From: Bdellovibrionales bacterium
Lineage (GTDB): Bacteria; Bdellovibrionota; Bdellovibrionia; Bdellovibrionales; JAUICD01
Length of the DNA: 64,000 nt
Direction of reading: 5' to 3'
Assembly: GCA_965262715.1 (NCBI GenBank)
Contig: OZ253553.1
Coordinates: 2,752,001 to 2,816,000, forward strand
Below, piece by piece: positions 1 to 64,000 of this stretch (within the stretch, counting starts at the first letter, position 1; the number at the start of each line of letters is the position of its first letter). Below the pieces are notes generated by a model. It was not told where the DNA came from. It did not search any database and saw nothing but the letters and a program-made list of their open reading frames with translations. Position numbers and translations under genes: made by a program.

Positions 1-86
1 TATTTTATGAGCATTATAAAGACCCAAATAATAGAAAGAAAAAAGAAGTTTTTGAGAAAGCAAAGGAAAAAAGGAAGGGCTTTTAG
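1..86 (+). CDS. 3' end of a paralog of the 42470..43069 winged-helix/integrase-SAM-like protein (partial, runs off window)
   Basis: Bases 1-86 are near-identical to 42984-43069 and encode ..FYEHYKDPNNRKKKEVFEKAKEKRKGF*. Confidence 0.85.
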   Translation, partial: FYEHYKDPNNRKKKEVFEKAKEKRKGF

Positions 87-230
87 AATAAAGAACCACT
101 TTGTTGTAAAATATTAGCTTTAATATTTTATTTTTATAAGTGTCGACTTAAAAAAAAATGTAAAAGAAAATATGTGGCAAAAACAATTAAGTATCTATCA
201 TTTTACAAGGATAGCTTTTATATTCCGTCT

Positions 231-524
231 TTATTGGCACTTGCTTTGAATTTGCAGGACTTCTTTTTCTGAAAGCCCTGTTGCTTTACTTATGGCTTGT
301 ATATCCATATCAGTTGTTTTTAGAAGATTTACAGCAACTTTCTGCAATCCTTTCTGCAATCCTTCCTGTAAACCTTTCTGTAATCCTTTCTGTAAACCTT
401 CCTGCAATCCTTTCTGCAATCCTTTCTGCAATCCTTTCTGCAATCCTTTCTGCAATCCTTTCTGCAATCCTTCCTGTTGAGCTTCTTGCCTTATGCGATC
501 TCTCATCATTTGTAATGCTGGCAT
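231..524 (-). CDS. Putative intragenic small protein (Rpn-S antitoxin) of copy A1, 97 aa
   Basis: In-frame GAGGAG-N9-ATG (agaggagaaaagaacaATG) before MPALQMMRD; the equivalent site is kept in all five A copies. Confidence 0.65.
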   Translation of the reverse strand: MPALQMMRDRIRQEAQQEGLQKGLQKGLQKGLQKGLQKGLQEGLQKGLQKGLQEGLQKGLQKVAVNLLKTTDMDIQAISKATGLSEKEVLQIQSKCQ

Positions 525-1343
525 TGTTCTTTTCTCCTCTGATACATTCTTTTCTTCTATCTCTTGTAAAATATTCCAAGTAAAGCTTGGATCACAAAGT
601 CTCACACAATCAACAGCCCTTTCCATTAAAAAGATACGGTCTTCTTTATTAGCAAGCTTATTGGATAACTTAAACAAATCTCCAATGATCTGCTCATCTA
701 AGTTCCATACACTTTTTAGTATAAACAAAATCGTCCCAGATAGCAACTCCTTTGAGCTTAATTCCGCTATTCCTAAATCATTTAAGTTTAATAATCTATA
801 CTTATAATTTAAAACATTCTCACCAAAAGCCTTTTTAAGCTCTAAAGACTTAAAATTCAAATAATCATGGAAACTCAAAGGCAAATTCCATCCACTTTTA
901 CCAGAGTAAACCAACACAGGGATCACTATGGATGGAGCTTTACGTTTTCCACTCTTAACATCTTTACTGTCTTTCTCGTAAATACTTGTCTGATACTTAA
1001 GAAACTGTAAAAAAATATCTGAGTCATTATAGGATTTATGCTCAAAAAGGAAAATAATTTCTACAATCTCATCTGAATTTTTCATCTTCACTGAAAAAAT
1101 CACATCAGCTCTCTGCTCCCTAAACACTTTATCTACAAAGACAGTCACTTTTGACTGTAGAGTTTTCCAATCAAAAAGATCAAATTCTTCAGGAGTTAAA
1201 ACCAAACGAAACAGGTCTAAGACATACCGCTCTTTGCTATAAACTTCATAAAACAAATGATTGAAAATGTGAAAAACTTCACGTTTCAACTCTTGTTTGT
1301 TTTTTGGAAATTTTGTCTTTTTATACTTAGAGTTTGCCATCAC
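231..1343 (-). CDS. Rpn family recombination-promoting nuclease / YhgA-like (Transposase_31) protein, copy A1
   Basis: RADVIF..FLFEHKS..Q.LKY motif, C-terminal (E/K)GLQ repeats and ISKATGLS helix; start moved to GTG/ATG at 1343/1340 (RBS GAGG, matches the other four copies). Confidence 0.9.
   Translation of the reverse strand: MMANSKYKKTKFPKNKQELKREVFHIFNHLFYEVYSKERYVLDLFRLVLTPEEFDLFDWKTLQSKVTVFVDKVFREQRADVIFSVKMKNSDEIVEIIFLFEHKSYNDSDIFLQFLKYQTSIYEKDSKDVKSGKRKAPSIVIPVLVYSGKSGWNLPLSFHDYLNFKSLELKKAFGENVLNYKYRLLNLNDLGIAELSSKELLSGTILFILKSVWNLDEQIIGDLFKLSNKLANKEDRIFLMERAVDCVRLCDPSFTWNILQEIEEKNVSEEKRTMPALQMMRDRIRQEAQQEGLQKGLQKGLQKGLQKGLQKGLQEGLQKGLQKGLQEGLQKGLQKVAVNLLKTTDMDIQAISKATGLSEKEVLQIQSKCQ
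339..482 (-). repeat. 12-bp coding tandem repeat (GLQK/GLQE), 11 units plus one AQQE variant
   Basis: tttctgcaatcc-type unit repeated in tandem. Confidence 0.95.
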
Positions 1344-1613
1344 AAAACCTCTTAACTGACTATGAACCTTATTAAATGTAAAATCCTTAATCAAATGAAA
1401 ACTTCTACTTGCATCATAACTTAATTTCAAAAATATAAAAAAATACTCATCAAAGCCTCTCTAGATAAATCCTTCTACAACAAGGCCTCTGAAAAGTACA
1501 GTTCTTCGAGTCCATATTTCATTAGAAATGAAATGGTAAGATATTAGTTTTTTAAGACTTTGTTTTGCTTTCTCTAAAAAAACAGTATTCTCTCTAAAAC
1601 TCTCATATAAAAT

Positions 1614-1900
1614 CTATTGTTTAGATTTTTCTTGGAGTTTGAATATTTTTTCTTTTGAGAAACCAGTGATTTCAAGTACTTTTTCTACACTCATATCAGC
1701 ATGTAGAAGCTTTAATAAAATTTTTTCGATTTCTTGCCTTCCTTTTTTGAAGACCTCTTCATGAATTTTGAGGGCTTCTTCACGGACAAAGTTTTCTCTA
1801 CTTAGCCCTATCCCTTTTCTTTCTTATCAATTGCTTCTAAATATTCTCTTAAAACCTCATCTTGAGATAGGTTCCAAAAATGTTTCACTGCTTTTGCCAT
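1614..1900 (-). pseudogene. Free-standing Rpn C-terminal (Rpn-S-like) gene, frameshifted
   Basis: AAGGAAAAAGT-ATG directly after the B1 stop; MAKAVKHFWNLSQDEVLREYLEAIDKK, frameshift near 1805-1820, then ..LLKLLHADMSVEKVLEITGFSKEKIFKLQEKSKQ*. Confidence 0.8.
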
Positions 1901-1911
1901 ACTTTTTCCTT

Positions 1912-2169
1912 TTATATTTCCCTAAGCTTTTCTAACTCTTCCTTACTCAGTTTTGTAGAATCAAGAATAACTTGAATATCAATCCCATTTTTTAACATAT
2001 TTAAGGCGACTTTCTCTATCCCTTTTTCTATTCCTTTCTGTTGTCCTTCTCTTCGGGCTAGATTTTCTGCGCTAATTCTATCTCTTTCTCTTTTATCAAA
2101 CGCATCTATATATTCTTGTAAAGCCTCATCTTGGGATAAGTTCCAAAGATGTTTCACTGCTTTTGCCAT
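1912..2169 (-). CDS. Putative intragenic small protein (Rpn-S) of B1, 85 aa
   Basis: In-frame AAGGAG-AAGAT-ATG before MAKAVKHLWNLSQDE. Confidence 0.7.
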   Translation of the reverse strand: MAKAVKHLWNLSQDEALQEYIDAFDKRERDRISAENLARREGQQKGIEKGIEKVALNMLKNGIDIQVILDSTKLSKEELEKLREI

Positions 2170-2868
2170 ATCTTCTCCTTTATTTTCCAAACTCTTATAT
2201 TCAGTATCATTCATTTTATATGAATTCTTTAATAAATAACACCATGACTCTCTTATATCATACAATTGCTTCACATTTTTATCAAATTTCCCTAATTCTA
2301 TGATAACAAAACATAATCCATTTGACATTAATACATGAGGAGGAGTGATCCGACAAATGTTACAAATATGGTGGTAGTCTTTAACATTTTTAAATTCTTT
2401 TAAATTCTTCGTTATGAAAACTAATGAGTACACGGGAAGTAACTTATCATAATCACTACCTTTTTTTAATTGTTGAGAATAAAGCCTACATGCATATACC
2501 AATGCTCTATCTGTAAAATAAGGTTTTGATACTGTTTGCATCTCTACATTTACAATCTCTGTTTCCTGGGTACCTGATTGTGTGTTCCTTTTTAAATGCA
2601 TTCTCAAGTCGAGAACAAATCTTCTACCAGATTCTTCACCTTTTATAACAGAAGGAGTATCAGGATGAAGATCAGGATCTAAAACGTCTACTTTTATAAC
2701 TTCTGAATGTTTTGGAAGTGGCAAAAAATGTGTGAGTAGTGATTTTAAAGCTTCTTCATTGCCTTTAAAATAGGTTTTAAAAGCTGCGTCATTTGTTAAT
2801 TTTAAAAAATGAGACTTTTTTAAAAATTCCTCAATATCTAATAACTGATGTTGATTACTTGAACCCAT
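1912..2868 (-). CDS. Rpn family PD-(D/E)XK nuclease (PDDEXK_2 type), copy B1
   Basis: NDAAFK, VLDLR, VNVEMQ, DRALVY motifs; EGQQKGIEKG tail; RBS AGGAGG. Confidence 0.9.
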   Translation of the reverse strand: MGSSNQHQLLDIEEFLKKSHFLKLTNDAAFKTYFKGNEEALKSLLTHFLPLPKHSEVIKVDVLDPDLHPDTPSVIKGEESGRRFVLDLRMHLKRNTQSGTQETEIVNVEMQTVSKPYFTDRALVYACRLYSQQLKKGSDYDKLLPVYSLVFITKNLKEFKNVKDYHHICNICRITPPHVLMSNGLCFVIIELGKFDKNVKQLYDIRESWCYLLKNSYKMNDTEYKSLENKGEDMAKAVKHLWNLSQDEALQEYIDAFDKRERDRISAENLARREGQQKGIEKGIEKVALNMLKNGIDIQVILDSTKLSKEELEKLREI

Positions 2869-2909
2869 AATTTATGCCCTCCTAAAATGAAAAATCTAAT
2901 AGGAATACA

Positions 2910-2926
2910 AGCAAAATACATGCCAA
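2910..2926 (-). promoter_or_regulatory. Sigma-54 (-24/-12) promoter of the Rpn operon, copy 1
   Basis: Minus strand TTGGCATGTATTTTGCT = TGGCA..TTGCW with exact GG-N10-GC spacing, ~40 nt upstream of the ATG. Confidence 0.8.
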
Positions 2927-2973
2927 GCTAAAAGCAGGAATAAACAAAGTTTCAGATTTAAAATACAAGATAT

Positions 2974-3011
2974 TGTCCAACAACTTGGACATCGAATCCG
3001 GACTTCATACA
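2974..3011. promoter_or_regulatory. Palindromic operator/UAS (TGTCCAA-CAAC-TTGGACA) plus adjacent second imperfect site, copy 1
   Basis: Perfect 7-bp inverted repeat ~75-110 nt upstream of the predicted sigma-54 start; conserved in six copies. Confidence 0.7.
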
Positions 3012-3152
3012 TCCAATCATCCAAACACAAATTGTTTATTCGTCTTAGAACTAAAATAGGGAAGAATCAAACATTTATAATTGACAAATTTGTCAAGATT
3101 TAATAAAGTAAAATTGGACATATTATAACTGAGATAGAAATAAAGTTGAAAA

Positions 3153-3437
3153 ATGAGTATTAGGACTGAGTATGTATTAGCTGTGGAGATCAACAATCGA
3201 AGATTTTCACGAGTTATCATTGATCAACATTATCAATTAAATCATCCGGAGATGAATGATCATTTGATTCTTGAACTTCATGGAGGTCACTTTTTAATAG
3301 AAGAGAAAAAAGATGAATTTGAATATTTTACTGTTGAACCTATTTTTTATAAAAATAATCCTTATAGGCTGGTTCTTTTGTTACATGTCCATGATCATTT
3401 TTTAGGAGTTATTAATGCTTTTAAAGTTAGGAGATAA
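3153..3437 (+). CDS. Small protein, probable toxin of a toxin-HTH antitoxin pair
   Basis: 94 aa, ends ..YRLVLL..GVINAF as in RelE/BrnT-like folds; directly upstream of an XRE HTH gene. Confidence 0.55.
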   Translation: MSIRTEYVLAVEINNRRFSRVIIDQHYQLNHPEMNDHLILELHGGHFLIEEKKDEFEYFTVEPIFYKNNPYRLVLLLHVHDHFLGVINAFKVRR

Positions 3438-3442
3438 TTAAT

Positions 3443-3754
3443 ATGAAAAAGTTTCCATCTGTTCGAGATACTGAATATGTTAGAAAAAAAATGGATAAAG
3501 GGATTGCTTCTCGTCCTCTTTCTAAAAATGCAAATAGTGTAGATAAAACTAAGTTTAAACTATGTGAAAAATTTGTTATTTATAAAAACACTCATAATAT
3601 TACTCAAAAAGCGTTAGCAGAAAAAATTGGTATTGATGAAGCTTTGGTCAGTAAAATTTTACACTATCATTTTGATGAGTTTTCTACAGACAGATTGATT
3701 AAATATTTATCAAAAATTTATCCAAAGATCGAATTAAAAATAGATGTCGCTTAA
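3443..3754 (+). CDS. XRE/HigA-like helix-turn-helix protein, probable antitoxin
   Basis: ITQKALAEKIGIDEALVSKI..FSTDRLIKYL HTH signature. Confidence 0.75.
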   Translation: MKKFPSVRDTEYVRKKMDKGIASRPLSKNANSVDKTKFKLCEKFVIYKNTHNITQKALAEKIGIDEALVSKILHYHFDEFSTDRLIKYLSKIYPKIELKIDVA

Positions 3755-3857
3755 AAAAGTCATCTAATAATTTCAATATCAACGGTAGACTTGCTCACTA
3801 GCAACATATATGAACCTCAAAGCTACCTATTATTTTGTGTTTTGCATGAAGAATAAC

Positions 3858-4406
3858 CTAAGCAACTTTTTTGACTTTGAATTTATAGTCTTGATACCAT
3901 ACATTAAAATCATATTTAACATGCCGATAATATGTCTCTCGTGTTTTCTCATTTTGAGATGGCCTGCCACTGCTGTTTGTTGTTCTTTGTTTACCAGCTT
4001 TCTCTAGGAAATGGTTAATAGCACTGACATGGTCTCCACAGATTTCAGAATTTTGCCAGAAGTCTTTTTTATATTCTTCTACAATATCGTGTATTGTTTC
4101 ATCGGTTTGATCTAAAAAATGAGGATCAAGGGGATTATTTTCTTGAATTATACTTGTTTTTGAAGATTGTTTTGGCTGACGATTCAATAAATCTTGTAAC
4201 CACCAAATAGCAGATTGATGGTTTTGTTTAGTTGACTTAGCAAGGCTATTGTCTTCATTTATATAATCTTCTAACCTACGGTTTATGTCACTTTTATTTT
4301 GTTTAAGAAAGTCAAATAGTGTTTCATCTTCCTTTAGGCAAGACTTGATAAAACTAGGTAAATAATCATTAAAATAAGAATTAAGTGAGTTTTTTTGTAT
4401 TGTCAT
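3858..4406 (-). CDS. Hypothetical protein with possible integrase N-terminal SAM-like helices
   Basis: ATG 4406 after GAAGGGG RBS; motifs LAKSTKQNHQSAI and NEKTRETYYRHVK; leader shared with the 42470 gene. Confidence 0.6.
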   Translation of the reverse strand: MTIQKNSLNSYFNDYLPSFIKSCLKEDETLFDFLKQNKSDINRRLEDYINEDNSLAKSTKQNHQSAIWWLQDLLNRQPKQSSKTSIIQENNPLDPHFLDQTDETIHDIVEEYKKDFWQNSEICGDHVSAINHFLEKAGKQRTTNSSGRPSQNEKTRETYYRHVKYDFNVWYQDYKFKVKKVA

Positions 4407-4594
4407 AAATATTACCCCTTCTTTAATCAAAAAAGCACACAAGTGATATTGATATGCCTTTAATTTGTAATTGTAAAATTATTTAAGAAATAAGCCATCA
4501 AGATGTACAGAACTGTTTTGCTCGACTTATCTTTTAATATAACATTTAAGATGTGATTTAGTCAACAATTTATTATGAGGCAACACGGGGTTAC

Positions 4595-4669
4595 CCTTCC
4601 CTTCGAGCTAGATTTTCTGCGCTAATTCAAACGCATCTATATATTCTTGTAAAGCCTCATCTTGAGATA
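4595..4669 (-). pseudogene. Short scar of an Rpn-B C-terminal segment upstream of hsdM
   Basis: Matches ~2046-2138 (SQDEALQEYIDAF..ISAENLARREG) with an internal deletion. Confidence 0.75.
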
Positions 4670-4767
4670 TGATTTTCAATATCAAATTGAAAAACTGACC
4701 ACTAGAGGTATTAAAAAGAGAATTTTATCATCAGAAGAATTTAATTTTTATATCTTTGCATAAAAAT

Positions 4768-4796
4768 TTGAAATACACTATAAACTTTAGTATTTT
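4768..4796 (+). promoter_or_regulatory. Possible sigma-70 promoter of the hsdM operon (related copies near 29690 and 34320)
   Basis: TTGAAA-N17-TATTTT inside a leader conserved before all three hsdM starts; weak in AT-rich DNA. Confidence 0.3.
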
Positions 4797-4840
4797 CTAT
4801 ATAGTTCGTATTTTAAAAAAAGAAGGCAGGTTAGAGAGTT

Positions 4841-6469
4841 ATGACAAAAGAGCAACCATTAGCAGGTATAGAAAAAGAGCTATGGCAAGCAGCAGATAAG
4901 TTGAGAGCTAACATGGATGCTTCTCAATATAAGGATATTGTTTTGGGGCTTATCTTTCTTAAGTATATTTCTGATAAATTTGATGAGTTTAGGGAAAAAC
5001 TTAAATCTGATCTTACAAATCCTCAACATGAGCACCATTTGCCTGATGCAAGTCAAGATGACATAGAGTTTGAATTAGAAGAGAGAGACTATTATAAGGC
5101 CAACACTATTTTTTGGGTACCTGCCCCTGCTAGATGGCATGGAAATAAAAATACAGAAGTAAAGGGTATTCAAGACAAGGCCAAGCAGTCAGATATTGGT
5201 AAAATCATTGATGATGCTATGGTAGCTATTGAAAGAGAAAATCCTAAATTAAAAAATGTACTTCCTAAAATTTTTACTCAGAGAGGAGTTAATATAAGGC
5301 TTGGAGAACTTATTGATTTGATCTCAAAGATTGGATTTAATAGCTCAGATCATCATGCGAAAGACATCTTAGGTCATGTTTACGAGTATTTTTTAGGACA
5401 ATTTGCTTCTGCTGAAGGCAAAAGAGGAGGACAGTTTTACACACCTAGGAGTGTGGTCAATTTAATTGTTGAATGTTTAGAACCTTATAACGGAAGAGTT
5501 TATGATCCAGCAGTTGGTTCTGGAGGTTTCTTTGTCTCTAGTAAACGGTTTATTGAATCTCATACAGATAAAAAGCATATCAACAAAGCTAAAAGGGACA
5601 TATCACTTTTTGGACAGGAGTCTAATCCTACCACTTGGAGACTTGCAGCTATGAATATGGCTATTCGTGGAATTGAGGTAGATTTAGGCAAACAAAATGC
5701 TGATACTTTTACAAATAATCAACATCTTGATTTAAAAGCTGACTTTGTGATGGCCAATCCTCCTTTCAATATGAGTGATTGGGGAGGGGATCAGCTAACT
5801 GATGATAGAAGGTGGAAATATGGTATGCCTCCCAAAGCGAATGCCAATTTTGCTTGGATTCAGCACATTATCTATCATCTCTCTCCTAGAGGCTATGCAG
5901 GAGTTGTCTTAGCTAATGGTTCAATGTCTTCTAATACGAGCAACGAGGGAGTTATTAGAAAAAATCTCCTTGAGGCTGATATTGTGGATTGTATGATTGC
6001 TTTGCCGGGACAATTATTTTTCAATACGCAAATTCCTGCTTGTATATGGATCATGGCCAAAGACAAGTCGGGGAAAAAGGATGATAGGCGCAGTAGAAAA
6101 AATGAAGTTCTTTTTATTGATGCTAGGAATATGGGGGAGATGATCAGTCGTGTTCAAAGGGCTTTTTCAGATAAAGATATTTTGCAGTTAGCTAGCATTT
6201 ATCATACTTGGCGTAATAAGGATAAGGGATATAGTGATCAGGCGGGGCTTTGTAAATCGGTCACATTAGAGGAGATCAAGTCTCATGATTATGTATTAAC
6301 TCCTGGAAGGTATGTTGGTATAGCGGAGGTCAAAGATGATGGTATTCCTTTTCATAAAAAGATGGAGAAATTGACTGGAGAGTTAAGAGATAGTTTTATT
6401 GAATCTAAAAAGTTAGAAAAGCAAATTAAGAAAAATCTTACAGGTATTGGGTTTAAGATAGATTTATGA
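4841..6469 (+). CDS. hsdM: Type I R-M methyltransferase subunit
   Basis: LWQAADKLR, GQFYTP, YDPAVGSGG, ANPPF motifs. Confidence 0.97.
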   Translation: MTKEQPLAGIEKELWQAADKLRANMDASQYKDIVLGLIFLKYISDKFDEFREKLKSDLTNPQHEHHLPDASQDDIEFELEERDYYKANTIFWVPAPARWHGNKNTEVKGIQDKAKQSDIGKIIDDAMVAIERENPKLKNVLPKIFTQRGVNIRLGELIDLISKIGFNSSDHHAKDILGHVYEYFLGQFASAEGKRGGQFYTPRSVVNLIVECLEPYNGRVYDPAVGSGGFFVSSKRFIESHTDKKHINKAKRDISLFGQESNPTTWRLAAMNMAIRGIEVDLGKQNADTFTNNQHLDLKADFVMANPPFNMSDWGGDQLTDDRRWKYGMPPKANANFAWIQHIIYHLSPRGYAGVVLANGSMSSNTSNEGVIRKNLLEADIVDCMIALPGQLFFNTQIPACIWIMAKDKSGKKDDRRSRKNEVLFIDARNMGEMISRVQRAFSDKDILQLASIYHTWRNKDKGYSDQAGLCKSVTLEEIKSHDYVLTPGRYVGIAEVKDDGIPFHKKMEKLTGELRDSFIESKKLEKQIKKNLTGIGFKIDL

Positions 6470-6858
6470 ACATAACTTCTTTAAAACAATCAGTTCAAGA
6501 TTTAGAAAGAGCGTTAGAAATCTGTTATAAGAATACAGAAAACGGTGTACTTAAGGACGCTTGTATTTACAGATTTAAAAACACTTATGAGATCACTGTT
6601 AGAATGATAAAAAGGTATTTAAAGGAAACTTCAAGCAATCCTTTTGAAATTGAAAAACTAACTTTCAATCAAATGATCAGCAAAGCTTTTGAGGCTTCTA
6701 TTATTAAATTAGAGTTTGAAGATTGGAAAAAATTTAGGGATTGTCGCATAAAAGTTAGTGAAAGTTATCAAGAGGAAGTAGTAGATGAAATTTTAAAAGA
6801 GGTTCCATTTTTTTTAAAAGAAGTTAAGTACCTCATCAGTCGTCTTGACAAAAACTGA
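6466..6858 (+). CDS. HEPN (nucleotidyltransferase substrate-binding, HI0074-like) protein lacking an intact R-X4-H motif
   Basis: DACIYRFKNTYE..KRYL pattern; catalytic motif reads RIKVSESY. Confidence 0.8.
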   Translation: MNITSLKQSVQDLERALEICYKNTENGVLKDACIYRFKNTYEITVRMIKRYLKETSSNPFEIEKLTFNQMISKAFEASIIKLEFEDWKKFRDCRIKVSESYQEEVVDEILKEVPFFLKEVKYLISRLDKN

Positions 6859-6876
6859 AACAGGAGGAACAAAGCA

Positions 6877-7284
6877 ATGAATAAATACGAAAAGTTTCAA
6901 AAAGCTTTAAAGCATTTAGAGCGAAGAAATACAGAATATAAGAACATAGATGAACAGTCTCAATGGATAAGGGAATCTATTATAGAATCTGTTATCCAAA
7001 GGTTTGAAGTTTGTTGTGATTGTTTGTAGAAGGCTTTGAAGGCTTATTTAGAAGAGAATTTAAAAGATTCTAAGATTCCAAATAGCCCTAAACCAATTTT
7101 TGAAATAGTTTGTGAAAAAAACATTTTAAGTGTGCCTAAAGAACAATGGCATAAATATATAGATATGAGAGATGCCACTAGCCATGACTACAATCATCAA
7201 AAAGCTCAAAGAGCAATAGATATAATAGATGGTTTTACTGATGATACCACTGGTCTTTATCAAACAATGACAGGTCAAACATAG
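6877..7284 (+). pseudogene. HEPN (HI0074-like) protein with in-frame TAG at 7027-7029
   Basis: AGGAGG RBS, ATG 6877, ESVIQRFEVCCDCL*KALKAYL..RDATSHDY in one frame. Confidence 0.85.
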
Positions 7285-7292
7285 GAGTTAAA

Positions 7293-7712
7293 ATGCTTAA
7301 TTTATCATCATTAGAGAGTGCTATCAATGAGCTTGAATATTTTTTAAATTCTTATGACTCTAAGGAACATCAAGGAGATCCAAAAATAGTACGTATAGCA
7401 GCTATTAAAGCTTTTGAGTTTACTTATGAGCTAACTTTTAAAATGATGGAGCGTTATTTAAGGGAGAGCGCAGCAAGTGTTGATGATTTTAAAAGCGCAA
7501 CTTTTAAATTAATTATTCGAAAGGCTTATGCAGCCTCTATCACAAGTAAGGCAATTGAAGAATGGGAGGAATTTAGAGAAAATAGGAACAAAACAAGCCA
7601 TACATATAAAGAGAAGATAGCAATAGAAGTTTTTGAAAAGATTCCTGCTTTTTTAGAGGAAGCTCGGTATATATTAAAACAGTTAAAAGAGAGGATAAAA
7701 CATCTTGAGTAA
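7293..7712 (+). CDS. HEPN (HI0074-like) RNase toxin with intact R-X4-H
   Basis: AAIKAFEFTYEL, RNKTSHTY. Confidence 0.88.
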   Translation: MLNLSSLESAINELEYFLNSYDSKEHQGDPKIVRIAAIKAFEFTYELTFKMMERYLRESAASVDDFKSATFKLIIRKAYAASITSKAIEEWEEFRENRNKTSHTYKEKIAIEVFEKIPAFLEEARYILKQLKERIKHLE

Positions 7713-9462
7713 GCCTGATATTCGCCCTGATCATCTTAAGATTGTGCAAGACATTTTGAATAAGAGCCTTTCAAGTGATATAAAGGTGTGGGTTTATGGT
7801 AGTCGTGCCAAGTGGACCACTCTTGATTCTTCTGATTTGGATTTAGCTTTAGAGAGCAAAGACAAAATTGATTATGAAGTGATGAATCGCTTAAACTGTG
7901 ATTTTGAAGAAAGCAATTTGCCTTATGAAGTGGACGTTGTAGATATAAATACAGTGCAGCTTTTTTTTAGAGATATTATCAATAAAGACAAAGTTTTATT
8001 AGATCGTTATACTTCGATGAAAGGAAAGAAGACTATTCCAAAAGGTTGGCAAGAAGTAAGATTAGGTGATGTTATTTTTGTAAATCCATTGGAGGTAATT
8101 CCAAAAGATAATACTAGAAAAAAAGTCTTAATGGATGATTTAACTCCTTTTAGAAAGAAAATTTCTAATTATACTAATGACATATATAAAGGAGGATCAA
8201 GATTCAGAAATGGAGATACTTTATTAGCTAGAATAACACCTTGCTTAGAAAATGGAAAAACAGCTTTTGTTGATGTTCTAGAAAAAGATGAAGTAGGATT
8301 CGGTTCGACAGAATTTATTGTTATGAGAAGTAAGCCACATTTAACTGATAAGCATTTTTTATTTTACCTTGCTATCTCTCCTTACTTCAGAAATCTAGCC
8401 ATTAAATCTATGACAGGTTCTTCAGGAAGGCAGAGGGTTCAGACTGACGAAATTATGAATATTAAAGTTTTTTTACCACCACTTCCAGAGCAGAAAGCAA
8501 TTGCAGAAATATTATCAAGTTTAGATGACAAGATAGAGCAAAATCAAAATATGAATAAGATATTGGAGGAGATGGCACAAGCTATTTTCAAGTCATGGTT
8601 TGTTGATTTTGATCCTATTTATGCAAAAAGGATGGCTTTAGAAGCAGGATTAGCAGGAGGTCAAGCTGAACGAGCAGCAATGGCAGTGATTGCTGGAGTG
8701 TGTAGTCCTAAGCAATTTGCAGAGAATTTCAGGCAGATGGATCGTAGCTTAGGTGAAAAGTTCTTTAAGATAAATGAAAGTGCGAAGTATGAATTAATTT
8801 ATAAGGCGTCATTATTTCCAAGTGAGTTTGTAGATAGCAAACTTGGTCTCATCCCAAAGAGCTGGAATATTTGCAAAATTGGAGAAAAAATTGATTTTAA
8901 TCCGACAACTCTTTTAAAAAAAGGAACAGCTGCAAATTATGTTGATATGAAGTCATTACCAACTTCTGGACATAGAATCAAACAAGTTGTAAGGAGAATA
9001 TTTAAATCAGGAACTAAATTTCAAAATGGTGATACTCTAATAGCTCGTATTACGCCATATTTAGAAAATGGAAAAACAGCTTATGTGGATCGTTTGGAAA
9101 ATGAAGAAGTAGCATGGGGATCAACAGAGTTTATTGTAATGAGGTCAAAAAAAGATGTATTTGGTATCTGGACATATTTGCTTAGTAGAAATGATGATTT
9201 TAGACGTTTCGCTATATCTAATATGTCTGGAACAAGTGGGAGACAAAGAGTTTCAGCAGATCTCTTATCTCAATATGAAATACCATTGGCAAGCATTAAG
9301 ATTTTAAGTAATTTCAATAGGGTAGTCACATCATTTTTTGAAAAAATGAAAAAGAATAGTGTTGAAAGTTCCTATCTTGAAGGTTGTCGAGACATTTTAT
9401 TGCCTAAGCTTTTATCAGGAGAGATTGATATCTCCAAAATCAAAACAAAGGAAAAATTATGA
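7705..9462 (+). CDS. hsdS: Minimal nucleotidyltransferase (MNT) fused to type I specificity subunit
   Basis: N-terminal YGSRA..SDLDLA..VDVVD, then IPKGW-TRD-LPPLPEQKAIA..WFVDFDP..IPKSW-TRD-RDILLPKLLSGEI. Confidence 0.93.
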   Translation: MSKPDIRPDHLKIVQDILNKSLSSDIKVWVYGSRAKWTTLDSSDLDLALESKDKIDYEVMNRLNCDFEESNLPYEVDVVDINTVQLFFRDIINKDKVLLDRYTSMKGKKTIPKGWQEVRLGDVIFVNPLEVIPKDNTRKKVLMDDLTPFRKKISNYTNDIYKGGSRFRNGDTLLARITPCLENGKTAFVDVLEKDEVGFGSTEFIVMRSKPHLTDKHFLFYLAISPYFRNLAIKSMTGSSGRQRVQTDEIMNIKVFLPPLPEQKAIAEILSSLDDKIEQNQNMNKILEEMAQAIFKSWFVDFDPIYAKRMALEAGLAGGQAERAAMAVIAGVCSPKQFAENFRQMDRSLGEKFFKINESAKYELIYKASLFPSEFVDSKLGLIPKSWNICKIGEKIDFNPTTLLKKGTAANYVDMKSLPTSGHRIKQVVRRIFKSGTKFQNGDTLIARITPYLENGKTAYVDRLENEEVAWGSTEFIVMRSKKDVFGIWTYLLSRNDDFRRFAISNMSGTSGRQRVSADLLSQYEIPLASIKILSNFNRVVTSFFEKMKKNSVESSYLEGCRDILLPKLLSGEIDISKIKTKEKL

Positions 9463-10502
9463 ATACTCTTGAATATAGATGCCCAATATGGAGTAACTCA
9501 AATGAACAACAAACACTTGATGCTAAGAGTTCATATAATAAAGATAAAAGGTGGTATGAGGTGGATTCACCAAGAGCTGGAGGTAAATATCGCATTTTAT
9601 GTGAAGCTGAGAAGAAGCTTAATCCCTCACTTGGAGATTCAGGTAATACAGATGATATTACACATCAAATAAGTTATGGTTTTAGAGCAAAGCTTACTAC
9701 ATGGCTTATTGAACAAAGAAAACAAGGAGATAAAAGCCCTTTAATTACTGATGAAGTATTAGAACAGATCCATAGTAAAAAAGACATTCCTATACAAGAA
9801 AGAATTAATAATGTTTTAAAATATATCTACGAAAAAAATCAGGAACATAAAAATAAATATTCACACTTTGATGAAATTCCTATAAATGTTGATGAGCTAA
9901 AAGCCTATGCCGAATGTGCCAATAATGATGATTTGCAGATCATACTCGATTATTTGAAACAAAACCAACTTATCAACATAGATGATAATCAACGTATAGA
10001 ACAGTTCTTAGAGATTACTTTGAATGTTAAAGGACTAGAAAGATTAGAATCTCTTGAAACCAATAAAGACAGCAGACAAGCTTTTGTTGCCATGTGGTTT
10101 GATGAAAGCATGAATAATATTTATGATAAAGCCATACAGCCGGCTATTGAAGAATTGGGTTATCAGGCGATGAGGATTGATAAAAAAGAGCATAACAACA
10201 AAATTGATGATGAGATCATAGCAGAAATTAAAAGATCAAAGTTTCTAATTGCTGATTTTTCTTATGGTAAGGATGGCATAAGAGGAGGTGTTTATTACGA
10301 AGCTGGTTTTGCTCACGGCTTAGGTATTCCGGTTATTTTCACTTGCCGTGAAGGAGATGAAAATAAATTACATTTTAACACTCGTCAATTCAAGCATCTT
10401 CTTTGGAAAGATGCAGAAGATTTAAAAAAGCAGCTAAAAGATCATATAGGAGCAACCCTTGGTGATGGCCCATTAAAATCAATAAATTACAAGCCTAAGT
10501 AA
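9459..10502 (+). CDS. Protein with C-terminal nucleoside 2-deoxyribosyltransferase/TIR-like domain, candidate defence effector
   Basis: QAFVAMWF, IDDEIIAEIKRS..IADFS, GVYYEAGFAHGLGIPVIF; start overlaps the hsdS stop. Confidence 0.75.
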   Translation: MNTLEYRCPIWSNSNEQQTLDAKSSYNKDKRWYEVDSPRAGGKYRILCEAEKKLNPSLGDSGNTDDITHQISYGFRAKLTTWLIEQRKQGDKSPLITDEVLEQIHSKKDIPIQERINNVLKYIYEKNQEHKNKYSHFDEIPINVDELKAYAECANNDDLQIILDYLKQNQLINIDDNQRIEQFLEITLNVKGLERLESLETNKDSRQAFVAMWFDESMNNIYDKAIQPAIEELGYQAMRIDKKEHNNKIDDEIIAEIKRSKFLIADFSYGKDGIRGGVYYEAGFAHGLGIPVIFTCREGDENKLHFNTRQFKHLLWKDAEDLKKQLKDHIGATLGDGPLKSINYKPK

Positions 10503-10603
10503 AGCGAATTTCTGCTCCTCTTTCATGTAATTAGTTGATTTTATCAGTTCAAAATTTATAAATTAAAAATAATTAAGAGATTCTAAGTTTATATCTGATA
10601 GGA

Positions 10604-13600
10604 ATGAATATGTTTAAGAAACTTTTTAATTCATCATCGTCATCACCTCAAAAGCTTTGTACTCAAACCACTTTAACAGAAAAAAACAATATGCGATCTC
10701 AACTTATAAAAGCTGTTTCTGAAATACTTCCAACACATTACATTTCTGAAGAAACACTTCAATCATGGCTGGAAAAGTTAGGAGCTTCAAAAGCATTAAA
10801 GCTATTGAAGCAAAAGCTACCAGAAGATAAAAAAAAGAATTCCGGTGATCTGGGGGAAATCTTAGCCACAGAATATGTAAATCATGAGCTGGAATATGAA
10901 GTGCCTATTAAAAAACTAAGATGGAAAGACTCACGAGAACAATCACTCCGTGGAGATGATCTTATTGGCTTTATTGATAAAGAAAATGTTTTAAAAATTT
11001 TAAAAGGTGAAGTTAAAAGCAGTGTTTATATAACACTATCCATTATAAAAAAGCTAGAGAAACAATTAAATTCTAATGAGGGAAGACCAAATCGACACTC
11101 AATCCTCTTTATAACTGAAAGGCTTCGTGAACTAGGAAACACACCTCTTGCAAATAAAATAGAGAGAATTATTGCTGAAGAGAGTATAAAGCGAGAAAAT
11201 ATTGAACATCTAGGATTTACTTTTTCGGGAAATTGTCCAAAAGAAATTCATTTAAAAAGTCTTAATAAATATAATGGTACAATTAAACGAATTTTTGTCG
11301 GTTTACATATTAGAGATCATCAAGATTTTATCAAGACAGTTTACCAAGAAGCTGTAACAGAAAAACCAATAAGACAGATAGTAAATAGAGAAATGAAAGA
11401 TGAAGAAAAACATCTGTCTTTAGAAGAACTGACTAAACCTGAATTTCGTGGACGTTTACTTGCAAGGGGCTTGGCCCGTGGAATGATATGGAAAGATGGT
11501 CGATCGCCAGAAGATGGGCCTAAATTTTCTAAAGAATTAACTGAAGATTTATTAGATTACGGATATGCTCTGTTTTCCATTGGACTAAAAAAACTAGAAT
11601 CCGAAACTGACAAGACTCTCTTAAAGAAAACTTTTCTTATAGCTGGTGAATCTATTGAGTCTGTTGTAAGAAAAGGTAACCCATTAGACCCTTATCGAGG
11701 TTATCATACTGTTGCATCTGCTATAGCATTTCATTTAGCAGGTTATTCTGCTCGTTCATACTGTATGATACCAGAAGATTTTAAAACATCATTAAATATC
11801 TCACATATTGAACTTGGTCTGATATATTTGTTACGTAGAGATTTATTCCAACTAAGAACATGGATTGAGGAAGTTTTTAATAAAGATACTTCATTTAAAG
11901 GAGACGATGAAGTTTCAAATGATGATCTCATACAACAATTTGCAATAGAAAATAACTTTTTGTCTGCTATGGCTTATTTAGAATTTGCTTTACAAACGGG
12001 TGATAACTCATTGATAGAAAATGCCTTTTCAAAATTAGATAATGGTATTTCTGTATCAAAAGATTTTTCTCACGTTCCAATGTGGTGGCAGAATTTTATA
12101 ACTAAATTCTTAGTAAAAGACTTGTGGAAACACACACTGCATGAAGTTATACCAAAAGGGCAAGAAACTAAATGGAATCAACTAAGACAGCTTTTTATTT
12201 CACTACTATATATGCGTGAAAAATCAGAGGTTGACCTTTGGCCCTCTCAACTTGAAGCAGGCAAACGATGTGTTGATGAAAAAGATGACCTTGTAGCGAC
12301 TTTACCTACGAGTGCGGGGAAAACTCGTATTGCTGAAATGTGTATTTTAAGAACTCTTTCACTTGAAAAAAGAGTCATTTATATTACACCGTTGAGAGCT
12401 TTATCAGCACAGACAGAACAAACTCTATCTGATACCTTTACTCCATTAGGCTTTACAGTTTCATCTCTTTATGGTGCTATTGGATCAACAAAAACTGATA
12501 TAGATACACTTAAAAGTCAAAATATCGTTGTATCCACTCCAGAAAAGTTAAGCTTTGCTCTTAAAAACGATCCTCAGATTTTAAATGATGTTGGGTTAGT
12601 CATCTTTGATGAGGCTCATACCCTCGGCTTGAATGAAAGAGAAATCAATTATGAAATTCTTATTCAGAAAATATTAAAGCGAAAAGATGCTGACAATCGT
12701 CGATTGGCTTGCCTTTCTGCGATGTTTCCTCAAGGACAAGAATTAAATAATTTTTTAAGTTGGATTCGACAAGACCAACCAGGTGAAGCTATTCAATCTG
12801 ATTGGAAACCTACACGTCAAAGATTTGGAGTTATTGAATGGAAAGACACTTATGCTCGCTTAGATTTTACAGTGGATTCGGAAAAACCATTTATTCCCAA
12901 ATTTATAGAAGGAAAACCTCCAAAATCAAGAAAAGGAAACTTTTTTCCTCAAAATAAAAATAAACTAGTTTTAGTTTCTGCATGGAAACAAGTCAGTGAA
13001 GGTCACAGAGTATTAATATATTGCCCACAACGTAGATCAGTAGAAGCCCTCGCAAAACTAGCTTTAGATTTGTGTAATAAAGACCATTTACAATCATTGA
13101 TTGAAAGTACTGAAACATCATCAAAGAGTTTAATTGATGATACCATTCAATCTGGAAAAGAATGGTTAGGTGAAGATCATATTGCTATTACATGTCTTAA
13201 ATTAGGTATAGCTGTGCATCATGCCGGATTGCCAAGGCCTTTTTTACATTCAATAGAAAGACTTATCAGGAAAAATATTTGTAAGATTATTATATCTTCA
13301 CCAACTTTAGCTCAAGGATTAAATTTATCTGCAAGTTGTCTTATTGTACACTCAATATACCGTAAAGGAAAGCCCGTGCCAAAAAAAGAATTTTTAAATG
13401 TTATTGGTAGGGTAGGAAGGGCTTTTATAGATATTGATGGGATTATATTATTTCCAGTTTATGAATCTGACAAAAGAAAAAGAGATAAACAAATTCTAGA
13501 ATGGAGACAACTTACAAGCTCTCAAATAGAAAATATTCAAAGTGGACTTTTTCTTTTGGTTGAGAAACTCATTACTCTTATTTCAAAGTACAGAGGATAC

Positions 13601-14860
13601 AGTAAAGACAATCTGCTGGAATACCTTTTTTCAAATCAAGAAATATGGAAAATTCCCACTCGTAATATATCAGAAGACGACGTAGAAAATTGGCCAAAAT
13701 ATCTATCCTATCTTGACTCAGCTATTCTTTCTTTAGCAGATGACTTAGATGCCAATGTTGACAAGATATCTCAAATTTTAGATAACATTTTAAAAGGTTC
13801 ACTTTGGCAACGTCAAATGAATTTAATATCTGAAGGAGATCAAAGACTTCATCAAGAGATACTCAGACAAAGAGCTTCCTGGATTTGGGCCCATACAAAC
13901 TCTAAAGAACGTAGGGGATATTTTGCTGCTGGTGTTGGCTTAGAGTGTGGAAAGTATATTGATAATAATGAAGAAATGATCAGAAATCTTATAAATGCTG
14001 AAGATTATATACAATCAAGAGAAAAAGAAAAGTTTCTAGAAGCCATAATAAATTTTGCTGACTTGGCTTTCCAACAACCTTCTTTCAAACCTTATAAATA
14101 TTGTGATTGTTGGCAAGATGTATTGAAAGAATGGCTCTTAGGTAAACCTGTATCAGAGATTATCCAAATAGGTGGAAAAGAGACAGTTCCTTTTATTCAA
14201 GATGCATTGATCTATAAGTTAGTCTGGGCAATAGAGGCTGTATTCAATCAATCCAAACATACAAAAAAATTCAAAGATATACGACCTAAAAAAATCACAG
14301 ATATAAAAACTGAAAATTCAATTTTTAATGATACACTAGATAGTTTATTAAATGATATGGACTTTACAGATATTGAAATCAAAGACATTTCTTTAGCTAT
14401 AGAATGTGGCTCTCTCAATTTGTCTGAATGCACTCTTATCAAGGCAGGTTTAAATTCAAGAGTTGTAGCAAGAGAAGCTGTCAGAAAAGAACAAGGAAGA
14501 TTTCAAGATCATGATAGTATGAGGGCATGGTTAAAAGAACTACCTCGCGATGAAAACTGGCCAACTCCAGAAACAGCAAAGGAATGGAAAAAATTCATCG
14601 AGAGAACTTCTGAAAAAGAAAAGAAACTTGAAATCAAAACATGGGAAGCTTCATGCAAATGGTCAGATCAGCTTGATAGAATTCCTCAAGTTGACTGCAA
14701 ATTAAGAGTCAAAGTATCAAGAAAAAACCTCTCTATTTACTCTCCTGATTTTAAGCTCCTAGGAAATATCTCTAACAATAGAGATGATATTTCGACATCT
14801 GCAAATATTTGGGCTACTGTTATTTCTGAAGACAAGCTTGAGATTACACATATTGGATAA
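10604..14860 (+). CDS. Hachiman-like HamA (DUF1837) - HamB (Ski2-like DEAH helicase) fusion
   Basis: N-terminal SGDLGEIL..KLRWKD..RGDD..KGEVKS; helicase motifs PTSAGKT, STPEK, DEAH, LSA, HHAGL, TLAQGLN, GRVGR. Confidence 0.85.
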   Translation: MNMFKKLFNSSSSSPQKLCTQTTLTEKNNMRSQLIKAVSEILPTHYISEETLQSWLEKLGASKALKLLKQKLPEDKKKNSGDLGEILATEYVNHELEYEVPIKKLRWKDSREQSLRGDDLIGFIDKENVLKILKGEVKSSVYITLSIIKKLEKQLNSNEGRPNRHSILFITERLRELGNTPLANKIERIIAEESIKRENIEHLGFTFSGNCPKEIHLKSLNKYNGTIKRIFVGLHIRDHQDFIKTVYQEAVTEKPIRQIVNREMKDEEKHLSLEELTKPEFRGRLLARGLARGMIWKDGRSPEDGPKFSKELTEDLLDYGYALFSIGLKKLESETDKTLLKKTFLIAGESIESVVRKGNPLDPYRGYHTVASAIAFHLAGYSARSYCMIPEDFKTSLNISHIELGLIYLLRRDLFQLRTWIEEVFNKDTSFKGDDEVSNDDLIQQFAIENNFLSAMAYLEFALQTGDNSLIENAFSKLDNGISVSKDFSHVPMWWQNFITKFLVKDLWKHTLHEVIPKGQETKWNQLRQLFISLLYMREKSEVDLWPSQLEAGKRCVDEKDDLVATLPTSAGKTRIAEMCILRTLSLEKRVIYITPLRALSAQTEQTLSDTFTPLGFTVSSLYGAIGSTKTDIDTLKSQNIVVSTPEKLSFALKNDPQILNDVGLVIFDEAHTLGLNEREINYEILIQKILKRKDADNRRLACLSAMFPQGQELNNFLSWIRQDQPGEAIQSDWKPTRQRFGVIEWKDTYARLDFTVDSEKPFIPKFIEGKPPKSRKGNFFPQNKNKLVLVSAWKQVSEGHRVLIYCPQRRSVEALAKLALDLCNKDHLQSLIESTETSSKSLIDDTIQSGKEWLGEDHIAITCLKLGIAVHHAGLPRPFLHSIERLIRKNICKIIISSPTLAQGLNLSASCLIVHSIYRKGKPVPKKEFLNVIGRVGRAFIDIDGIILFPVYESDKRKRDKQILEWRQLTSSQIENIQSGLFLLVEKLITLISKYRGYSKDNLLEYLFSNQEIWKIPTRNISEDDVENWPKYLSYLDSAILSLADDLDANVDKISQILDNILKGSLWQRQMNLISEGDQRLHQEILRQRASWIWAHTNSKERRGYFAAGVGLECGKYIDNNEEMIRNLINAEDYIQSREKEKFLEAIINFADLAFQQPSFKPYKYCDCWQDVLKEWLLGKPVSEIIQIGGKETVPFIQDALIYKLVWAIEAVFNQSKHTKKFKDIRPKKITDIKTENSIFNDTLDSLLNDMDFTDIEIKDISLAIECGSLNLSECTLIKAGLNSRVVAREAVRKEQGRFQDHDSMRAWLKELPRDENWPTPETAKEWKKFIERTSEKEKKLEIKTWEASCKWSDQLDRIPQVDCKLRVKVSRKNLSIYSPDFKLLGNISNNRDDISTSANIWATVISEDKLEITHIG

Positions 14861-15143
14861 AAGCCTAATATTAATAAAAGGGTTACAGTGTAAACAATTA
14901 AAGATATCTTTTAGAACATTATCTGTTTAGTTTGAATATTTGATATTCCCTTCTCATAGTAAGTCTGGATTTGTTAATTAGCTCGAATTCTTCATTGATA
15001 TTTTCTTTTTTTGTGATTCTCAAAATTGAAACTAATTTTAACTTTTCAAGCACACCATTCCATTTGACATTGATTTATAAAAGAAGTAAATGAAGGGCTT
15101 AAATCATCTGTTTTAAGTAATTTTAAAGAGGAGAAAAAGAATT

Positions 15144-15937
15144 ATGGATGGAAATGAAAATAATTGGCAATGTCCTTATTGTGGATGTTTCCAGCTGCTT
15201 AGTAGTAATTTGAGGAAAAAAGAAACTCATGAATTAACTTCTATGAGCAAATATGGCCAAATTGGAGTTCGATTGCTTAGTATTCTTGCTTAAGTTGCAA
15301 AGAATTGACTCTTAAAATTGATTTAGCTAACAGTAAGACTTATTCAAGTCGTCCTATAGGCCATTCAGTTATTAACCGTTGCTTGGAAGATTCTATTAAA
15401 TCGTGGTCTTTGATGCCTGATTCTAGGGCTAAACCTCAACCAGATTATATTCCTAGACATGTTGTAGTAGACTATGAAGAAGCTTGTAAAATCGCTGACT
15501 TGAGTCCCAGGGCTTCTGCCATGCTTGCTAGACGATGTTTGGAAGGTATGATTAAAGACTTTTGTAAAATTAAAAGTTCAAGAACTCTGGCTAAAATGAT
15601 AGATCAAATACGGGAAAAGGCTACCACTGAAATGAAAGAAGTTACAGAAGAATCAATAGAAGCTATTGAGTATATAAGAAAACAAGGTAATATAGCGGCA
15701 CATATACAAAAACCAACAAATGAAATGATAGATGACATAAATAAAGAAGATTCTGATTTATTGATTAAGCTTTTAGAAATGTTATTTGAGGACTGGTATA
15801 TTGCTAGTCATAAGAAGAAAGAAAGGCTAGAAAAAATAAAAAAGCCAAAAGAAAACACTACTTCTTCTACAACCAAGCCTACAAAAAAAAAGAATGAGTT
15901 GATTCAGATCTCTCAGAGTCAAACAGCTAATAAATAA
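15144..15937 (+). pseudogene. Zn-ribbon + DUF4145 (HEPN-like) protein, frameshifted near 15285
   Basis: GAGGAG RBS and ATG 15144 give WQCPYC; the second CxxC (CLSC) and DYEEAC..SPRASAMLARRCLE..RKQGNIAAH are in the shifted frame. Confidence 0.8.
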
Positions 15938-16050
15938 GTTATGAGTCTTAAAAAAATTTGAAGTTTTCTTATTTACAGTTTGGTTTGTGGCATTATTGAG
16001 ATAATGTTACAAAGAATCATCTACAGAGAAGAAAACATTAGAGGTACAGA

Positions 16051-16260
16051 GTGAACATCTTTATATTTATGTTTTTTTTAATTATTTCTTTAATTATATT
16101 CTTTATTTTTACTGTTTTGGTCATGATAAGCTATGCTAAAACAGCAGTAGTTTTTTTATTTGATTTTTTAAAAAATGATTTTTACCAGGAAGATAAGGGT
16201 AAAACACTGAAGTATTTTAACAAGCTTAAAGAACACCAAGATTGGAACTTTAAAGCTTAA
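16051..16260 (+). CDS. Small hydrophobic (membrane) hypothetical protein
   Basis: GAGG RBS before GTG; one long hydrophobic segment. Confidence 0.4.
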   Translation: MNIFIFMFFLIISLIIFFIFTVLVMISYAKTAVVFLFDFLKNDFYQEDKGKTLKYFNKLKEHQDWNFKA

Positions 16261-16327
16261 CAGGTTAGATGAAGCGCGTTTTATGGTGATTGGCGATTTG
16301 TCTTTATACTATAAGGATTGATTGTTT

Positions 16328-16927
16328 ATGATATGGGAGTTTTTTAAATGTTTTTGGGAATATTTAAAAAGTACAGCTTGGTTTTGGCAAACAATAGCAA
16401 CTCTTGCTATCCCTTTATATTTTATATGGAGAGATCGAAAGCTTAAAAAAGATCAACTGAGGTATATATCAGAAGTGATCTCTAATTTTATTGAGCAGCA
16501 TAAGAAAGAAGATAGTGGAGATATTTATAAAGACCATGAGCTTTTAAGAAATAAAGATTCTAATGTAAGAGATGCAATGGTTAAACAAGCAAATTTTAAT
16601 TCTTTTTTAGATCGGTTAGATGGTATTTTAAAAAATAGAGCATTTAATATAGATTATAAAATATCTTTTATTTTAGAAGAGTTTTTAAGAACTGCTAGAT
16701 TTACTTTTGATACTTATACAAATTGGTTTATGTACAAAAATATGGGCCATGCTCAACCACCGCCTCAAAGTATAGAACAAATTGGACTTCCTGACCTGTT
16801 GCCCATTGATTTTTATAAGCCTTATATAGGAACGTTGGAACAAATACAAAACGAATATCTGATTGAAAAAACTTTATGGCAAAAGATAAAAAAGCTTTTA
16901 GAAGAACTAAAGCGGACTATCTTTTAA
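16328..16927 (+). CDS. Hypothetical protein with N-terminal Trp-rich membrane anchor
   Basis: AAGGA RBS, ATG 16328; truncated paralogs at 17694 and 38774. Confidence 0.7.
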   Translation: MIWEFFKCFWEYLKSTAWFWQTIATLAIPLYFIWRDRKLKKDQLRYISEVISNFIEQHKKEDSGDIYKDHELLRNKDSNVRDAMVKQANFNSFLDRLDGILKNRAFNIDYKISFILEEFLRTARFTFDTYTNWFMYKNMGHAQPPPQSIEQIGLPDLLPIDFYKPYIGTLEQIQNEYLIEKTLWQKIKKLLEELKRTIF

Positions 16928-17388
16928 ACCACTTGAGATAAAAAATTTTCTAGTAGTGAAGATGAAGGTGATGATTTGATATTGTTCCATGTCTTATTCA
17001 TTCTATCTGAATTAAACTCTTTAAAGAGGCATGCATATTTCTTCAGTCTCTCTATATCTTCTTTTGAAAAGAGGGCTTCATTAAAATTCTCTTTAGGTCG
17101 ATAATCTTCTCGAATGAGATTATTTTTTTTATTGGTTCTTGGGATTATTTCAATCTTTTGATATAAATCTTCATTATGTTGTTCTGTCATTTCTTTAAAA
17201 ACCTTGTGTTGAGGTCCGTATCTTCCAGAGCTGTATTCGCTATTATTTTTTATAAACTCTTTTATTTCTTTAACTGGTCTAGCACCAAAATCAAAATAGA
17301 AAAGAAGGCAATAAAGTTTTGTTCTATGACAATGCATTGTATTTTTGATAAAATAAATTGCAATATGGATCATTTTTTCATTATCCAT
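16924..17388 (-). CDS. Panacea (DUF4065/SocA-like) domain protein, divergent
   Basis: TKLYCLLFYFDF and YGP motifs; AAGGGG RBS. Confidence 0.6.
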   Translation of the reverse strand: MDNEKMIHIAIYFIKNTMHCHRTKLYCLLFYFDFGARPVKEIKEFIKNNSEYSSGRYGPQHKVFKEMTEQHNEDLYQKIEIIPRTNKKNNLIREDYRPKENFNEALFSKEDIERLKKYACLFKEFNSDRMNKTWNNIKSSPSSSLLENFLSQVV

Positions 17389-17693
17389 TAATACCCCTTC
17401 TTGTTTTTATATAGACGTAACTTCAAATAGCAAATGCAACACTTTTGAATTTATAGATACTTTTGACTAATAAGCTATTTTCAGCTGGAATAAACAGAGA
17501 TCGGAGAATATGAAGTATTTCTAAATATCTTAATGGTATGGTTTTAGTGGGAGTTTTTAAGTCTAAACAGAGAAAAGTCTAGAGTCTATAAATAAGATTA
17601 TTGACAGTATTGCATTAAGAACTCAAAGCTTAGAAATCTAGATAGAGTATGTTTTAGTGATTTGTTATTTTCATATATGAGGATTTATTACTG

Positions 17694-17864
17694 ATGATAT
17701 GGGAGTTTTTTAAATGTTTTTGGGAATATTTTAAAAATACAGCTTGGTTTTGGCAAATAATGGCAACTGCTGCTATTCCTTTCTATTTCATGTACAGAGA
17801 TCAAAAACTTAAAAAAGCTCAACTGAAGCATATATCAGAAGTAGTCTCTAATTTTATTGAGTAG
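17694..17864 (+). pseudogene. Truncated paralog of 16328..16927
   Basis: MIWEFFKCFWEYFKNTAWFWQ..SNFIE* (CAG to TAG relative to the paralog). Confidence 0.8.
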
Positions 17865-17899
17865 CATCAAATTTGATTAATAACTCAAGTGGTATTTTC

Positions 17900-18106
17900 T
17901 TAAGAACACTTATTTAATGAAATTTCTAATGTTCCGTCATCAAGAAATTTAACTTCAATATCTTTCTTTGAATCACCTTTCTTAAATAAGACAAAATCTG
18001 CTTCTTTAAGACCTATTTCCATTAGAGAACCCCTGAATTTTATACCATAGTCTTTGGCTTTTGCGGCTATTTCTTTTATTTGATGTTCAAGGTCATTTTT
18101 TGCCAT
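17900..18106 (-). CDS. 68-aa hypothetical protein directly downstream of Rpn B2
   Basis: AAGGGG RBS immediately after the B2 stop, then ATG. Confidence 0.65.
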   Translation of the reverse strand: MAKNDLEHQIKEIAAKAKDYGIKFRGSLMEIGLKEADFVLFKKGDSKKDIEVKFLDDGTLEISLNKCS

Positions 18107-18117
18107 ATTTTCCCCTT

Positions 18118-18366
18118 TTATTTATGTTTCTTAAGCTGTTCTAGCTCTTCTCTACTTAATTTTGTAGAATCAAGAATAACTTGGATATCAATTTTATTTT
18201 TCAGCATATTTAAAGCAATTTCTCTGCGTTCTTTCTCTATTCCTTCTTTAAGAACAAATTCTTCTCTACTTACCCTATCCCTTTCTTTTTTATCGATTGC
18301 TTCTAAATATTCTCTTAAAACCTCATTTTGAGAGAGGTTCCAAAGATGTTTCACTGCTTTTGCCAT
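18118..18366 (-). CDS. Putative intragenic small protein (Rpn-S) of B2, 82 aa
   Basis: In-frame AAGGAGG-CGAT-ATG before MAKAVKHLWNLSQNE. Confidence 0.72.
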   Translation of the reverse strand: MAKAVKHLWNLSQNEVLREYLEAIDKKERDRVSREEFVLKEGIEKERREIALNMLKNKIDIQVILDSTKLSREELEQLKKHK

Positions 18367-19071
18367 ATCGCCTCCTTGATCTTTAAAAGTCTTGTACTCC
18401 ATAAGACCTACATTGTAGGAATTCTTCAAAAGATAACACCACGACTCCTTTGTATTATACAACTGTTTTATGCTTTTATCAAATTTCCGCAATTCTACAA
18501 TAACAAAACATAAACCATGCGACATTAGGACTTCCGGTGACTTTGTTCTGCGGATATTGCAAATATGATAATAGTCTTTAATATGCTCAAAAGCTTTTAA
18601 GTTTTCATTTATAAAAGCTAATGAGTACACAGGAAATAACTTGTCATAATTACTGCCTTTTTCAATCTGCCGTGAATAAAGCCTACAGGAATAAGCTAAA
18701 GTTCTATCTGTAAAATAAGGTTCTGATATGGTTTGCATCTCCACATTTACAAATTCCGTCTGATAACTGCCTGTTGGAGTTCTTCTTTCGAAACTTGCTC
18801 TTAAATCAAGGATAAAGTTTTTACCAGATTTTTCTCCTTCTTTTATAGAAAGAATATCTGGAGGGATTTCTGGATCAAGTATTTCTATATCTGTAATAAT
18901 GGAACCAGTGGGAAGTGGTAAAAAATTTGTTAAAAGAGATATTAAAAGCTCTTTGTTGAACTTAAAATAAGCTTTAAAAGCTGCGTCATTAGTGAGTTTT
19001 AGAAAATGAGTTTCTTTTAAAAATTCACTAATATGTGAAAACTGCTTTTTATCATGATGGCTGGATTTCAT
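18118..19071 (-). CDS. Rpn family PD-(D/E)XK nuclease (PDDEXK_2 type), copy B2 (divergent paralog)
   Basis: NDAAFK, ILDLR, VNVEMQ, DRTLAY motifs. Confidence 0.9.
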   Translation of the reverse strand: MKSSHHDKKQFSHISEFLKETHFLKLTNDAAFKAYFKFNKELLISLLTNFLPLPTGSIITDIEILDPEIPPDILSIKEGEKSGKNFILDLRASFERRTPTGSYQTEFVNVEMQTISEPYFTDRTLAYSCRLYSRQIEKGSNYDKLFPVYSLAFINENLKAFEHIKDYYHICNIRRTKSPEVLMSHGLCFVIVELRKFDKSIKQLYNTKESWCYLLKNSYNVGLMEYKTFKDQGGDMAKAVKHLWNLSQNEVLREYLEAIDKKERDRVSREEFVLKEGIEKERREIALNMLKNKIDIQVILDSTKLSREELEQLKKHK

Positions 19072-19114
19072 ATCACTTATACCCTTCTAAAATGAAAAAT
19101 CTAATAGGAATATA

Positions 19115-19217
19115 AGCAAAATACATGCCATGTTAAAACAGCGATAAAAGTGGGTTTGAGACTTGAAATGTAAAATATTGTCCGACAAATCGGACAGAAA
19201 ATCCGGATTTTAGACAT
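19115..19217 (-). promoter_or_regulatory. Sigma-54 promoter (19115-19130) and palindromic UAS (19179-19196), copy 2
   Basis: TGGCATGTATTTTGCT; TGTCCGA-CAAA-TCGGACA with compensatory changes in both arms. Confidence 0.8.
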
Positions 19218-19531
19218 TAAAACCAGATTAAAAGAAAATACTTCATTGAGACAAACTTAATACCTTATTCTTATCGATTACAAAATAAAAATAATTACGA
19301 GATAAGTCGAAAATCAGTTTTTTATTTGTATTGTAAATCCAAATTTTAGATGCAATTTACAAAACCTTGTTTCTAATTAAAGTATTGTTATGGGACAAGT
19401 TGGTGATTATAAAGTTAATTTTAGAACTTCTTAACATTTACCGATAAAATGAAATCTATATCAGTGTAAAGAAGCACAATAAATCTTATCTTTTGTAAAA
19501 ATGTCAATCCAACTGAAATAAGAGCACTCTA

Positions 19532-22500
19532 ATGACAGAAAGAGACTTAGAACAACAATGTATTGACTGGTTCAAAGAAATTGGATGGAACTACCATCGT
19601 GGATATGACATCGCTCCTGATACAGACAATCCCAAACGTACAGATTATAGGCAAGTTGCATTAGAGGAATATTTATCTGAGTCCTTAGAAAGAATCAATC
19701 CTGATATTCCAAAAGAAAACATTAATGAGATCATTATAAAATTGACTCGACTTGATGCGTCCTCTGTTGAGTTCAATAATCGACAATTTCATAGATATAT
19801 TAATAATGGTATCCCTATTGAAATAAGAACAGATGAAGGTATGAAAAATGATATCGTTAGAATTATCGACTTTGAAAATCTACATAATAACCATTTTCTT
19901 GTAGTCAATCAGTTTACTGTTCAAGGAAACAATGGAAATCGAAGACCTGATATAGTTGTTTTTATCAATGGACTGCCTATCGTTGTTATTGAATTAAAAG
20001 ACCCTTTTGATGAAAATGAAGACATCTGGGAAGCCTATAAACAAATGGAAACTTATAAAGAAGAACTAACTGATCTCTTCGCCTACAATTTAGCCTGTGT
20101 GATCTCGGATGGATCAAATGCTAGAATAGGTTCCATTACAGCAGGAAAAGAAAGATACGGATTTTGGAGAACATTAAAAACAGAAAAAGATTGTCCAAAT
20201 TTTGAGTTTGAAATTGAAACTGTGATTAAAGGTTTTTTTGATAAAGAACTTCTTCTTGATTATCTTCGTTACTTTGTTGTTTTTGAAGAAAATGCAGGAA
20301 ACATTACAAAAAAAATTGCAAACTACCATCAATTTCATGCTGTACGTCAAGCCATTAATAGTACAATTGCTGCTACTTGTGATGTCAAAGATGGTAAATG
20401 TGGGGTGGTTTGGCATACTCAAGGTAGTGGAAAATCTATTTCTATGTGCTGCTATGCTGCTAAGCTCATGTCTCATGAAAGAATGAATAATCCCACTTTA
20501 GTTGTTGTCACAGATCGAAATGATCTTGATGGTCAACTCTATGAAACTTTTTGTAATGCCAGTGAACTTTTAAAAGAACATCCTCAACAGGCTGAGAATC
20601 GAAACAAGTTAAGACAACTTCTTAATCGACCATCAGGAGGGATTATTTTTACTACCATTCAAAAGTTTTCTCTTTTAAATGGTGAACATAAATTTCCAAA
20701 ACTGACTGATCGAAGTAATGTTGTTGTTATTTCTGATGAAGCTCACAGAAGCCAATATGGATTAAAAGCGAAGATTCGAGAAATCGATGGTAGAATAGTC
20801 TATGGTTATGCAAAACATTTGAGAGATGCCTTGCCAAATGCTGGGTTTATTGGTTTTACAGGAACACCCATATCAAAACAAGATAGAGATACTGTAGCTG
20901 TCTTTGGTGATTATGTTTCTATCTATGATATTAAACAAGCAGTTAAAGATTGTGCCACAGTTCCAATTTACTATGAGTCCAGGCTAGCTCAACTTCAGCT
21001 AGTTCAAGAAGCAAATGAGATTGATGCTGAAGTGGATGAAATTATGGAACAGTCCAATAATGGCTCAGACACCTATATCAATAAACAAAAAAGAAAATGG
21101 GCTGCGCTGGAAAAGTTAGTGACTACTGAGTCACGAATGAAACAAATTGCTGAAAATATTATTGAACACTGGGAAAAAAGACTAAATATTATGGATGGGA
21201 AAGCTATGATTGTTTGCATCTCAAGACAAGCTTGTGTGCAGATGTATAATGAGATTATTCATCTTAAACCTGAATGGGTTGGAACAACTGATAAAGTTGG
21301 TCGACCTCACCTGCAAAATGGTGTGATCAGAGTTGTGATGACAGGAAGTGCTAGCGATGAAAAGTTTCTTCGCACTCATGTCTATGACAAAAAGGGACGT
21401 AAAAGCTTGGAAAACCGCTTTAAAGATCCAAGTGACTCTTTGAAGATTGTTATTGTAAGAGATATGTGGCTGACAGGTTTTGATGCTCCTATTTTACATA
21501 CTATGTACATTGATAAACCCATGAGAGGAGCTAACCTCATGCAAGCCATTGCTCGTGTCAATAGAGTTTTTGAAGAGAAGCCAGGTGGTCTTATAGTTGA
21601 TTATCTTGGTATTGCTAATGATCTTAAAGATGCTCTTAAAACCTATATCCAAGCTGGAGGGAAATCAAAACCAACAATTGATATCTATGAGGTATTAGGA
21701 GTTCTTCAAGGTAAAATAGATTATGTAAGGGATATGCTCAAAAACATTAACTACTTGGAATATAAAGATCCTAAGAAAATTTTCTCTATCATTACTGATG
21801 CCTGTGATTATCTTTTGGAAACAGAAGATAGAAAGAAAACATTTTGTGATACTGTCTTAGCTATGACAAAAGCCAATGCTTTATGCGGCGTTGTTCCTGA
21901 AGCTGTAGAGCTTCAGGATGAAATAGCTTTTTTTCAAGCTGTTAGAGTAGCTCTTACTAAAAAAGATCGTCTTCAAGAAAGTATTTCTGATGAGCAAGTA
22001 CAAAATGCTCTTAGACAAGTGGTTTCCAATGCTATTGTCTCAGATAAGATTATTGATATTTTTGAAGCAGCAGGACTTCATAAACCAGATATTTCAATTT
22101 TATCTGAAGAATTTCTAGAAGAAATTAAAAATATAAAACAAAAAAATTTAGCAGTAGAAATGCTTTCTCGTCTCCTCAAAGAAGAATTTAAATCAAAGAT
22201 AGCAACGAATATTATCCAACAAAAAAAATACTCTCAATTGCTCACTGATGCATTGAACAAGTATAGAAATCGTACTATTGAGACATCTCAAGTCATTGAG
22301 GAGCTAATACAAATGGCTAAAGATTTTAGAACAGAAAAAGATAGAGGACAAAGTCTTGGGTTGAACAATGATGAATTAGCCTTTTACGATGCTCTTTCTG
22401 ATAACGATTCTGCAAAAGAAGTCTTAGGAGATGAAATTCTTAAAAAAATGGCGAATGAACTTACAGAGCAATTGAGAAAAAGTGTAACAATCGATTGGGC

Positions 22501-22645
22501 TAAAAGAGAAAGTGTGCGTGCTAATATTCGGCTCAAGATTAGAAGATTATTAAAAAAATATAAGTATCCACCTGACAAAGAAGATGCTGCTGTAAAGTTA
22601 GTGCTTGAGCAAGCAGAAACTTTATCACAAAGCTGGATTCATTAA
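19532..22645 (+). CDS. hsdR: Type I R-M restriction subunit
   Basis: RPDIVVFINGLP..IELK, WHTQGSGKS, DEAHRSQYG, FTGTP, QAIARVNR, C-terminal DW..RESVRA..YKYPPD. Confidence 0.97.
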   Translation: MTERDLEQQCIDWFKEIGWNYHRGYDIAPDTDNPKRTDYRQVALEEYLSESLERINPDIPKENINEIIIKLTRLDASSVEFNNRQFHRYINNGIPIEIRTDEGMKNDIVRIIDFENLHNNHFLVVNQFTVQGNNGNRRPDIVVFINGLPIVVIELKDPFDENEDIWEAYKQMETYKEELTDLFAYNLACVISDGSNARIGSITAGKERYGFWRTLKTEKDCPNFEFEIETVIKGFFDKELLLDYLRYFVVFEENAGNITKKIANYHQFHAVRQAINSTIAATCDVKDGKCGVVWHTQGSGKSISMCCYAAKLMSHERMNNPTLVVVTDRNDLDGQLYETFCNASELLKEHPQQAENRNKLRQLLNRPSGGIIFTTIQKFSLLNGEHKFPKLTDRSNVVVISDEAHRSQYGLKAKIREIDGRIVYGYAKHLRDALPNAGFIGFTGTPISKQDRDTVAVFGDYVSIYDIKQAVKDCATVPIYYESRLAQLQLVQEANEIDAEVDEIMEQSNNGSDTYINKQKRKWAALEKLVTTESRMKQIAENIIEHWEKRLNIMDGKAMIVCISRQACVQMYNEIIHLKPEWVGTTDKVGRPHLQNGVIRVVMTGSASDEKFLRTHVYDKKGRKSLENRFKDPSDSLKIVIVRDMWLTGFDAPILHTMYIDKPMRGANLMQAIARVNRVFEEKPGGLIVDYLGIANDLKDALKTYIQAGGKSKPTIDIYEVLGVLQGKIDYVRDMLKNINYLEYKDPKKIFSIITDACDYLLETEDRKKTFCDTVLAMTKANALCGVVPEAVELQDEIAFFQAVRVALTKKDRLQESISDEQVQNALRQVVSNAIVSDKIIDIFEAAGLHKPDISILSEEFLEEIKNIKQKNLAVEMLSRLLKEEFKSKIATNIIQQKKYSQLLTDALNKYRNRTIETSQVIEELIQMAKDFRTEKDRGQSLGLNNDELAFYDALSDNDSAKEVLGDEILKKMANELTEQLRKSVTIDWAKRESVRANIRLKIRRLLKKYKYPPDKEDAAVKLVLEQAETLSQSWIH

Positions 22646-22703
22646 TGAAAATAGGGTTGTATAAATGTATGTATTGTACAAGTCATATAATGATACGAGT
22701 ACG

Positions 22704-23756
22704 TTATTGGCACTTGCTTTGAATTTGCAAGACTTCTTTTTCTGAAAGCCCTGTTGCTTTACTTATGGCTTGTATATCCATATCAGTTGTCTTTAGAAGA
22801 TTTATAGCAACTTTCTGCAATCCTTTCTGCAAACCTTTCTGCAAACCTTTCTGTAAACCTTCCTGCAATCCTTCCTGCAACCCTTCCTGTAGACCTTCTT
22901 GCCTTATGCGATCTCTCATCATTTGTAATGGTGGCATTGTTCTCTTCTCCTTTGATACATTCTTTTCTTCTATCTCTTGTAAAGTATTCCAAGTAAAGTT
23001 TGGATCACAAAGTCTCACACAATCAACTGCCCTGTCCATTAAAAAAATACGGTCTTCTTTACTGGAAAGCTTATTGGACAACTTAAACAAATCTGAAATG
23101 ACCTGCTCATCTAAGTTCCATACACTCTTTAGTATAAACAAAATCGTCCCAGATAGCAAGTCCTTTGAGCTTAATTCTGCCATTCCTAAATCATTTAAGT
23201 TTAATAATCTATACTTATAATTTAAAACATTCTCGCCGAAAGCCTTTTTAAGCTCTAAAGACTTAAAATTCAAGTAATCATGGAAACTCAAAGGCAAATT
23301 CCATCCTCTTTTACCAGAGTAAACCAACACAGGGATCACTATGGATGGAGCTTTACGTTTTCCACTCTTAACATCTTTACTGTCTTTCTCATAAATACTT
23401 GCTTGATACTTAAGAAGCTGTAAAAAAATATCCGAGTCATTATAGGATTTATGCTCAAAAAGAAAAATAATTTCTACAATCTCATCTGAATCTTTCATCT
23501 TCACTGAAAAAATCACATCAGCTCTCTGCTCCCTAAACACCTGATCTACAAAAACAGTCACTTTTGACTGTAGAGTCTTCCAATCAAAAAGATCAAATTC
23601 TTCAGGAGTTAAAACCAAACGAAACAAGTCTAAAACATACCGCTCCTTGCTATAAATTTCATAAAACAAATGATTGAAAATATGAAAAACTTCACGTTTT
23701 AACTCCTGTTTGTTTTTTGGAAGCTTTACCTTTTTATACTTAGATCTGACCATCAC
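22704..23756 (-). CDS. Rpn YhgA-like protein, copy A2 (7 GLQx repeats; internal start at 22937)
   Basis: Near-identical to A1; AAGGAG-N9-ATG internal site. Confidence 0.9.
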   Translation of the reverse strand: MMVRSKYKKVKLPKNKQELKREVFHIFNHLFYEIYSKERYVLDLFRLVLTPEEFDLFDWKTLQSKVTVFVDQVFREQRADVIFSVKMKDSDEIVEIIFLFEHKSYNDSDIFLQLLKYQASIYEKDSKDVKSGKRKAPSIVIPVLVYSGKRGWNLPLSFHDYLNFKSLELKKAFGENVLNYKYRLLNLNDLGMAELSSKDLLSGTILFILKSVWNLDEQVISDLFKLSNKLSSKEDRIFLMDRAVDCVRLCDPNFTWNTLQEIEEKNVSKEKRTMPPLQMMRDRIRQEGLQEGLQEGLQEGLQKGLQKGLQKGLQKVAINLLKTTDMDIQAISKATGLSEKEVLQIQSKCQ

Positions 23757-24026
23757 AAAACCTCTTAACTAGCTATGAACCTTATTAAACATAAAAACCT
23801 TAATCAAATGAAAACTCCTGCTTGCATCATAATTTAATTTCAAAAATATAAAAAAATACTCATCAAAACCTCTCTAGATAAATCCTTCTGCAACAAGACC
23901 TCTGAAAAGTACAGTTCTTCGAGTCCATATTTCATTAGAAATAAAATGGTAAGGTATTAGTTTTTTAAGATTTTGTTTTGCTTTTTCTAAAAAACCAGTA
24001 TTCTCTCTAAAACTCTCATATAAAAT

Positions 24027-24566
24027 CTATCGTTTAGATTTTTCTTGAAGCTTACAAATTTCTTCCTTTGAAAAACCAGTAACTTTAGATATTTTTTCTG
24101 CACTCATACCAGTGTTTAGAAGCTTTAATATAACTTCTGCTATCCCTTCCTCTATTCCTTCCTTAAGCCCTTGTACAATCCCCTCTAGTTGTCCTTCTCT
24201 GCGGGCTAGGTTTTCTGCACTAATCCCATTTCTTTCTTTTATATTGATTGCTTCTAAGTATTCTCTTAAAACTTCATCTTGAGATAATTTCCAAAGCTTC
24301 ATCCTTGTTTTTGCTGTATTTTTTCCTTTCATAGCTTCTCTAAGGTCTTCTAATTTTTTAAGTCTTTGAGATTGTTGGATTGAAAGTTTTGTTATCTGAG
24401 CAATAAGCTGCAATTCCATATTTTGCTCTAACATCCGTAAAGCTATTTCTGCCCTCTCTTTCTCTATCCCTTTCTCCATACCTTCCTCTATAATTTCCTC
24501 TATAACTTTCTCTATAACTCTCTCCATAACCTTCTCCATGCCTTTCTCTATACCTTCATCAATCAA
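24027..24566 (-). CDS. Rpn C-terminal-domain repeat protein (two units; 5' end frameshifted/uncertain)
   Basis: EGMEKGIEK..IALRML..IAQITKLS followed by WKLSQDEVLREYLEAI..ISKVTGFSKEEI. Confidence 0.65.
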   Translation of the reverse strand: MIDEGIEKGMEKVMERVIEKVIEEIIEEGMEKGIEKERAEIALRMLEQNMELQLIAQITKLSIQQSQRLKKLEDLREAMKGKNTAKTRMKLWKLSQDEVLREYLEAINIKERNGISAENLARREGQLEGIVQGLKEGIEEGIAEVILKLLNTGMSAEKISKVTGFSKEEICKLQEKSKR

Positions 24567-24569
24567 TCA

Positions 24570-25146
24570 TAAGTGCTTTTTATTTTTTGACCTTCCTTAC
24601 TTTTAATAACTTCACTTTCAATCTTTACAAATTCCTTCTTTAAGAGCATTTAAATTTTTTGAGTGCGATATCAAGATCATGAAATTATTTTTTAAGTTTT
24701 TCAAGTTGCTGAATGGAAAGTTTTGTTATCTGGGCAATAAGTTGTAATTCCATATTTTGCTCTAACATTCGCAAAGCCACTTCTACCCTCTCTTTCTCTA
24801 TCCCTTTCTCCATACCTTCATCAATCAATTGATCATAAGTGCTCTTCATTATTTGATTCTCCTTACTTTTAATAATCTCATCTTCTATTTTTATAAAACC
24901 CTCTCTCGAGTAATCTGTAGCCTGAAGTATATATCTTCCTAAAATATCAGCACTTTCTTGATAATTTGGATCCTTACCATTTTGTCGTAAACAGATAAGT
25001 TTTTTTCTTCATCTTCTTTTTGAGAAAAGTCCCAAAAGTTCTCTGTGCTAATTCTATCTCTTTCTCTTTTATCGAATGCATCTATATATTCTTGTAAAAC
25101 CTCATCTTGAGATAAGTTCAAGAGATGTTTCACTGCTTTTGCTATA
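24570..25146 (-). pseudogene. Decayed mosaic of Rpn C-terminal units
   Basis: Start codon ATG to ATA after AAGGAAG RBS; AKAVKHLLNLSQDE..ERDRISTENFWDFSQKE chimera; 24687-24870 duplicates parts of 24360-24610. Confidence 0.7.
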
Positions 25147-25156
25147 CTTCTTCCTT

Positions 25157-26050
25157 TTATATTTCCTTAAGCTTTTCTAACTCTTCTCTACTCAGCTTTG
25201 TAGAATCAAGAATAACTTGAATATCAACTCCACTTTTTAGCATATTTAAAGCAATTTCTCTGCATTCTTTCTCAATCCCTTTCTCTATCTCCTTCTCTAT
25301 CCCTTCTTGTTGTCCTTCTCTTCGAGCTAAGTTTTCTGCACTAATTCTATCTCTCTCTTGTTTATCGATTGCTTCTAAATATTCTATTAAAACTTCATCT
25401 TGAGATAAGTTCCAAAACTTCTTTCCTGTTCTTGCTATATTTCTTCCTTTCATAGCTTCTCTAAGGTCTTCTAATCTTTTAAGTCCTTCTAATGCGTCCT
25501 TAGTAAATTTTGTAACATCAAGAATAATCTGAGTATCGACTCCATTTTTTAGCATATTTAAAGCAACATTCTCACGTTCTTTATGTAGTCCTTTTATAAC
25601 TCCTTCTTCAAATCCTTCTGTGTGAATGAGTTTTTCTCTATTGACTCTATTCTTCTTTTTCTTTTCAAGGATATGTAGGTATTCACTTTCAATCTCTTTT
25701 TGAGAAATATCCCGGTAGTTCTCTACTTCCCTTGTTATGTCAATATCTTGACTCTTAAAATTCTTATACAAAATCTGCTGTTTAGCTTTTTCCTTAAATT
25801 CATAAATTTTTTCTTTTGAAAAACCAGTGACTTCAGATATCCTTTCTATTTCTACACCAGAATCTAGAAACTTTAATATGGCTTCCTCTACTCCTTCCTG
25901 TTGTCCTTTCTTAAATCCATCCTCGACACCTACTTTATAAACATGTTCTTCGCTACTAACTCTATCTCTTTCCATCTTGTCATAGGCATACAAGTATTCC
26001 TCTTCACCTTCTTTTTGGGAAAAATTCCAAAGTTTCTCTGTTTCTGCCAT
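25157..26050 (-). CDS. Three-unit Rpn C-terminal-domain protein without nuclease domain
   Basis: Own GAGGAG-ACGAT-ATG; three WNFSQ/RDISQ/WNLSQ units. Confidence 0.8.
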   Translation of the reverse strand: MAETEKLWNFSQKEGEEEYLYAYDKMERDRVSSEEHVYKVGVEDGFKKGQQEGVEEAILKFLDSGVEIERISEVTGFSKEKIYEFKEKAKQQILYKNFKSQDIDITREVENYRDISQKEIESEYLHILEKKKKNRVNREKLIHTEGFEEGVIKGLHKERENVALNMLKNGVDTQIILDVTKFTKDALEGLKRLEDLREAMKGRNIARTGKKFWNLSQDEVLIEYLEAIDKQERDRISAENLARREGQQEGIEKEIEKGIEKECREIALNMLKSGVDIQVILDSTKLSREELEKLKEI

Positions 26051-26089
26051 ATCGTCTCCTCAACCCTTAAAGTCCTCATATAAAGTTTA

Positions 26090-26320
26090 TTACTTAGACT
26101 TATCTTGAAATTTACAAATTTCTTCCTTTGAAAAACCAGTAACTTTAGACACTTCTTCTCCACTCATTACAACGCCTTAAAAGTTTCAATATAACTTCCT
26201 TTATTCTTTCTTGTTGTCTTTCTTTTTTACCTTTCTTAATTCCTTTTTCTATCCATTCTTATCATCTTTCCAGATGTTCTTCTCTGTGAGCTAGATTGTC
26301 TGCACTAACCCTCTCTCTTT
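26090..26320 (-). pseudogene. Decayed single Rpn C-terminal unit
   Basis: VSADNLAHRE..EVILKLL..EEVSKVTGFSKEEICKFQDKSK* with frameshifts. Confidence 0.7.
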
Positions 26321-26343
26321 TAGAGATCCTATCTCTTTTGGAT

Positions 26344-26946
26344 TTATAGATATTTTTTAAGATGTTCTAATTTTTTAAGTCTTTCTAACTCGTCCTTAGT
26401 AAATTTTGTAACATCAAGAATAACCGGGGTATCAACTCCAATCTTTACCATATTTAAAGTAATGTTCTCACGTTCTTTTTGTAGTCCTTTTATAAATCCT
26501 TCTTCAAATCCTTCTTTGCGAATGAGTTTCTCTCTATTGGCCCTATTCTTCTTTTTCCTTTCGAGAACATACAAGTGTTCACCTTCATCCTCTTCTTGAG
26601 AAACATCCCAATAGTTCTCTACTTCCTTTGTTATATCAATGTTTTGATTCTTAAAATTCTTATACAAAATCTGTTGTTTAGTTTTTTCATGAAACTTATG
26701 AATTTTTTCTTTTGTAAAACCAGTAATTTCAGATACTTTTTCTATCTCCTCATCAGCATCTAAAAATTTTAATATAACTCCCTCCATTCCTTCTTGTCGT
26801 CCTTGCTCAAATCCATCCTCAACACCTTCTTTATAAACAAATTCTTCTCTAGTTATTCTATCTCTTTCCATCTTGTCGTAGACAGATAAGTTTTTTTCTT
26901 CACCTTCTTTTTGAGAAAAGTCCCAAAAGTTTTCTGCCTTTGCCAT
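26344..26946 (-). CDS. Two-unit Rpn C-terminal-domain protein without nuclease domain
   Basis: Own GAGGAG-ACGAT-ATG; paralogous to the first two units of 25157..26050. Confidence 0.8.
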   Translation of the reverse strand: MAKAENFWDFSQKEGEEKNLSVYDKMERDRITREEFVYKEGVEDGFEQGRQEGMEGVILKFLDADEEIEKVSEITGFTKEKIHKFHEKTKQQILYKNFKNQNIDITKEVENYWDVSQEEDEGEHLYVLERKKKNRANREKLIRKEGFEEGFIKGLQKERENITLNMVKIGVDTPVILDVTKFTKDELERLKKLEHLKKYL

Positions 26947-26985
26947 ATCGTCTCCTCAATCCTTAAGGTTCTTATATAAATTCTA

Positions 26986-27273
26986 TTATTTAGATCTTTC
27001 TTGAAACTTACAAATTTCTTCCCTTGAAAAACCGGTAACTTTAGACACTTCCTCTGCACTCATACCAGTATTTAGAAACTTTAATATAACTTCCGCTATC
27101 CCTTCCTGCCGTCCTTTTTCTATCCCTTTTTCTATTCCCTCCTGTTGTCCTTCTCTGCGGGCTAGGTTTTCTGCGCTAATTCTATCTCTTTCTCTTTTAT
27201 CAAACGCATCTATATATTCTTGTAAAGCCTCATCTTGGGATAAGTTCAAGAGATGTTTTACTGCTTTTGCCAT
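26986..27273 (-). CDS. Intact Rpn-S ORF of disrupted B3, 95 aa
   Basis: AAGGAG-AAGAT-ATG; open to the stop at 26986. Confidence 0.7.
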   Translation of the reverse strand: MAKAVKHLLNLSQDEALQEYIDAFDKRERDRISAENLARREGQQEGIEKGIEKGRQEGIAEVILKFLNTGMSAEEVSKVTGFSREEICKFQERSK

Positions 27274-27412
27274 ATCTTCTCCTTTATTTTCCAAACTCTT
27301 ATATTCAGTATCATTCATTTTATATGAATTCTTTAATAAATAACACCATGACTCTCTTATATCATACAATTGCTTTACATTTTTATCAAATTTCCCTAAC
27401 TCTGCTTTTTTC

Positions 27413-27526
27413 ACTAAAAATGAACCAGCCGTCGAGGTGAGCCTCTGGCTGTTTTTGGGCAATGACCCCGACGGCTAATGCCCTCGGCAAATAGGTCATT
27501 GCCTCAAAAACCTGTTCATTTTTAGT
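27413..27526. repeat. GC-rich multi-stem palindromic element (MITE/REP-like or structured RNA)
   Basis: 13-bp closing IR ACTAAAAATGAAC/GTTCATTTTTAGT; inner stems CAGCC..GGCTG and TTTTTGGGCAATGACC/GGTCATTGCCTCAAAAA. Confidence 0.75.
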
Positions 27527-27944
27527 AAGAAGATACTCTTCATTTTTTAATAAGATGCTAAGGGAATATTAAAGCCTACATGCATATACCAATGCTCTAT
27601 CTGTAAAATAAGGTTTTGATACTGTTTGCATCTCTACATTTACAATCTCTGTTTTCTGGGTACCTGATTGTGTGTTCCTTTTTAAATGCATTCTCAAGTC
27701 GAGAACAAATCTTCTACCAGATTCTTCACCTTTTATAACAGAAGGAGTATCAGGATGAAGATCAGGATCTAAAACGTCTACTTTTATAACTTCTGAATGT
27801 TTTGGAAGTGGCAAAAAATGTGTGAGTAGTGATTTTAAAGCTTCTTCATTGCCTTTAAAATAGGTTTTAAAAGCTGCGTCATTTGTTAATTTTAAAAAAT
27901 GAGACTTTTTTAAAAATTCTTCAATATCTAATAACTGATGTTTA

Positions 27945-29351
27945 GAGGTTGTCCCATAGATCGGTGAAATTTTCTTATAGAAATTAGAAGAAAGTAGAGC
28001 TCCCGGCTATCCTAAGTGGTCTAGCCGTTGTTTACTGTTTTTATTTTATCAGGAAATAGATAACAGAAAGGAGCTATTATGAAGAGTAGTAAGAATGGTT
28101 ATTCAATTCAAGTTTTATCATCTGAGTCAAATGAGATTCGAGAGATCCTAGAGCATCGCATGAGATCAATGGTTATTAATATGATCCATGATTTCTTTGA
28201 GGATGAGTTATTATCACTGTGTGGTAAGCGTCATGTTCGTGGTCGTGATACAAGATATTACAGAGCGGGTAGTGATTCTGGGAGTGTTCTTGCACAAGGT
28301 CAAAGGCTTCAGGTGAGGAAGCCTAGGGTGAAGGAGAAGGGAGGTTCTGATATTAAGCTGCGGTCTTATTCAGTGCTTCAAAAGTATGACATACTTTGTG
28401 ATAAAGTTTTGAGTCATGCTATGAGAGGGGTATCTTGTCGTAATTACAATGAACTTCTTGATGATATTGTAGGAGGGACGGGTCTTTCTAAGAGTACAGT
28501 GAGCAGAGTCTTTAATAAGTCATCTAGGAAGTTTCTTGAATCTTTAAATGGTCGTGATCTGAGTAAGGATAAGTTTTCATCAATTATGATTGATGGTGTT
28601 GTTTTTGGATCAAGGACAGTGGTTGTAGCTCTTGGCATCACAGTTGAAGGTAAGAAGTTAGTTCTGGGTCTTAGAGAGGGTCATACAGAGAACTGGGAAG
28701 TTTGCAAGGACTTATTAGAGAGTTTAATAGCAAGAGGTCTTTGTTCAGATAAGCCTTACCTTTTTGTAATTGATGGTAGCAGATCTTTAAGGACAGCTAT
28801 TAATAGAGTTTTTGGTAAGAGAGCAGTAGTTCAACGCTGTATTCACCACAAGGAGAGGAACGTTTTAAGTTATTTACCTCAGGAACGTCATTTAGAGTTT
28901 AAGCGTCGCTGGAAGATGGTGCATGGTTTTAATGATTATGATTCTGCTCAGAGAGAATACAATAAGTTACTGAGTTGGTTAAGCAGGATTAATTATGCAG
29001 CATTGGCTTCACTTAAGGAAGCAAAGGAGGAGACACTGACAGTTATCAAGTTGAAGGTATCTCCACTGCTAAGGAGAACCTTATCTTCTACAAATCCTAT
29101 TGAGTCTGCCTTTTCTATTGTAAGTGATAAAGTCAGCAGGGTTAAGAACTGGAGAAGTTCTCCAGATCAGGTTATGAGATGGGCTGCTGCTTCTTTAGTT
29201 GAAGCTGAAAAAAAGTTTAGAGCTATTAAAGGGTATAAAGATTTAAATACAATGGAAGAAAATTTAAACCTATTGACTAACAATAGAAACAGGCGTAGCA
29301 AAACATCAAGCTCTGCTTAACTTCAATTTCACCGAAACGTGGGACATCCTC
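27945..29351 (+). mobile_element. IS256-family insertion sequence
   Basis: 27-bp imperfect IRs GAGGTTGTCCCATAGATCGGTGAAATT / AATTTCACCGAAACGTGGGACATCCTC; 8-bp target duplication GATGTTTA (27937-27944, 29352-29359). Confidence 0.95.
28079..29320 (+). CDS. IS256-family transposase
   Basis: IMIDG, ALGIT.EG.K..LG, VIDG, QRCIHHK.RN, STNPIES motifs. Confidence 0.95.
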   Translation: MKSSKNGYSIQVLSSESNEIREILEHRMRSMVINMIHDFFEDELLSLCGKRHVRGRDTRYYRAGSDSGSVLAQGQRLQVRKPRVKEKGGSDIKLRSYSVLQKYDILCDKVLSHAMRGVSCRNYNELLDDIVGGTGLSKSTVSRVFNKSSRKFLESLNGRDLSKDKFSSIMIDGVVFGSRTVVVALGITVEGKKLVLGLREGHTENWEVCKDLLESLIARGLCSDKPYLFVIDGSRSLRTAINRVFGKRAVVQRCIHHKERNVLSYLPQERHLEFKRRWKMVHGFNDYDSAQREYNKLLSWLSRINYAALASLKEAKEETLTVIKLKVSPLLRRTLSSTNPIESAFSIVSDKVSRVKNWRSSPDQVMRWAAASLVEAEKKFRAIKGYKDLNTMEENLNLLTNNRNRRSKTSSSA

Positions 29352-29414
29352 GATGTTTATTACTTGAACCCATAATTTACGCCCTCCTAAAATGAAAAAT
29401 CTAATAGGAATACA

Positions 29415-29516
29415 AGCAAAATACATGCCAAGCTAAAAGCAGGAATAAACAAGGTTTCAGATTTAAAACATAAGATATTGTCCAACAACTTGGACATCGA
29501 ATCCGGATTTCATACA
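29415..29516 (-). promoter_or_regulatory. Sigma-54 promoter (29415-29431) and palindromic UAS (29479-29496), copy 3
   Basis: Same motifs and spacing as copy 1. Confidence 0.8.
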
Positions 29517-29765
29517 TTTATTTTATTTGTTTTTGTAAGACATACTTATTTAAAGTTTTTATTTAATGTTGAAAGACTAACTGTTAAGAGGATTAAAAAG
29601 AGGCCTTTATTGTCAAAAGAACTTGCCAGAAAACTCACTAGCACGAAGCTAAATATTTAAAATTTATTTTTTATAGCCCTGCACAAAAATTTGAAATACA
29701 CTATAAACTTTAGTATTTTCTATATAGTTCGTATTTTAAAAAAAAGAAGATAGGGTAAGAAATTT

Positions 29766-29900
29766 ATGACAAAAGAACCATCATTAGCAAATATGGAGAA
29801 ACTGACTGGAGAGTTAAGAGATAGCTTTATTGAATCTAAAAAGTTAGAAAAGCAAATTAAAGAAAACTTAGCAGGTATTGGTTTTAAGATAAGCTTATGA
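29766..29900 (+). pseudogene. hsdM: 44-aa internally deleted hsdM (first ~9 codons joined in frame to the last ~35)
   Basis: MTKEPSLAN-MEKLTGELRDSFIESKKLEKQIKENLAGIGFKISL*; its stop overlaps the next ATG as in the intact operon. Confidence 0.85.
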
Positions 29901-32137
29901 ATATAACTTTTTTAGAGCAATCCATTCAAAATTTAGAAAAAGCCTTAGACAGATACCATAAACATAAAGAGGATAAAAGCACGTTAAAGGATATTTTTAA
30001 AGATTCTTGTATTTACAGATTTAAAAACACTTATGAAATTACTTTTAAAATGATGAAAAGGTATTTAAAGGAAGCTTCCAGCAATCCTTTTGAAATTGAA
30101 AAATTAACATTCAATCAAATAATCGAAGAAGCTTTTACAGCTTCTATTATTAAGTTGGAGGTTAAAGATTGGAAAAAGTTTAGAGAGCACTGCATAAGGA
30201 TGAGTGAATTTTATAAAGAAGACGAGGGTGATGAAGTTTTAAAAGAAATTCCACTTTTTTTAGAAGATGTTAAATACTTCATTAGCCGTCTTAATGAAAG
30301 CTTATCACCGGAGAAAGAAATAACGAATAAGCATGATAAGCCTGATATTCACCCCGGTCATCTTAAAATTGTTCAAGACATTTTGAATAAGACCCTTTCA
30401 AGTGATGTAAAGGTATGGGTTTATGGCAATCGTGCTAAGTGGGCCACTCTTGATTCTTCTGATCTGGATTTAGCTTTAGAGGGTACAGGTAAAATTGATA
30501 ATAACACTATAAGTCAACTGGAACATGATTTTGAAGAGAGTGACCTACCTTATGAAGTGGATATTGTGGATATAGCAGTAGTACAGCCTTTTTTCAAGGA
30601 TGTTATCAATAAAGATAAAGTTTTATTAGATCGTTATGCTTCAATGAAAAAAAAGAAGACTATTCCAAAAGGTTGGCGAAAAGTGAGATTAGGGGATTTA
30701 ATTGATATTAAACATGGTTATGCATTTGATGGCAAACATATAACAAATGACGTTAACGAAAATATTTTAGTAACTCCAGACAACTTTCATATTGGAGGAG
30801 GATTTAAATCTTCAAAATTAAAATATTGCAATGGTGATATTCCAGCAGATTACATCTTAAGTGAAGGTGATAAAATTGTAACAATGACAGATTTAAGTAA
30901 AGAAGGAGATACACTTGGTTATTCTGCAAAAATTCCTAAAAGCAAAAATGGTGAAATATATTTACATAATCAAAGAATAGGATTACTTCAATACCAATCA
31001 AAAGATGTTTATGAAGACTTTATTTATTGGATAATGAGGAGTAATAAGTATCAACAATTTATAGTTAGTGCTGCTACTGGTACTTCTGTAAGACATACAT
31101 CCCCAACAGCTATTAAAAAATACAAATTTTATTTGCCACCTCTTCCTGAGCAGAAAGCAATTACAGAAATATTATCAAGTTTAGATCACAAGATAGAGCA
31201 AAATCAAAATATAAATAAGGCATTGGATGAAATGACACAAGCTATTTTCAAGTCATGGTTTGTTGATTTTGACCCTGTTCATGCAAAAAAGATGGTTTTA
31301 GAGGCAGGGTTATCAAAAAAGAAGGCAGAGCGAGCAGCAATGGCAGTGATTACTGGAATGTGCAGTCCCAAGCTGTTTATAGAAAATATTAAGCAGATGG
31401 ATCACAGTTTAAGTGAAAAGTTATCTAAGATGAGTCAAAACAAGAGAGATAAGTTATCTTACACAGCATCATTATTTCCAAATGAGTTTGTAGACAGCAA
31501 CCTTGGCCTCATCCCTAAAGATTGGTCTTGTAAATCTATAGGCAACATTGCAACTGTTATAGAAGGAGGAACTCCTGCAACCAAAAATAAAAAATATTAT
31601 TGTAACAAAGGGGAGGGAATTCCATGGTTGACACCAAAGGATCTCTCTAGATATTCATGGAAATATATCTCCAGTGGAGCAATAGACATAACTGAGTCTG
31701 GGTTAATAAATTCGGGCGCAAAAATAGTACTTAAAGGGACTGTACTGATTTCCTCGAGAGATCCAATTGGTTATATAGCAATTGCTGAAAATAAATTGTC
31801 TATAAATCAAAATTTTAAGTGTTTAGTTCCTCATATTGATACTCAATTTCTTTATTACTGGGCAAAAAGTAATATTGATAACATAGAAGCTGCAGCTACA
31901 ACAGGTCTTACGTTCAAAAAGATAACCAGAAGGAATATAGAAAATCTTAAACTTGTAGTGCCAAATAGAGATATCATGAACCAATTTAATCGATTCACAG
32001 CTTCTTCATCAAAGAGGCAAAAAATTATGTGTTATGAAAGTCATACTTTAAAAGAAATCAGAGACATTTTACTTCCTAAGTTTTTATCAGGAGAAATCAC
32101 CGCCTCTAAGATCAAAATAGGTGAAGCTAGATGTTAA
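29897..32137 (+). CDS. hsdS: HEPN-MNT-HsdS triple fusion with TRDs different from 7705..9462
   Basis: N-terminus homologous to 6466..6858, then KPDIHP..YGNRA..SDLDLA, then the HsdS conserved blocks with new TRDs. Confidence 0.92.
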   Translation: MNITFLEQSIQNLEKALDRYHKHKEDKSTLKDIFKDSCIYRFKNTYEITFKMMKRYLKEASSNPFEIEKLTFNQIIEEAFTASIIKLEVKDWKKFREHCIRMSEFYKEDEGDEVLKEIPLFLEDVKYFISRLNESLSPEKEITNKHDKPDIHPGHLKIVQDILNKTLSSDVKVWVYGNRAKWATLDSSDLDLALEGTGKIDNNTISQLEHDFEESDLPYEVDIVDIAVVQPFFKDVINKDKVLLDRYASMKKKKTIPKGWRKVRLGDLIDIKHGYAFDGKHITNDVNENILVTPDNFHIGGGFKSSKLKYCNGDIPADYILSEGDKIVTMTDLSKEGDTLGYSAKIPKSKNGEIYLHNQRIGLLQYQSKDVYEDFIYWIMRSNKYQQFIVSAATGTSVRHTSPTAIKKYKFYLPPLPEQKAITEILSSLDHKIEQNQNINKALDEMTQAIFKSWFVDFDPVHAKKMVLEAGLSKKKAERAAMAVITGMCSPKLFIENIKQMDHSLSEKLSKMSQNKRDKLSYTASLFPNEFVDSNLGLIPKDWSCKSIGNIATVIEGGTPATKNKKYYCNKGEGIPWLTPKDLSRYSWKYISSGAIDITESGLINSGAKIVLKGTVLISSRDPIGYIAIAENKLSINQNFKCLVPHIDTQFLYYWAKSNIDNIEAAATTGLTFKKITRRNIENLKLVVPNRDIMNQFNRFTASSSKRQKIMCYESHTLKEIRDILLPKFLSGEITASKIKIGEARC

Positions 32138-32376
32138 ATATAAAAAGTGTAAAAAATGTAGATATATGGAATCCAGAGCAACAGTGCTGGACTAGTTATT
32201 TGAATGAAGTGCCAGAAAATGGTAAAGTAGAAATTTCAGTAGAAGAAGGATTCCAATTTCAAATATTAAACAAGAACAGTGAAAAAATCAAATCTTCAAA
32301 TCATACTTTCACTGCAAAGTTTTTTACATGGCTTATCAACAAAAAAAATACTCTCAATTGCTCACTGATGCATTGA
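32131..32376 (+). pseudogene. 5' stub of a divergent paralog of the NDT/TIR-like gene, truncated by joining to the hsdR tail
   Basis: FTAKFFTWLI matches FRAKLTTWLI of 9459..10502; same position overlapping the hsdS stop. Confidence 0.6.
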
Positions 32377-32765
32377 ACAAGTATAGAAACCGCAGCATTG
32401 AGACATCTCAAGTCATTGAGGAACTAATACAAATGGCTAAAGACTTTAGAACAGAAAAAGATAGAGGACAAAATCTTGGGTTGAACAATGATGAATTAGT
32501 CTTTTACGATGCTCTTTCTGATAACGATTCTGCAAAAGAAGTCTTAGGAGATGAAATCCTTAAAAAAATGGCTCATGAACTTACAGAGCAATTGAGAAAA
32601 AGTGTAACAATCGATTGGGCTAAAAGAGAAAGTGTGCGTGCTAATATTCGGCTCAAAATTAGAAGATTATTAAAAAAATATAAGTATCCACCTGACAAAG
32701 AAGATGCTGCTGTAAAGTTAGTGCTTGAACAAGCAGAAACTTTATCCCAAAGCTGGATCCATTAA
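32333..32765 (+). pseudogene. hsdR: hsdR 3' fragment (C-terminal ~142 codons)
   Basis: Near-identical to ~22212-22645. Confidence 0.92.
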
Positions 32766-32823
32766 TGAAAATAGGGTTGTATAAATGTATGTATTGTACA
32801 AGTCATATAATGATACGAGTACA

Positions 32824-33816
32824 TTATTGGCACTTGCTTTGAATTTGCAGAACTTCTTTTTCTGAAAGCCCTGTTGCTTTACTTATGGCTTGTATATCCA
32901 TATCAGTTGTCTTTAAAAGATTTACAGCAACTTTCTGCAAACCTTCCTGTAGACCTTCTTGCCTTATACGATCTCTCATCATTTGTAATGGTGGCATTGT
33001 TCTCTTCTCCTTTGATACATTCTTTTCTTCTATCTCTTGTAAAGTATTCCAAGTAAAGTTTGGATCACAAAGTCTCACACAATCAACTGCCCTGTCCATT
33101 AAAAAAATACGGTCTTCTTTACTGGCAAGCTTATTGGACAACTTAAACAAATCTCCAATGACCTGCTCATCTAAGTTCCACACACTCTTTAGTATAAACA
33201 AAATCGTCCCAGATAGCAAGTCCTTTGAGCTTAATTCCCTCATTCCTAAATCATTTAAGTTTAATAATCTATACTTATAATTTAAAACATTCTCACCGAA
33301 AGCCTTTTTAAGCTCTAAAGACTTAAAATTCAAGTAATCATGGAAGCTCAAAGGTAAATTCCATCCACTTTTACCAGAGTAAACCAATACAGGGATCACT
33401 ATGGATGGAGCTTTACGTTTTCCACTCTTAACATCTTTACTGTCTTTCTCATAAATACTTGCTTGATACTTAAGAAACTGTAAAAAAATATCTGAGTCAT
33501 TATAGGATTTATGCTCAAAAAGAAAAATAATTTCTACAATCTCTTCTGACTCTTTCATCTTCACTGAAAAAATCACATCAGCTCTCTGCTCCCTAAAAAC
33601 CTGATCTACAAAAACAGTCACCTTTGACTGTAGAGTCTTCCAATCAAAAAGATCAAACTCTGCAGGAGTTAAAACTAAACGAAACAAGTCTAAAACATAT
33701 CGCTCCTTGCTATAAACTTCATAAAATAAATGATTGAAAATATGAAAAACTTCACGTTTTAACTCCTGTTTGTTTTTTGGAAGCTTTACCTTTTTATACT
33801 TAGATCTGACCATCAC
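32824..33816 (-). CDS. Rpn YhgA-like protein, copy A3 (2 GLQx repeats; internal start at 32997)
   Basis: Near-identical to A1/A2. Confidence 0.9.
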   Translation of the reverse strand: MMVRSKYKKVKLPKNKQELKREVFHIFNHLFYEVYSKERYVLDLFRLVLTPAEFDLFDWKTLQSKVTVFVDQVFREQRADVIFSVKMKESEEIVEIIFLFEHKSYNDSDIFLQFLKYQASIYEKDSKDVKSGKRKAPSIVIPVLVYSGKSGWNLPLSFHDYLNFKSLELKKAFGENVLNYKYRLLNLNDLGMRELSSKDLLSGTILFILKSVWNLDEQVIGDLFKLSNKLASKEDRIFLMDRAVDCVRLCDPNFTWNTLQEIEEKNVSKEKRTMPPLQMMRDRIRQEGLQEGLQKVAVNLLKTTDMDIQAISKATGLSEKEVLQIQSKCQ

Positions 33817-33844
33817 AAAACCCCTTAACTAGCTATGAACCTTA

Positions 33845-34000
33845 TTATAAAAAATGTGTGAGTAGTGATTTTAAAGCCTCTTCATTGCCTTTAAAATAGG
33901 TTTTAAAAGCTGCGTCATTTGTTAATTTTAAAAAATGAGTTTCTTTTAAAAATTCATTAATATCTGAGAACTGCTTTTTATCATTATGGTTAGATTTCAT
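33845..34000 (-). pseudogene. Rpn-B 5' stub (51 aa), chimera of B2-like and B1-like N-termini
   Basis: MKSNHNDKKQFSDINEFLKETHF (B2-like) ..KTYFKGNEEALKSLLTHFL* (B1-like). Confidence 0.85.
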
Positions 34001-34044
34001 ATCGCTTATACCCTCCTAAAATAAAAATATCTGATAGGAATACC

Positions 34045-34146
34045 AGCAAAACACATGCCAAGCTAAAAGCAAGGATAAACAAGGTTTCAGACTTAAAACA
34101 CGAGATATTGTCCAACAACTTAGACATCGAATCCGGATTTCATACA
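34045..34146 (-). promoter_or_regulatory. Sigma-54 promoter (34045-34061) and UAS (34109-34126, one mismatch), copy 4
   Basis: TTGGCATGTGTTTTGCT; TGTCCAACAACTTAGACA. Confidence 0.78.
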
Positions 34147-34410
34147 TTTATTTTATTTGTTTTTGTAAGGCATACTTATTTAAAGTTTTTATTTAATGTT
34201 GAAAGATTAACTCTTAAGAGGATTAAAAAGAGGCCTTTATTGTCAAAAGAACTTGCCAGAAAACTCACTAGCACGAAGCTAAATATTTAAAATTTATTTT
34301 TTATATCTTTGCGTAAAAATTTGAAATAAGTCCTAAGCTTTAGTATCTTTTATAAGGGTTTGTATTTTTTAAACAAAAGACAACAAGAAAGAAATTAGAC
34401 TAAGAGAATT

Positions 34411-34668
34411 ATGACAAAGGTGCAACCATTAACAGGCATAGAAAAAGAGCTATGGCAAGCAGCAGATATCTTACCTCAATATAAAATACCATTGGTAAGC
34501 ATTAAGATTTTAAGTAATTTCAATAGGGTAGTCACATCATTTTTTGAAAAAATAAAAAAGAATAGTGTTGAAAGTTCCTATCTTGAAGGTTGCCGAGACA
34601 TTTTACTTCCCAAGACTTTATCAGGGGAAATCGCCGTCTCCAAAATCAAAACAAAGGGGAAATTATGA
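34411..34668 (+). pseudogene. In-frame hsdM(5')-hsdS(3') deletion fusion
   Basis: MTKVQPLTGIEKELWQAAD joined to the last ~66 codons of hsdS at the microhomology CAGCAGAT. Confidence 0.9.
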
Positions 34669-35702
34669 ATACTCTTGAATATAGATGTCCAATATGGAGC
34701 AATTCAAATGAACAACAAACATTTGATGCTAAGTGTTCATATAATAAAAATAAAGGGTGGTATGAAGTGGATTCACCAAGAGCTGGAGGTAAATATCGCA
34801 TCTTATGTGAAACTGACAAGAAGCTTAATCCCTTACTTGGAGACTCAGGTAATATAGATGTTATTATGCGTCAAATAAGTAATGGTTTTAGAGCAAAGCT
34901 TACTACATGGCTCATTGAAAAAAGAAAACAAGTAGATGAAAGTCCTTTGATTGATGATGAAGTATTAGAACAGATTGATAATAAGAAATATCTTCCTATA
35001 CAAGAAAGAATTAATAATGTTTTAAAATATATCTACGAAAAAAATCAGGAACATAAAGACAAATATCCACATTTTTCTGAATTCCCCATAAATGTTGATC
35101 AGCTAAAAGCCTATTCAGAATGTGCCAATAATAATGATTGGCGGATTATATTCAATTATTTAAAACAAAACCAACTTGTCAACATAAATGGTAATCAACT
35201 TACGGAACAATTAGAGATTACATTGGATGTCAAAGGATTAGAAAGATTAGAATCTCTTGAAACTAATAAAGATAGCAGACAAGCCTTTGTTGCCATGTGG
35301 TTTGATGAAAGCATGAATGATATTTATGATGAAGCCATACAGCCAGCTATTGAAGAATTGGGTTATCAGGCAATGAGGATTGATAGAAAAGAGCATAACA
35401 ATAAAATTGATGATGAGATCATAGCAGAAATTAAAAGATCAAGGTTTTTAATTGCTGATTTTTCACATGGTGAGGATGGCATAAGAGGAGGTGTTTATTA
35501 TGAAGCTGGTTTTGCTCACGGCTTAGGTATTCCGGTTATTTTTACTTGTCGCAAAGACGATAAAGATAATTTGCATTTTGACACTCGTCAGTTCAATCAT
35601 ATTATTTGGAAAGATGCGGAAGATTTAAAAAAGCAGCTAAAAGATCGCATAGGAGCAACCCTTCGCAATGACCCCTTAAAACCAATAAATCACAAACTAT
35701 GA
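34665..35702 (+). CDS. NDT/TIR-like effector, paralog of 9459..10502
   Basis: High similarity throughout; start placed at ATG 34665 by homology. Confidence 0.8.
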   Translation: MNTLEYRCPIWSNSNEQQTFDAKCSYNKNKGWYEVDSPRAGGKYRILCETDKKLNPLLGDSGNIDVIMRQISNGFRAKLTTWLIEKRKQVDESPLIDDEVLEQIDNKKYLPIQERINNVLKYIYEKNQEHKDKYPHFSEFPINVDQLKAYSECANNNDWRIIFNYLKQNQLVNINGNQLTEQLEITLDVKGLERLESLETNKDSRQAFVAMWFDESMNDIYDEAIQPAIEELGYQAMRIDRKEHNNKIDDEIIAEIKRSRFLIADFSHGEDGIRGGVYYEAGFAHGLGIPVIFTCRKDDKDNLHFDTRQFNHIIWKDAEDLKKQLKDRIGATLRNDPLKPINHKL

Positions 35703-36139
35703 TTAGAGAATTTAAAGTAATTGTCTTTTAATAATCTCTAAATATTTTTATAGAACATATCTAAGATTTTTGTACTAAATCTTTAGGGAATTCAACTTTA
35801 ACTAAAATCAAATATGAAAGTGAAACAAATAACTTTTTAGTATAATGGCATAATACTTTTCTTTATTACAATAAAGGAAAATATTCATTGTAAAATATGG
35901 TTTAAAGAAGGTCTACGTTGAAAATAGACTAGTTTTTCACTGCAAAGTGTAATAATATAATCAAAAAATATAAAGCATAAAAAACACTTATAATTAGAGA
36001 TAAATGCTTTAAAACAAACTTTGAAATTCTTTTTCTTTGTAGATAGTTTTATAGCTAAAACAAATTTGACATCTTGCAGTATGATTTAACTTAATATTGA
36101 TGTTAAAAACACAATATATAAAATAAAAAGGAGTAGAAC

Positions 36140-36670
36140 ATGATTAGTCAAGAAGATAAAAGAACAAATGCTCTTTTTGAGCATTTTATTGATCAGATCT
36201 TTTCATGGTACACAGATAAACACAAAAAAAATGATAATGACTTAAGTAAAATGAAAATTATTAAATTACATTTTTTTGTATGCAGCTTAAATAATATTTT
36301 GCTAGGAAAATATAAATTTCTTGCTATGAGATATGGTCCTGTTTGTGGAGAATTGCTAGAAGCTATAAATAGTGATTCATTAAATACCTTTAGAATTACA
36401 AATCTTAACTTAGAAAAAAAAGACTCTGAGCTTCTAATTATTAATAAAAAAGAAGACTTAGACGTAAAAGAGGCTTATAATCAAGCAATAGAAAAACTAA
36501 AAAATATCAATAATGATATTATCGATTTTAGTGCTTTTGACTTAGTTAAAATATCTCATGGATGGCATTCTTGGCAGATTGCTTGGGATATTGCTAAAGA
36601 TATTGGTAAAGAGGTTTATGAAATGAACTCTGATAAAATTAAAAGCGATCCGCTAAGATCCTATGCATAA
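36140..36670 (+). CDS. Panacea (DUF4065/SocA-like) antitoxin domain protein
   Basis: LSKMKIIKLHFF, FLAMRYGPV, DLVKISH..W motifs; AAGGAG RBS. Confidence 0.78.
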   Translation: MISQEDKRTNALFEHFIDQIFSWYTDKHKKNDNDLSKMKIIKLHFFVCSLNNILLGKYKFLAMRYGPVCGELLEAINSDSLNTFRITNLNLEKKDSELLIINKKEDLDVKEAYNQAIEKLKNINNDIIDFSAFDLVKISHGWHSWQIAWDIAKDIGKEVYEMNSDKIKSDPLRSYA

Positions 36671-36725
36671 ATTTTTCTAAGATTTTTACACTAAACTTGA
36701 AGAGTTTCATCAAGATCTAAACAAA

Positions 36726-38630
36726 GTGAAGATTCAAGATCTTGATGAGAAAAAATACACTGAACTGAAAGATAGTGCTTCAAGCTTATTTACTGATTTA
36801 TTTATTCTCTTAATTAAGTTCTTTTTAAAAGGTGTATTTACTAAGATCCCATCAGATAAACTAGAAAAAGATTTAGAAGATCTTAAAACATCTTTATTTT
36901 CTATTGAAACACCTTTTATCTCTTTAAGAGAAGATCGAGACCAGTATGCAAAAAAATGGCAAAAGACTATTTCAGACTATTTTGGATATATAAGCCATGC
37001 TTTTGAGGCTGCCTTATACTTTAATTCTCTTTGTCTTAATATACAAAATAAAAAGTATGTTAATCCAAATACAAACATAGAACAAGATTCAATTATTTCT
37101 AAAGAAGATAAAACTATGGATATGAAAAATGCTTTAAATAATGTTATAAGGCTTACTTACTATGATTTTGAATTTGCTATGAATGGAGGTTCAGAGTATT
37201 TAATTAAAAGACTATGTGAAATAATTTATTTGTTTCAAGATGGGAAAGAAGATTTTCATCAATTAACTTTAGAGAAGACTAGGTTTTTACTGAAGAAAGC
37301 TCTGCTTTTCCATAAAAGAGAAGGAAGAAAAGAGTTTCTTGTATTTATTAAAGATGAAAGTTTTAAGTGTGAAGATATTTTGAAGGAATCAGCTTTATCA
37401 AAAAAAACTAAAAATTTATGTGAGTTGATATCAATATATGAAAAAGATAAATTAGACAATGATAGCCTCAGTGATCTTAATGCTTTGAAAAATACCTTTG
37501 AAGGATTAAATTTAAAATCTATAGAAAACTACATAGAAGTAAAAATCTTAAAAGATTCAGCTTCTATGAAATCTGATATTGACACCATGATTGAATCGAT
37601 AAAAAGAATAAAAACTATAGGTGAAAATTTGCCTGAAAGGAATGAAAATTCTGAATTTGATACCATTGTCTTAAAAATAAATAAAATTTTTATTTTCAAC
37701 AACCTCATTTCTCTCTCTGATGAGCTTATGGAGCATATCAATAAAGGAGAGAGTGTTTTTTTTGAGAATATAGATAAAAGAATTAAAGAAGTATATGAGA
37801 TTGTAACAAATGTTATAAATCAAATTGAAAATAAATTAGAAAACAATGAAAACTATTTCACCTATTATAAATACTCAAAATTCCTATGTAATTATTATCA
37901 ATATCAACTTTTGAAAAAATCTCCTAAAGAAGTTAAAAATATTCATAATAAGATAGAAGTATTTACACATAAAGCTTCAGAGTTATTTTATAAGGTTCAT
38001 GATAAATTTCAGAAATATAGATTGAAGCAAAATGAGTCTTTTATTGGGGATCAAGATAAAAAAGTATTTGTCTACTCTTCAATAAATCTTCCATTTAATA
38101 ACTCTGAGCAACAGACATTGATTGATGTACAAAATGTCAAAGCAAATACTATTGATATTGATGTAAAAGCACGAAAACTTGATCAAAAAACAAAAGACTT
38201 TGATCGAAAAGCCAAAGACCTTGATCAAAAAACAAAAGAAGTGAAAAAAGATGTACAAGAAGTTAATAAAAGATCAACAGGAGTTTTTGCTTTTTTCTCT
38301 GTGATTGTCCTTTTTGCTGCAGGATCCTTTCAGTCATTAGCCCACCTAGATGACATTCATAAAGTTGTAATTATGTTAAGTCTTGTTGGTGTATTTGCAG
38401 GCCTGCTTTTTTTGTCGTTTTACTTTATTATTCAAGAGCGAGAGCCTATAAGCTGTTGGCGATTTTTTACTATACTTGTGATGTACATTCTCATCTATCT
38501 GGGTATTATTGCTTCTTCACAATTTCTGCCAAAATGGTTTGAAGCTCTTGTATCAAGCAACAAAGAAGAACAAGTACATAAACCTGTTTCTTCTCAAACA
38601 ACGATTAAATCAAAAAAGAATAATCTATAA
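36726..38630 (+). CDS. Large helical protein with coiled coil and three C-terminal TM segments; candidate partner toxin of the Panacea protein
   Basis: 634-aa ORF, KLDQKTK repeats, hydrophobic C-terminus; start may lie slightly upstream. Confidence 0.65.
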   Translation: MKIQDLDEKKYTELKDSASSLFTDLFILLIKFFLKGVFTKIPSDKLEKDLEDLKTSLFSIETPFISLREDRDQYAKKWQKTISDYFGYISHAFEAALYFNSLCLNIQNKKYVNPNTNIEQDSIISKEDKTMDMKNALNNVIRLTYYDFEFAMNGGSEYLIKRLCEIIYLFQDGKEDFHQLTLEKTRFLLKKALLFHKREGRKEFLVFIKDESFKCEDILKESALSKKTKNLCELISIYEKDKLDNDSLSDLNALKNTFEGLNLKSIENYIEVKILKDSASMKSDIDTMIESIKRIKTIGENLPERNENSEFDTIVLKINKIFIFNNLISLSDELMEHINKGESVFFENIDKRIKEVYEIVTNVINQIENKLENNENYFTYYKYSKFLCNYYQYQLLKKSPKEVKNIHNKIEVFTHKASELFYKVHDKFQKYRLKQNESFIGDQDKKVFVYSSINLPFNNSEQQTLIDVQNVKANTIDIDVKARKLDQKTKDFDRKAKDLDQKTKEVKKDVQEVNKRSTGVFAFFSVIVLFAAGSFQSLAHLDDIHKVVIMLSLVGVFAGLLFLSFYFIIQEREPISCWRFFTILVMYILIYLGIIASSQFLPKWFEALVSSNKEEQVHKPVSSQTTIKSKKNNL

Positions 38631-38773
38631 CCTTATTAAAATACTCTAAAAAGATTGACTGGAAATAAAAGTGGTTTTATAAGTCAAGTCTTTCTTAACT
38701 CAAAGAAATAAAAGATATATTTGAAATACAATTTTATTAAAATGAATCAATAGAAATATAAGGATACTAAAAG

Positions 38774-39008
38774 ATGTCTGACCTTAAATTGTTTTGGAAA
38801 TATTTTAAAAATACAGCTTGGTTTTGGCAAATAATGGCAACTGCTGCTATTCCTTTCTATTTCATGTACAGAGATCAAAAACTTAAAAAAGCTCAACTGA
38901 AGCATATATCAGAAGTAGTCTCTAATTTTATTGAGTAGCATCAAATTTGATTAATAACTCAAGTGGTATTTTCTTAAGAACACTTATTTAATGAAATTTC
39001 TAATGTTC
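38774..39008 (+). pseudogene. Duplicate of ~17718-17934 (truncated Trp-rich membrane gene plus 3' end of the 17900 gene)
   Basis: Near-identical DNA including the same premature TAG. Confidence 0.85.
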
Positions 39009-39111
39009 TGAGGTGTACCTTTTATTTGGAGGATCCGTTCCATAATTTACCCACTGCTGAGATTCCGATTGTTGTTAATTCTCCTGTTTTCCATTTAACT
39101 TCAATAAAACG

Positions 39112-39309
39112 ATGGCGCATGAACTTACAGAGCAATTGAGAAAAAGTGTAATAATCGATTGGGCTAAAAGAAAAAGCGTACGTGCAGGTATTCGACTTAA
39201 AATTAGAACATTATTAAAGAAATACAAATATCCACCTGACAAACGAGATACTGCTATACAACTGGTACTTGAGCAAGCAGAAACTTTATCACAAAGCTGG
39301 ATCCATTAA
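39112..39309 (+). pseudogene. hsdR: hsdR 3' fragment (65 codons), more divergent allele
   Basis: MAHELTEQLRKSV..YKYPPD..QSWIH. Confidence 0.9.
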
Positions 39310-39367
39310 TGAAAATAGAGTTGTATAAATGTATGTATTGTACAAGTCATATAATGATACGAGTACA

Positions 39368-40388
39368 TTATTGGCACTTGCTTTGAATTTGCAAGACTTC
39401 TTTTTCTGAAAGCCCTGTTGCTTTACTTATGGCTTGTATATCCATATCAGTTGTCTTTAGAAGATTTATAGCAACTTTCTGCAACCCTTCTTGTAAACCT
39501 TCCTGCAACCCTTCCTGTAGACCTTCTTGCCTTATACGATCTCTCATCATTTGTAATGGTGGCATTGTTCTCTTCTCCTTTGATACATTCTTTTCTTCTA
39601 TCTCTTGTAAAGTATTCCAAGTAAAGTTTGGATCACAAAGTCTCACACAATCAACTGCCCTGTCCATTAAAAAAATACGGTCTTCTTTACTGGCAAGCTT
39701 ATTGGACAACTTAAACAAATCTGAAATGACCTGCTCATCTAAGTTCCATACACTCTTTAGTATAAGCAAAATCGTCCCAGATAGCAAGTCCTTTGAGCCT
39801 AATTCCGCCATTCCTAAATCATTTAAGTTTAATAATCTATACTTATAATTTAAAACATTCTCACCGAAAGCCTTTTTAAGCTCTAAAGACTTAAAATTCA
39901 AATAATCATGGAAGCTCAAAGGCAAATTCCATCCTCTTTTACCAGAGTAAACCAACACAGGGATCACTATGGATGGAGCTTTACGTTTTCCACTCTTAAC
40001 ATCCTATTTTACTGTCTTTCTCATAAATACTTGCTTGATACTTAAGAAGCTGTAAAAAAATATCTGAGTCATTATAGGATTTATGCTCAAAAAGAAAAAT
40101 AATTTCTACAATCTCTTCTGAATCTTTCATCTTCACTGAAAAAATCACATCAGCTCTCTGTTCCCTAAAAATCTGATCTACAAAAACAGTCACTTTTGAC
40201 TGTAGAGTCTTCCAATCAAAAAGATCAAACTCTTCAGGAGTTAAAACCAAACGAAACAAGTCTAAAACATACCGCTCCTTGCTATAAACTTCATAAAATA
40301 AATGATTGAAAATATGAAAAACTTCACGTTTTAACTCCTGTTTGTTTTTTGGAAATTTTGCCTTTTTATACTTAGAACTGACCATCAC
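39368..40388 (-). pseudogene. Rpn YhgA-like copy A4, frameshifted by a 4-bp insertion at ~40004-40007; Rpn-S ORF 39368..39565 intact (4 repeats)
   Basis: atc[ctat]tttactg versus atctttactg in the other copies. Confidence 0.92.
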
Positions 40389-40416
40389 AAAACCCCTTAA
40401 CTAGCTATGAACCTTA

Positions 40417-40566
40417 TTATAAAAAATGTGTGAGTAGTGATTTTAAAGCCTCTTCATTGCCTTTAAAGTAAGTTTTAAAAGCTGCGTCATTTGTTAATTT
40501 TAAAAAATGAGACTTTTTTAAAAATTCTTCAATATCTAATAAATGATGTTTATTACTTAAACCCAT
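40417..40566 (-). pseudogene. Rpn-B 5' stub (49 aa)
   Basis: B1-like N-terminus ending LTHFL*; same junction as 33845. Confidence 0.85.
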
Positions 40567-40607
40567 AATTTACGCCCTCCTAAAATGAAAAATCTAATAG
40601 GAATACC

Positions 40608-40709
40608 AGCAAAATACATGCCAAGCTAAAAGCAAGGATAAACAAGGTTTCAGACTTAAAACACGAGATATTGTCCAACAACTTGGACATCGAATCCGGA
40701 TTTCATACA
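40608..40709 (-). promoter_or_regulatory. Sigma-54 promoter (40608-40624) and UAS (40672-40689), copy 5
   Basis: Same motifs and spacing as copy 1. Confidence 0.8.
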
Positions 40710-40865
40710 TCAAAACTAAATTGAAATAAAATATTTAAATAAAAAAACTGACGCATTATTTCTTCACATTAATATTATTTAGAGACATCATCTAATAGCT
40801 TAAAATAGCTTGTTATATGGAAAGCTATTGTCGTCAATAAAAGTACTATAAATCGAGGAGTAAAA

Positions 40866-41000
40866 ATGACAGAGGATCAACATAGTTTAGAACCTACTAA
40901 TTCAAGTAAAATGAATAAAGAGAATTTAGCAAATAAAAAAATGACCTTTGAGGATTTTGATAAGTTAAATTTAAAGTTGTTTGGAGAAGACATTGTTAAA
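40866..41000 (+). pseudogene. 5' stub of a KAP NTPase paralog, cut by the IS30 remnant
   Basis: ~40787-41000 is near-identical to ~46097-46309. Confidence 0.88.
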
Positions 41001-41001
41001 G

Positions 41002-41697
41002 CGTAACTTCAAATCACAAGGGAGCTTTAGTGACTCTTGTAGATAGATGCTCTAAGAAGACGAGGATCGTCAAAATGGGATCTAAGAGATCTGAAGCCGT
41101 TTTTCATGCTATTTCTAAAGCTCTTAAAGGAGAGATTGTTCATACGATCACATTAGACAATGGTAAAGAGTTTTCGTGTCATGAGAAGATCAGTGAATAT
41201 ACCGGATGTAAAGTTTATTTTGCACATCCTTACAATTCTTATGAGCGAGGTTTAAATGAGAACACAAATGGTTTAATCCGTCAGTATTTTCCAAAGAAGA
41301 CAGATTTCAGAAAGATCACTCAAAAGGATGTAAAAGAGTTGAAGTTCTTTTAAACCATCGTCCTCGAAAGAGTTTAGGATTTCTAAGTCCTAATGAGTTT
41401 CATAGACAGAAGATGGTTTGCTGAAGTCATTATTAATTCAACGTTATTTAATCCTATATAACAGTTTTTAGTAAGTAAAGCTTGATGTTTATGGCAAAGG
41501 ATCATTCTTCTGCAGAGCTTTAGCTCGAGGACTACGAGACTTTGCCATAAATATCAAAATACATTCATTCAAATTAAATAATTTACAATAATCTTTTATG
41601 ATAATTAAAACTTTGTTGGAATATTAATCCTAAAATGATACAACTTTTAAAAATATCTATAAACACAAAAGAGTTGCACTTACGATTTGAAGTTACA
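41002..41697 (+). mobile_element. IS30-family remnant (3' third of transposase, frameshifted, with right end)
   Basis: TLVDR..TLDNGKEF..YERGLNENTNGLIRQYFPK; right IR at 41672-41697; left end also resembles the right IR. Confidence 0.9.
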
Positions 41698-41716
41698 GTT
41701 AATGAAAATATAGAAA

Positions 41717-42358
41717 ATGAAGAAATATAACAGAAAAACCTTTTTTGAAAATAAAAAATGTCTTGAATATCTAAAACAATTTAGGCAAATAGTTGATGAC
41801 TATTCAAAAAATAGAAAACTAAGTCGATTTGAGTTAAATGAGTTGAGAAGAGAAAATCGGAAACAATATGAAGAATATAATATGAGAGAAACTGTTATAA
41901 ATGAGGATAATTTAAAAAATCTCTGTAAGCAAATCAATGAAAGGTTATCGCTCATTTGTCAAATTATTATTGATTCAGAAATAGATACTTCTATTACATA
42001 TTCATCCTCTTTCACCTCTGGTATGATTGATAAAAGAAGATTCCATCTTTTAGAAAATATCTTTAATTTAGGTACAAAAGGAATTCCATATGATTTTATT
42101 ATTGACAACATAGATTGATCAATAGGGGTTTATAAAAATGATCGAAGGGCATCTATAATAAGAACTTTTAATCCTATTTTTTGGATTAAAGAGCTTCTTG
42201 ACTTTATTGTTGGTATTCCTTTTTATTTCTTAAGAAAATCAGGCTTCAATAGTAGTTTGGAAGAAACTTTTCTAGCAAGAATCATAAAACTTATAATGTA
42301 TCTTGTTTCATTAATATCAGGAGTTTCGTTTATTGTAGATAAATTTTTGGGAATGTAA
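41717..42358 (+). pseudogene. Hypothetical membrane protein with in-frame TGA at 42116-42118
   Basis: Frame continues SIGVYKND..RTFNPIFWIKELLDFIVGIPFYFL.. to TAA 42358. Confidence 0.7.
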
Positions 42359-42469
42359 AAACAATTTATTGTAATTACTTTTTAATGATTATAAGAATAA
42401 TTAAAGTTTATTTTAAAGGCATATCAATATCACTTGCATGCTTTTTTGATTAAAGAAGGGATAATATTT

Positions 42470-43069
42470 ATGACTCAAGATCATCAAGACAATCCATTAA
42501 AGGGTTTCTTAAAAGAGCCTAGAAATGAACAAGAAAGAATATTGTTAAAAAAATATAGACGAACTTTTCAAGGCAAGGAACTTACTAAGAAGGGAATAGA
42601 ACTTATATATGTTAATATTCTTACTTTGTTGTATGAGAAGACTAGAACTACAGAAGAAATATCAGAAGAAACAAGTCTTAATCAATATAAGCATCAAACT
42701 TCGATAGCTAAAACTTTCCTTAAGAATTTAAAAGATCAAAATCATGTTAATGAAGGAAAAGAAGAAAATTTATGGGAAATTACAGATAAGGGCCATGAGT
42801 TTTTATCAAAACACAGACAAAAAAATGATCCATACAATAGCTATCAGTCTTATGTTAATTACTTCCTAAAGTTAGGTGAGCAAGAGCCGATACTTTTAAA
42901 TCCATCACGTGTAACCAATAAAAAATCTCAGATAAGTTCAAGTACTAAAAGTCGATATAGAAAAGGAGTCAAGGACTTTTTATTATTTTATGAGCATTAT
43001 AAAGACCCAAATAATAGCAAGAAAAAAGAAGTTTTTGAGAAAGCAAAGGAAAAAAGGAAAGGCTTTTAG
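42470..43069 (+). CDS. Winged-helix (Mrr-N-like) protein with C-terminal integrase SAM-like helix
   Basis: ATG 42470 after GAAGGG; LWEITDKGHEFL wing motif; ISSSTKSRYRKGVKDFLLFY. Confidence 0.6.
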   Translation: MTQDHQDNPLKGFLKEPRNEQERILLKKYRRTFQGKELTKKGIELIYVNILTLLYEKTRTTEEISEETSLNQYKHQTSIAKTFLKNLKDQNHVNEGKEENLWEITDKGHEFLSKHRQKNDPYNSYQSYVNYFLKLGEQEPILLNPSRVTNKKSQISSSTKSRYRKGVKDFLLFYEHYKDPNNSKKKEVFEKAKEKRKGF

Positions 43070-43212
43070 AATAAAGAACCACTTTGTTGTAAAATATTAG
43101 CTTTAATATTTTATTTTTATAAGTGTCGACTTAAAAAAAATGTAAAAGAAAATATGTGGCAAAAACAATTAAGTATCTATTATTTTACAAGGATAGCTTT
43201 TATATTCCGTCT

Positions 43213-44277
43213 TTATTGGCACTTGCTTTGAATTTGCAGGACTTCTTTTTCTGAAAGCCCTGTTGCTTTACTTATGGCTTGTATATCCATATCAGTTGTT
43301 TTTAGAAGATTTACAGCAACTTTCTGCAATCCTTCCTGTAAACCTTTCTGCAAACCTTTCTGTAAACCTTTCTGTAAACCTTCCTGCAATCCTTCCTGCA
43401 ACCCTTCCTGTAGACCTTCTTGCCTTATGCGATCTCTCATCATTTGTAATGGTGGCATTGTTCTCTTCTCCTTTGATACATTCTTTTCTTCTATCTCTTG
43501 TAAAGTATTCCAAGTAAAGTTTGGATCACAAAGTCTCACACAATCAACTGCCCTGTCCATTAAAAAAATACGGTCTTCTTTACTGGAAAGCTTATTGGAC
43601 AACTTAAACAAATCTGAAATGACCTGCTCATCTAAGTTCCATACACTCTTTAGTATAAGCAAAATCGTCCCAGATAGCAAGTCCTTTGAGCCTAATTCCG
43701 CCATTCCTAAATCATTTAAGTTTAATAATCTATACTTATAATTTAAAACATTCTCACCGAAAGCCTTTTTAAGATCTAAAGACTTAAAATTCAAGTAATC
43801 ATGGAAGCTCAAAGGTAAATTCCATCCACTTTTACCAGAATAAACCAACACAGGGATCACTATGGATGGAGCTTTACGTTTTCCACTCTTAACATCTTTA
43901 CTGTCTTTCTCATAAATACTTGCTTGATACTTGAGAAGCTGTAAAAAAATATCTGAGTCATTATAGGATTTATGCTCAAAAAGAAAAATAATTTCTACAA
44001 TCTCTTCTGAATCTTTCATCTTCACTGAAAAAATCACATCAGCTCTCTGCTCCCTAAACACCTGATCTACAAAAACAGTCACTTTTGACTGTAGAGTCTT
44101 CCAATCAAAAAGATCAAACTCTTCAGGAGTTAAAACCAAACGAAACAGGTCTAAAACATACCGCTCCTTGCTATAAATTTCATAAAACAAATGATTGAAA
44201 ATATGAAAAACTTCACGTTTTAACTCCTGTTTGTTTTTTGGGAATTTTGCCTTTTTATACTTAGATCTGACCATCAC
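43213..44277 (-). CDS. Rpn YhgA-like protein, copy A5 (8 GLQx repeats; internal start at 43458)
   Basis: Near-identical to A1-A4. Confidence 0.9.
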   Translation of the reverse strand: MMVRSKYKKAKFPKNKQELKREVFHIFNHLFYEIYSKERYVLDLFRLVLTPEEFDLFDWKTLQSKVTVFVDQVFREQRADVIFSVKMKDSEEIVEIIFLFEHKSYNDSDIFLQLLKYQASIYEKDSKDVKSGKRKAPSIVIPVLVYSGKSGWNLPLSFHDYLNFKSLDLKKAFGENVLNYKYRLLNLNDLGMAELGSKDLLSGTILLILKSVWNLDEQVISDLFKLSNKLSSKEDRIFLMDRAVDCVRLCDPNFTWNTLQEIEEKNVSKEKRTMPPLQMMRDRIRQEGLQEGLQEGLQEGLQKGLQKGLQKGLQEGLQKVAVNLLKTTDMDIQAISKATGLSEKEVLQIQSKCQ

Positions 44278-44387
44278 AAAACCCTTTAACTAGCTATGAA
44301 CCTTATTATAAAAAATGTGTGAGTAGTGATTTTAAAGCCTCTTCATTGCCTTTAAAGTAAGTTTTAAAAGCTGCATCATTTGTTAAT

Positions 44388-45726
44388 CGTAACTTCAAAT
44401 CGCAAGTGCAACTCTTTTGTGTTTATAGATATTTTTAAAAGTTGTATCACTTTAGGATTAATATTCCAACAAAGTTTTAATTATCATGAAAGATTATAGT
44501 AAATTATTTAATTTGAATGAATGTATTTTGATGTTTATGGCAAAGCCAAAGTAGTCTTCGAGCTAAAGCTCTGCGGAAGAACGATCCTTTGCCATAAACA
44601 TCAAGCTGTCAAATAAGCATTTTCAGAAGTTATTATATATAAGTAAAATTAAATGGATAAACTATGAATAACTTCAGCAAACCATCTTTTGTCTATGAAA
44701 CTCATTAGGGGTTAGAAAACCTAAACTCTTTCGAGGGCGATGGTTTAAAAGAGACTCAACCTTTTTTACATCCTTAGAGGTGACTTCTCTAAAATCTGTC
44801 TTCTTTGGAAAATACTGACGGATTAAACCATTCGTGTTCTCATTTAAACCTCTCTCATAGGAACTGTAAGGATGTGCAAAATAAACTTTACATCCAGTAT
44901 ATTCACTGATCTTCTCATGACACGAAAATTCTTTACCATTATCCAAAGTCATTGTATGAACAACCTCTCCTTTAAGAGCTTTAGAAATAGCATGAAAAAC
45001 TGCCTCAGATCTCTTAGATTCTATTTTGACAATCCTCGTCTTCTTAGAACATCTATCTACCAGCGTGACTAAAGCTCCTTTATGATGTCTACCTATCATT
45101 AGATCACCTTCCCAGTCTCCTATCCGAAGCTTCTTATCTACTATCTTAGGCCTTTTATCAATGCTCACTCTATTCTTTATCTGACCCCTTTTATCAAATC
45201 TACTTGTACCATATCGCTTCTTGCGTTGCTTCTGACATCTTAAAAATTTGTAGAGATCTCCTCCTGATTGCTTATCTCCAAGAATATGCTGATAAATACT
45301 CTCATGACTTATAGACAAACCTTTTCGTTTAAGAAAACCGGATATCTGTTCCGGACTCAAACGATCACGAAGAAACCTCTCAAGCTTATTAATGACTTTT
45401 TGTGTTATCTTTATATGTCTATGAGAGTTTTGAAGACGATCGACTGCTTTTTCATGGGCTTGTTGAGGACGATAACCTCGCAAGCCTTTGTTACGATTCA
45501 ATTCCCTATATATGGTGCTTTTATCTCGACCTACCTGAGTAGCAATTGAACTTATTGATTTTCCACTTTGCAAAAAAGCTAAAATCTGGTATCTCTCATG
45601 TTGGGTTAGATGAGTGTAATTGCTCATGGAATACTCCTTTCATTATTTAAAGAGATTGATTAGAGTATTCCTCTAACCCGCTTTAAATAACTATGCAAGG
45701 AGTTGCACTTGCAACTTGAATCCACC
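44388..45726 (-). mobile_element. IS30-family insertion sequence, complete
   Basis: 26-bp imperfect IRs CGTAACTTCAAATCGCAAGTGCAACT / AGTTGCACTTGCAACTTGAATCCACC; 3-bp target duplication AAT. Confidence 0.93.
44674..45627 (-). CDS. IS30-family transposase
   Basis: YTHLT..ER HTH, SPEQIS, GDWEGD, DNGKEF, ERG.NEN.NGLIRQYFPK, LN.RPRK.LG. Confidence 0.97.
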   Translation of the reverse strand: MSNYTHLTQHERYQILAFLQSGKSISSIATQVGRDKSTIYRELNRNKGLRGYRPQQAHEKAVDRLQNSHRHIKITQKVINKLERFLRDRLSPEQISGFLKRKGLSISHESIYQHILGDKQSGGDLYKFLRCQKQRKKRYGTSRFDKRGQIKNRVSIDKRPKIVDKKLRIGDWEGDLMIGRHHKGALVTLVDRCSKKTRIVKIESKRSEAVFHAISKALKGEVVHTMTLDNGKEFSCHEKISEYTGCKVYFAHPYSSYERGLNENTNGLIRQYFPKKTDFREVTSKDVKKVESLLNHRPRKSLGFLTPNEFHRQKMVC

Positions 45727-45838
45727 AATTTTAAAAAATGAGACTTTTTTAAAAATTCCTCAATATCTAATAACTTATGTTGATTACTTGAACCCATAAT
45801 TTATGCCCTCCTAAAATGAAAAATCTAATAGGAATACA

Positions 45839-45940
45839 AGCAAAATACATGCCAAGCTAAAAGCAGGAATAAACAAGGTTTGAGATTTAAAATACAAGAT
45901 ATTGTCCAACAACTTGGACATCGAATCCGGATTTCATACA
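45839..45940 (-). promoter_or_regulatory. Sigma-54 promoter (45839-45855) and UAS (45903-45920), copy 6
   Basis: Same motifs and spacing as copy 1. Confidence 0.8.
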
Positions 45941-46174
45941 TCCTATCTTTATTTTTCATATATATTATTAAGATCAAAAATTATGAGACTTAAATCTTAT
46001 AAAGGTTTTTATCAAAAATATTTCATAAAAATAGAGGTTTTCCTATTGACAAGTAGTTTGTTGATCTTATCTTCATATTGATACTATCTAGCGATGTCAT
46101 CTAATAGCTTAAAATAGCTTGTTATATGGAAAGCTATTGTCGTCAATAAAAGTACTATAAATCGAGGAGTAAAA

Positions 46175-47716
46175 ATGACAGAGGATCAACATAGTTTAGA
46201 ATCTACCAATTCAAGTAAAGTGGATAAAGAGAATTTAGCAAATAAAAAAATGACCTTTGAGGATTTTGATAAGTTAAATTTAAAGTCATTTGGAAAAGAC
46301 ATTGTTAAAATTATAGAAAATGACAAAACTCTTTCTAATGATCAAAACTCTTGCACAATAAGTTTAAATGCAGATTTTGGACAAGGAAAAACTACTTTTC
46401 TAGAGATGTTAAAAGATTTTATTGAAAGGCAAAATAGTGGTAAATACACAGCTTTATTTATCGATGCTTGGAGAGGAGATTTTTTTAAAGAGCCTATTAT
46501 CACAATCCTTTCAGAATTTCTGGAATATTTAGAAAAAAACGGGAAAGTTGAAAATAAGCAAGATATTCTTAAAACAATAGGAAAAGTTATATACAGTTTA
46601 ACAAGGCAAGAAATTAAACAAGATATAGGCATTGATTTAAAAAATATCTTTAAAAGAATCCTGATATTCATCTTTAAAATAACCCCGATATTTATAAGGC
46701 AAATACTCAAAAAACATATAGGTATTGATTTAAAGGAAGCAAGAAAAGAAATCAAAGAGGAAAAGCTAGGAGAAGCTCTTTTTAGTAAGTTTAAACAGAG
46801 AAAACAGGTTTTACAAGAGATCAAAAACATTATTTCAAATTATACTAAAAATGGTAAAAAGTTAGTGGTTATTGTTGATGAATTAGATCGAGCAAGGCCT
46901 GATTATGCTGTTCATTTTCTTGAAGATATGAAGCACTTTTTTGATATTAAGAATGTGGTGTTTATCTTTGGGATTAATAAAAGACAAATAAAAGCTACTG
47001 TAGAAACCTTGTATGGACAGGACCTTGAATTTGAAGGCTATTATAAGAAGTTTTTTAAGCATGAAAGAAACCTTCCTGATCCTTATAAAGAAGCTATAAG
47101 TTTTATTAAGAGTTTATTAAAACAAACAAAAGTAACTTCAGAACTTAAGTCTGCAAACATTCATTTTTTATTTAAGTCATTCAAATTAACATTAAGGGAT
47201 TTGTCACGGTTTATAGAACTTTGTGATGTTATTCTTTCAAAAACAGCAGAAGATGATGAAAGAAATTACAAATATAGTAATAGTGTTTTATTTTTTATTT
47301 GTTTGCTTCTAAAGAAACAAGATATTTTTAATAAAGTTTTAAATAATGAATTTAATCTAGATGATTTTTTAAGTTTTATAGATGAAGCAAAAATACCTTA
47401 TCACAGTGATGAAGAAAAGATTTTTTTAGCTGAAGCAGCCTATTCCTTCTTATTAAAATCTCAATATGAGCGTAGTGATTTCATTAGTATTGGTACTAAG
47501 CCACAACAACAGATTGAAGACTTTGAATCTGGCGTAGAAAAAATAAAAACAAAATTTGAAGAAGAATACTCGATGCATAAAGTATTCTCATATCTATTTG
47601 ATTCTCAACGGTCTTATATTATAAAAAAGCAACCATGTTTAATCATTTGTAATGCCATACAACATGGTAAACCATTTTATGCAAATAAATCAGGGTTTCA
47701 AAAAATTACCCCTTGA
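46175..47716 (+). CDS. KAP-family P-loop NTPase
   Basis: ISLNADFGQGKTTF Walker A, FIDAW, VIVDELDRARP Walker B, YYKKFF. Confidence 0.88.
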   Translation: MTEDQHSLESTNSSKVDKENLANKKMTFEDFDKLNLKSFGKDIVKIIENDKTLSNDQNSCTISLNADFGQGKTTFLEMLKDFIERQNSGKYTALFIDAWRGDFFKEPIITILSEFLEYLEKNGKVENKQDILKTIGKVIYSLTRQEIKQDIGIDLKNIFKRILIFIFKITPIFIRQILKKHIGIDLKEARKEIKEEKLGEALFSKFKQRKQVLQEIKNIISNYTKNGKKLVVIVDELDRARPDYAVHFLEDMKHFFDIKNVVFIFGINKRQIKATVETLYGQDLEFEGYYKKFFKHERNLPDPYKEAISFIKSLLKQTKVTSELKSANIHFLFKSFKLTLRDLSRFIELCDVILSKTAEDDERNYKYSNSVLFFICLLLKKQDIFNKVLNNEFNLDDFLSFIDEAKIPYHSDEEKIFLAEAAYSFLLKSQYERSDFISIGTKPQQQIEDFESGVEKIKTKFEEEYSMHKVFSYLFDSQRSYIIKKQPCLIICNAIQHGKPFYANKSGFQKITP

Positions 47717-47965
47717 TACAATAACTACTAATAGCTAAGATTTTTCTTTTTTTACATCTTTAAAAAGTTCATCATCTGCTTTTTAGCTCATAAACCTACG
47801 AACCAGTTTGGAAACTTATAAATTAGGCTCATGACCTGCTGCATAAACCGTCGACTCTGTTAAAAACAGGGGTATCTGCCTATTTAATGTTACAAGTCTT
47901 TCTTATTATTTGTCCTTATTTATTTTTGTTTGTTATCGGCTTTATCTTATGTTAAAAAGGTCACC

Positions 47966-48532
47966 ATGAAGACTTTTGCAATATGTTTCTTAGCATTACT
48001 TATTTATCAAAGTGAGAGTTTAGGGTCTGTTAATGATTCCAATCTTTGGAGTGATTTTGAAGACTCAATACATGAATATACTGAAACTCAAAATATAATA
48101 GAGATATATCAAGTCAGTGAAATGAATGTAAAAAATGAAGCCTTGTTTTTCATTAGAATCTATGACAACAATACTGATGAAATCATATTTGAAGACGAAT
48201 TAGTATTGCCTTTGGAACTTGCTATAAACTTACAAGATGGAAATCCTGAAAGTATTCAATACTTGCTTGAGTGGGATGAGTTGATTATTAATGAGGCTAG
48301 ATCTTTAAATTCAATGTCTTCTGAGGGGCAAGAAAAAATGCAGTTTGCTTTTCTTAATCGTGAAGATAAAATAAAAAGAGAATGTGATGCTGGAAGATAT
48401 GAAGTTTGTAGTAGTGTATCGGGAGATGGAGAAGAAGCATATCGATATACTAAGAAAGGTTGTGAAAAAGGAAAACATCCTCATGCTTGTCAAGAACTTA
48501 AAATTCTAGAAGAACAAAGACAGCTAAAATAG
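47966..48532 (+). CDS. Secreted hypothetical protein with C-terminal Sel1-like Cys repeat
   Basis: Signal-like MKTFAICFLALLI; AYRYTKKGCEKG..HAC. Confidence 0.65.
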   Translation: MKTFAICFLALLIYQSESLGSVNDSNLWSDFEDSIHEYTETQNIIEIYQVSEMNVKNEALFFIRIYDNNTDEIIFEDELVLPLELAINLQDGNPESIQYLLEWDELIINEARSLNSMSSEGQEKMQFAFLNREDKIKRECDAGRYEVCSSVSGDGEEAYRYTKKGCEKGKHPHACQELKILEEQRQLK

Positions 48533-48685
48533 TAAGTGAATATTATAACTAGATTGAGTTTACTTGGTTTCTTCAATCTTGTTTGTTATGTTTTAATTTC
48601 TACTTAGAAAAGTATCCAATAGTGTCTTTTATTCTATCTTACAGTCTATTTCTTAAATCATTAGCATTTTCATAATCAATCAAGC

Positions 48686-50620
48686 TCAAATATTCTGTTT
48701 TTTATCTGCTGATTGGAAAAAATAACAAAGCCTTATAGTCATTGCCCATAAAAAGTTTGACCATCCGTTAAAGAAATCACTATATTCTATTAAACCATGA
48801 GCAAGTTTGTTGCGATAATTTCCACCATATTTTTCAACTAAAAGTGCCTGCAAACAAAACACCATATCTTCTCCAAATATCGTAAATATCGTTTTGGCAT
48901 CAGGATAATAAAGTATTTTATTGAGATTGTGTTCTTCTTGGATAAAATCATTTTGATTTTGAATATAGCTTTGTTCTTTTTGCTCCTTGTGTTTCTTTCT
49001 TTCTTCTTTTAATTTTGGTAGTAATCCTTTTCGTTCTAAAATTATACGAATGGAATTTTCAATTTGAGGAATCAGTAGATGCGTACAAACTAAATACTCA
49101 CCTTTCAACCCTGCTTTAAAACCATCAATAAAGATTTGTTCTCTCCCAGTTGGTACAAATGGATTCTTTTCAACTAAACTTTTAAAAATATCTGAATCTG
49201 CCCGATTTTCTAATTTTTTTCTAGCTAATTCTATTGAAGATAGACCTCTAAGATTAATATGTTGTGAACAACGCATGATCATTTCAGATCTTATTCCTTC
49301 GTCTCTACCTTCTTTATCAGATGTGTTGATAGGCAATGATCTTGCAATAATACGATTTTTTTCATTAAGGATTTTTTTAGAAGTAAGATGTGAAAACCTA
49401 GACTCTTTAGCTACTTGTTCAACAGATCTACGCAAATCTTCTTTTTTAGGAGGTTCTGCCATTGCAGAGATTATCTCAATTATGTCTTTATCACTTTTAA
49501 CATTTTCTTGAACAAATTTTTGAGTTTTTTTCACTATAGGGGTTACATCCATCTTTATAGAATATTTTTTAAATTTAATATTTTTAGATATTTCATTCAT
49601 TTCTGAATGTAACTCATCAATCAACTTTTTTAATCCACCATGGTTTTTACATGCCTTTATTGCATTTTCATAAGGCTCAATAAGAACAATAGCATCAATA
49701 CCTGATTCTCTAAGATTTCTTGCTTGAGTCACATAAGAATCTACACACCTTCTTTTAAGCTCTTTAACACCTTCTTCATCATTTATAGATTTAGTCATTT
49801 CTATGGCTATTTCAAGATAATTTCTTGCTCTTTCAAATTTATTCTTAGAAATCAATTGAAATGAGAGCTTTTTACATTCAGATAGCCATGTTTTTTTCTC
49901 TTCCAAGCTCTCTATTGAGTCATATATATTATACTTTACAAAAATTTTCAAAAAATTAATACGAAAGATATATGGAGATTCTTCCATATTAAAATCAACA
50001 ATGTCTTTTAGAGATACAAAAATATCTTTAAATTGTTCTTTGGGTTTTCCTAACTGATTCCAAATTTGACAAGCACGTTCAAAAGATTCCTCTCCACTAG
50101 AATAAAGAAAAGCGTTGTCATTTGGTTTAGAGCTATCTACTTTTTTTCGAGCATTCAGTAGTTTTGTGACATGCTTTGTATGATTAATAAAATTATCAAA
50201 TGCTATGTCTGCAAACTCTCGCTTTCTATACCTTAACCAAAGGATGTCTGCAAAACGAGCATCTACAAAAGAGATATTTGATTTGCCAATAAGAGACTTG
50301 ATGACATTAAGATTTTTTTCTGTAAAATCAGTAATTATTGCAGTACGTCCTTTATTAAAATTCATCATAGCTGCATATGGCTGTTTTGGGTTATCTTTGA
50401 CAAAATAAATTAAAAAGATCTGGGTTAAAAACATGTAAAACTCTGAATTTTCTTTTTTACCTTCTTTTTTTGCTTGCTCTGCTTTTTTACAGAATGCATC
50501 ATATAAGTCGATATAATTAACTTTTCCTTGTTCATTTACAATTTTAACCCAATCATTTTTTTCTGCTACTTCAATTGTTATATTGGGAAAGAAATCTTTT
50601 ATTAAAATGTTATTTTGCAT
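48686..50620 (-). CDS. DUF4209-like (HEPN-type) domain protein
   Basis: ARFADILW N-terminal block; HLLIPQIENSIR and GGNYRNKLAHGL C-terminal motifs; AAGGAG RBS. Confidence 0.75.
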   Translation of the reverse strand: MQNNILIKDFFPNITIEVAEKNDWVKIVNEQGKVNYIDLYDAFCKKAEQAKKEGKKENSEFYMFLTQIFLIYFVKDNPKQPYAAMMNFNKGRTAIITDFTEKNLNVIKSLIGKSNISFVDARFADILWLRYRKREFADIAFDNFINHTKHVTKLLNARKKVDSSKPNDNAFLYSSGEESFERACQIWNQLGKPKEQFKDIFVSLKDIVDFNMEESPYIFRINFLKIFVKYNIYDSIESLEEKKTWLSECKKLSFQLISKNKFERARNYLEIAIEMTKSINDEEGVKELKRRCVDSYVTQARNLRESGIDAIVLIEPYENAIKACKNHGGLKKLIDELHSEMNEISKNIKFKKYSIKMDVTPIVKKTQKFVQENVKSDKDIIEIISAMAEPPKKEDLRRSVEQVAKESRFSHLTSKKILNEKNRIIARSLPINTSDKEGRDEGIRSEMIMRCSQHINLRGLSSIELARKKLENRADSDIFKSLVEKNPFVPTGREQIFIDGFKAGLKGEYLVCTHLLIPQIENSIRIILERKGLLPKLKEERKKHKEQKEQSYIQNQNDFIQEEHNLNKILYYPDAKTIFTIFGEDMVFCLQALLVEKYGGNYRNKLAHGLIEYSDFFNGWSNFLWAMTIRLCYFFQSADKKQNI

Positions 50621-51048
50621 TTTAATTCTCCTTGCCTGTATAAATTTTCTAAAGAAAAATGTAAATCTTTGATATTAGAAAAATCTTCTTCTTGGGAGAA
50701 GCTAGATATATCACATTGTAAACAATGTTCAACATCTTTTTGAGATAAATAATACTTTTGTATTAAGTTAAACTTTATTTGATCATTATTTTTTCTATAT
50801 TCCTGACCCCCTGCTAAAAAAGAAAAAAAATATTTTTAATAATTGGATTGAGATATTCCTGAATTTCATTAACTATTTTTTACAAGCTATTTAGGCAATA
50901 ATCATACTCAAAGAAGGCCTTGAGATAACCTTTTATAAAAAATCGAGAAGATATAATATTTTTTTATACATTTTTGTCTTGTTTTGAGTCTCTGTAATTT
51001 TAAGAATATTATGAAGTAACCCGATTTATGGTAAAAAGGAGTCGCTAG

Positions 51049-51459
51049 ATGGGTAAATTTGTTGATTCAACTCTTGGAAAAATTATTCTTTTCATAGTTA
51101 CCATTTTAGGTGCTTTTTATGATGTCTTTGATTTACGGTATCTTCTTGTTTGTATAGTAATTGGAACAGGAGTGTGGGTAATCTTAAAATTCAAAAATGT
51201 AATTAAAGAACATCCTATTTATACTTGCTCGACAATAGCTATTCTAACAGTTATAGTACATTTTACTTTTTACTACTCTTATTCTTTTTCTTTTAAAAAA
51301 CAAAATAGACCTCTGGTTTATGAGAAAGCGTCAACCATACCAATAAAATGTGAGGACAAGCCATGCCCTATAATAGATATCAATCAACTAATAAAATTGT
51401 GTCCAGATAATACAAACCATGAAAAATTTTCTAATTGTCTCGATCAATACCCTGACTAA
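51049..51459 (+). CDS. Membrane hypothetical protein (possibly 5' half of a frameshifted gene with 51519..51791)
   Basis: AAGGAG RBS; three hydrophobic segments. Confidence 0.55.
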   Translation: MGKFVDSTLGKIILFIVTILGAFYDVFDLRYLLVCIVIGTGVWVILKFKNVIKEHPIYTCSTIAILTVIVHFTFYYSYSFSFKKQNRPLVYEKASTIPIKCEDKPCPIIDINQLIKLCPDNTNHEKFSNCLDQYPD

Positions 51460-51518
51460 AAGACTTAAGACAAAGAGCTTCTAAACATAAAAGCCCTTTC
51501 CAATATGAACATATTCCA

Positions 51519-51791
51519 GTGGCTATTAGCTTTCCAGATGATGAACCTTCTGAAGGTGTCTTTATTACTTGTAGCAATAGTCAGTTTTTAGGTAGAAAAA
51601 TACAAATATCAAATCCTGTTGATCTTTCTAAAAAAATAGCGAGAGAATATGGAGGCCATAGTGGACTGAGCTGTACAACAGAACCTCTTGAAATTCGACT
51701 TAATAAAGAAGATGGGTTAGAGCTTTTTGGAAAGCCTTTATTTAAAGATGGTAAGCCGATAAGAAAAGGATTAGCTGTACAAATTCAATAA
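51519..51791 (+). CDS. Hypothetical protein or 3' half of the preceding gene
   Basis: Open frame without a clear RBS. Confidence 0.4.
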   Translation: MAISFPDDEPSEGVFITCSNSQFLGRKIQISNPVDLSKKIAREYGGHSGLSCTTEPLEIRLNKEDGLELFGKPLFKDGKPIRKGLAVQIQ

Positions 51792-51980
51792 CTCAAATGG
51801 TCTATTTTGAGATTCTATATATTTTAATTGATTTAATAAAATAATTCAAGAGCTTTCCATCTTAATCAAAAATTAAAACTTAAGAAATACTCTTAAAAAG
51901 TCGATTAATAATAATATTTCGATCTTACTTAATTTCAAAATATATCATTAAAAAAACACAAAATATAGGATTTTCAAGTT

Positions 51981-54134
51981 ATGAATTTTGTTGACGATAT
52001 TATACTTAATCCTATAGCTTTCAGTTTCAGTGTAATGATTATAATTTCGGCATTTTTTGGATACTTCAAACCAAGCAGAAGACTTCAAAGTATTAAAAAA
52101 AGGCTAGAAGAAGCTATTAAGCTACTTCCAAAAAAAGATCATAGAAATGAGTTTGCAAAAAATTACCAAAATATCATTAATGAAGATTTTAGCAGAGATG
52201 ATTCTATTTTCTCTTATCTTTGGAAGGAGTTTACAGAACAACTCATATATCCATCTCAAGAAGTTATTGTTTTTCAAAATAGTATTCGTCCAGAAAAGTT
52301 TTTCACTTTAAATCATATTCTTGGACAACATAAAATTAACTTAAGATGGCTTAATTCTTTGCCAGGAGTGTTGGTAGGATTAGGTGTATTGGGCACATTT
52401 GCAGGGCTGACTTGGTCACTCATATCTGTTGTTCCTGATCTGTCTGAAGGTGGAAAGAATCTCAATGATGCTGTTAAAACTCTTATCAAAGGATCAGGTA
52501 TAGCATTTGTTACTTCTATTGTAGGACTCTTTTCTAGTTTGATTTTTAATTTTTTCTCAGATCATAGAATGTCTAAAATACAAGGTTTAGTAGATGAATT
52601 CAATTCTAATTTAGAAAAGAGTTTAAAATTTATAACAGAAGAACATCTACTTACTTTGCATTTAAAAGAAATGTCTCAGCAAGGGAAATACTTAGAGAAT
52701 ATGGATGAGAAAATAGCTTTGAAGATAGGAGACATGACCAAACAAATAGGAATGGAAATTAAGAATGTTGTCTCAAAAAGTAACCAAAGTATGTCAGAAA
52801 ACTTTTTTACAGATATTGCTAATAAAATAGCAAACTCGATGGAGGGGTTTTCTAAACAACAAGCAGAAAATCTAAATAAAAACTTATCTATGTTGCAAGA
52901 TACTATTCCATCTTTAATAGAGCGTCTTGACAATTCTCAAAAACAAAATGAGCAAGCAACATCGGGTGCAATTAACAATCTGGCTTCTATAAGTACAGAT
53001 AATCAAAAACAATTAGATCAGAGAAATAAAGAGTTCTGTTTACATCTTGAAAAATCACAAAAACAAAGTGAAGAAAGTATGAAAGCTGTGATGCATAACA
53101 TGTTCTCTGCTCATCAGAATACTCAAAAACAGGCCATTGATACTATGCAGAGTATGAAGAGTGGTCTCGAGAGTGTTACATCGAACTTCAAACAGGGTAT
53201 GAATCAGACTTTCTTAAATTCATCAGAAGAACTTAAAAAACTTTTGGATAGCTCTAGCCAAGTGAATAGTAACATTTTAAAACAAACTAAGGATGCACAA
53301 ACAGTATATCAAACACATCTAGATCAAAAAAATAAAGAGTTCAATTTACATCTTGAAAAATCACAAAAACAAAATGAAGAAAATATGAAAGCTGTGATGC
53401 ATAACATGTTCTCTGCTCATCAGAATACTCAAAAACAGGTCATTGGATCTATTTTTAGCACTATGCAAGGTATGAGAGGTGATCTTGAAAATATCACATC
53501 AGATTTCAAGCAAGGCATGAATCAGACTCTTTCAAGCTCATCAGAAACACTTAAAAAGCTCTTAGATATTTCTATTCAAATTAATAGCAGTATTTTGAAA
53601 CAAACTAAAGATATACAAATAACTTACCAGAAACACTCAGATCAGTTTATAAGTAATTTGAACAAAGCAATAATAGAGGCTAAGGATATAACATCTAGTG
53701 TTAAAGCATCTGCTGAGGGTTTCTTTCAAGCTTCACATCAACAGGCTCAGGTTGCAGAAAAAAATGAACATCTTATTGATTCTTTTGATTCTCTATCTGA
53801 GCAACTTAGAAATATGTCAATTTCTGCATCTGATATGCTTCAAAAAACCCCTCAACTTATCACACAGATAGAGGCATCAAACCAATTTCTTAAAGATCTA
53901 TGGAATAGATATGAAAACAGATTTCAAGATGTTGATGAGTCTGCAAGTCATCTTTTTGAAAAAATCACTGAAGGATTGCAATTAGTTTCAAATCAAAGTG
54001 CTGAACATATTGAGCAGCTAAGTCAGCAATCTGCAAATGTTTCTAATCATTTTGCTCAGGCTGTTGAGCAGTTACAAGAAGCTATTGAGGAAATGAATGA
54101 CAGCAAAAACAGATCACCATTAAAAGCAAGTTAA
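51981..54134 (+). CDS. zorA: Zorya membrane protein ZorA with long helical tail
   Basis: PGVLVGLGVLGTFAGL and AFVTSIVG MotA-like TM motifs; ~480-aa helical tail. Confidence 0.9.
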   Translation: MNFVDDIILNPIAFSFSVMIIISAFFGYFKPSRRLQSIKKRLEEAIKLLPKKDHRNEFAKNYQNIINEDFSRDDSIFSYLWKEFTEQLIYPSQEVIVFQNSIRPEKFFTLNHILGQHKINLRWLNSLPGVLVGLGVLGTFAGLTWSLISVVPDLSEGGKNLNDAVKTLIKGSGIAFVTSIVGLFSSLIFNFFSDHRMSKIQGLVDEFNSNLEKSLKFITEEHLLTLHLKEMSQQGKYLENMDEKIALKIGDMTKQIGMEIKNVVSKSNQSMSENFFTDIANKIANSMEGFSKQQAENLNKNLSMLQDTIPSLIERLDNSQKQNEQATSGAINNLASISTDNQKQLDQRNKEFCLHLEKSQKQSEESMKAVMHNMFSAHQNTQKQAIDTMQSMKSGLESVTSNFKQGMNQTFLNSSEELKKLLDSSSQVNSNILKQTKDAQTVYQTHLDQKNKEFNLHLEKSQKQNEENMKAVMHNMFSAHQNTQKQVIGSIFSTMQGMRGDLENITSDFKQGMNQTLSSSSETLKKLLDISIQINSSILKQTKDIQITYQKHSDQFISNLNKAIIEAKDITSSVKASAEGFFQASHQQAQVAEKNEHLIDSFDSLSEQLRNMSISASDMLQKTPQLITQIEASNQFLKDLWNRYENRFQDVDESASHLFEKITEGLQLVSNQSAEHIEQLSQQSANVSNHFAQAVEQLQEAIEEMNDSKNRSPLKAS
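53013..53645 (+). repeat. Tandem duplication of ~102 codons in the ZorA tail
   Basis: LDQ.NKEF.LHLEKSQKQ.EE.MKAVMHNMFSAHQNTQKQ begins at 53013 and again at 53319. Confidence 0.9.
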
Positions 54135-54158
54135 GTAAAGTCTATTTAGGAAATTTTT

Positions 54159-55031
54159 ATGGAGAAGGGTTCTCATTACAATCTTTGTATTAGTGATTTG
54201 ATTATGGGGCTTTTATTTATCTTTATCCTTGTTTTATTGAAATTTATGCTAGAATTTCAAAGTAAAAAAGATGACCTATCAAAACCTTTGGTAGAAAGAG
54301 GTCATATCATTAAAAATATTAAAAAAGAGCTTGAAAAAGAAGGTATCAAATCTGAAATTGATGTGAAAAATGGAGTCTTAAAATTATCAAATGTTCATTA
54401 TTTTGATAAAGGTCAATATGAGTTAAGTGAAAAAGGCCGAAAAGATTTTGAACAAATAAAAAAAATATTATTTGAAAATATTACATGTTATTCTCACTTA
54501 AATAGTCAAATCACAAAACAACAATGGCCTTCAGGTCTTGAAAATGAAGGACGATTAATTGAATGGCAAAGCCATTGTAGTAAAACTCATAAAAACAAGT
54601 ATGGATTAATTGATTCTATTTTAATTGAAGGTCATGCTGACAAAACACCTATATCTAAAACTGGCAGTTTATCGAAAATAGGTGTCAAAACGAATTTAGA
54701 TCTAGCAGTCAAGAGATCTATAATAGCTTTTCAAGCTTTATCCGATTACGAGGAAGTAAGTTCTGATGAAAAGATATCTGCTGGTAATTACCTTTTTGCA
54801 CTCACTAATAAAAAAGAAAAGCCATTATTTGGAGTGACTTCTTTTGGAAACTTAAGAAGTCATCATAATAAGAAAAGCCGCAATCCTGCACAAATAGAAA
54901 AAGATCAAGGCCAAGATAGGCGTATTGATATCCGTTTTGTAATGGGACAGCCAAAAAACCTTAAGAGCATATCAAATTTAAATAAGAAAAAACCAAAAGG
55001 ACCTTGCGAGGAAAAGCTCAATGGAAGATGA
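54159..55031 (+). CDS. zorB: Zorya ZorB (MotB/OmpA-like)
   Basis: TM ISDLIMGLLFIFIL with conserved Asp; IEGHAD; RRIDIRF. Confidence 0.9.
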   Translation: MEKGSHYNLCISDLIMGLLFIFILVLLKFMLEFQSKKDDLSKPLVERGHIIKNIKKELEKEGIKSEIDVKNGVLKLSNVHYFDKGQYELSEKGRKDFEQIKKILFENITCYSHLNSQITKQQWPSGLENEGRLIEWQSHCSKTHKNKYGLIDSILIEGHADKTPISKTGSLSKIGVKTNLDLAVKRSIIAFQALSDYEEVSSDEKISAGNYLFALTNKKEKPLFGVTSFGNLRSHHNKKSRNPAQIEKDQGQDRRIDIRFVMGQPKNLKSISNLNKKKPKGPCEEKLNGR

Positions 55032-56529
55032 AAAAAAAATAGAAGATCATCTTGGAAGAATAGATAGAAGTGAAACTTATCACTTAAAATCATTTTTTAA
55101 AAGAAATTATAACTTGAATTCATTAAATTCATGTATTGATAACCTTTGGGCTAAATTATCATCACCACTTAAAAAAAGTAGAAAAGAGATAGAAGGCAAT
55201 ATTAAAAGTATGGATAGAGTGGGTTGTTTTAATGAATCTAATAATTTTGAGGTTAAAAATTTAAGAGAAATTTATAATGAATATCTAAAGCATTTCAGGT
55301 TATACGGAACAATTAAAAATATAAGAAAACTAAGACCTTTACTTAGAATTTTATTTCCAAATAATAAAGAAGGGATTAGAAAAGGTTTATATAACAATCA
55401 AGATCAGTTTGAAGATTTTTTAGACACTTTAATTATAAAAAATAAACAGCTTCTATTAAAACATCTTATATCAGAACTTCTTTATCATTACCCTAAAGAT
55501 CAAACAGACTTGCTATTTAAACGTCTTAGAAAAATCTATTGTCATTTAGATCAAAATAAAAAGAGTCACCAAGTGTTTATTGAAGCTAACAGACAGTTTC
55601 AATTAATCGATGGAGAAGGTCCATCAAAGATTGCTAAAGAAGTAATGGATACAAATAAAAACTTGGATTTAACTTTAAGGAGTCTTTGGATAGGAGAAAG
55701 ACACTTATCTTGTGGTATTGGTCAAGAGATTGTTAAAGAGATTTGCTCATTAGCTCAATCTCAAAATTTGATTGAAGATAGTCAAAGCTTAGATCGTTTT
55801 TTAACATACTTTTCAGTCTCAGTTAAAACAGAGGTATATATAGTCAGGTATAAAGATGTTCGACCTATTGTAAAAACTCTTTTGGGTCCTTTTAAGTACA
55901 AAGTACCAAATAAGCTTCATAAAAAGAAAATCACAAAATTTTTAGATCAGCATGTGGGAGATCCTAGACACAAATCTGAAAAATGGATATCTATGCATGG
56001 AGAAAAAGAAATTTTCTTAAAGTGGAAAATAGATGAAACTATAAAAGATTTTTTAGAATTGCTTTCCTATACAGCGAAAAAAGATTTTGATGTTAATAGA
56101 ATGTGGAAATATAGAAAGGAATTTATTGAATACTATTGGAAGGAAAATCATATTAGTGATGCTTGGATTGTATTAGGTAGAAAGGATTATGAAAACAGAG
56201 ATAAATTTTTGAAAGAAGGGTTACATGAGTATGGACAATTGATTTCTGGAGGAACTTCTTCTCATTCTGCTCTACTTTTTCAAATAGGTGATCTAATTAT
56301 TTCTGAATGGAATTACAATGGAAAAGCAAGAATATGGAAAAGAAGCAATAGATCTGCACCAAAATTTTATAAGCAAGAATATCCCAAAGGAAATTTAGAA
56401 AAATATGCTAATAAAGAAGTTATCCATCATTATTCTGAAGAATATAGTTGGCAAAGAAAAATGAGTGACTATATAGAAAGTTACACTGGAATCACATGTC
56501 CTGAAGTTTTATCGAAAAAGTTTTATTAA
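55021..56529 (+). CDS. zorC: Zorya ZorC-like (EH-signature domain) protein
   Basis: Position between zorB and SNF2 gene; GDPR..W, R..F..YW..I..AWIVLG, SALLFQIG..I.E..NG pattern. Confidence 0.78.
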   Translation: MEDEKKIEDHLGRIDRSETYHLKSFFKRNYNLNSLNSCIDNLWAKLSSPLKKSRKEIEGNIKSMDRVGCFNESNNFEVKNLREIYNEYLKHFRLYGTIKNIRKLRPLLRILFPNNKEGIRKGLYNNQDQFEDFLDTLIIKNKQLLLKHLISELLYHYPKDQTDLLFKRLRKIYCHLDQNKKSHQVFIEANRQFQLIDGEGPSKIAKEVMDTNKNLDLTLRSLWIGERHLSCGIGQEIVKEICSLAQSQNLIEDSQSLDRFLTYFSVSVKTEVYIVRYKDVRPIVKTLLGPFKYKVPNKLHKKKITKFLDQHVGDPRHKSEKWISMHGEKEIFLKWKIDETIKDFLELLSYTAKKDFDVNRMWKYRKEFIEYYWKENHISDAWIVLGRKDYENRDKFLKEGLHEYGQLISGGTSSHSALLFQIGDLIISEWNYNGKARIWKRSNRSAPKFYKQEYPKGNLEKYANKEVIHHYSEEYSWQRKMSDYIESYTGITCPEVLSKKFY

Positions 56530-56538
56530 GGAGGATTT

Positions 56539-59500
56539 ATGGCATTTAAAATAGAAAATGGATTTATTTATTTTCAATTTCAAAAAGAAGAGCTTACAAA
56601 AGATATTGAGTGTATTTTAAGTATTGCTCAAGCAGGTAAATCAAGGAAAGAAAACATTATAACTGCTAAGATAAAAAATGAGCAAATAGCTGATTTGAAT
56701 ATTCATCAAATCAAAAAACTAGGACTACCTCCAGTTTATCCCTATCGTTTAAAGATCAGTACAAGGGGAAGGCCTACAACACCAGCTTTCTCTTATGAAA
56801 TAAAATTTTTAGGTGAAAGATCTAGGTCTTTTTTCCATTATAAAAGAAATGGCGTTTTCTTGGAGCTAGATGGTCAGTCATTTACATTAACAAACCCTCA
56901 TTTTAAATTTGTAGAAAACTTAGAAAAAATGTCCTCTAATATCAAGAATCCAGGAGAACGATTAAAACTTTGGTCACAAGTTATAAAAGATGTGCCAAAG
57001 GAAATTGCCTTAGATAATGTAAAACTTTTAGATTTTCAATTTGTCAAATCTGATCGTTTTTGCTTGGATAAGACCTCTGACTATGATTTTAAAATTGTTC
57101 CTCAATTAATTTATAAAAAAGAGAAAGATGAAGATGAGGAAAATCAAATATCCCAACAGCTTCCACAAGGCATATCCAGAGAATTCCAAGAGAACTTTTT
57201 AAACACAGAGAGTGTTGACCCTTACTATAAAGTTGGTAATTATTATATGCAGTTATCAGAACCTCTTAAAGAGTGTCTAAAGGTCATAAAGAAAATCAAT
57301 AAGCAGCCATTAGAAAAGAGATGGGCTTTTTACCAAAGCCCTATGGAAAAAATTAAAAAAGAAATACCAGAAAGTCTATCAGAAGACTTATTGGATGAAG
57401 TATTTTTTGAAACGGAGGAATTTAAAAGTGGTCGAATTTCCCATTTTGGAATTTGGATCCCAAAAATCGGTATTTATATTGATCCAGATGATAAAAACCC
57501 ATGGTTTCCAAAAGATGATTTTGGTATAGAAATAGAAGATAGCTTTTTTCACTTCAATCCAAATCAATTAGGTACCGTTATTGAACAGTTAGAACAGAAA
57601 AAACAAAATGGAGAAGATACTCTTATTTATGAAAATCAAGCCATTCCTGTCAATGATCAAGTGATTTCCAAGATAAAAGAAGTAAAAGATAAAATTACTC
57701 AAGAGATTGAAAAAATAAAATCTCAACAAGGTAAATCCACAAATAAATCTAAAAGAGAAGTTGCTATTATTAAGGATAATATTAAAGAGTTGGTATATGA
57801 AGATTGTAAAGAAAAACGTCCTTATCTCAAAAAACATGCGTGTATTCCTTCAGTATTAGAAACTAAGTTTATAAAATACCCTCATCAAAAACAGGGTTTA
57901 TTTTGGCTACAAGAATCTTTTATTCAAGGACTTCCTGGGAGCTTGCTAGCTGATGATATGGGACTTGGGAAAACCTTTCAGACTCTTGCTTTTTTGTATT
58001 GGTATAAAGAAAATGTTCGAAGTAAAAAGCCTATTCTTGTTGTTGCTCCTACAGGGCTTTTAAAAAATTGGCAAGATGAACATGATATGCATTTACATAA
58101 AGATAGAGGCTTAGGTCGAAAATATAAAGCCTATGGTGAGTCTTTTAGAAAAGACAGAAAAAACACTGATAGAGCAGTAATCAATGAAATACAAAGATCA
58201 GATTGGGTTTTAGCCACCTATGAGTCCATTAGAGATCATCATAAGGATTATTTTATTAAAATTTCTTGGGGAATTATTGTTTTTGATGAAATACAAAAAA
58301 TTAAAAGCCCTTATTCACTAGCAACAGATACATCAAAGGCTCTTGATAGTGAATTTTCTATAGGTTTAACGGGGACTCCTATTGAAAACAGCTTGACTGA
58401 TTTGTGGTGTATATCAGATTGTCTTCATCCTAAAATACTGGGCATATTAGAAGATTTTCATAAAAAATATATTAAAAATAAACATTCTATAAATGATATT
58501 CAAGATAGGCTTTCAAAGAATCCTGCATTTATGTTGAGAAGGTTAAAACGAGATATATTAAAGGATTTACCAGAAAGAAAAATCATTAAAGAAAAAGTAA
58601 ATATGACAAGTAAGCAACAGGAAATGTATGAAGAAGTGATGAGAGATGTAAAATGTAAAAAGTACTCCACTAGCCTAAAAGCTATTGTGTTTTTAAAGAA
58701 GTATTCAGTTTATACTCAAGATTCCATTGAAGATTCCAATGAAGAGTTTATTAATTCCAGTGCAAAACTTAAATTACTTTTTAAGTTTTTAGAAGAAATA
58801 AAAACTAAGAATGAAAAGGTGTTAATTTGCATTGAAAGTAAAAAACAACAAAAAAATATAAAGGGTATTTGTGATGCAAGATATGATCTTCAGGTCAATA
58901 TTATCAATGGTGATATAAGTGGAGAACGACGCAAACAATTTGTTGATGAGTTTGGAAATACTAAAGGCTTTAACATTATGATTATTTCACCTAGAGCAGG
59001 AGGAATTGGGCTTAATATTGTTTCAGCTAATCACATCATTCATTTGGAGAGATGGTGGAATCCTGCTGTTGAGGATCAATGCAATGATCGTATTTTTAGA
59101 ATAGGTCAAAAGCGTCCAGTTTCTATTTATTATCTCTTAGCTGTACATCCTCACTATGGAGAAAATAGCTTTGATATTGTCTTACATAATCTTTTAGATA
59201 AAAAAAGAAAGATGCGAGAACAGACTCTAATACCTTCTGAACCTAATAAATATGAGCAAAATGAATTTTGTAGAATGATCACACATGAAGAGCCTTATTA
59301 TAACAATGAAGGATCTTTTTATAACAGTGAAGAATGGAAAGCTTTGAGGCAGGAAGCATTTCGAGAATATGGCAGTCAATGCTTAAGGTGTGGAAATAAA
59401 AATAATCTTGATGTAGATCATGTAAAACCAAGATCAAAATACCCAGGATTAGAATTAGACTTAAATAATCTTCAAATTTTATGTAGAGAATGTAACTACT

Positions 59501-59571
59501 TAAAAGGTTGTAAAGATTCTCCTGAATGGGACTTTAGAAAAAGAGGGAAAGAAAAAAAGAAAGTAGCTTAA
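56539..59571 (+). CDS. zorD: Zorya ZorD-like SNF2 helicase with C-terminal HNH nuclease
   Basis: LADDMGLGKT, DEIQ, LTGTPIEN, WWNPAVEDQC.DR..RIGQ; C-terminal CLRC..DVDH..NLQILCRECN..KG. Confidence 0.88.
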   Translation: MAFKIENGFIYFQFQKEELTKDIECILSIAQAGKSRKENIITAKIKNEQIADLNIHQIKKLGLPPVYPYRLKISTRGRPTTPAFSYEIKFLGERSRSFFHYKRNGVFLELDGQSFTLTNPHFKFVENLEKMSSNIKNPGERLKLWSQVIKDVPKEIALDNVKLLDFQFVKSDRFCLDKTSDYDFKIVPQLIYKKEKDEDEENQISQQLPQGISREFQENFLNTESVDPYYKVGNYYMQLSEPLKECLKVIKKINKQPLEKRWAFYQSPMEKIKKEIPESLSEDLLDEVFFETEEFKSGRISHFGIWIPKIGIYIDPDDKNPWFPKDDFGIEIEDSFFHFNPNQLGTVIEQLEQKKQNGEDTLIYENQAIPVNDQVISKIKEVKDKITQEIEKIKSQQGKSTNKSKREVAIIKDNIKELVYEDCKEKRPYLKKHACIPSVLETKFIKYPHQKQGLFWLQESFIQGLPGSLLADDMGLGKTFQTLAFLYWYKENVRSKKPILVVAPTGLLKNWQDEHDMHLHKDRGLGRKYKAYGESFRKDRKNTDRAVINEIQRSDWVLATYESIRDHHKDYFIKISWGIIVFDEIQKIKSPYSLATDTSKALDSEFSIGLTGTPIENSLTDLWCISDCLHPKILGILEDFHKKYIKNKHSINDIQDRLSKNPAFMLRRLKRDILKDLPERKIIKEKVNMTSKQQEMYEEVMRDVKCKKYSTSLKAIVFLKKYSVYTQDSIEDSNEEFINSSAKLKLLFKFLEEIKTKNEKVLICIESKKQQKNIKGICDARYDLQVNIINGDISGERRKQFVDEFGNTKGFNIMIISPRAGGIGLNIVSANHIIHLERWWNPAVEDQCNDRIFRIGQKRPVSIYYLLAVHPHYGENSFDIVLHNLLDKKRKMREQTLIPSEPNKYEQNEFCRMITHEEPYYNNEGSFYNSEEWKALRQEAFREYGSQCLRCGNKNNLDVDHVKPRSKYPGLELDLNNLQILCRECNYLKGCKDSPEWDFRKRGKEKKKVA

Positions 59572-59609
59572 CCTTACTTATTTTTTATAGAAATCTTTAT
59601 TTAAACAAG

Positions 59610-60500
59610 TTATTTTTTTGTTGATTTTTCCTTACTACATTCAAAATATTCTTCTATAGATTTTTTCAAATTCTTTTCTATAGCTAATTGATCTGTTCTA
59701 TTGAGTTTTGGTATATCAAGAGATATATCTGCCCTATATCCAGGAGCATACTGTTGTCTTAAACAGTTATGTATTCTAATAAATTTGATTATTGCTATTT
59801 TTTCAGGAATTGAAATTCGTTTATCTAAAAGGTTTCTTAAAAAAGTGTTTAATTTAACAGAAGAATAGTGATATCTATTTCTGTCAATGTTAAAATGAGA
59901 TGAGGTCTTCATAAAACCAACATCTATATAAGTATTATTAGCTCCTTGAATAAATTCACTTCTCCATGGGTGATCTTTGATGTACTCAAAATAAAGATCA
60001 TAAAGCTTTTTTACTTCATCTTTTTTAATATGACAACGAGCTGATTCTAATACTCCTATAAAAAAACTAGGATGAACTTTTATATCTGCTTTTTTGTAGT
60101 CATAGAAAAAGCTGAAAAAACATGAATGAGGCCATTCGCCATTTCCTCTTGGCATATTATCGGTATAAATTGGGGTGTAAGAATGTGAAAATTTTCTTTC
60201 ATCTTTAAAAGAGATAGATTTTTTTATAATTTGAATTATATCCTCTTTTGTGAACTTCTTTTTAAGAAGATTTCCATCTGAGAAATAACCTATAACAAAA
60301 AAAGGATGAAGTCCCTTTTTTATATTTGTTTTTTTTATAATCGAATTAAAGTCAAATTTTTCCATTGAGTCAGGATTTGGAACTTCAGTTGTGTAATCTT
60401 CTAAAAATCGGTTTATTCCATCAAAATCTTTTATAGGACGCTCTGCATGAGATGTAGAATAAGAAAATATCAAATATATTACAAGTAGAATTTTATACAT
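59610..60500 (-). CDS. Secreted hypothetical protein
   Basis: Signal-like MYKILLVIYLIFSYSTSHA; 296-aa ORF. Confidence 0.7.
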   Translation of the reverse strand: MYKILLVIYLIFSYSTSHAERPIKDFDGINRFLEDYTTEVPNPDSMEKFDFNSIIKKTNIKKGLHPFFVIGYFSDGNLLKKKFTKEDIIQIIKKSISFKDERKFSHSYTPIYTDNMPRGNGEWPHSCFFSFFYDYKKADIKVHPSFFIGVLESARCHIKKDEVKKLYDLYFEYIKDHPWRSEFIQGANNTYIDVGFMKTSSHFNIDRNRYHYSSVKLNTFLRNLLDKRISIPEKIAIIKFIRIHNCLRQQYAPGYRADISLDIPKLNRTDQLAIEKNLKKSIEEYFECSKEKSTKK

Positions 60501-60629
60501 AAATTAGCTTATCCATTAGTTATATAAACATCGACATTTCTTTAAGATATCATGAATAAAGTTTCTCTTTTATCATTAAAAAATTTTAAGTTTTAATATT
60601 GAATCATCCACCATTCGTACTGAAAATCT

Positions 60630-60820
60630 TGTTATGAAACAATTTTGTAATTTTATTTAAAGTCAATTTAAGAATTCTATTTGCCGATAAAATAAAAAAT
60701 TGGATCAATATAAAAGAGCACAATAAAAGACATTATTTAAAAATGTCATTCTAACCAAAATAAGAGTTATTTAATGATAGAAAAAGATTTAAAACAATAA
60801 TGAATTAATAAATTAAAGAG
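60630..60820 (+). pseudogene. Decayed copy of the hsdR leader and first codons
   Basis: Aligns by eye with ~19385-19580 (ccgataaaat..gcacaataaa..aaaaatgtca..aataagag..taATGA.AGAAA.AGA.TTA.AACAA). Confidence 0.65.
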
Positions 60821-60896
60821 ATTCACCTGATAATCAGTATATCCAAGAAAGTGTGATAAGGAATTTTTAAAGACCTAAATTTATTAAAGTTTGATT

Positions 60897-61109
60897 ATGG
60901 CTGAATATGATGAGCAAATGAAAAATCGACACACTTATACATCAACTGATTTAGTTAACTTTTTGGGATGTTATCATGCAATCTTTCTTGACCTTAAAAG
61001 TCTAATTGATAAAAAATTATTTAAATATCTGAAAACTTCTAAAAGCAATGACTCTATAAAACAGCTCTCCCAAAAAAAAGCTATCAAATATAAAAATGCC
61101 TGTCTTTAA
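60897..61109 (+). pseudogene. Truncated 5' duplicate of the TM0106-like nuclease gene at 63264
   Basis: YTSTDLVNFLGC.HA.FLD..KYLKTSKSNDSIK shared with 63264 ORF. Confidence 0.85.
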
Positions 61110-61420
61110 AAGCTTATTAAAGTATTTGATACAGTGTCAGAGGCTGATCAGTTTGTTCTTGATGAAAAATACCGACCTGGAGAATTTCTTATTCAGGAAA
61201 TTGATGATACAATCCATTACATTTCAAGATTAGCTTAATATGGGTATTCAACTTGATCTTGCTATTTTCCCTTTTAAATATGAATTTAAAGGACAAATGA
61301 CAGAGCTTAAAATAAAGGGAAGCTTTTTAAATCCAGAAAATAAAGAACAAATAAAAGGAATGTTTTTATGGGATACAAGAGTTACTGTTTCTTGTATAAA
61401 CTCAAAAGTAGTTTTCCTCT
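61110..61420 (+). pseudogene. Remnants of a small-protein / retropepsin-like aspartyl protease gene pair
   Basis: ..FDTVSEADQF..PGEFLIQEI..* followed by ORF 61240 with degenerate FLWDTRVTVSCI (D-T-G-like), cut by an Rpn remnant. Confidence 0.4.
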
Positions 61421-61735
61421 TAAGGCTGAGTTTTCTGCACTAATCCTATCTCTCTTTTATCAAACGCATCTATATATTCTTGTAAAGCCTCATCTTGAGA
61501 TAACTTTCAGAGATGTTTCTCTGTCTTTGACATATTGTCTCCTCAATCCTTAAAGCTCTCATATAAAGTCTATTGTTTAAGATTTATCTTGAAACTTACA
61601 AATTTTTCTTTTAAAAAACCGGTTGTAGATACTTTTTCTACACTCATACCAGCGTTTAGAAATTTCAATACAATTTTCTCTATTCCTTCCTGTCGTCCTC
61701 TCTCAATCTCTCTATCTAAATCCTTCTGCAACACA
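61421..61735 (-). pseudogene. Remnant of tandem Rpn C-terminal units
   Basis: GRQEGIEKIVLKFLNAGMSVEKVS..; then GAGGAG-ACAAT-ATG SKTEKHL*KLSQDEALQEYIDAFDKR..ISAEN. Confidence 0.8.
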
Positions 61736-62033
61736 AGTCTGTTAAAGATTATAAGAGGGTTTCTTATCGATAGATTCCTATTTAGTTTGAGCAATATTAA
61801 ACCTTCATCACTGCCATGAAGTAAGTTCCAAATGACTACATAATAATACATAACAAAATGTTACTTAAAACACTTGACTTTTATTAATATCATATATATT
61901 TTCAAGCACTAGCTTAAACAGGACTTTTTTGATAAACTAAAGAATATAGAGTATTTCAAAAAAGGCCTACAAGTAACCTTGTTTATGCAATAAGTGTTAT
62001 TGGTAAATCGAAATAATTTTAGGTTTTTTTCAA

Positions 62034-62636
62034 ATGACATCAAAAAATAGTAAAAATCGTTTTAAAAATGGGAGATTAAAACAAGGCTTAAAGTTTGTTT
62101 TTAAGCCTTCTCATAAAGAATTTTTTCAAAACACTTCTGCCGAAAGAGAAGAAAATTTAGCTAATTATTATGTAGATAATCCTTATTTTCAAAGTGCTGT
62201 TGATTCGAAATCCAAAAAAGCTTTTTTTGTAGGCAGAACAGGAATTGGAAAAACTGCGATTTTAGAAAGTGTTCGAAGGCGAACATCTTCTCAGCAAAAT
62301 ATTATTTCTATTGATCCAGAAGATTTTGCATTTAAAATTATGGAAGGAAGTGAAGTTTTAAAACAGCTGACTTCTCATCAAATAAATTTAGATTTGTTTT
62401 ATAAAAGTATGTGGAAATATATTTTTGTGACAGAAATACTGAAAGAGATATATGGCAATAGGAAGAAAAACTGGTTTGAACAACAAATGTTGAAATGGAA
62501 TTCAGATTCTAATGCTATGAGAGCATATAAATTTTTACTAGACAATGATGAGTTAGATGCAGGGCTTTCTTTTAATAAAAAAATTGAAAGAATTGTTAAT
62601 AAGTTAGAAAAAACTATTATTGAAGCCAATTATTAA
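62034..62636 (+). CDS. P-loop ATPase N-terminal part (Sll1717-like), probably truncated
   Basis: AEREE..L..YYV, FVGRTGIGKTAI Walker A; no Walker B before the stop. Confidence 0.65.
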   Translation: MTSKNSKNRFKNGRLKQGLKFVFKPSHKEFFQNTSAEREENLANYYVDNPYFQSAVDSKSKKAFFVGRTGIGKTAILESVRRRTSSQQNIISIDPEDFAFKIMEGSEVLKQLTSHQINLDLFYKSMWKYIFVTEILKEIYGNRKKNWFEQQMLKWNSDSNAMRAYKFLLDNDELDAGLSFNKKIERIVNKLEKTIIEANY

Positions 62637-62645
62637 GGATGTTTT

Positions 62646-63056
62646 ATGTCTTCAAAATATTGGATTAATCAAATAAAGATCAAGTTTTTAAGTATTTTTT
62701 CAAGCCGTTGGATACCAAGGGAATGGGGTACGAATAAAAGAGGTAAAGTATTCACACAAGATCAGATCCAACAAGTTTGGGAAAAAGCTCAACTCATTGA
62801 GGCTCATTCTAAAGATAAGTTTAGAAAAGATGTTTGTGGCGCTAAAATACAGCGAACAGATTATAAAAATGAATCATCTCACTATGGCTGGGAAATTGAC
62901 CATATCAAACCTGTTTCTGAAGGAGGTGGAGATCAATTAGAAAACCTTCAACCATTACAATGGAGAAATAATCGTTCTAAAGGTGATGAACATCCAGCAG
63001 ATCCTAAAAAATATTGTCGAGTCACTTCTGATAAGAATAAATTTACTTTAAAATAA
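62646..63056 (+). CDS. HNH endonuclease
   Basis: VWEKA..RKD.CG..GWEIDHIKPVS.GG.D...NLQPLQW.NNRSKGD. Confidence 0.9.
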   Translation: MSSKYWINQIKIKFLSIFSSRWIPREWGTNKRGKVFTQDQIQQVWEKAQLIEAHSKDKFRKDVCGAKIQRTDYKNESSHYGWEIDHIKPVSEGGGDQLENLQPLQWRNNRSKGDEHPADPKKYCRVTSDKNKFTLK

Positions 63057-63061
63057 AGCAA

Positions 63062-63098
63062 GTAAAATTAGTGCTTGAACAAGCAGAAACTTTATCCC
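63062..63098 (+). other. 37-nt scar of the hsdR 3' end
   Basis: gtaaaattagtgcttgaacaagcagaaactttatccc matches 32712-32748. Confidence 0.75.
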
Positions 63099-63263
63099 AT
63101 AAAGAAGTAAAATATAAAAATTTTATCCCATCAAATAACTTAATGATGATTTTTATAATAATTAAAATCTCTATTGGAATTTTAATCTTAAAGTGATACA
63201 ACTCTTAAAAAGTATGCCTAAACTACTAAAAGCACCTACTGTTTGGAGTTAAAAGGTTTGATT

Positions 63264-64000
63264 ATGGTTCAATATGATGAGCAAAGAAAAAATCAATGTG
63301 TCTATACATCAACTGATTTGGTGAATTTTTTAGGGTGTCATCATGCAACCTTTCTCGATATTGAAAGCCTAACTGATAAAAAGCTATCTAAATATCTGAA
63401 AACTTCTAAAAGTAATGACTCCATAAAAGATCTATCGCAAAAAAAAGCTATCAAATATAAAAATGCCTATCTTCAAAAACTTAAAAGTAAAGGTAAAACT
63501 ATTCATCAAATCCCTGTTGATCTTAGCTTGAAAAAACGTCATGACTTAACAGTAAAGGCTATGAAATCAGGTCAAGAAATGATTTATCAAGCTGTCTTAC
63601 TAGAAAAGCCATGGCATGCTACTGTTGACTTTCTTATAAAAACTCAAAATCCGTCATCTCTAGGAGATTATAGCTATGAACCTTATAATATAAAACTAGG
63701 GCATGTAGCAAAACCTGAATATATCCTACAACTATGTACAGCCTCATATCTGCTAAAACAACAACAATCCAACCTGCCTAAATACATGCGATTAACCCTA
63801 GGTGATGGACAATCAGAGAGCTTTAAAACTTCTGATTTTTTTCATTATTATTTGTATAGCAAAAAACGCTTTGAAGATCATGTTCGAAGTTTACCCAGTG
63901 TATCTGAGCCAGAACCATGCAAACATTGTAAGTCCTGTGTGTGGAAGGAACACTGCACGCAACACTGGGAACAAAACAATCACCTCAGTCTTATTGCTAA
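63264..64000 (+). CDS. TM0106-family RecB-like nuclease, N-terminal part (runs off window)
   Basis: Open frame to window end: TDLVNFLGC.H, AM..G...IYQA.L, DFL, S.LG.YSYE, LQLC, PEPCKHCKSC.W..HC..HW..HLSLIA. Confidence 0.85.
   Translation, partial: MVQYDEQRKNQCVYTSTDLVNFLGCHHATFLDIESLTDKKLSKYLKTSKSNDSIKDLSQKKAIKYKNAYLQKLKSKGKTIHQIPVDLSLKKRHDLTVKAMKSGQEMIYQAVLLEKPWHATVDFLIKTQNPSSLGDYSYEPYNIKLGHVAKPEYILQLCTASYLLKQQQSNLPKYMRLTLGDGQSESFKTSDFFHYYLYSKKRFEDHVRSLPSVSEPEPCKHCKSCVWKEHCTQHWEQNNHLSLIA

Follow-up and report, generated by a model that had tools for sequence, protein, structure and literature searches.

Why should a nuclease gene that is itself dead be followed by a long row of antitoxin-like domains? 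Rpn (YhgA-like) proteins are gene-within-gene toxin-antitoxin systems (commentary PMC10400984). The window analysed here (the whole stretch of 64,000 nucleotides from a Bdellovibrionales contig) is a defence island with Zorya, Hachiman and type I RM systems, in which no PADLOC model covers the nuclease B2 or the array ORFs. The initial annotation described about 11 tandem Rpn tail units and read them as an immunity array or a reservoir of swappable tails; the observation itself is confirmed with corrections, and the interpretation is partly supported.

Layout of the array and its head gene

Twelve units are resolved, namely the tail of the dead gene rpn B3 and 11 orphans. Of the orphans, 8 are intact domains, carried by ORFs of 200, 297, 54 and 179 aa, and the other 3 are decayed or only half present:

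24027-27273, minus strand: array of 12 RpnS-like units (unit HMM, six frames of the genome)
26986-27273, minus strand: U1, native RpnS of B3, 95 aa, with SD, ATG and F-type tail
26674-26946, minus strand: U2, unit-HMM match
26362-26634, minus strand: U3, unit-HMM match
~26090-26340, minus strand: U4, decayed copy of U1 with frameshifts and stops
25778-26050, minus strand: U5, unit-HMM match
25469-25738, minus strand: U6, unit-HMM match
25154-25438, minus strand: U7, unit-HMM match
25035-25145, minus strand: U8, N-terminal half only
24942-25046, minus strand: U9, N-terminal half only
24685-24849, minus strand: U10, unit-HMM match in a 54-aa ORF
24351-24566, minus strand: U11, unit-HMM match
24030-24317, minus strand: U12, unit-HMM match

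The clustering is not due to chance: 52 tail HTH matches fall into 31 clusters genome-wide, and more than two occur together only here (10 HTH) and in a sister cluster (7). The sister copy lacks the IS256 element described below, and its origin as a simple long duplication was rejected because its flanks differ; it may be a paralogue or a second haplotype. The RpnS-like identity first proposed for the units is borne out by PF27070 (HTH_Rpn_C), a precomputed annotation on the 200-aa protein family. Array ORFs match just the C-terminal part of TIGR01784 and have zero nuclease Pfam matches, as had been claimed. The predicted unit model (pLDDT 63) has PDB 7TH0 (the three-helix RpnS fold) as its top match by Foldseek probability (0.57), with a weak alignment (E 6.3, rmsd 0.8 over 33; VIA Z 4.5), and fold searches with this model gave zero matches at E<=0.001 or Z>=8.

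Several units are joined into longer reading frames or captured segments:

26344-26946, minus strand: 200-aa nuclease-less di-unit ORF, U2 (F-type) and U3 (N-type), GAGGAG SD
25157-26050, minus strand: 297-aa tri-unit ORF, U5 (F), U6 (N) and U7 (N), GAGGAG SD
24942-25148, minus strand: half units U8 and U9, without start codon
24682-24984, minus strand: 3' end captured from a rpn gene of Transposase_31 clade C, including U10
24027-24566, minus strand: ORF of 179 aa that joins U11, with a C-type tail, to U12, an F-type unit

These multi-unit ORFs, and the motif GAGGAG-ACGAT-ATG at 26946 and 26050, are as initially annotated. The suggestion that each unit has its own SD holds for leading units but not for the inner units of fused ORFs, which have lost ATG and SD; the inner start codon of the 200-aa ORF is now ATA, as are both inner starts of the 297-aa ORF. 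The 54-aa ORF carries AGGAG and ATG, and the 179-aa ORF has lost its original ATG, with TTG 24566 or ATG 24479 as candidate starts. The decayed copies noted earlier are real: 3/12 units are broken (U4 by stops and frameshifts, U8 and U9 as halves), and a further unit lacks a start. Two alternating tail types had been described, but the order F,F,N,F,F,N,N,half,half,C,C,F has three types and no alternation. It consists of a ~896-bp trimer repeat (81% identical) and a mosaic end, and the third type, C, has its source in Transposase_31-class genes.

Recombination repeatedly placed rpn 3' ends behind rpn B3. U3, U6 and U7 (N) and U10 and U11 (C) cluster with other loci, not with U1; the U7-U8 junction is similar (79%) to the one between the B1 tail and its orphan at 1788-2181; and the captured clade-C segment, whose left junction is a ~8-nt microhomology, matches G000 2602043, 1367575 and 2821159 at 80%. 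The sister copy and other alleles carry a different third unit in the 297-aa ORF, and the distal cassette differs between near-identical copies and between strains. The distal part still trades cassettes with other rpn loci, another nuclease class included. Tandem 12-bp repeats encode the 4-aa repeats of helix 1, the number of which is variable in RpnL, U7 and U11 and invariant in the U2/U3/U5/U6 families. The array is two-layered, with a stable core of fused two-tail genes and a labile distal zone.

The head gene and its surroundings are arranged as follows:

27945-29351, plus strand: IS256-family element, transposase 28079-29320 (PF00872), 8-bp target duplication TAAACATC
27570-27944, minus strand: 5' remnant of rpn B3, PDDEXK_2, codons ~6-129
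27403-27570, minus strand: long-hairpin repeat element of ~165 bp, replacing about codons 130-190 of B3
27361-27389, minus strand: promoter-like TTGATA-17-TATGAT, a consensus match only, ~88 nt before the internal start
22704-23756, minus strand: intact Transposase_31-class rpn gene, 350 aa, closing an rpnB-tails-rpnA module

The gene rpn B3 at the head of the array is a pseudogene, broken by the IS256 element and the hairpin element. The former inserted a few codons into B3, leaving the original ATG beyond it at 29373, and the remnant shares 99% identity with B1 and is closed by a stop at the hairpin element, whose copy here is the sole one in the window (z -7.8). The promoter-like site survived the B3 deletion and is present in 4/4 B-type genes, with a regional promoter count at chance level (10 sites versus 13.3 in shuffles). 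The promoter/terminator scan found no terminator in the region, and an Rfam search of the window gave zero matches. The cis nuclease is also dead in the allele on a 110-kb contig (P0018, P0025); any role of the array must therefore be exerted in trans.

Selection on the fused units

Whether these fusions are kept or merely linger is the central question. The scan of the genome and relatives proposed in the initial annotation recovered the sister cluster and homologues in other assemblies; the full di-unit was found in 1/151 genomes of the order. Six of 304 candidates match the di-unit, including 4 proteins from other assemblies; these 4 homologues are 68-94% identical and 191-212 aa long, with zero indels in 191 common columns. 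Tri-unit homologues are P0008 and P0009. JGI metagenomes scanned with the di-unit alignment gave 369 pattern matches, of which 0 were confirmed. ORF intactness among homologues is a biased measure because such searches return only intact ORFs. Judging by sequence relations, the F-N pair fused, lost its inner start, duplicated and persists as a small nuclease-less protein family.

The dN/dS comparison, also proposed earlier, gave a divided answer. Maximum-likelihood omega for the two in-window di-units is 0.54-0.57 (p 0.014-0.024), but U3-U6 alone (0.71-0.76, p 0.4-0.5) are indistinguishable from neutral, and constraint is far stronger on tails of intact genes (0.10-0.22) than on the array. A Nei-Gojobori value of 0.35, too low because 72/94 differences are transitions, was discarded in favour of the ML values. 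The estimates indicate that purifying selection on the fused two-tail core is weak (omega about 0.55).

Alternatively, the array may be what is left of repeated unequal exchange downstream of a dead gene, in a repeat-rich genome whose rpn loci duplicate their 3' ends, with ORFs that persist because decay is slow or selection against junk is only weak. We consider this rather unlikely, although much of the setting fits it: the head gene is dead, U4, U8 and U9 are broken, broken rpn loci are numerous genome-wide, the hairpin element has 477 nhmmer matches in the genome, and genome G001 has near-identical tail tandems. Omega is relaxed, joining an F unit to the next takes about one stop-to-sense change, and several tests were not significant (HTH core, P 0.105; transition-aware simulation, P 0.17-0.22; strain-level count, P 0.14-0.19). 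Mere debris does not readily account for the conservative substitutions among 5 di-units (mean BLOSUM 0.43 versus -0.13 +/- 0.13; 0/400 neutral runs) or their excess of invariant columns (90 versus 80 +/- 4, P 0.01 under a star-tree null). Nor does it account for the absence of indels in a family whose RpnL tails vary in repeat number, for strong SD sites on leading units with silenced inner starts, or for both in-window copies remaining stop-free (P 0.03-0.04 under neutrality). By contrast, U4, from the same duplication as the kept units, decayed.

Possible roles of the array products

The remaining rpn loci in the window indicate what such products could act on:

1912-2868, minus strand: rpn B1, intact PDDEXK_2 nuclease, N-type tail, internal SD and ATG at 2169
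18118-19071, minus strand: rpn B2, intact PDDEXK_2 nuclease, N-type tail, internal SD and ATG at 18366
1614-1900, minus strand: single frameshifted orphan unit behind B1
61421-61735, minus strand: two part-units, both broken, sharing the F-tail/SD linker

The last two had been taken for smaller arrays, but neither is a real one. B1 and B2 carry PF12784 and match TIGR01784 above cut-off; D29, D89, E111, Q113 and R123 of B2 are invariant in 19 homologues. All four B-type genes (4/4) show, at the sequence level, an internal GGAG and in-frame ATG before the C-terminal domain. B1 and B2 are candidate targets of the array products. A further B-type RpnL lies elsewhere in G000, at 1098736-1099683.

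Our best explanation, held tentatively at slightly below even chances, is that the products form a trans-acting antitoxin buffer, an overgrown form of the published RpnSs arrangement. Intact products would probably owe their transcription to the internal promoter that survived and their translation to the SD sites; they would most likely bind full-length Rpn tails in trans and damp the nucleases. By analogy, the di-unit could correspond to an RpnS dimer built into one chain with two specificities, covering both the F and the N tails between which B-type nucleases switch, and the array may serve many related nucleases as a common safety catch. Speaking for this reading are the RpnS-type domain of every unit, the internal starts and catalytic residues of the B-type RpnL, the conserved di- and tri-unit homologues, the F/N exchange on B2-like nucleases, and the 17 full-length rpn ORFs of a genome whose array lies in a defence island. 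Against such a buffer, one extra 4-aa repeat breaks published inhibition, and U2, U3, U5 and U6 reach only 44-56% identity in their best matches to 19 comparable RpnL tails. Complex prediction for B2 with the di-unit gave ipSAE 0.00 twice and, with the controls not folded, weighs neither for nor against the buffer. The stricter idea of a one-to-one immunity bank is unsupported, because array units match the tails of the genome's 17 full-length rpn ORFs at 41-83% at best, with no near-copy, and published RpnS inhibition is cognate- and repeat-number-specific.

The array could instead be a reservoir of silent swappable tails that change RpnL oligomerisation, sensing or antitoxin specificity, like orphan Rhs/CDI tips, a reading that we regard as improbable for the locus as a whole. 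Tails do move. Nucleases 88-97% identical to B2 differ in tail, with N in B2, P0027 and P0173 and F on the B2-like alleles P0015, P0016 and P0174, a pattern that supports tail exchange between near-identical nucleases. Tail type does not follow nuclease clade, with N on clade-C 1002877 and on B1/B2, and F on B-type 1098685 and Transposase_31 genes. U1, S7, U7 and U12 share 67-86% identity with RpnL tails now in use, and in the HTH the orphan behind B1 (1617-1808) is 82% identical to the tail of P0015, a B2 allele found in another assembly. Exchange of tails and distal cassettes supports part of the reservoir idea, in which array units would be the donors, but the fused core units, at no more than 56% to any RpnL tail, are not current donors, and a silent donor needs neither its own SD nor fusion. 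A reservoir in the distal zone can be compatible with an antitoxin buffer.

Equally doubtful is that the fused proteins are DNA-binding regulators, with tandem resolvase-like HTHs acting on rpn promoters or repeats to control the island, since the match of the unit profile to gamma-delta resolvase helix E and HTH (E 0.0015), the likeness of the model HTH to sigma region 4 and Tn3 resolvase (Z 6.2) and conserved HTH-adjacent di-unit columns are set against acidic proteins (pI 5.2-5.4, net charge -7 and -12), Z values of about 6 that are commonplace among helical bundles, and the available parts of the Rpn literature (PMC10400941, PMC10400984), which report no RpnS DNA binding.

Comparison with known systems

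The antitoxin buffer has its closest counterpart in the RpnLS systems. Both have a C-terminal domain with a long helix of 4-aa repeats and an HTH, internal SD/ATG sites in full-length genes (here the B-type genes), a defence-island setting and, as RpnSs, small nuclease-less copies downstream of rpn; the PD-(D/E)xQ catalytic set of RpnA, as given in the available part of PMC5350276, also occurs in the B-type genes. In the available part of Zhong 2023 (PMC10400941), stand-alone RpnS (ypaA/rpnESs, rpnCSs) are single copies behind rpn, orphan RpnS cluster with their own upstream gene, arrays consist of whole rpn genes, and inhibition is cognate-specific and repeat-number-specific, with one extra 4-aa repeat breaking the effect. 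The initial annotation does not mention these single-copy orphans. The present locus instead has 11 orphans, some of them fused in frame into chains of 2-3 domains whose inner starts are silenced. Some of its tails come from a nuclease class that is not linked to it, and its cis nuclease is dead; the head is PDDEXK_2, not Transposase_31, and RpnS is ~40 aa longer.

Public nuclease-less poly-HTH_Rpn_C proteins likewise have 2-4 Rpn tails per chain (13/147 database representatives, without a nuclease match). They come from unrelated lineages and often have near-identical repeats, and at least two (P0063, P0115) are probably fragments. The literature, with subscription journals mostly outside coverage, yielded no long RpnS arrays or fused poly-RpnS proteins. 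It is conceivable, though rather unlikely, that poly-RpnS is an undescribed general class of multivalent broad-range antitoxins whose loci are cassette arrays collecting tails of unlinked classes. If so, a cell could carry toxic nucleases with exchangeable tails by the dozen or withstand newly arriving ones, multivalent antitoxins would operate despite the cognate-only rule of single RpnS, and the public poly-tail representatives would be independent origins. The locus bears on three Rpn puzzles, namely fast tail variation, the role of stand-alone RpnS and tens of paralogues per genome. The locus offers a test set of three intact B-type nucleases, F/N tail-swapped alleles and mono-, di- and tri-domain candidate inhibitors. 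Neutralisation of several nucleases by fused tails would mean that specificity is less strict or can be tuned through avidity, and would turn the many small 'hypothetical' HTH_Rpn_C proteins in databases into a regulatory layer in phage defence; without such neutralisation, the locus would illustrate array origin as a by-product.

The initial annotation also likened the array to orphan cassettes of Rhs/CDI loci. Rpn proteins are not known to be delivered between cells, and the analogy is loose: cassettes are exchanged, but no toxin domain or carrier gene lies in or beside the array. Orphan modules behind cdiA and rhs, the subject of PMC3150448, likewise form a row of alternative 3' modules exchanged by recombination; in contrast to them, the array here has no toxin domain, separate immunity gene or delivery apparatus, and the swapped part and the antitoxin are one and the same sequence.

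Anatomy of the tail array

The array occupies 24027-27273 on the minus strand, where 12 units (U1-U12) resembling RpnS, the internally started C-terminal antitoxin of the full-length nuclease RpnL, lie head to tail. The initial annotation had recognized this tandem array but put it at about 11 units; the number is 12 with U1, the tail of the head gene B3, included. Three tail types occur instead of the two then described: F (U1, U2, U4, U5, U12), N (U3, U6, U7) and C (U10, U11). B3 is dead twice: an IS256, flanked by an 8-bp target duplication, lies a few codons in, and a 165-bp hairpin element (27403-27570) replaces about codons 130-190. The deletion stops just short of a promoter-like TTGATA-17-TATGAT site, a consensus match within coding sequence that stands about 88 nt before the internal SD and ATG in 4 of 4 B-type (PDDEXK_2) genes.

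U1-U3 and U4-U6 form a repeat of ~896 bp (81% identity). Leading units U1, U2, U5 and U10 have an SD and ATG; in inner units U3, U6, U7 and U12 the start codon is replaced by ATA or ACA and the SD is eroded. A 14-codon linker is closed by stops, SD and ATG after U1 and U4, and is open after U2 and U5. Because the inner units lack a start and the linker is open, the 200-aa (U2+U3) and 297-aa (U5+U6+U7) products, if made, would each be one polypeptide, with two and three RpnS domains respectively. The predicted structure of the 200-aa protein has two long-helix plus HTH units (pLDDT 63, pTM 0.52), and its family has a precomputed PF27070 HTH_Rpn_C annotation.

Island setting and exchange of tails

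The host genome, G000, of which the window covers 2752001-2816000, is a single contig (2.94 Mb, 33.6% GC) with 17 rpn ORFs of at least 310 aa and 52 tail HTH matches in 31 clusters (23 singles, 6 pairs, 2 long). The window holds a defence island with type I RM, Zorya I, a Hachiman A-B fusion, PDC-S20, PDC-S39 and a TIR effector. Its module order, rpnB (PDDEXK_2), tails, rpnA (Transposase_31), is repeated in intact, stubbed and split forms.

Features in and near the island (window coordinates unless prefixed G000)
10604-14860: 1418-aa ORF that fuses Hachiman HamA with HamB
23782-23896: second, smaller dispersed repeat between array and rpnA, with further copies in the genome
29897-32137: type I RM specificity subunit fused to nucleotidyltransferase and substrate-binding (HEPN/MNT-like) domains
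33845-34000, 40420-40566, 44309-44392: rpnB 5' stubs of 28-51 codons immediately before rpnA copies; the rpnB-tails part is deleted from these three modules
51981-59571: complete type I Zorya operon
G000:C1:2735344-2738911: gene containing Cys-rich tandem repeats of ~153 bp, located directly upstream of the island

Read by eye, ZorD has an HNH-like C-terminal motif, not the usual Mrr-like nuclease. The RM specificity fusion also occurs in a split version at 6466-9462.

A long-hairpin repeat (~155-165 bp) has 477 nhmmer matches in G000, some in tandem. It often adjoins 5'-truncated rpn genes, with copies at 27403-27570 and genome-wide. G000 has one Y1_Tnp gene, at 1839505, which would be a candidate partner of the repeat. 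The repeat lies <=700 bp upstream of 6 G000 tail loci, in the same orientation in all, against a background of 4% (B3 and its sister do not count as separate cases), and likewise precedes many orphan tails in the family genome G001. By deleting the nuclease part of rpn genes, the repeat may give rise to orphan RpnS.

Transposase_31 clade-C genes lying 44 kb to 1.4 Mb away match segment 24682-24984 with their 3' ends, at 80% identity, and the segment has short microhomology at the join. Across G000, tail type does not track nuclease clade. Homologues with nucleases 88-97% identical to that of the intact gene B2 bear 3 N and 3 F tails (F calls by eye). The clade-C nuclease at G000:C1:1002877-1003830 bears an N-type tail of PDDEXK_2 genes, its HTH 82% identical to U7, which is evidently an exchange across nuclease families.

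A sister array of 7 units (G000 2744620-2747432) matches the window exactly over 27945-25444, save one substitution and one 14-bp indel, and once more over 24152-23320. The 1.29 kb between (25444-24152) is swapped for a short mosaic, so that the third domain in the tri-unit is F instead of N. Among contigs from public runs, X5 has a short join (24151-25296), X6 the long form (about 4% diverged, one additional 12-bp repeat) and X1, perhaps the source sample, both forms, at depths of 17-18 (long-specific), 11 (short-specific) and 29-30 (common), depth being no copy number. The depth sum in X1 is a hint at alleles and against paralogues, but the flanks of window array and sister differ. With either relationship, distal cassette exchange evidently outpaces the accumulation of point mutations. 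Together, these comparisons document, at sequence level, duplication, fusion, inner-start silencing, other-class capture and cassette exchange in the history of the array.

Selection and distribution

Between the two in-window di-units, Nei-Gojobori omega is 0.35, a value too low in view of the transitions, which make up 72 of 94 changes; a neutral simulation matched to this gives P 0.17-0.22. ML codon models give omega 0.54-0.57 (p 0.014-0.024), with 0.41-0.45 for U2-U5 (p 0.01-0.02) and 0.71-0.76 for U3-U6 (not significant); for clade-C and B genes the tails have 0.10-0.22, and nuclease domains have 0.16-0.27. Substitutions in five di-unit proteins are conservative to a level reached by 0 of 400 neutral runs, and 90 of 191 columns are invariant where a star-tree null predicts 80 (P 0.01); an HTH-core test on these proteins was not significant. 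Constraint on di-units is real but relaxed, in a sample ascertained towards intact ORFs. The dN/dS comparison envisaged in the initial annotation thus detects weak purifying selection on di-units by ML, but not for U3-U6 or by neutral simulation. Such selection on di-units, and tail swapping on nucleases, are both shown by the sequences.

Among relatives, tails are present in 4 of 5 family genomes; the full di-unit matched G000 alone among 151 genomes of the order. In the stretches fetched, G001 has at most one gene and three near-identical tails, and three named Bdellovibrionales MAGs have pairs of gene plus one orphan tail. Five of six named-genome loci matched by B2 are Bdellovibrionales MAGs, which makes the host a probable member of this group. 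Other ENA assemblies yielded four di-unit homologues (68-94% identity) among 6 matches of 304 candidates, and on a 110-kb contig there appear to be orthologous copies of the 200-, 297-, 54- (U10) and 179-aa (U11+U12) ORFs, along with broken heads that resemble the intact gene B1. Only 2 of 1.84 billion representatives match the full di-unit at E<=1e-30. The 147 representatives considered (150 listed minus 3 of the di-unit family) include 84 Met-start single tails of <=125 aa and 13 proteins with 2-4 tails, all without a nuclease match; PDDEXK_2 and Transposase_31 were absent from 13 of 13 poly-tail representatives, two of which (P0063, P0115) look like fragments. From these counts and the few di-unit matches, single orphan tails are common, poly-tail proteins recur, and the 12-unit mixed array is rare within the searched data.

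Function of the fused tails

In published work, the long helix of RpnS mediates its dimerisation, RpnL is blocked by RpnS in a 2:2 complex, and stand-alone RpnS (RpnSs) is expressed; in PMC10400941, one extra repeat abolishes protection. By analogy, a fused F+N protein would be an inhibitor with two specificities joined in advance, which would act in trans on B-type nucleases with F/N-flipping tails, a reading that we find credible though somewhat short of probable. That poly-RpnS proteins without nuclease form a broad-range antitoxin class is a more doubtful proposition.

A bank of cognate antitoxins, one form of the immunity array against several Rpn paralogs proposed initially, is rejected because whole units are only 41-83% identical, mostly gapped, to the best of 17 resident full-length tails and two outside alleles, and given the loss of protection with one extra repeat. 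Recombination debris is an unlikely explanation of the array. A swappable-tail reservoir, also suggested initially, is quite improbable for the array as a whole: core units reach at most 56% identity to any of 19 RpnL tails (those extractable in full from 34 B-type proteins) and so are not current donors, but distal units, at 67-86% identity to full-length tails, could be, which is compatible with the inhibitor reading for that zone. That the fused proteins are a DNA-binding regulator is equally improbable.

A literature search, with subscription journals mostly outside its coverage, returned neither long RpnS-only arrays nor fused poly-RpnS proteins. In PMC10400941 and PMC10400984, published orphans of Rpn/RpnSs systems are single and published arrays consist of whole rpn genes, whereas the array described here is long, RpnS-only and includes fused domains.
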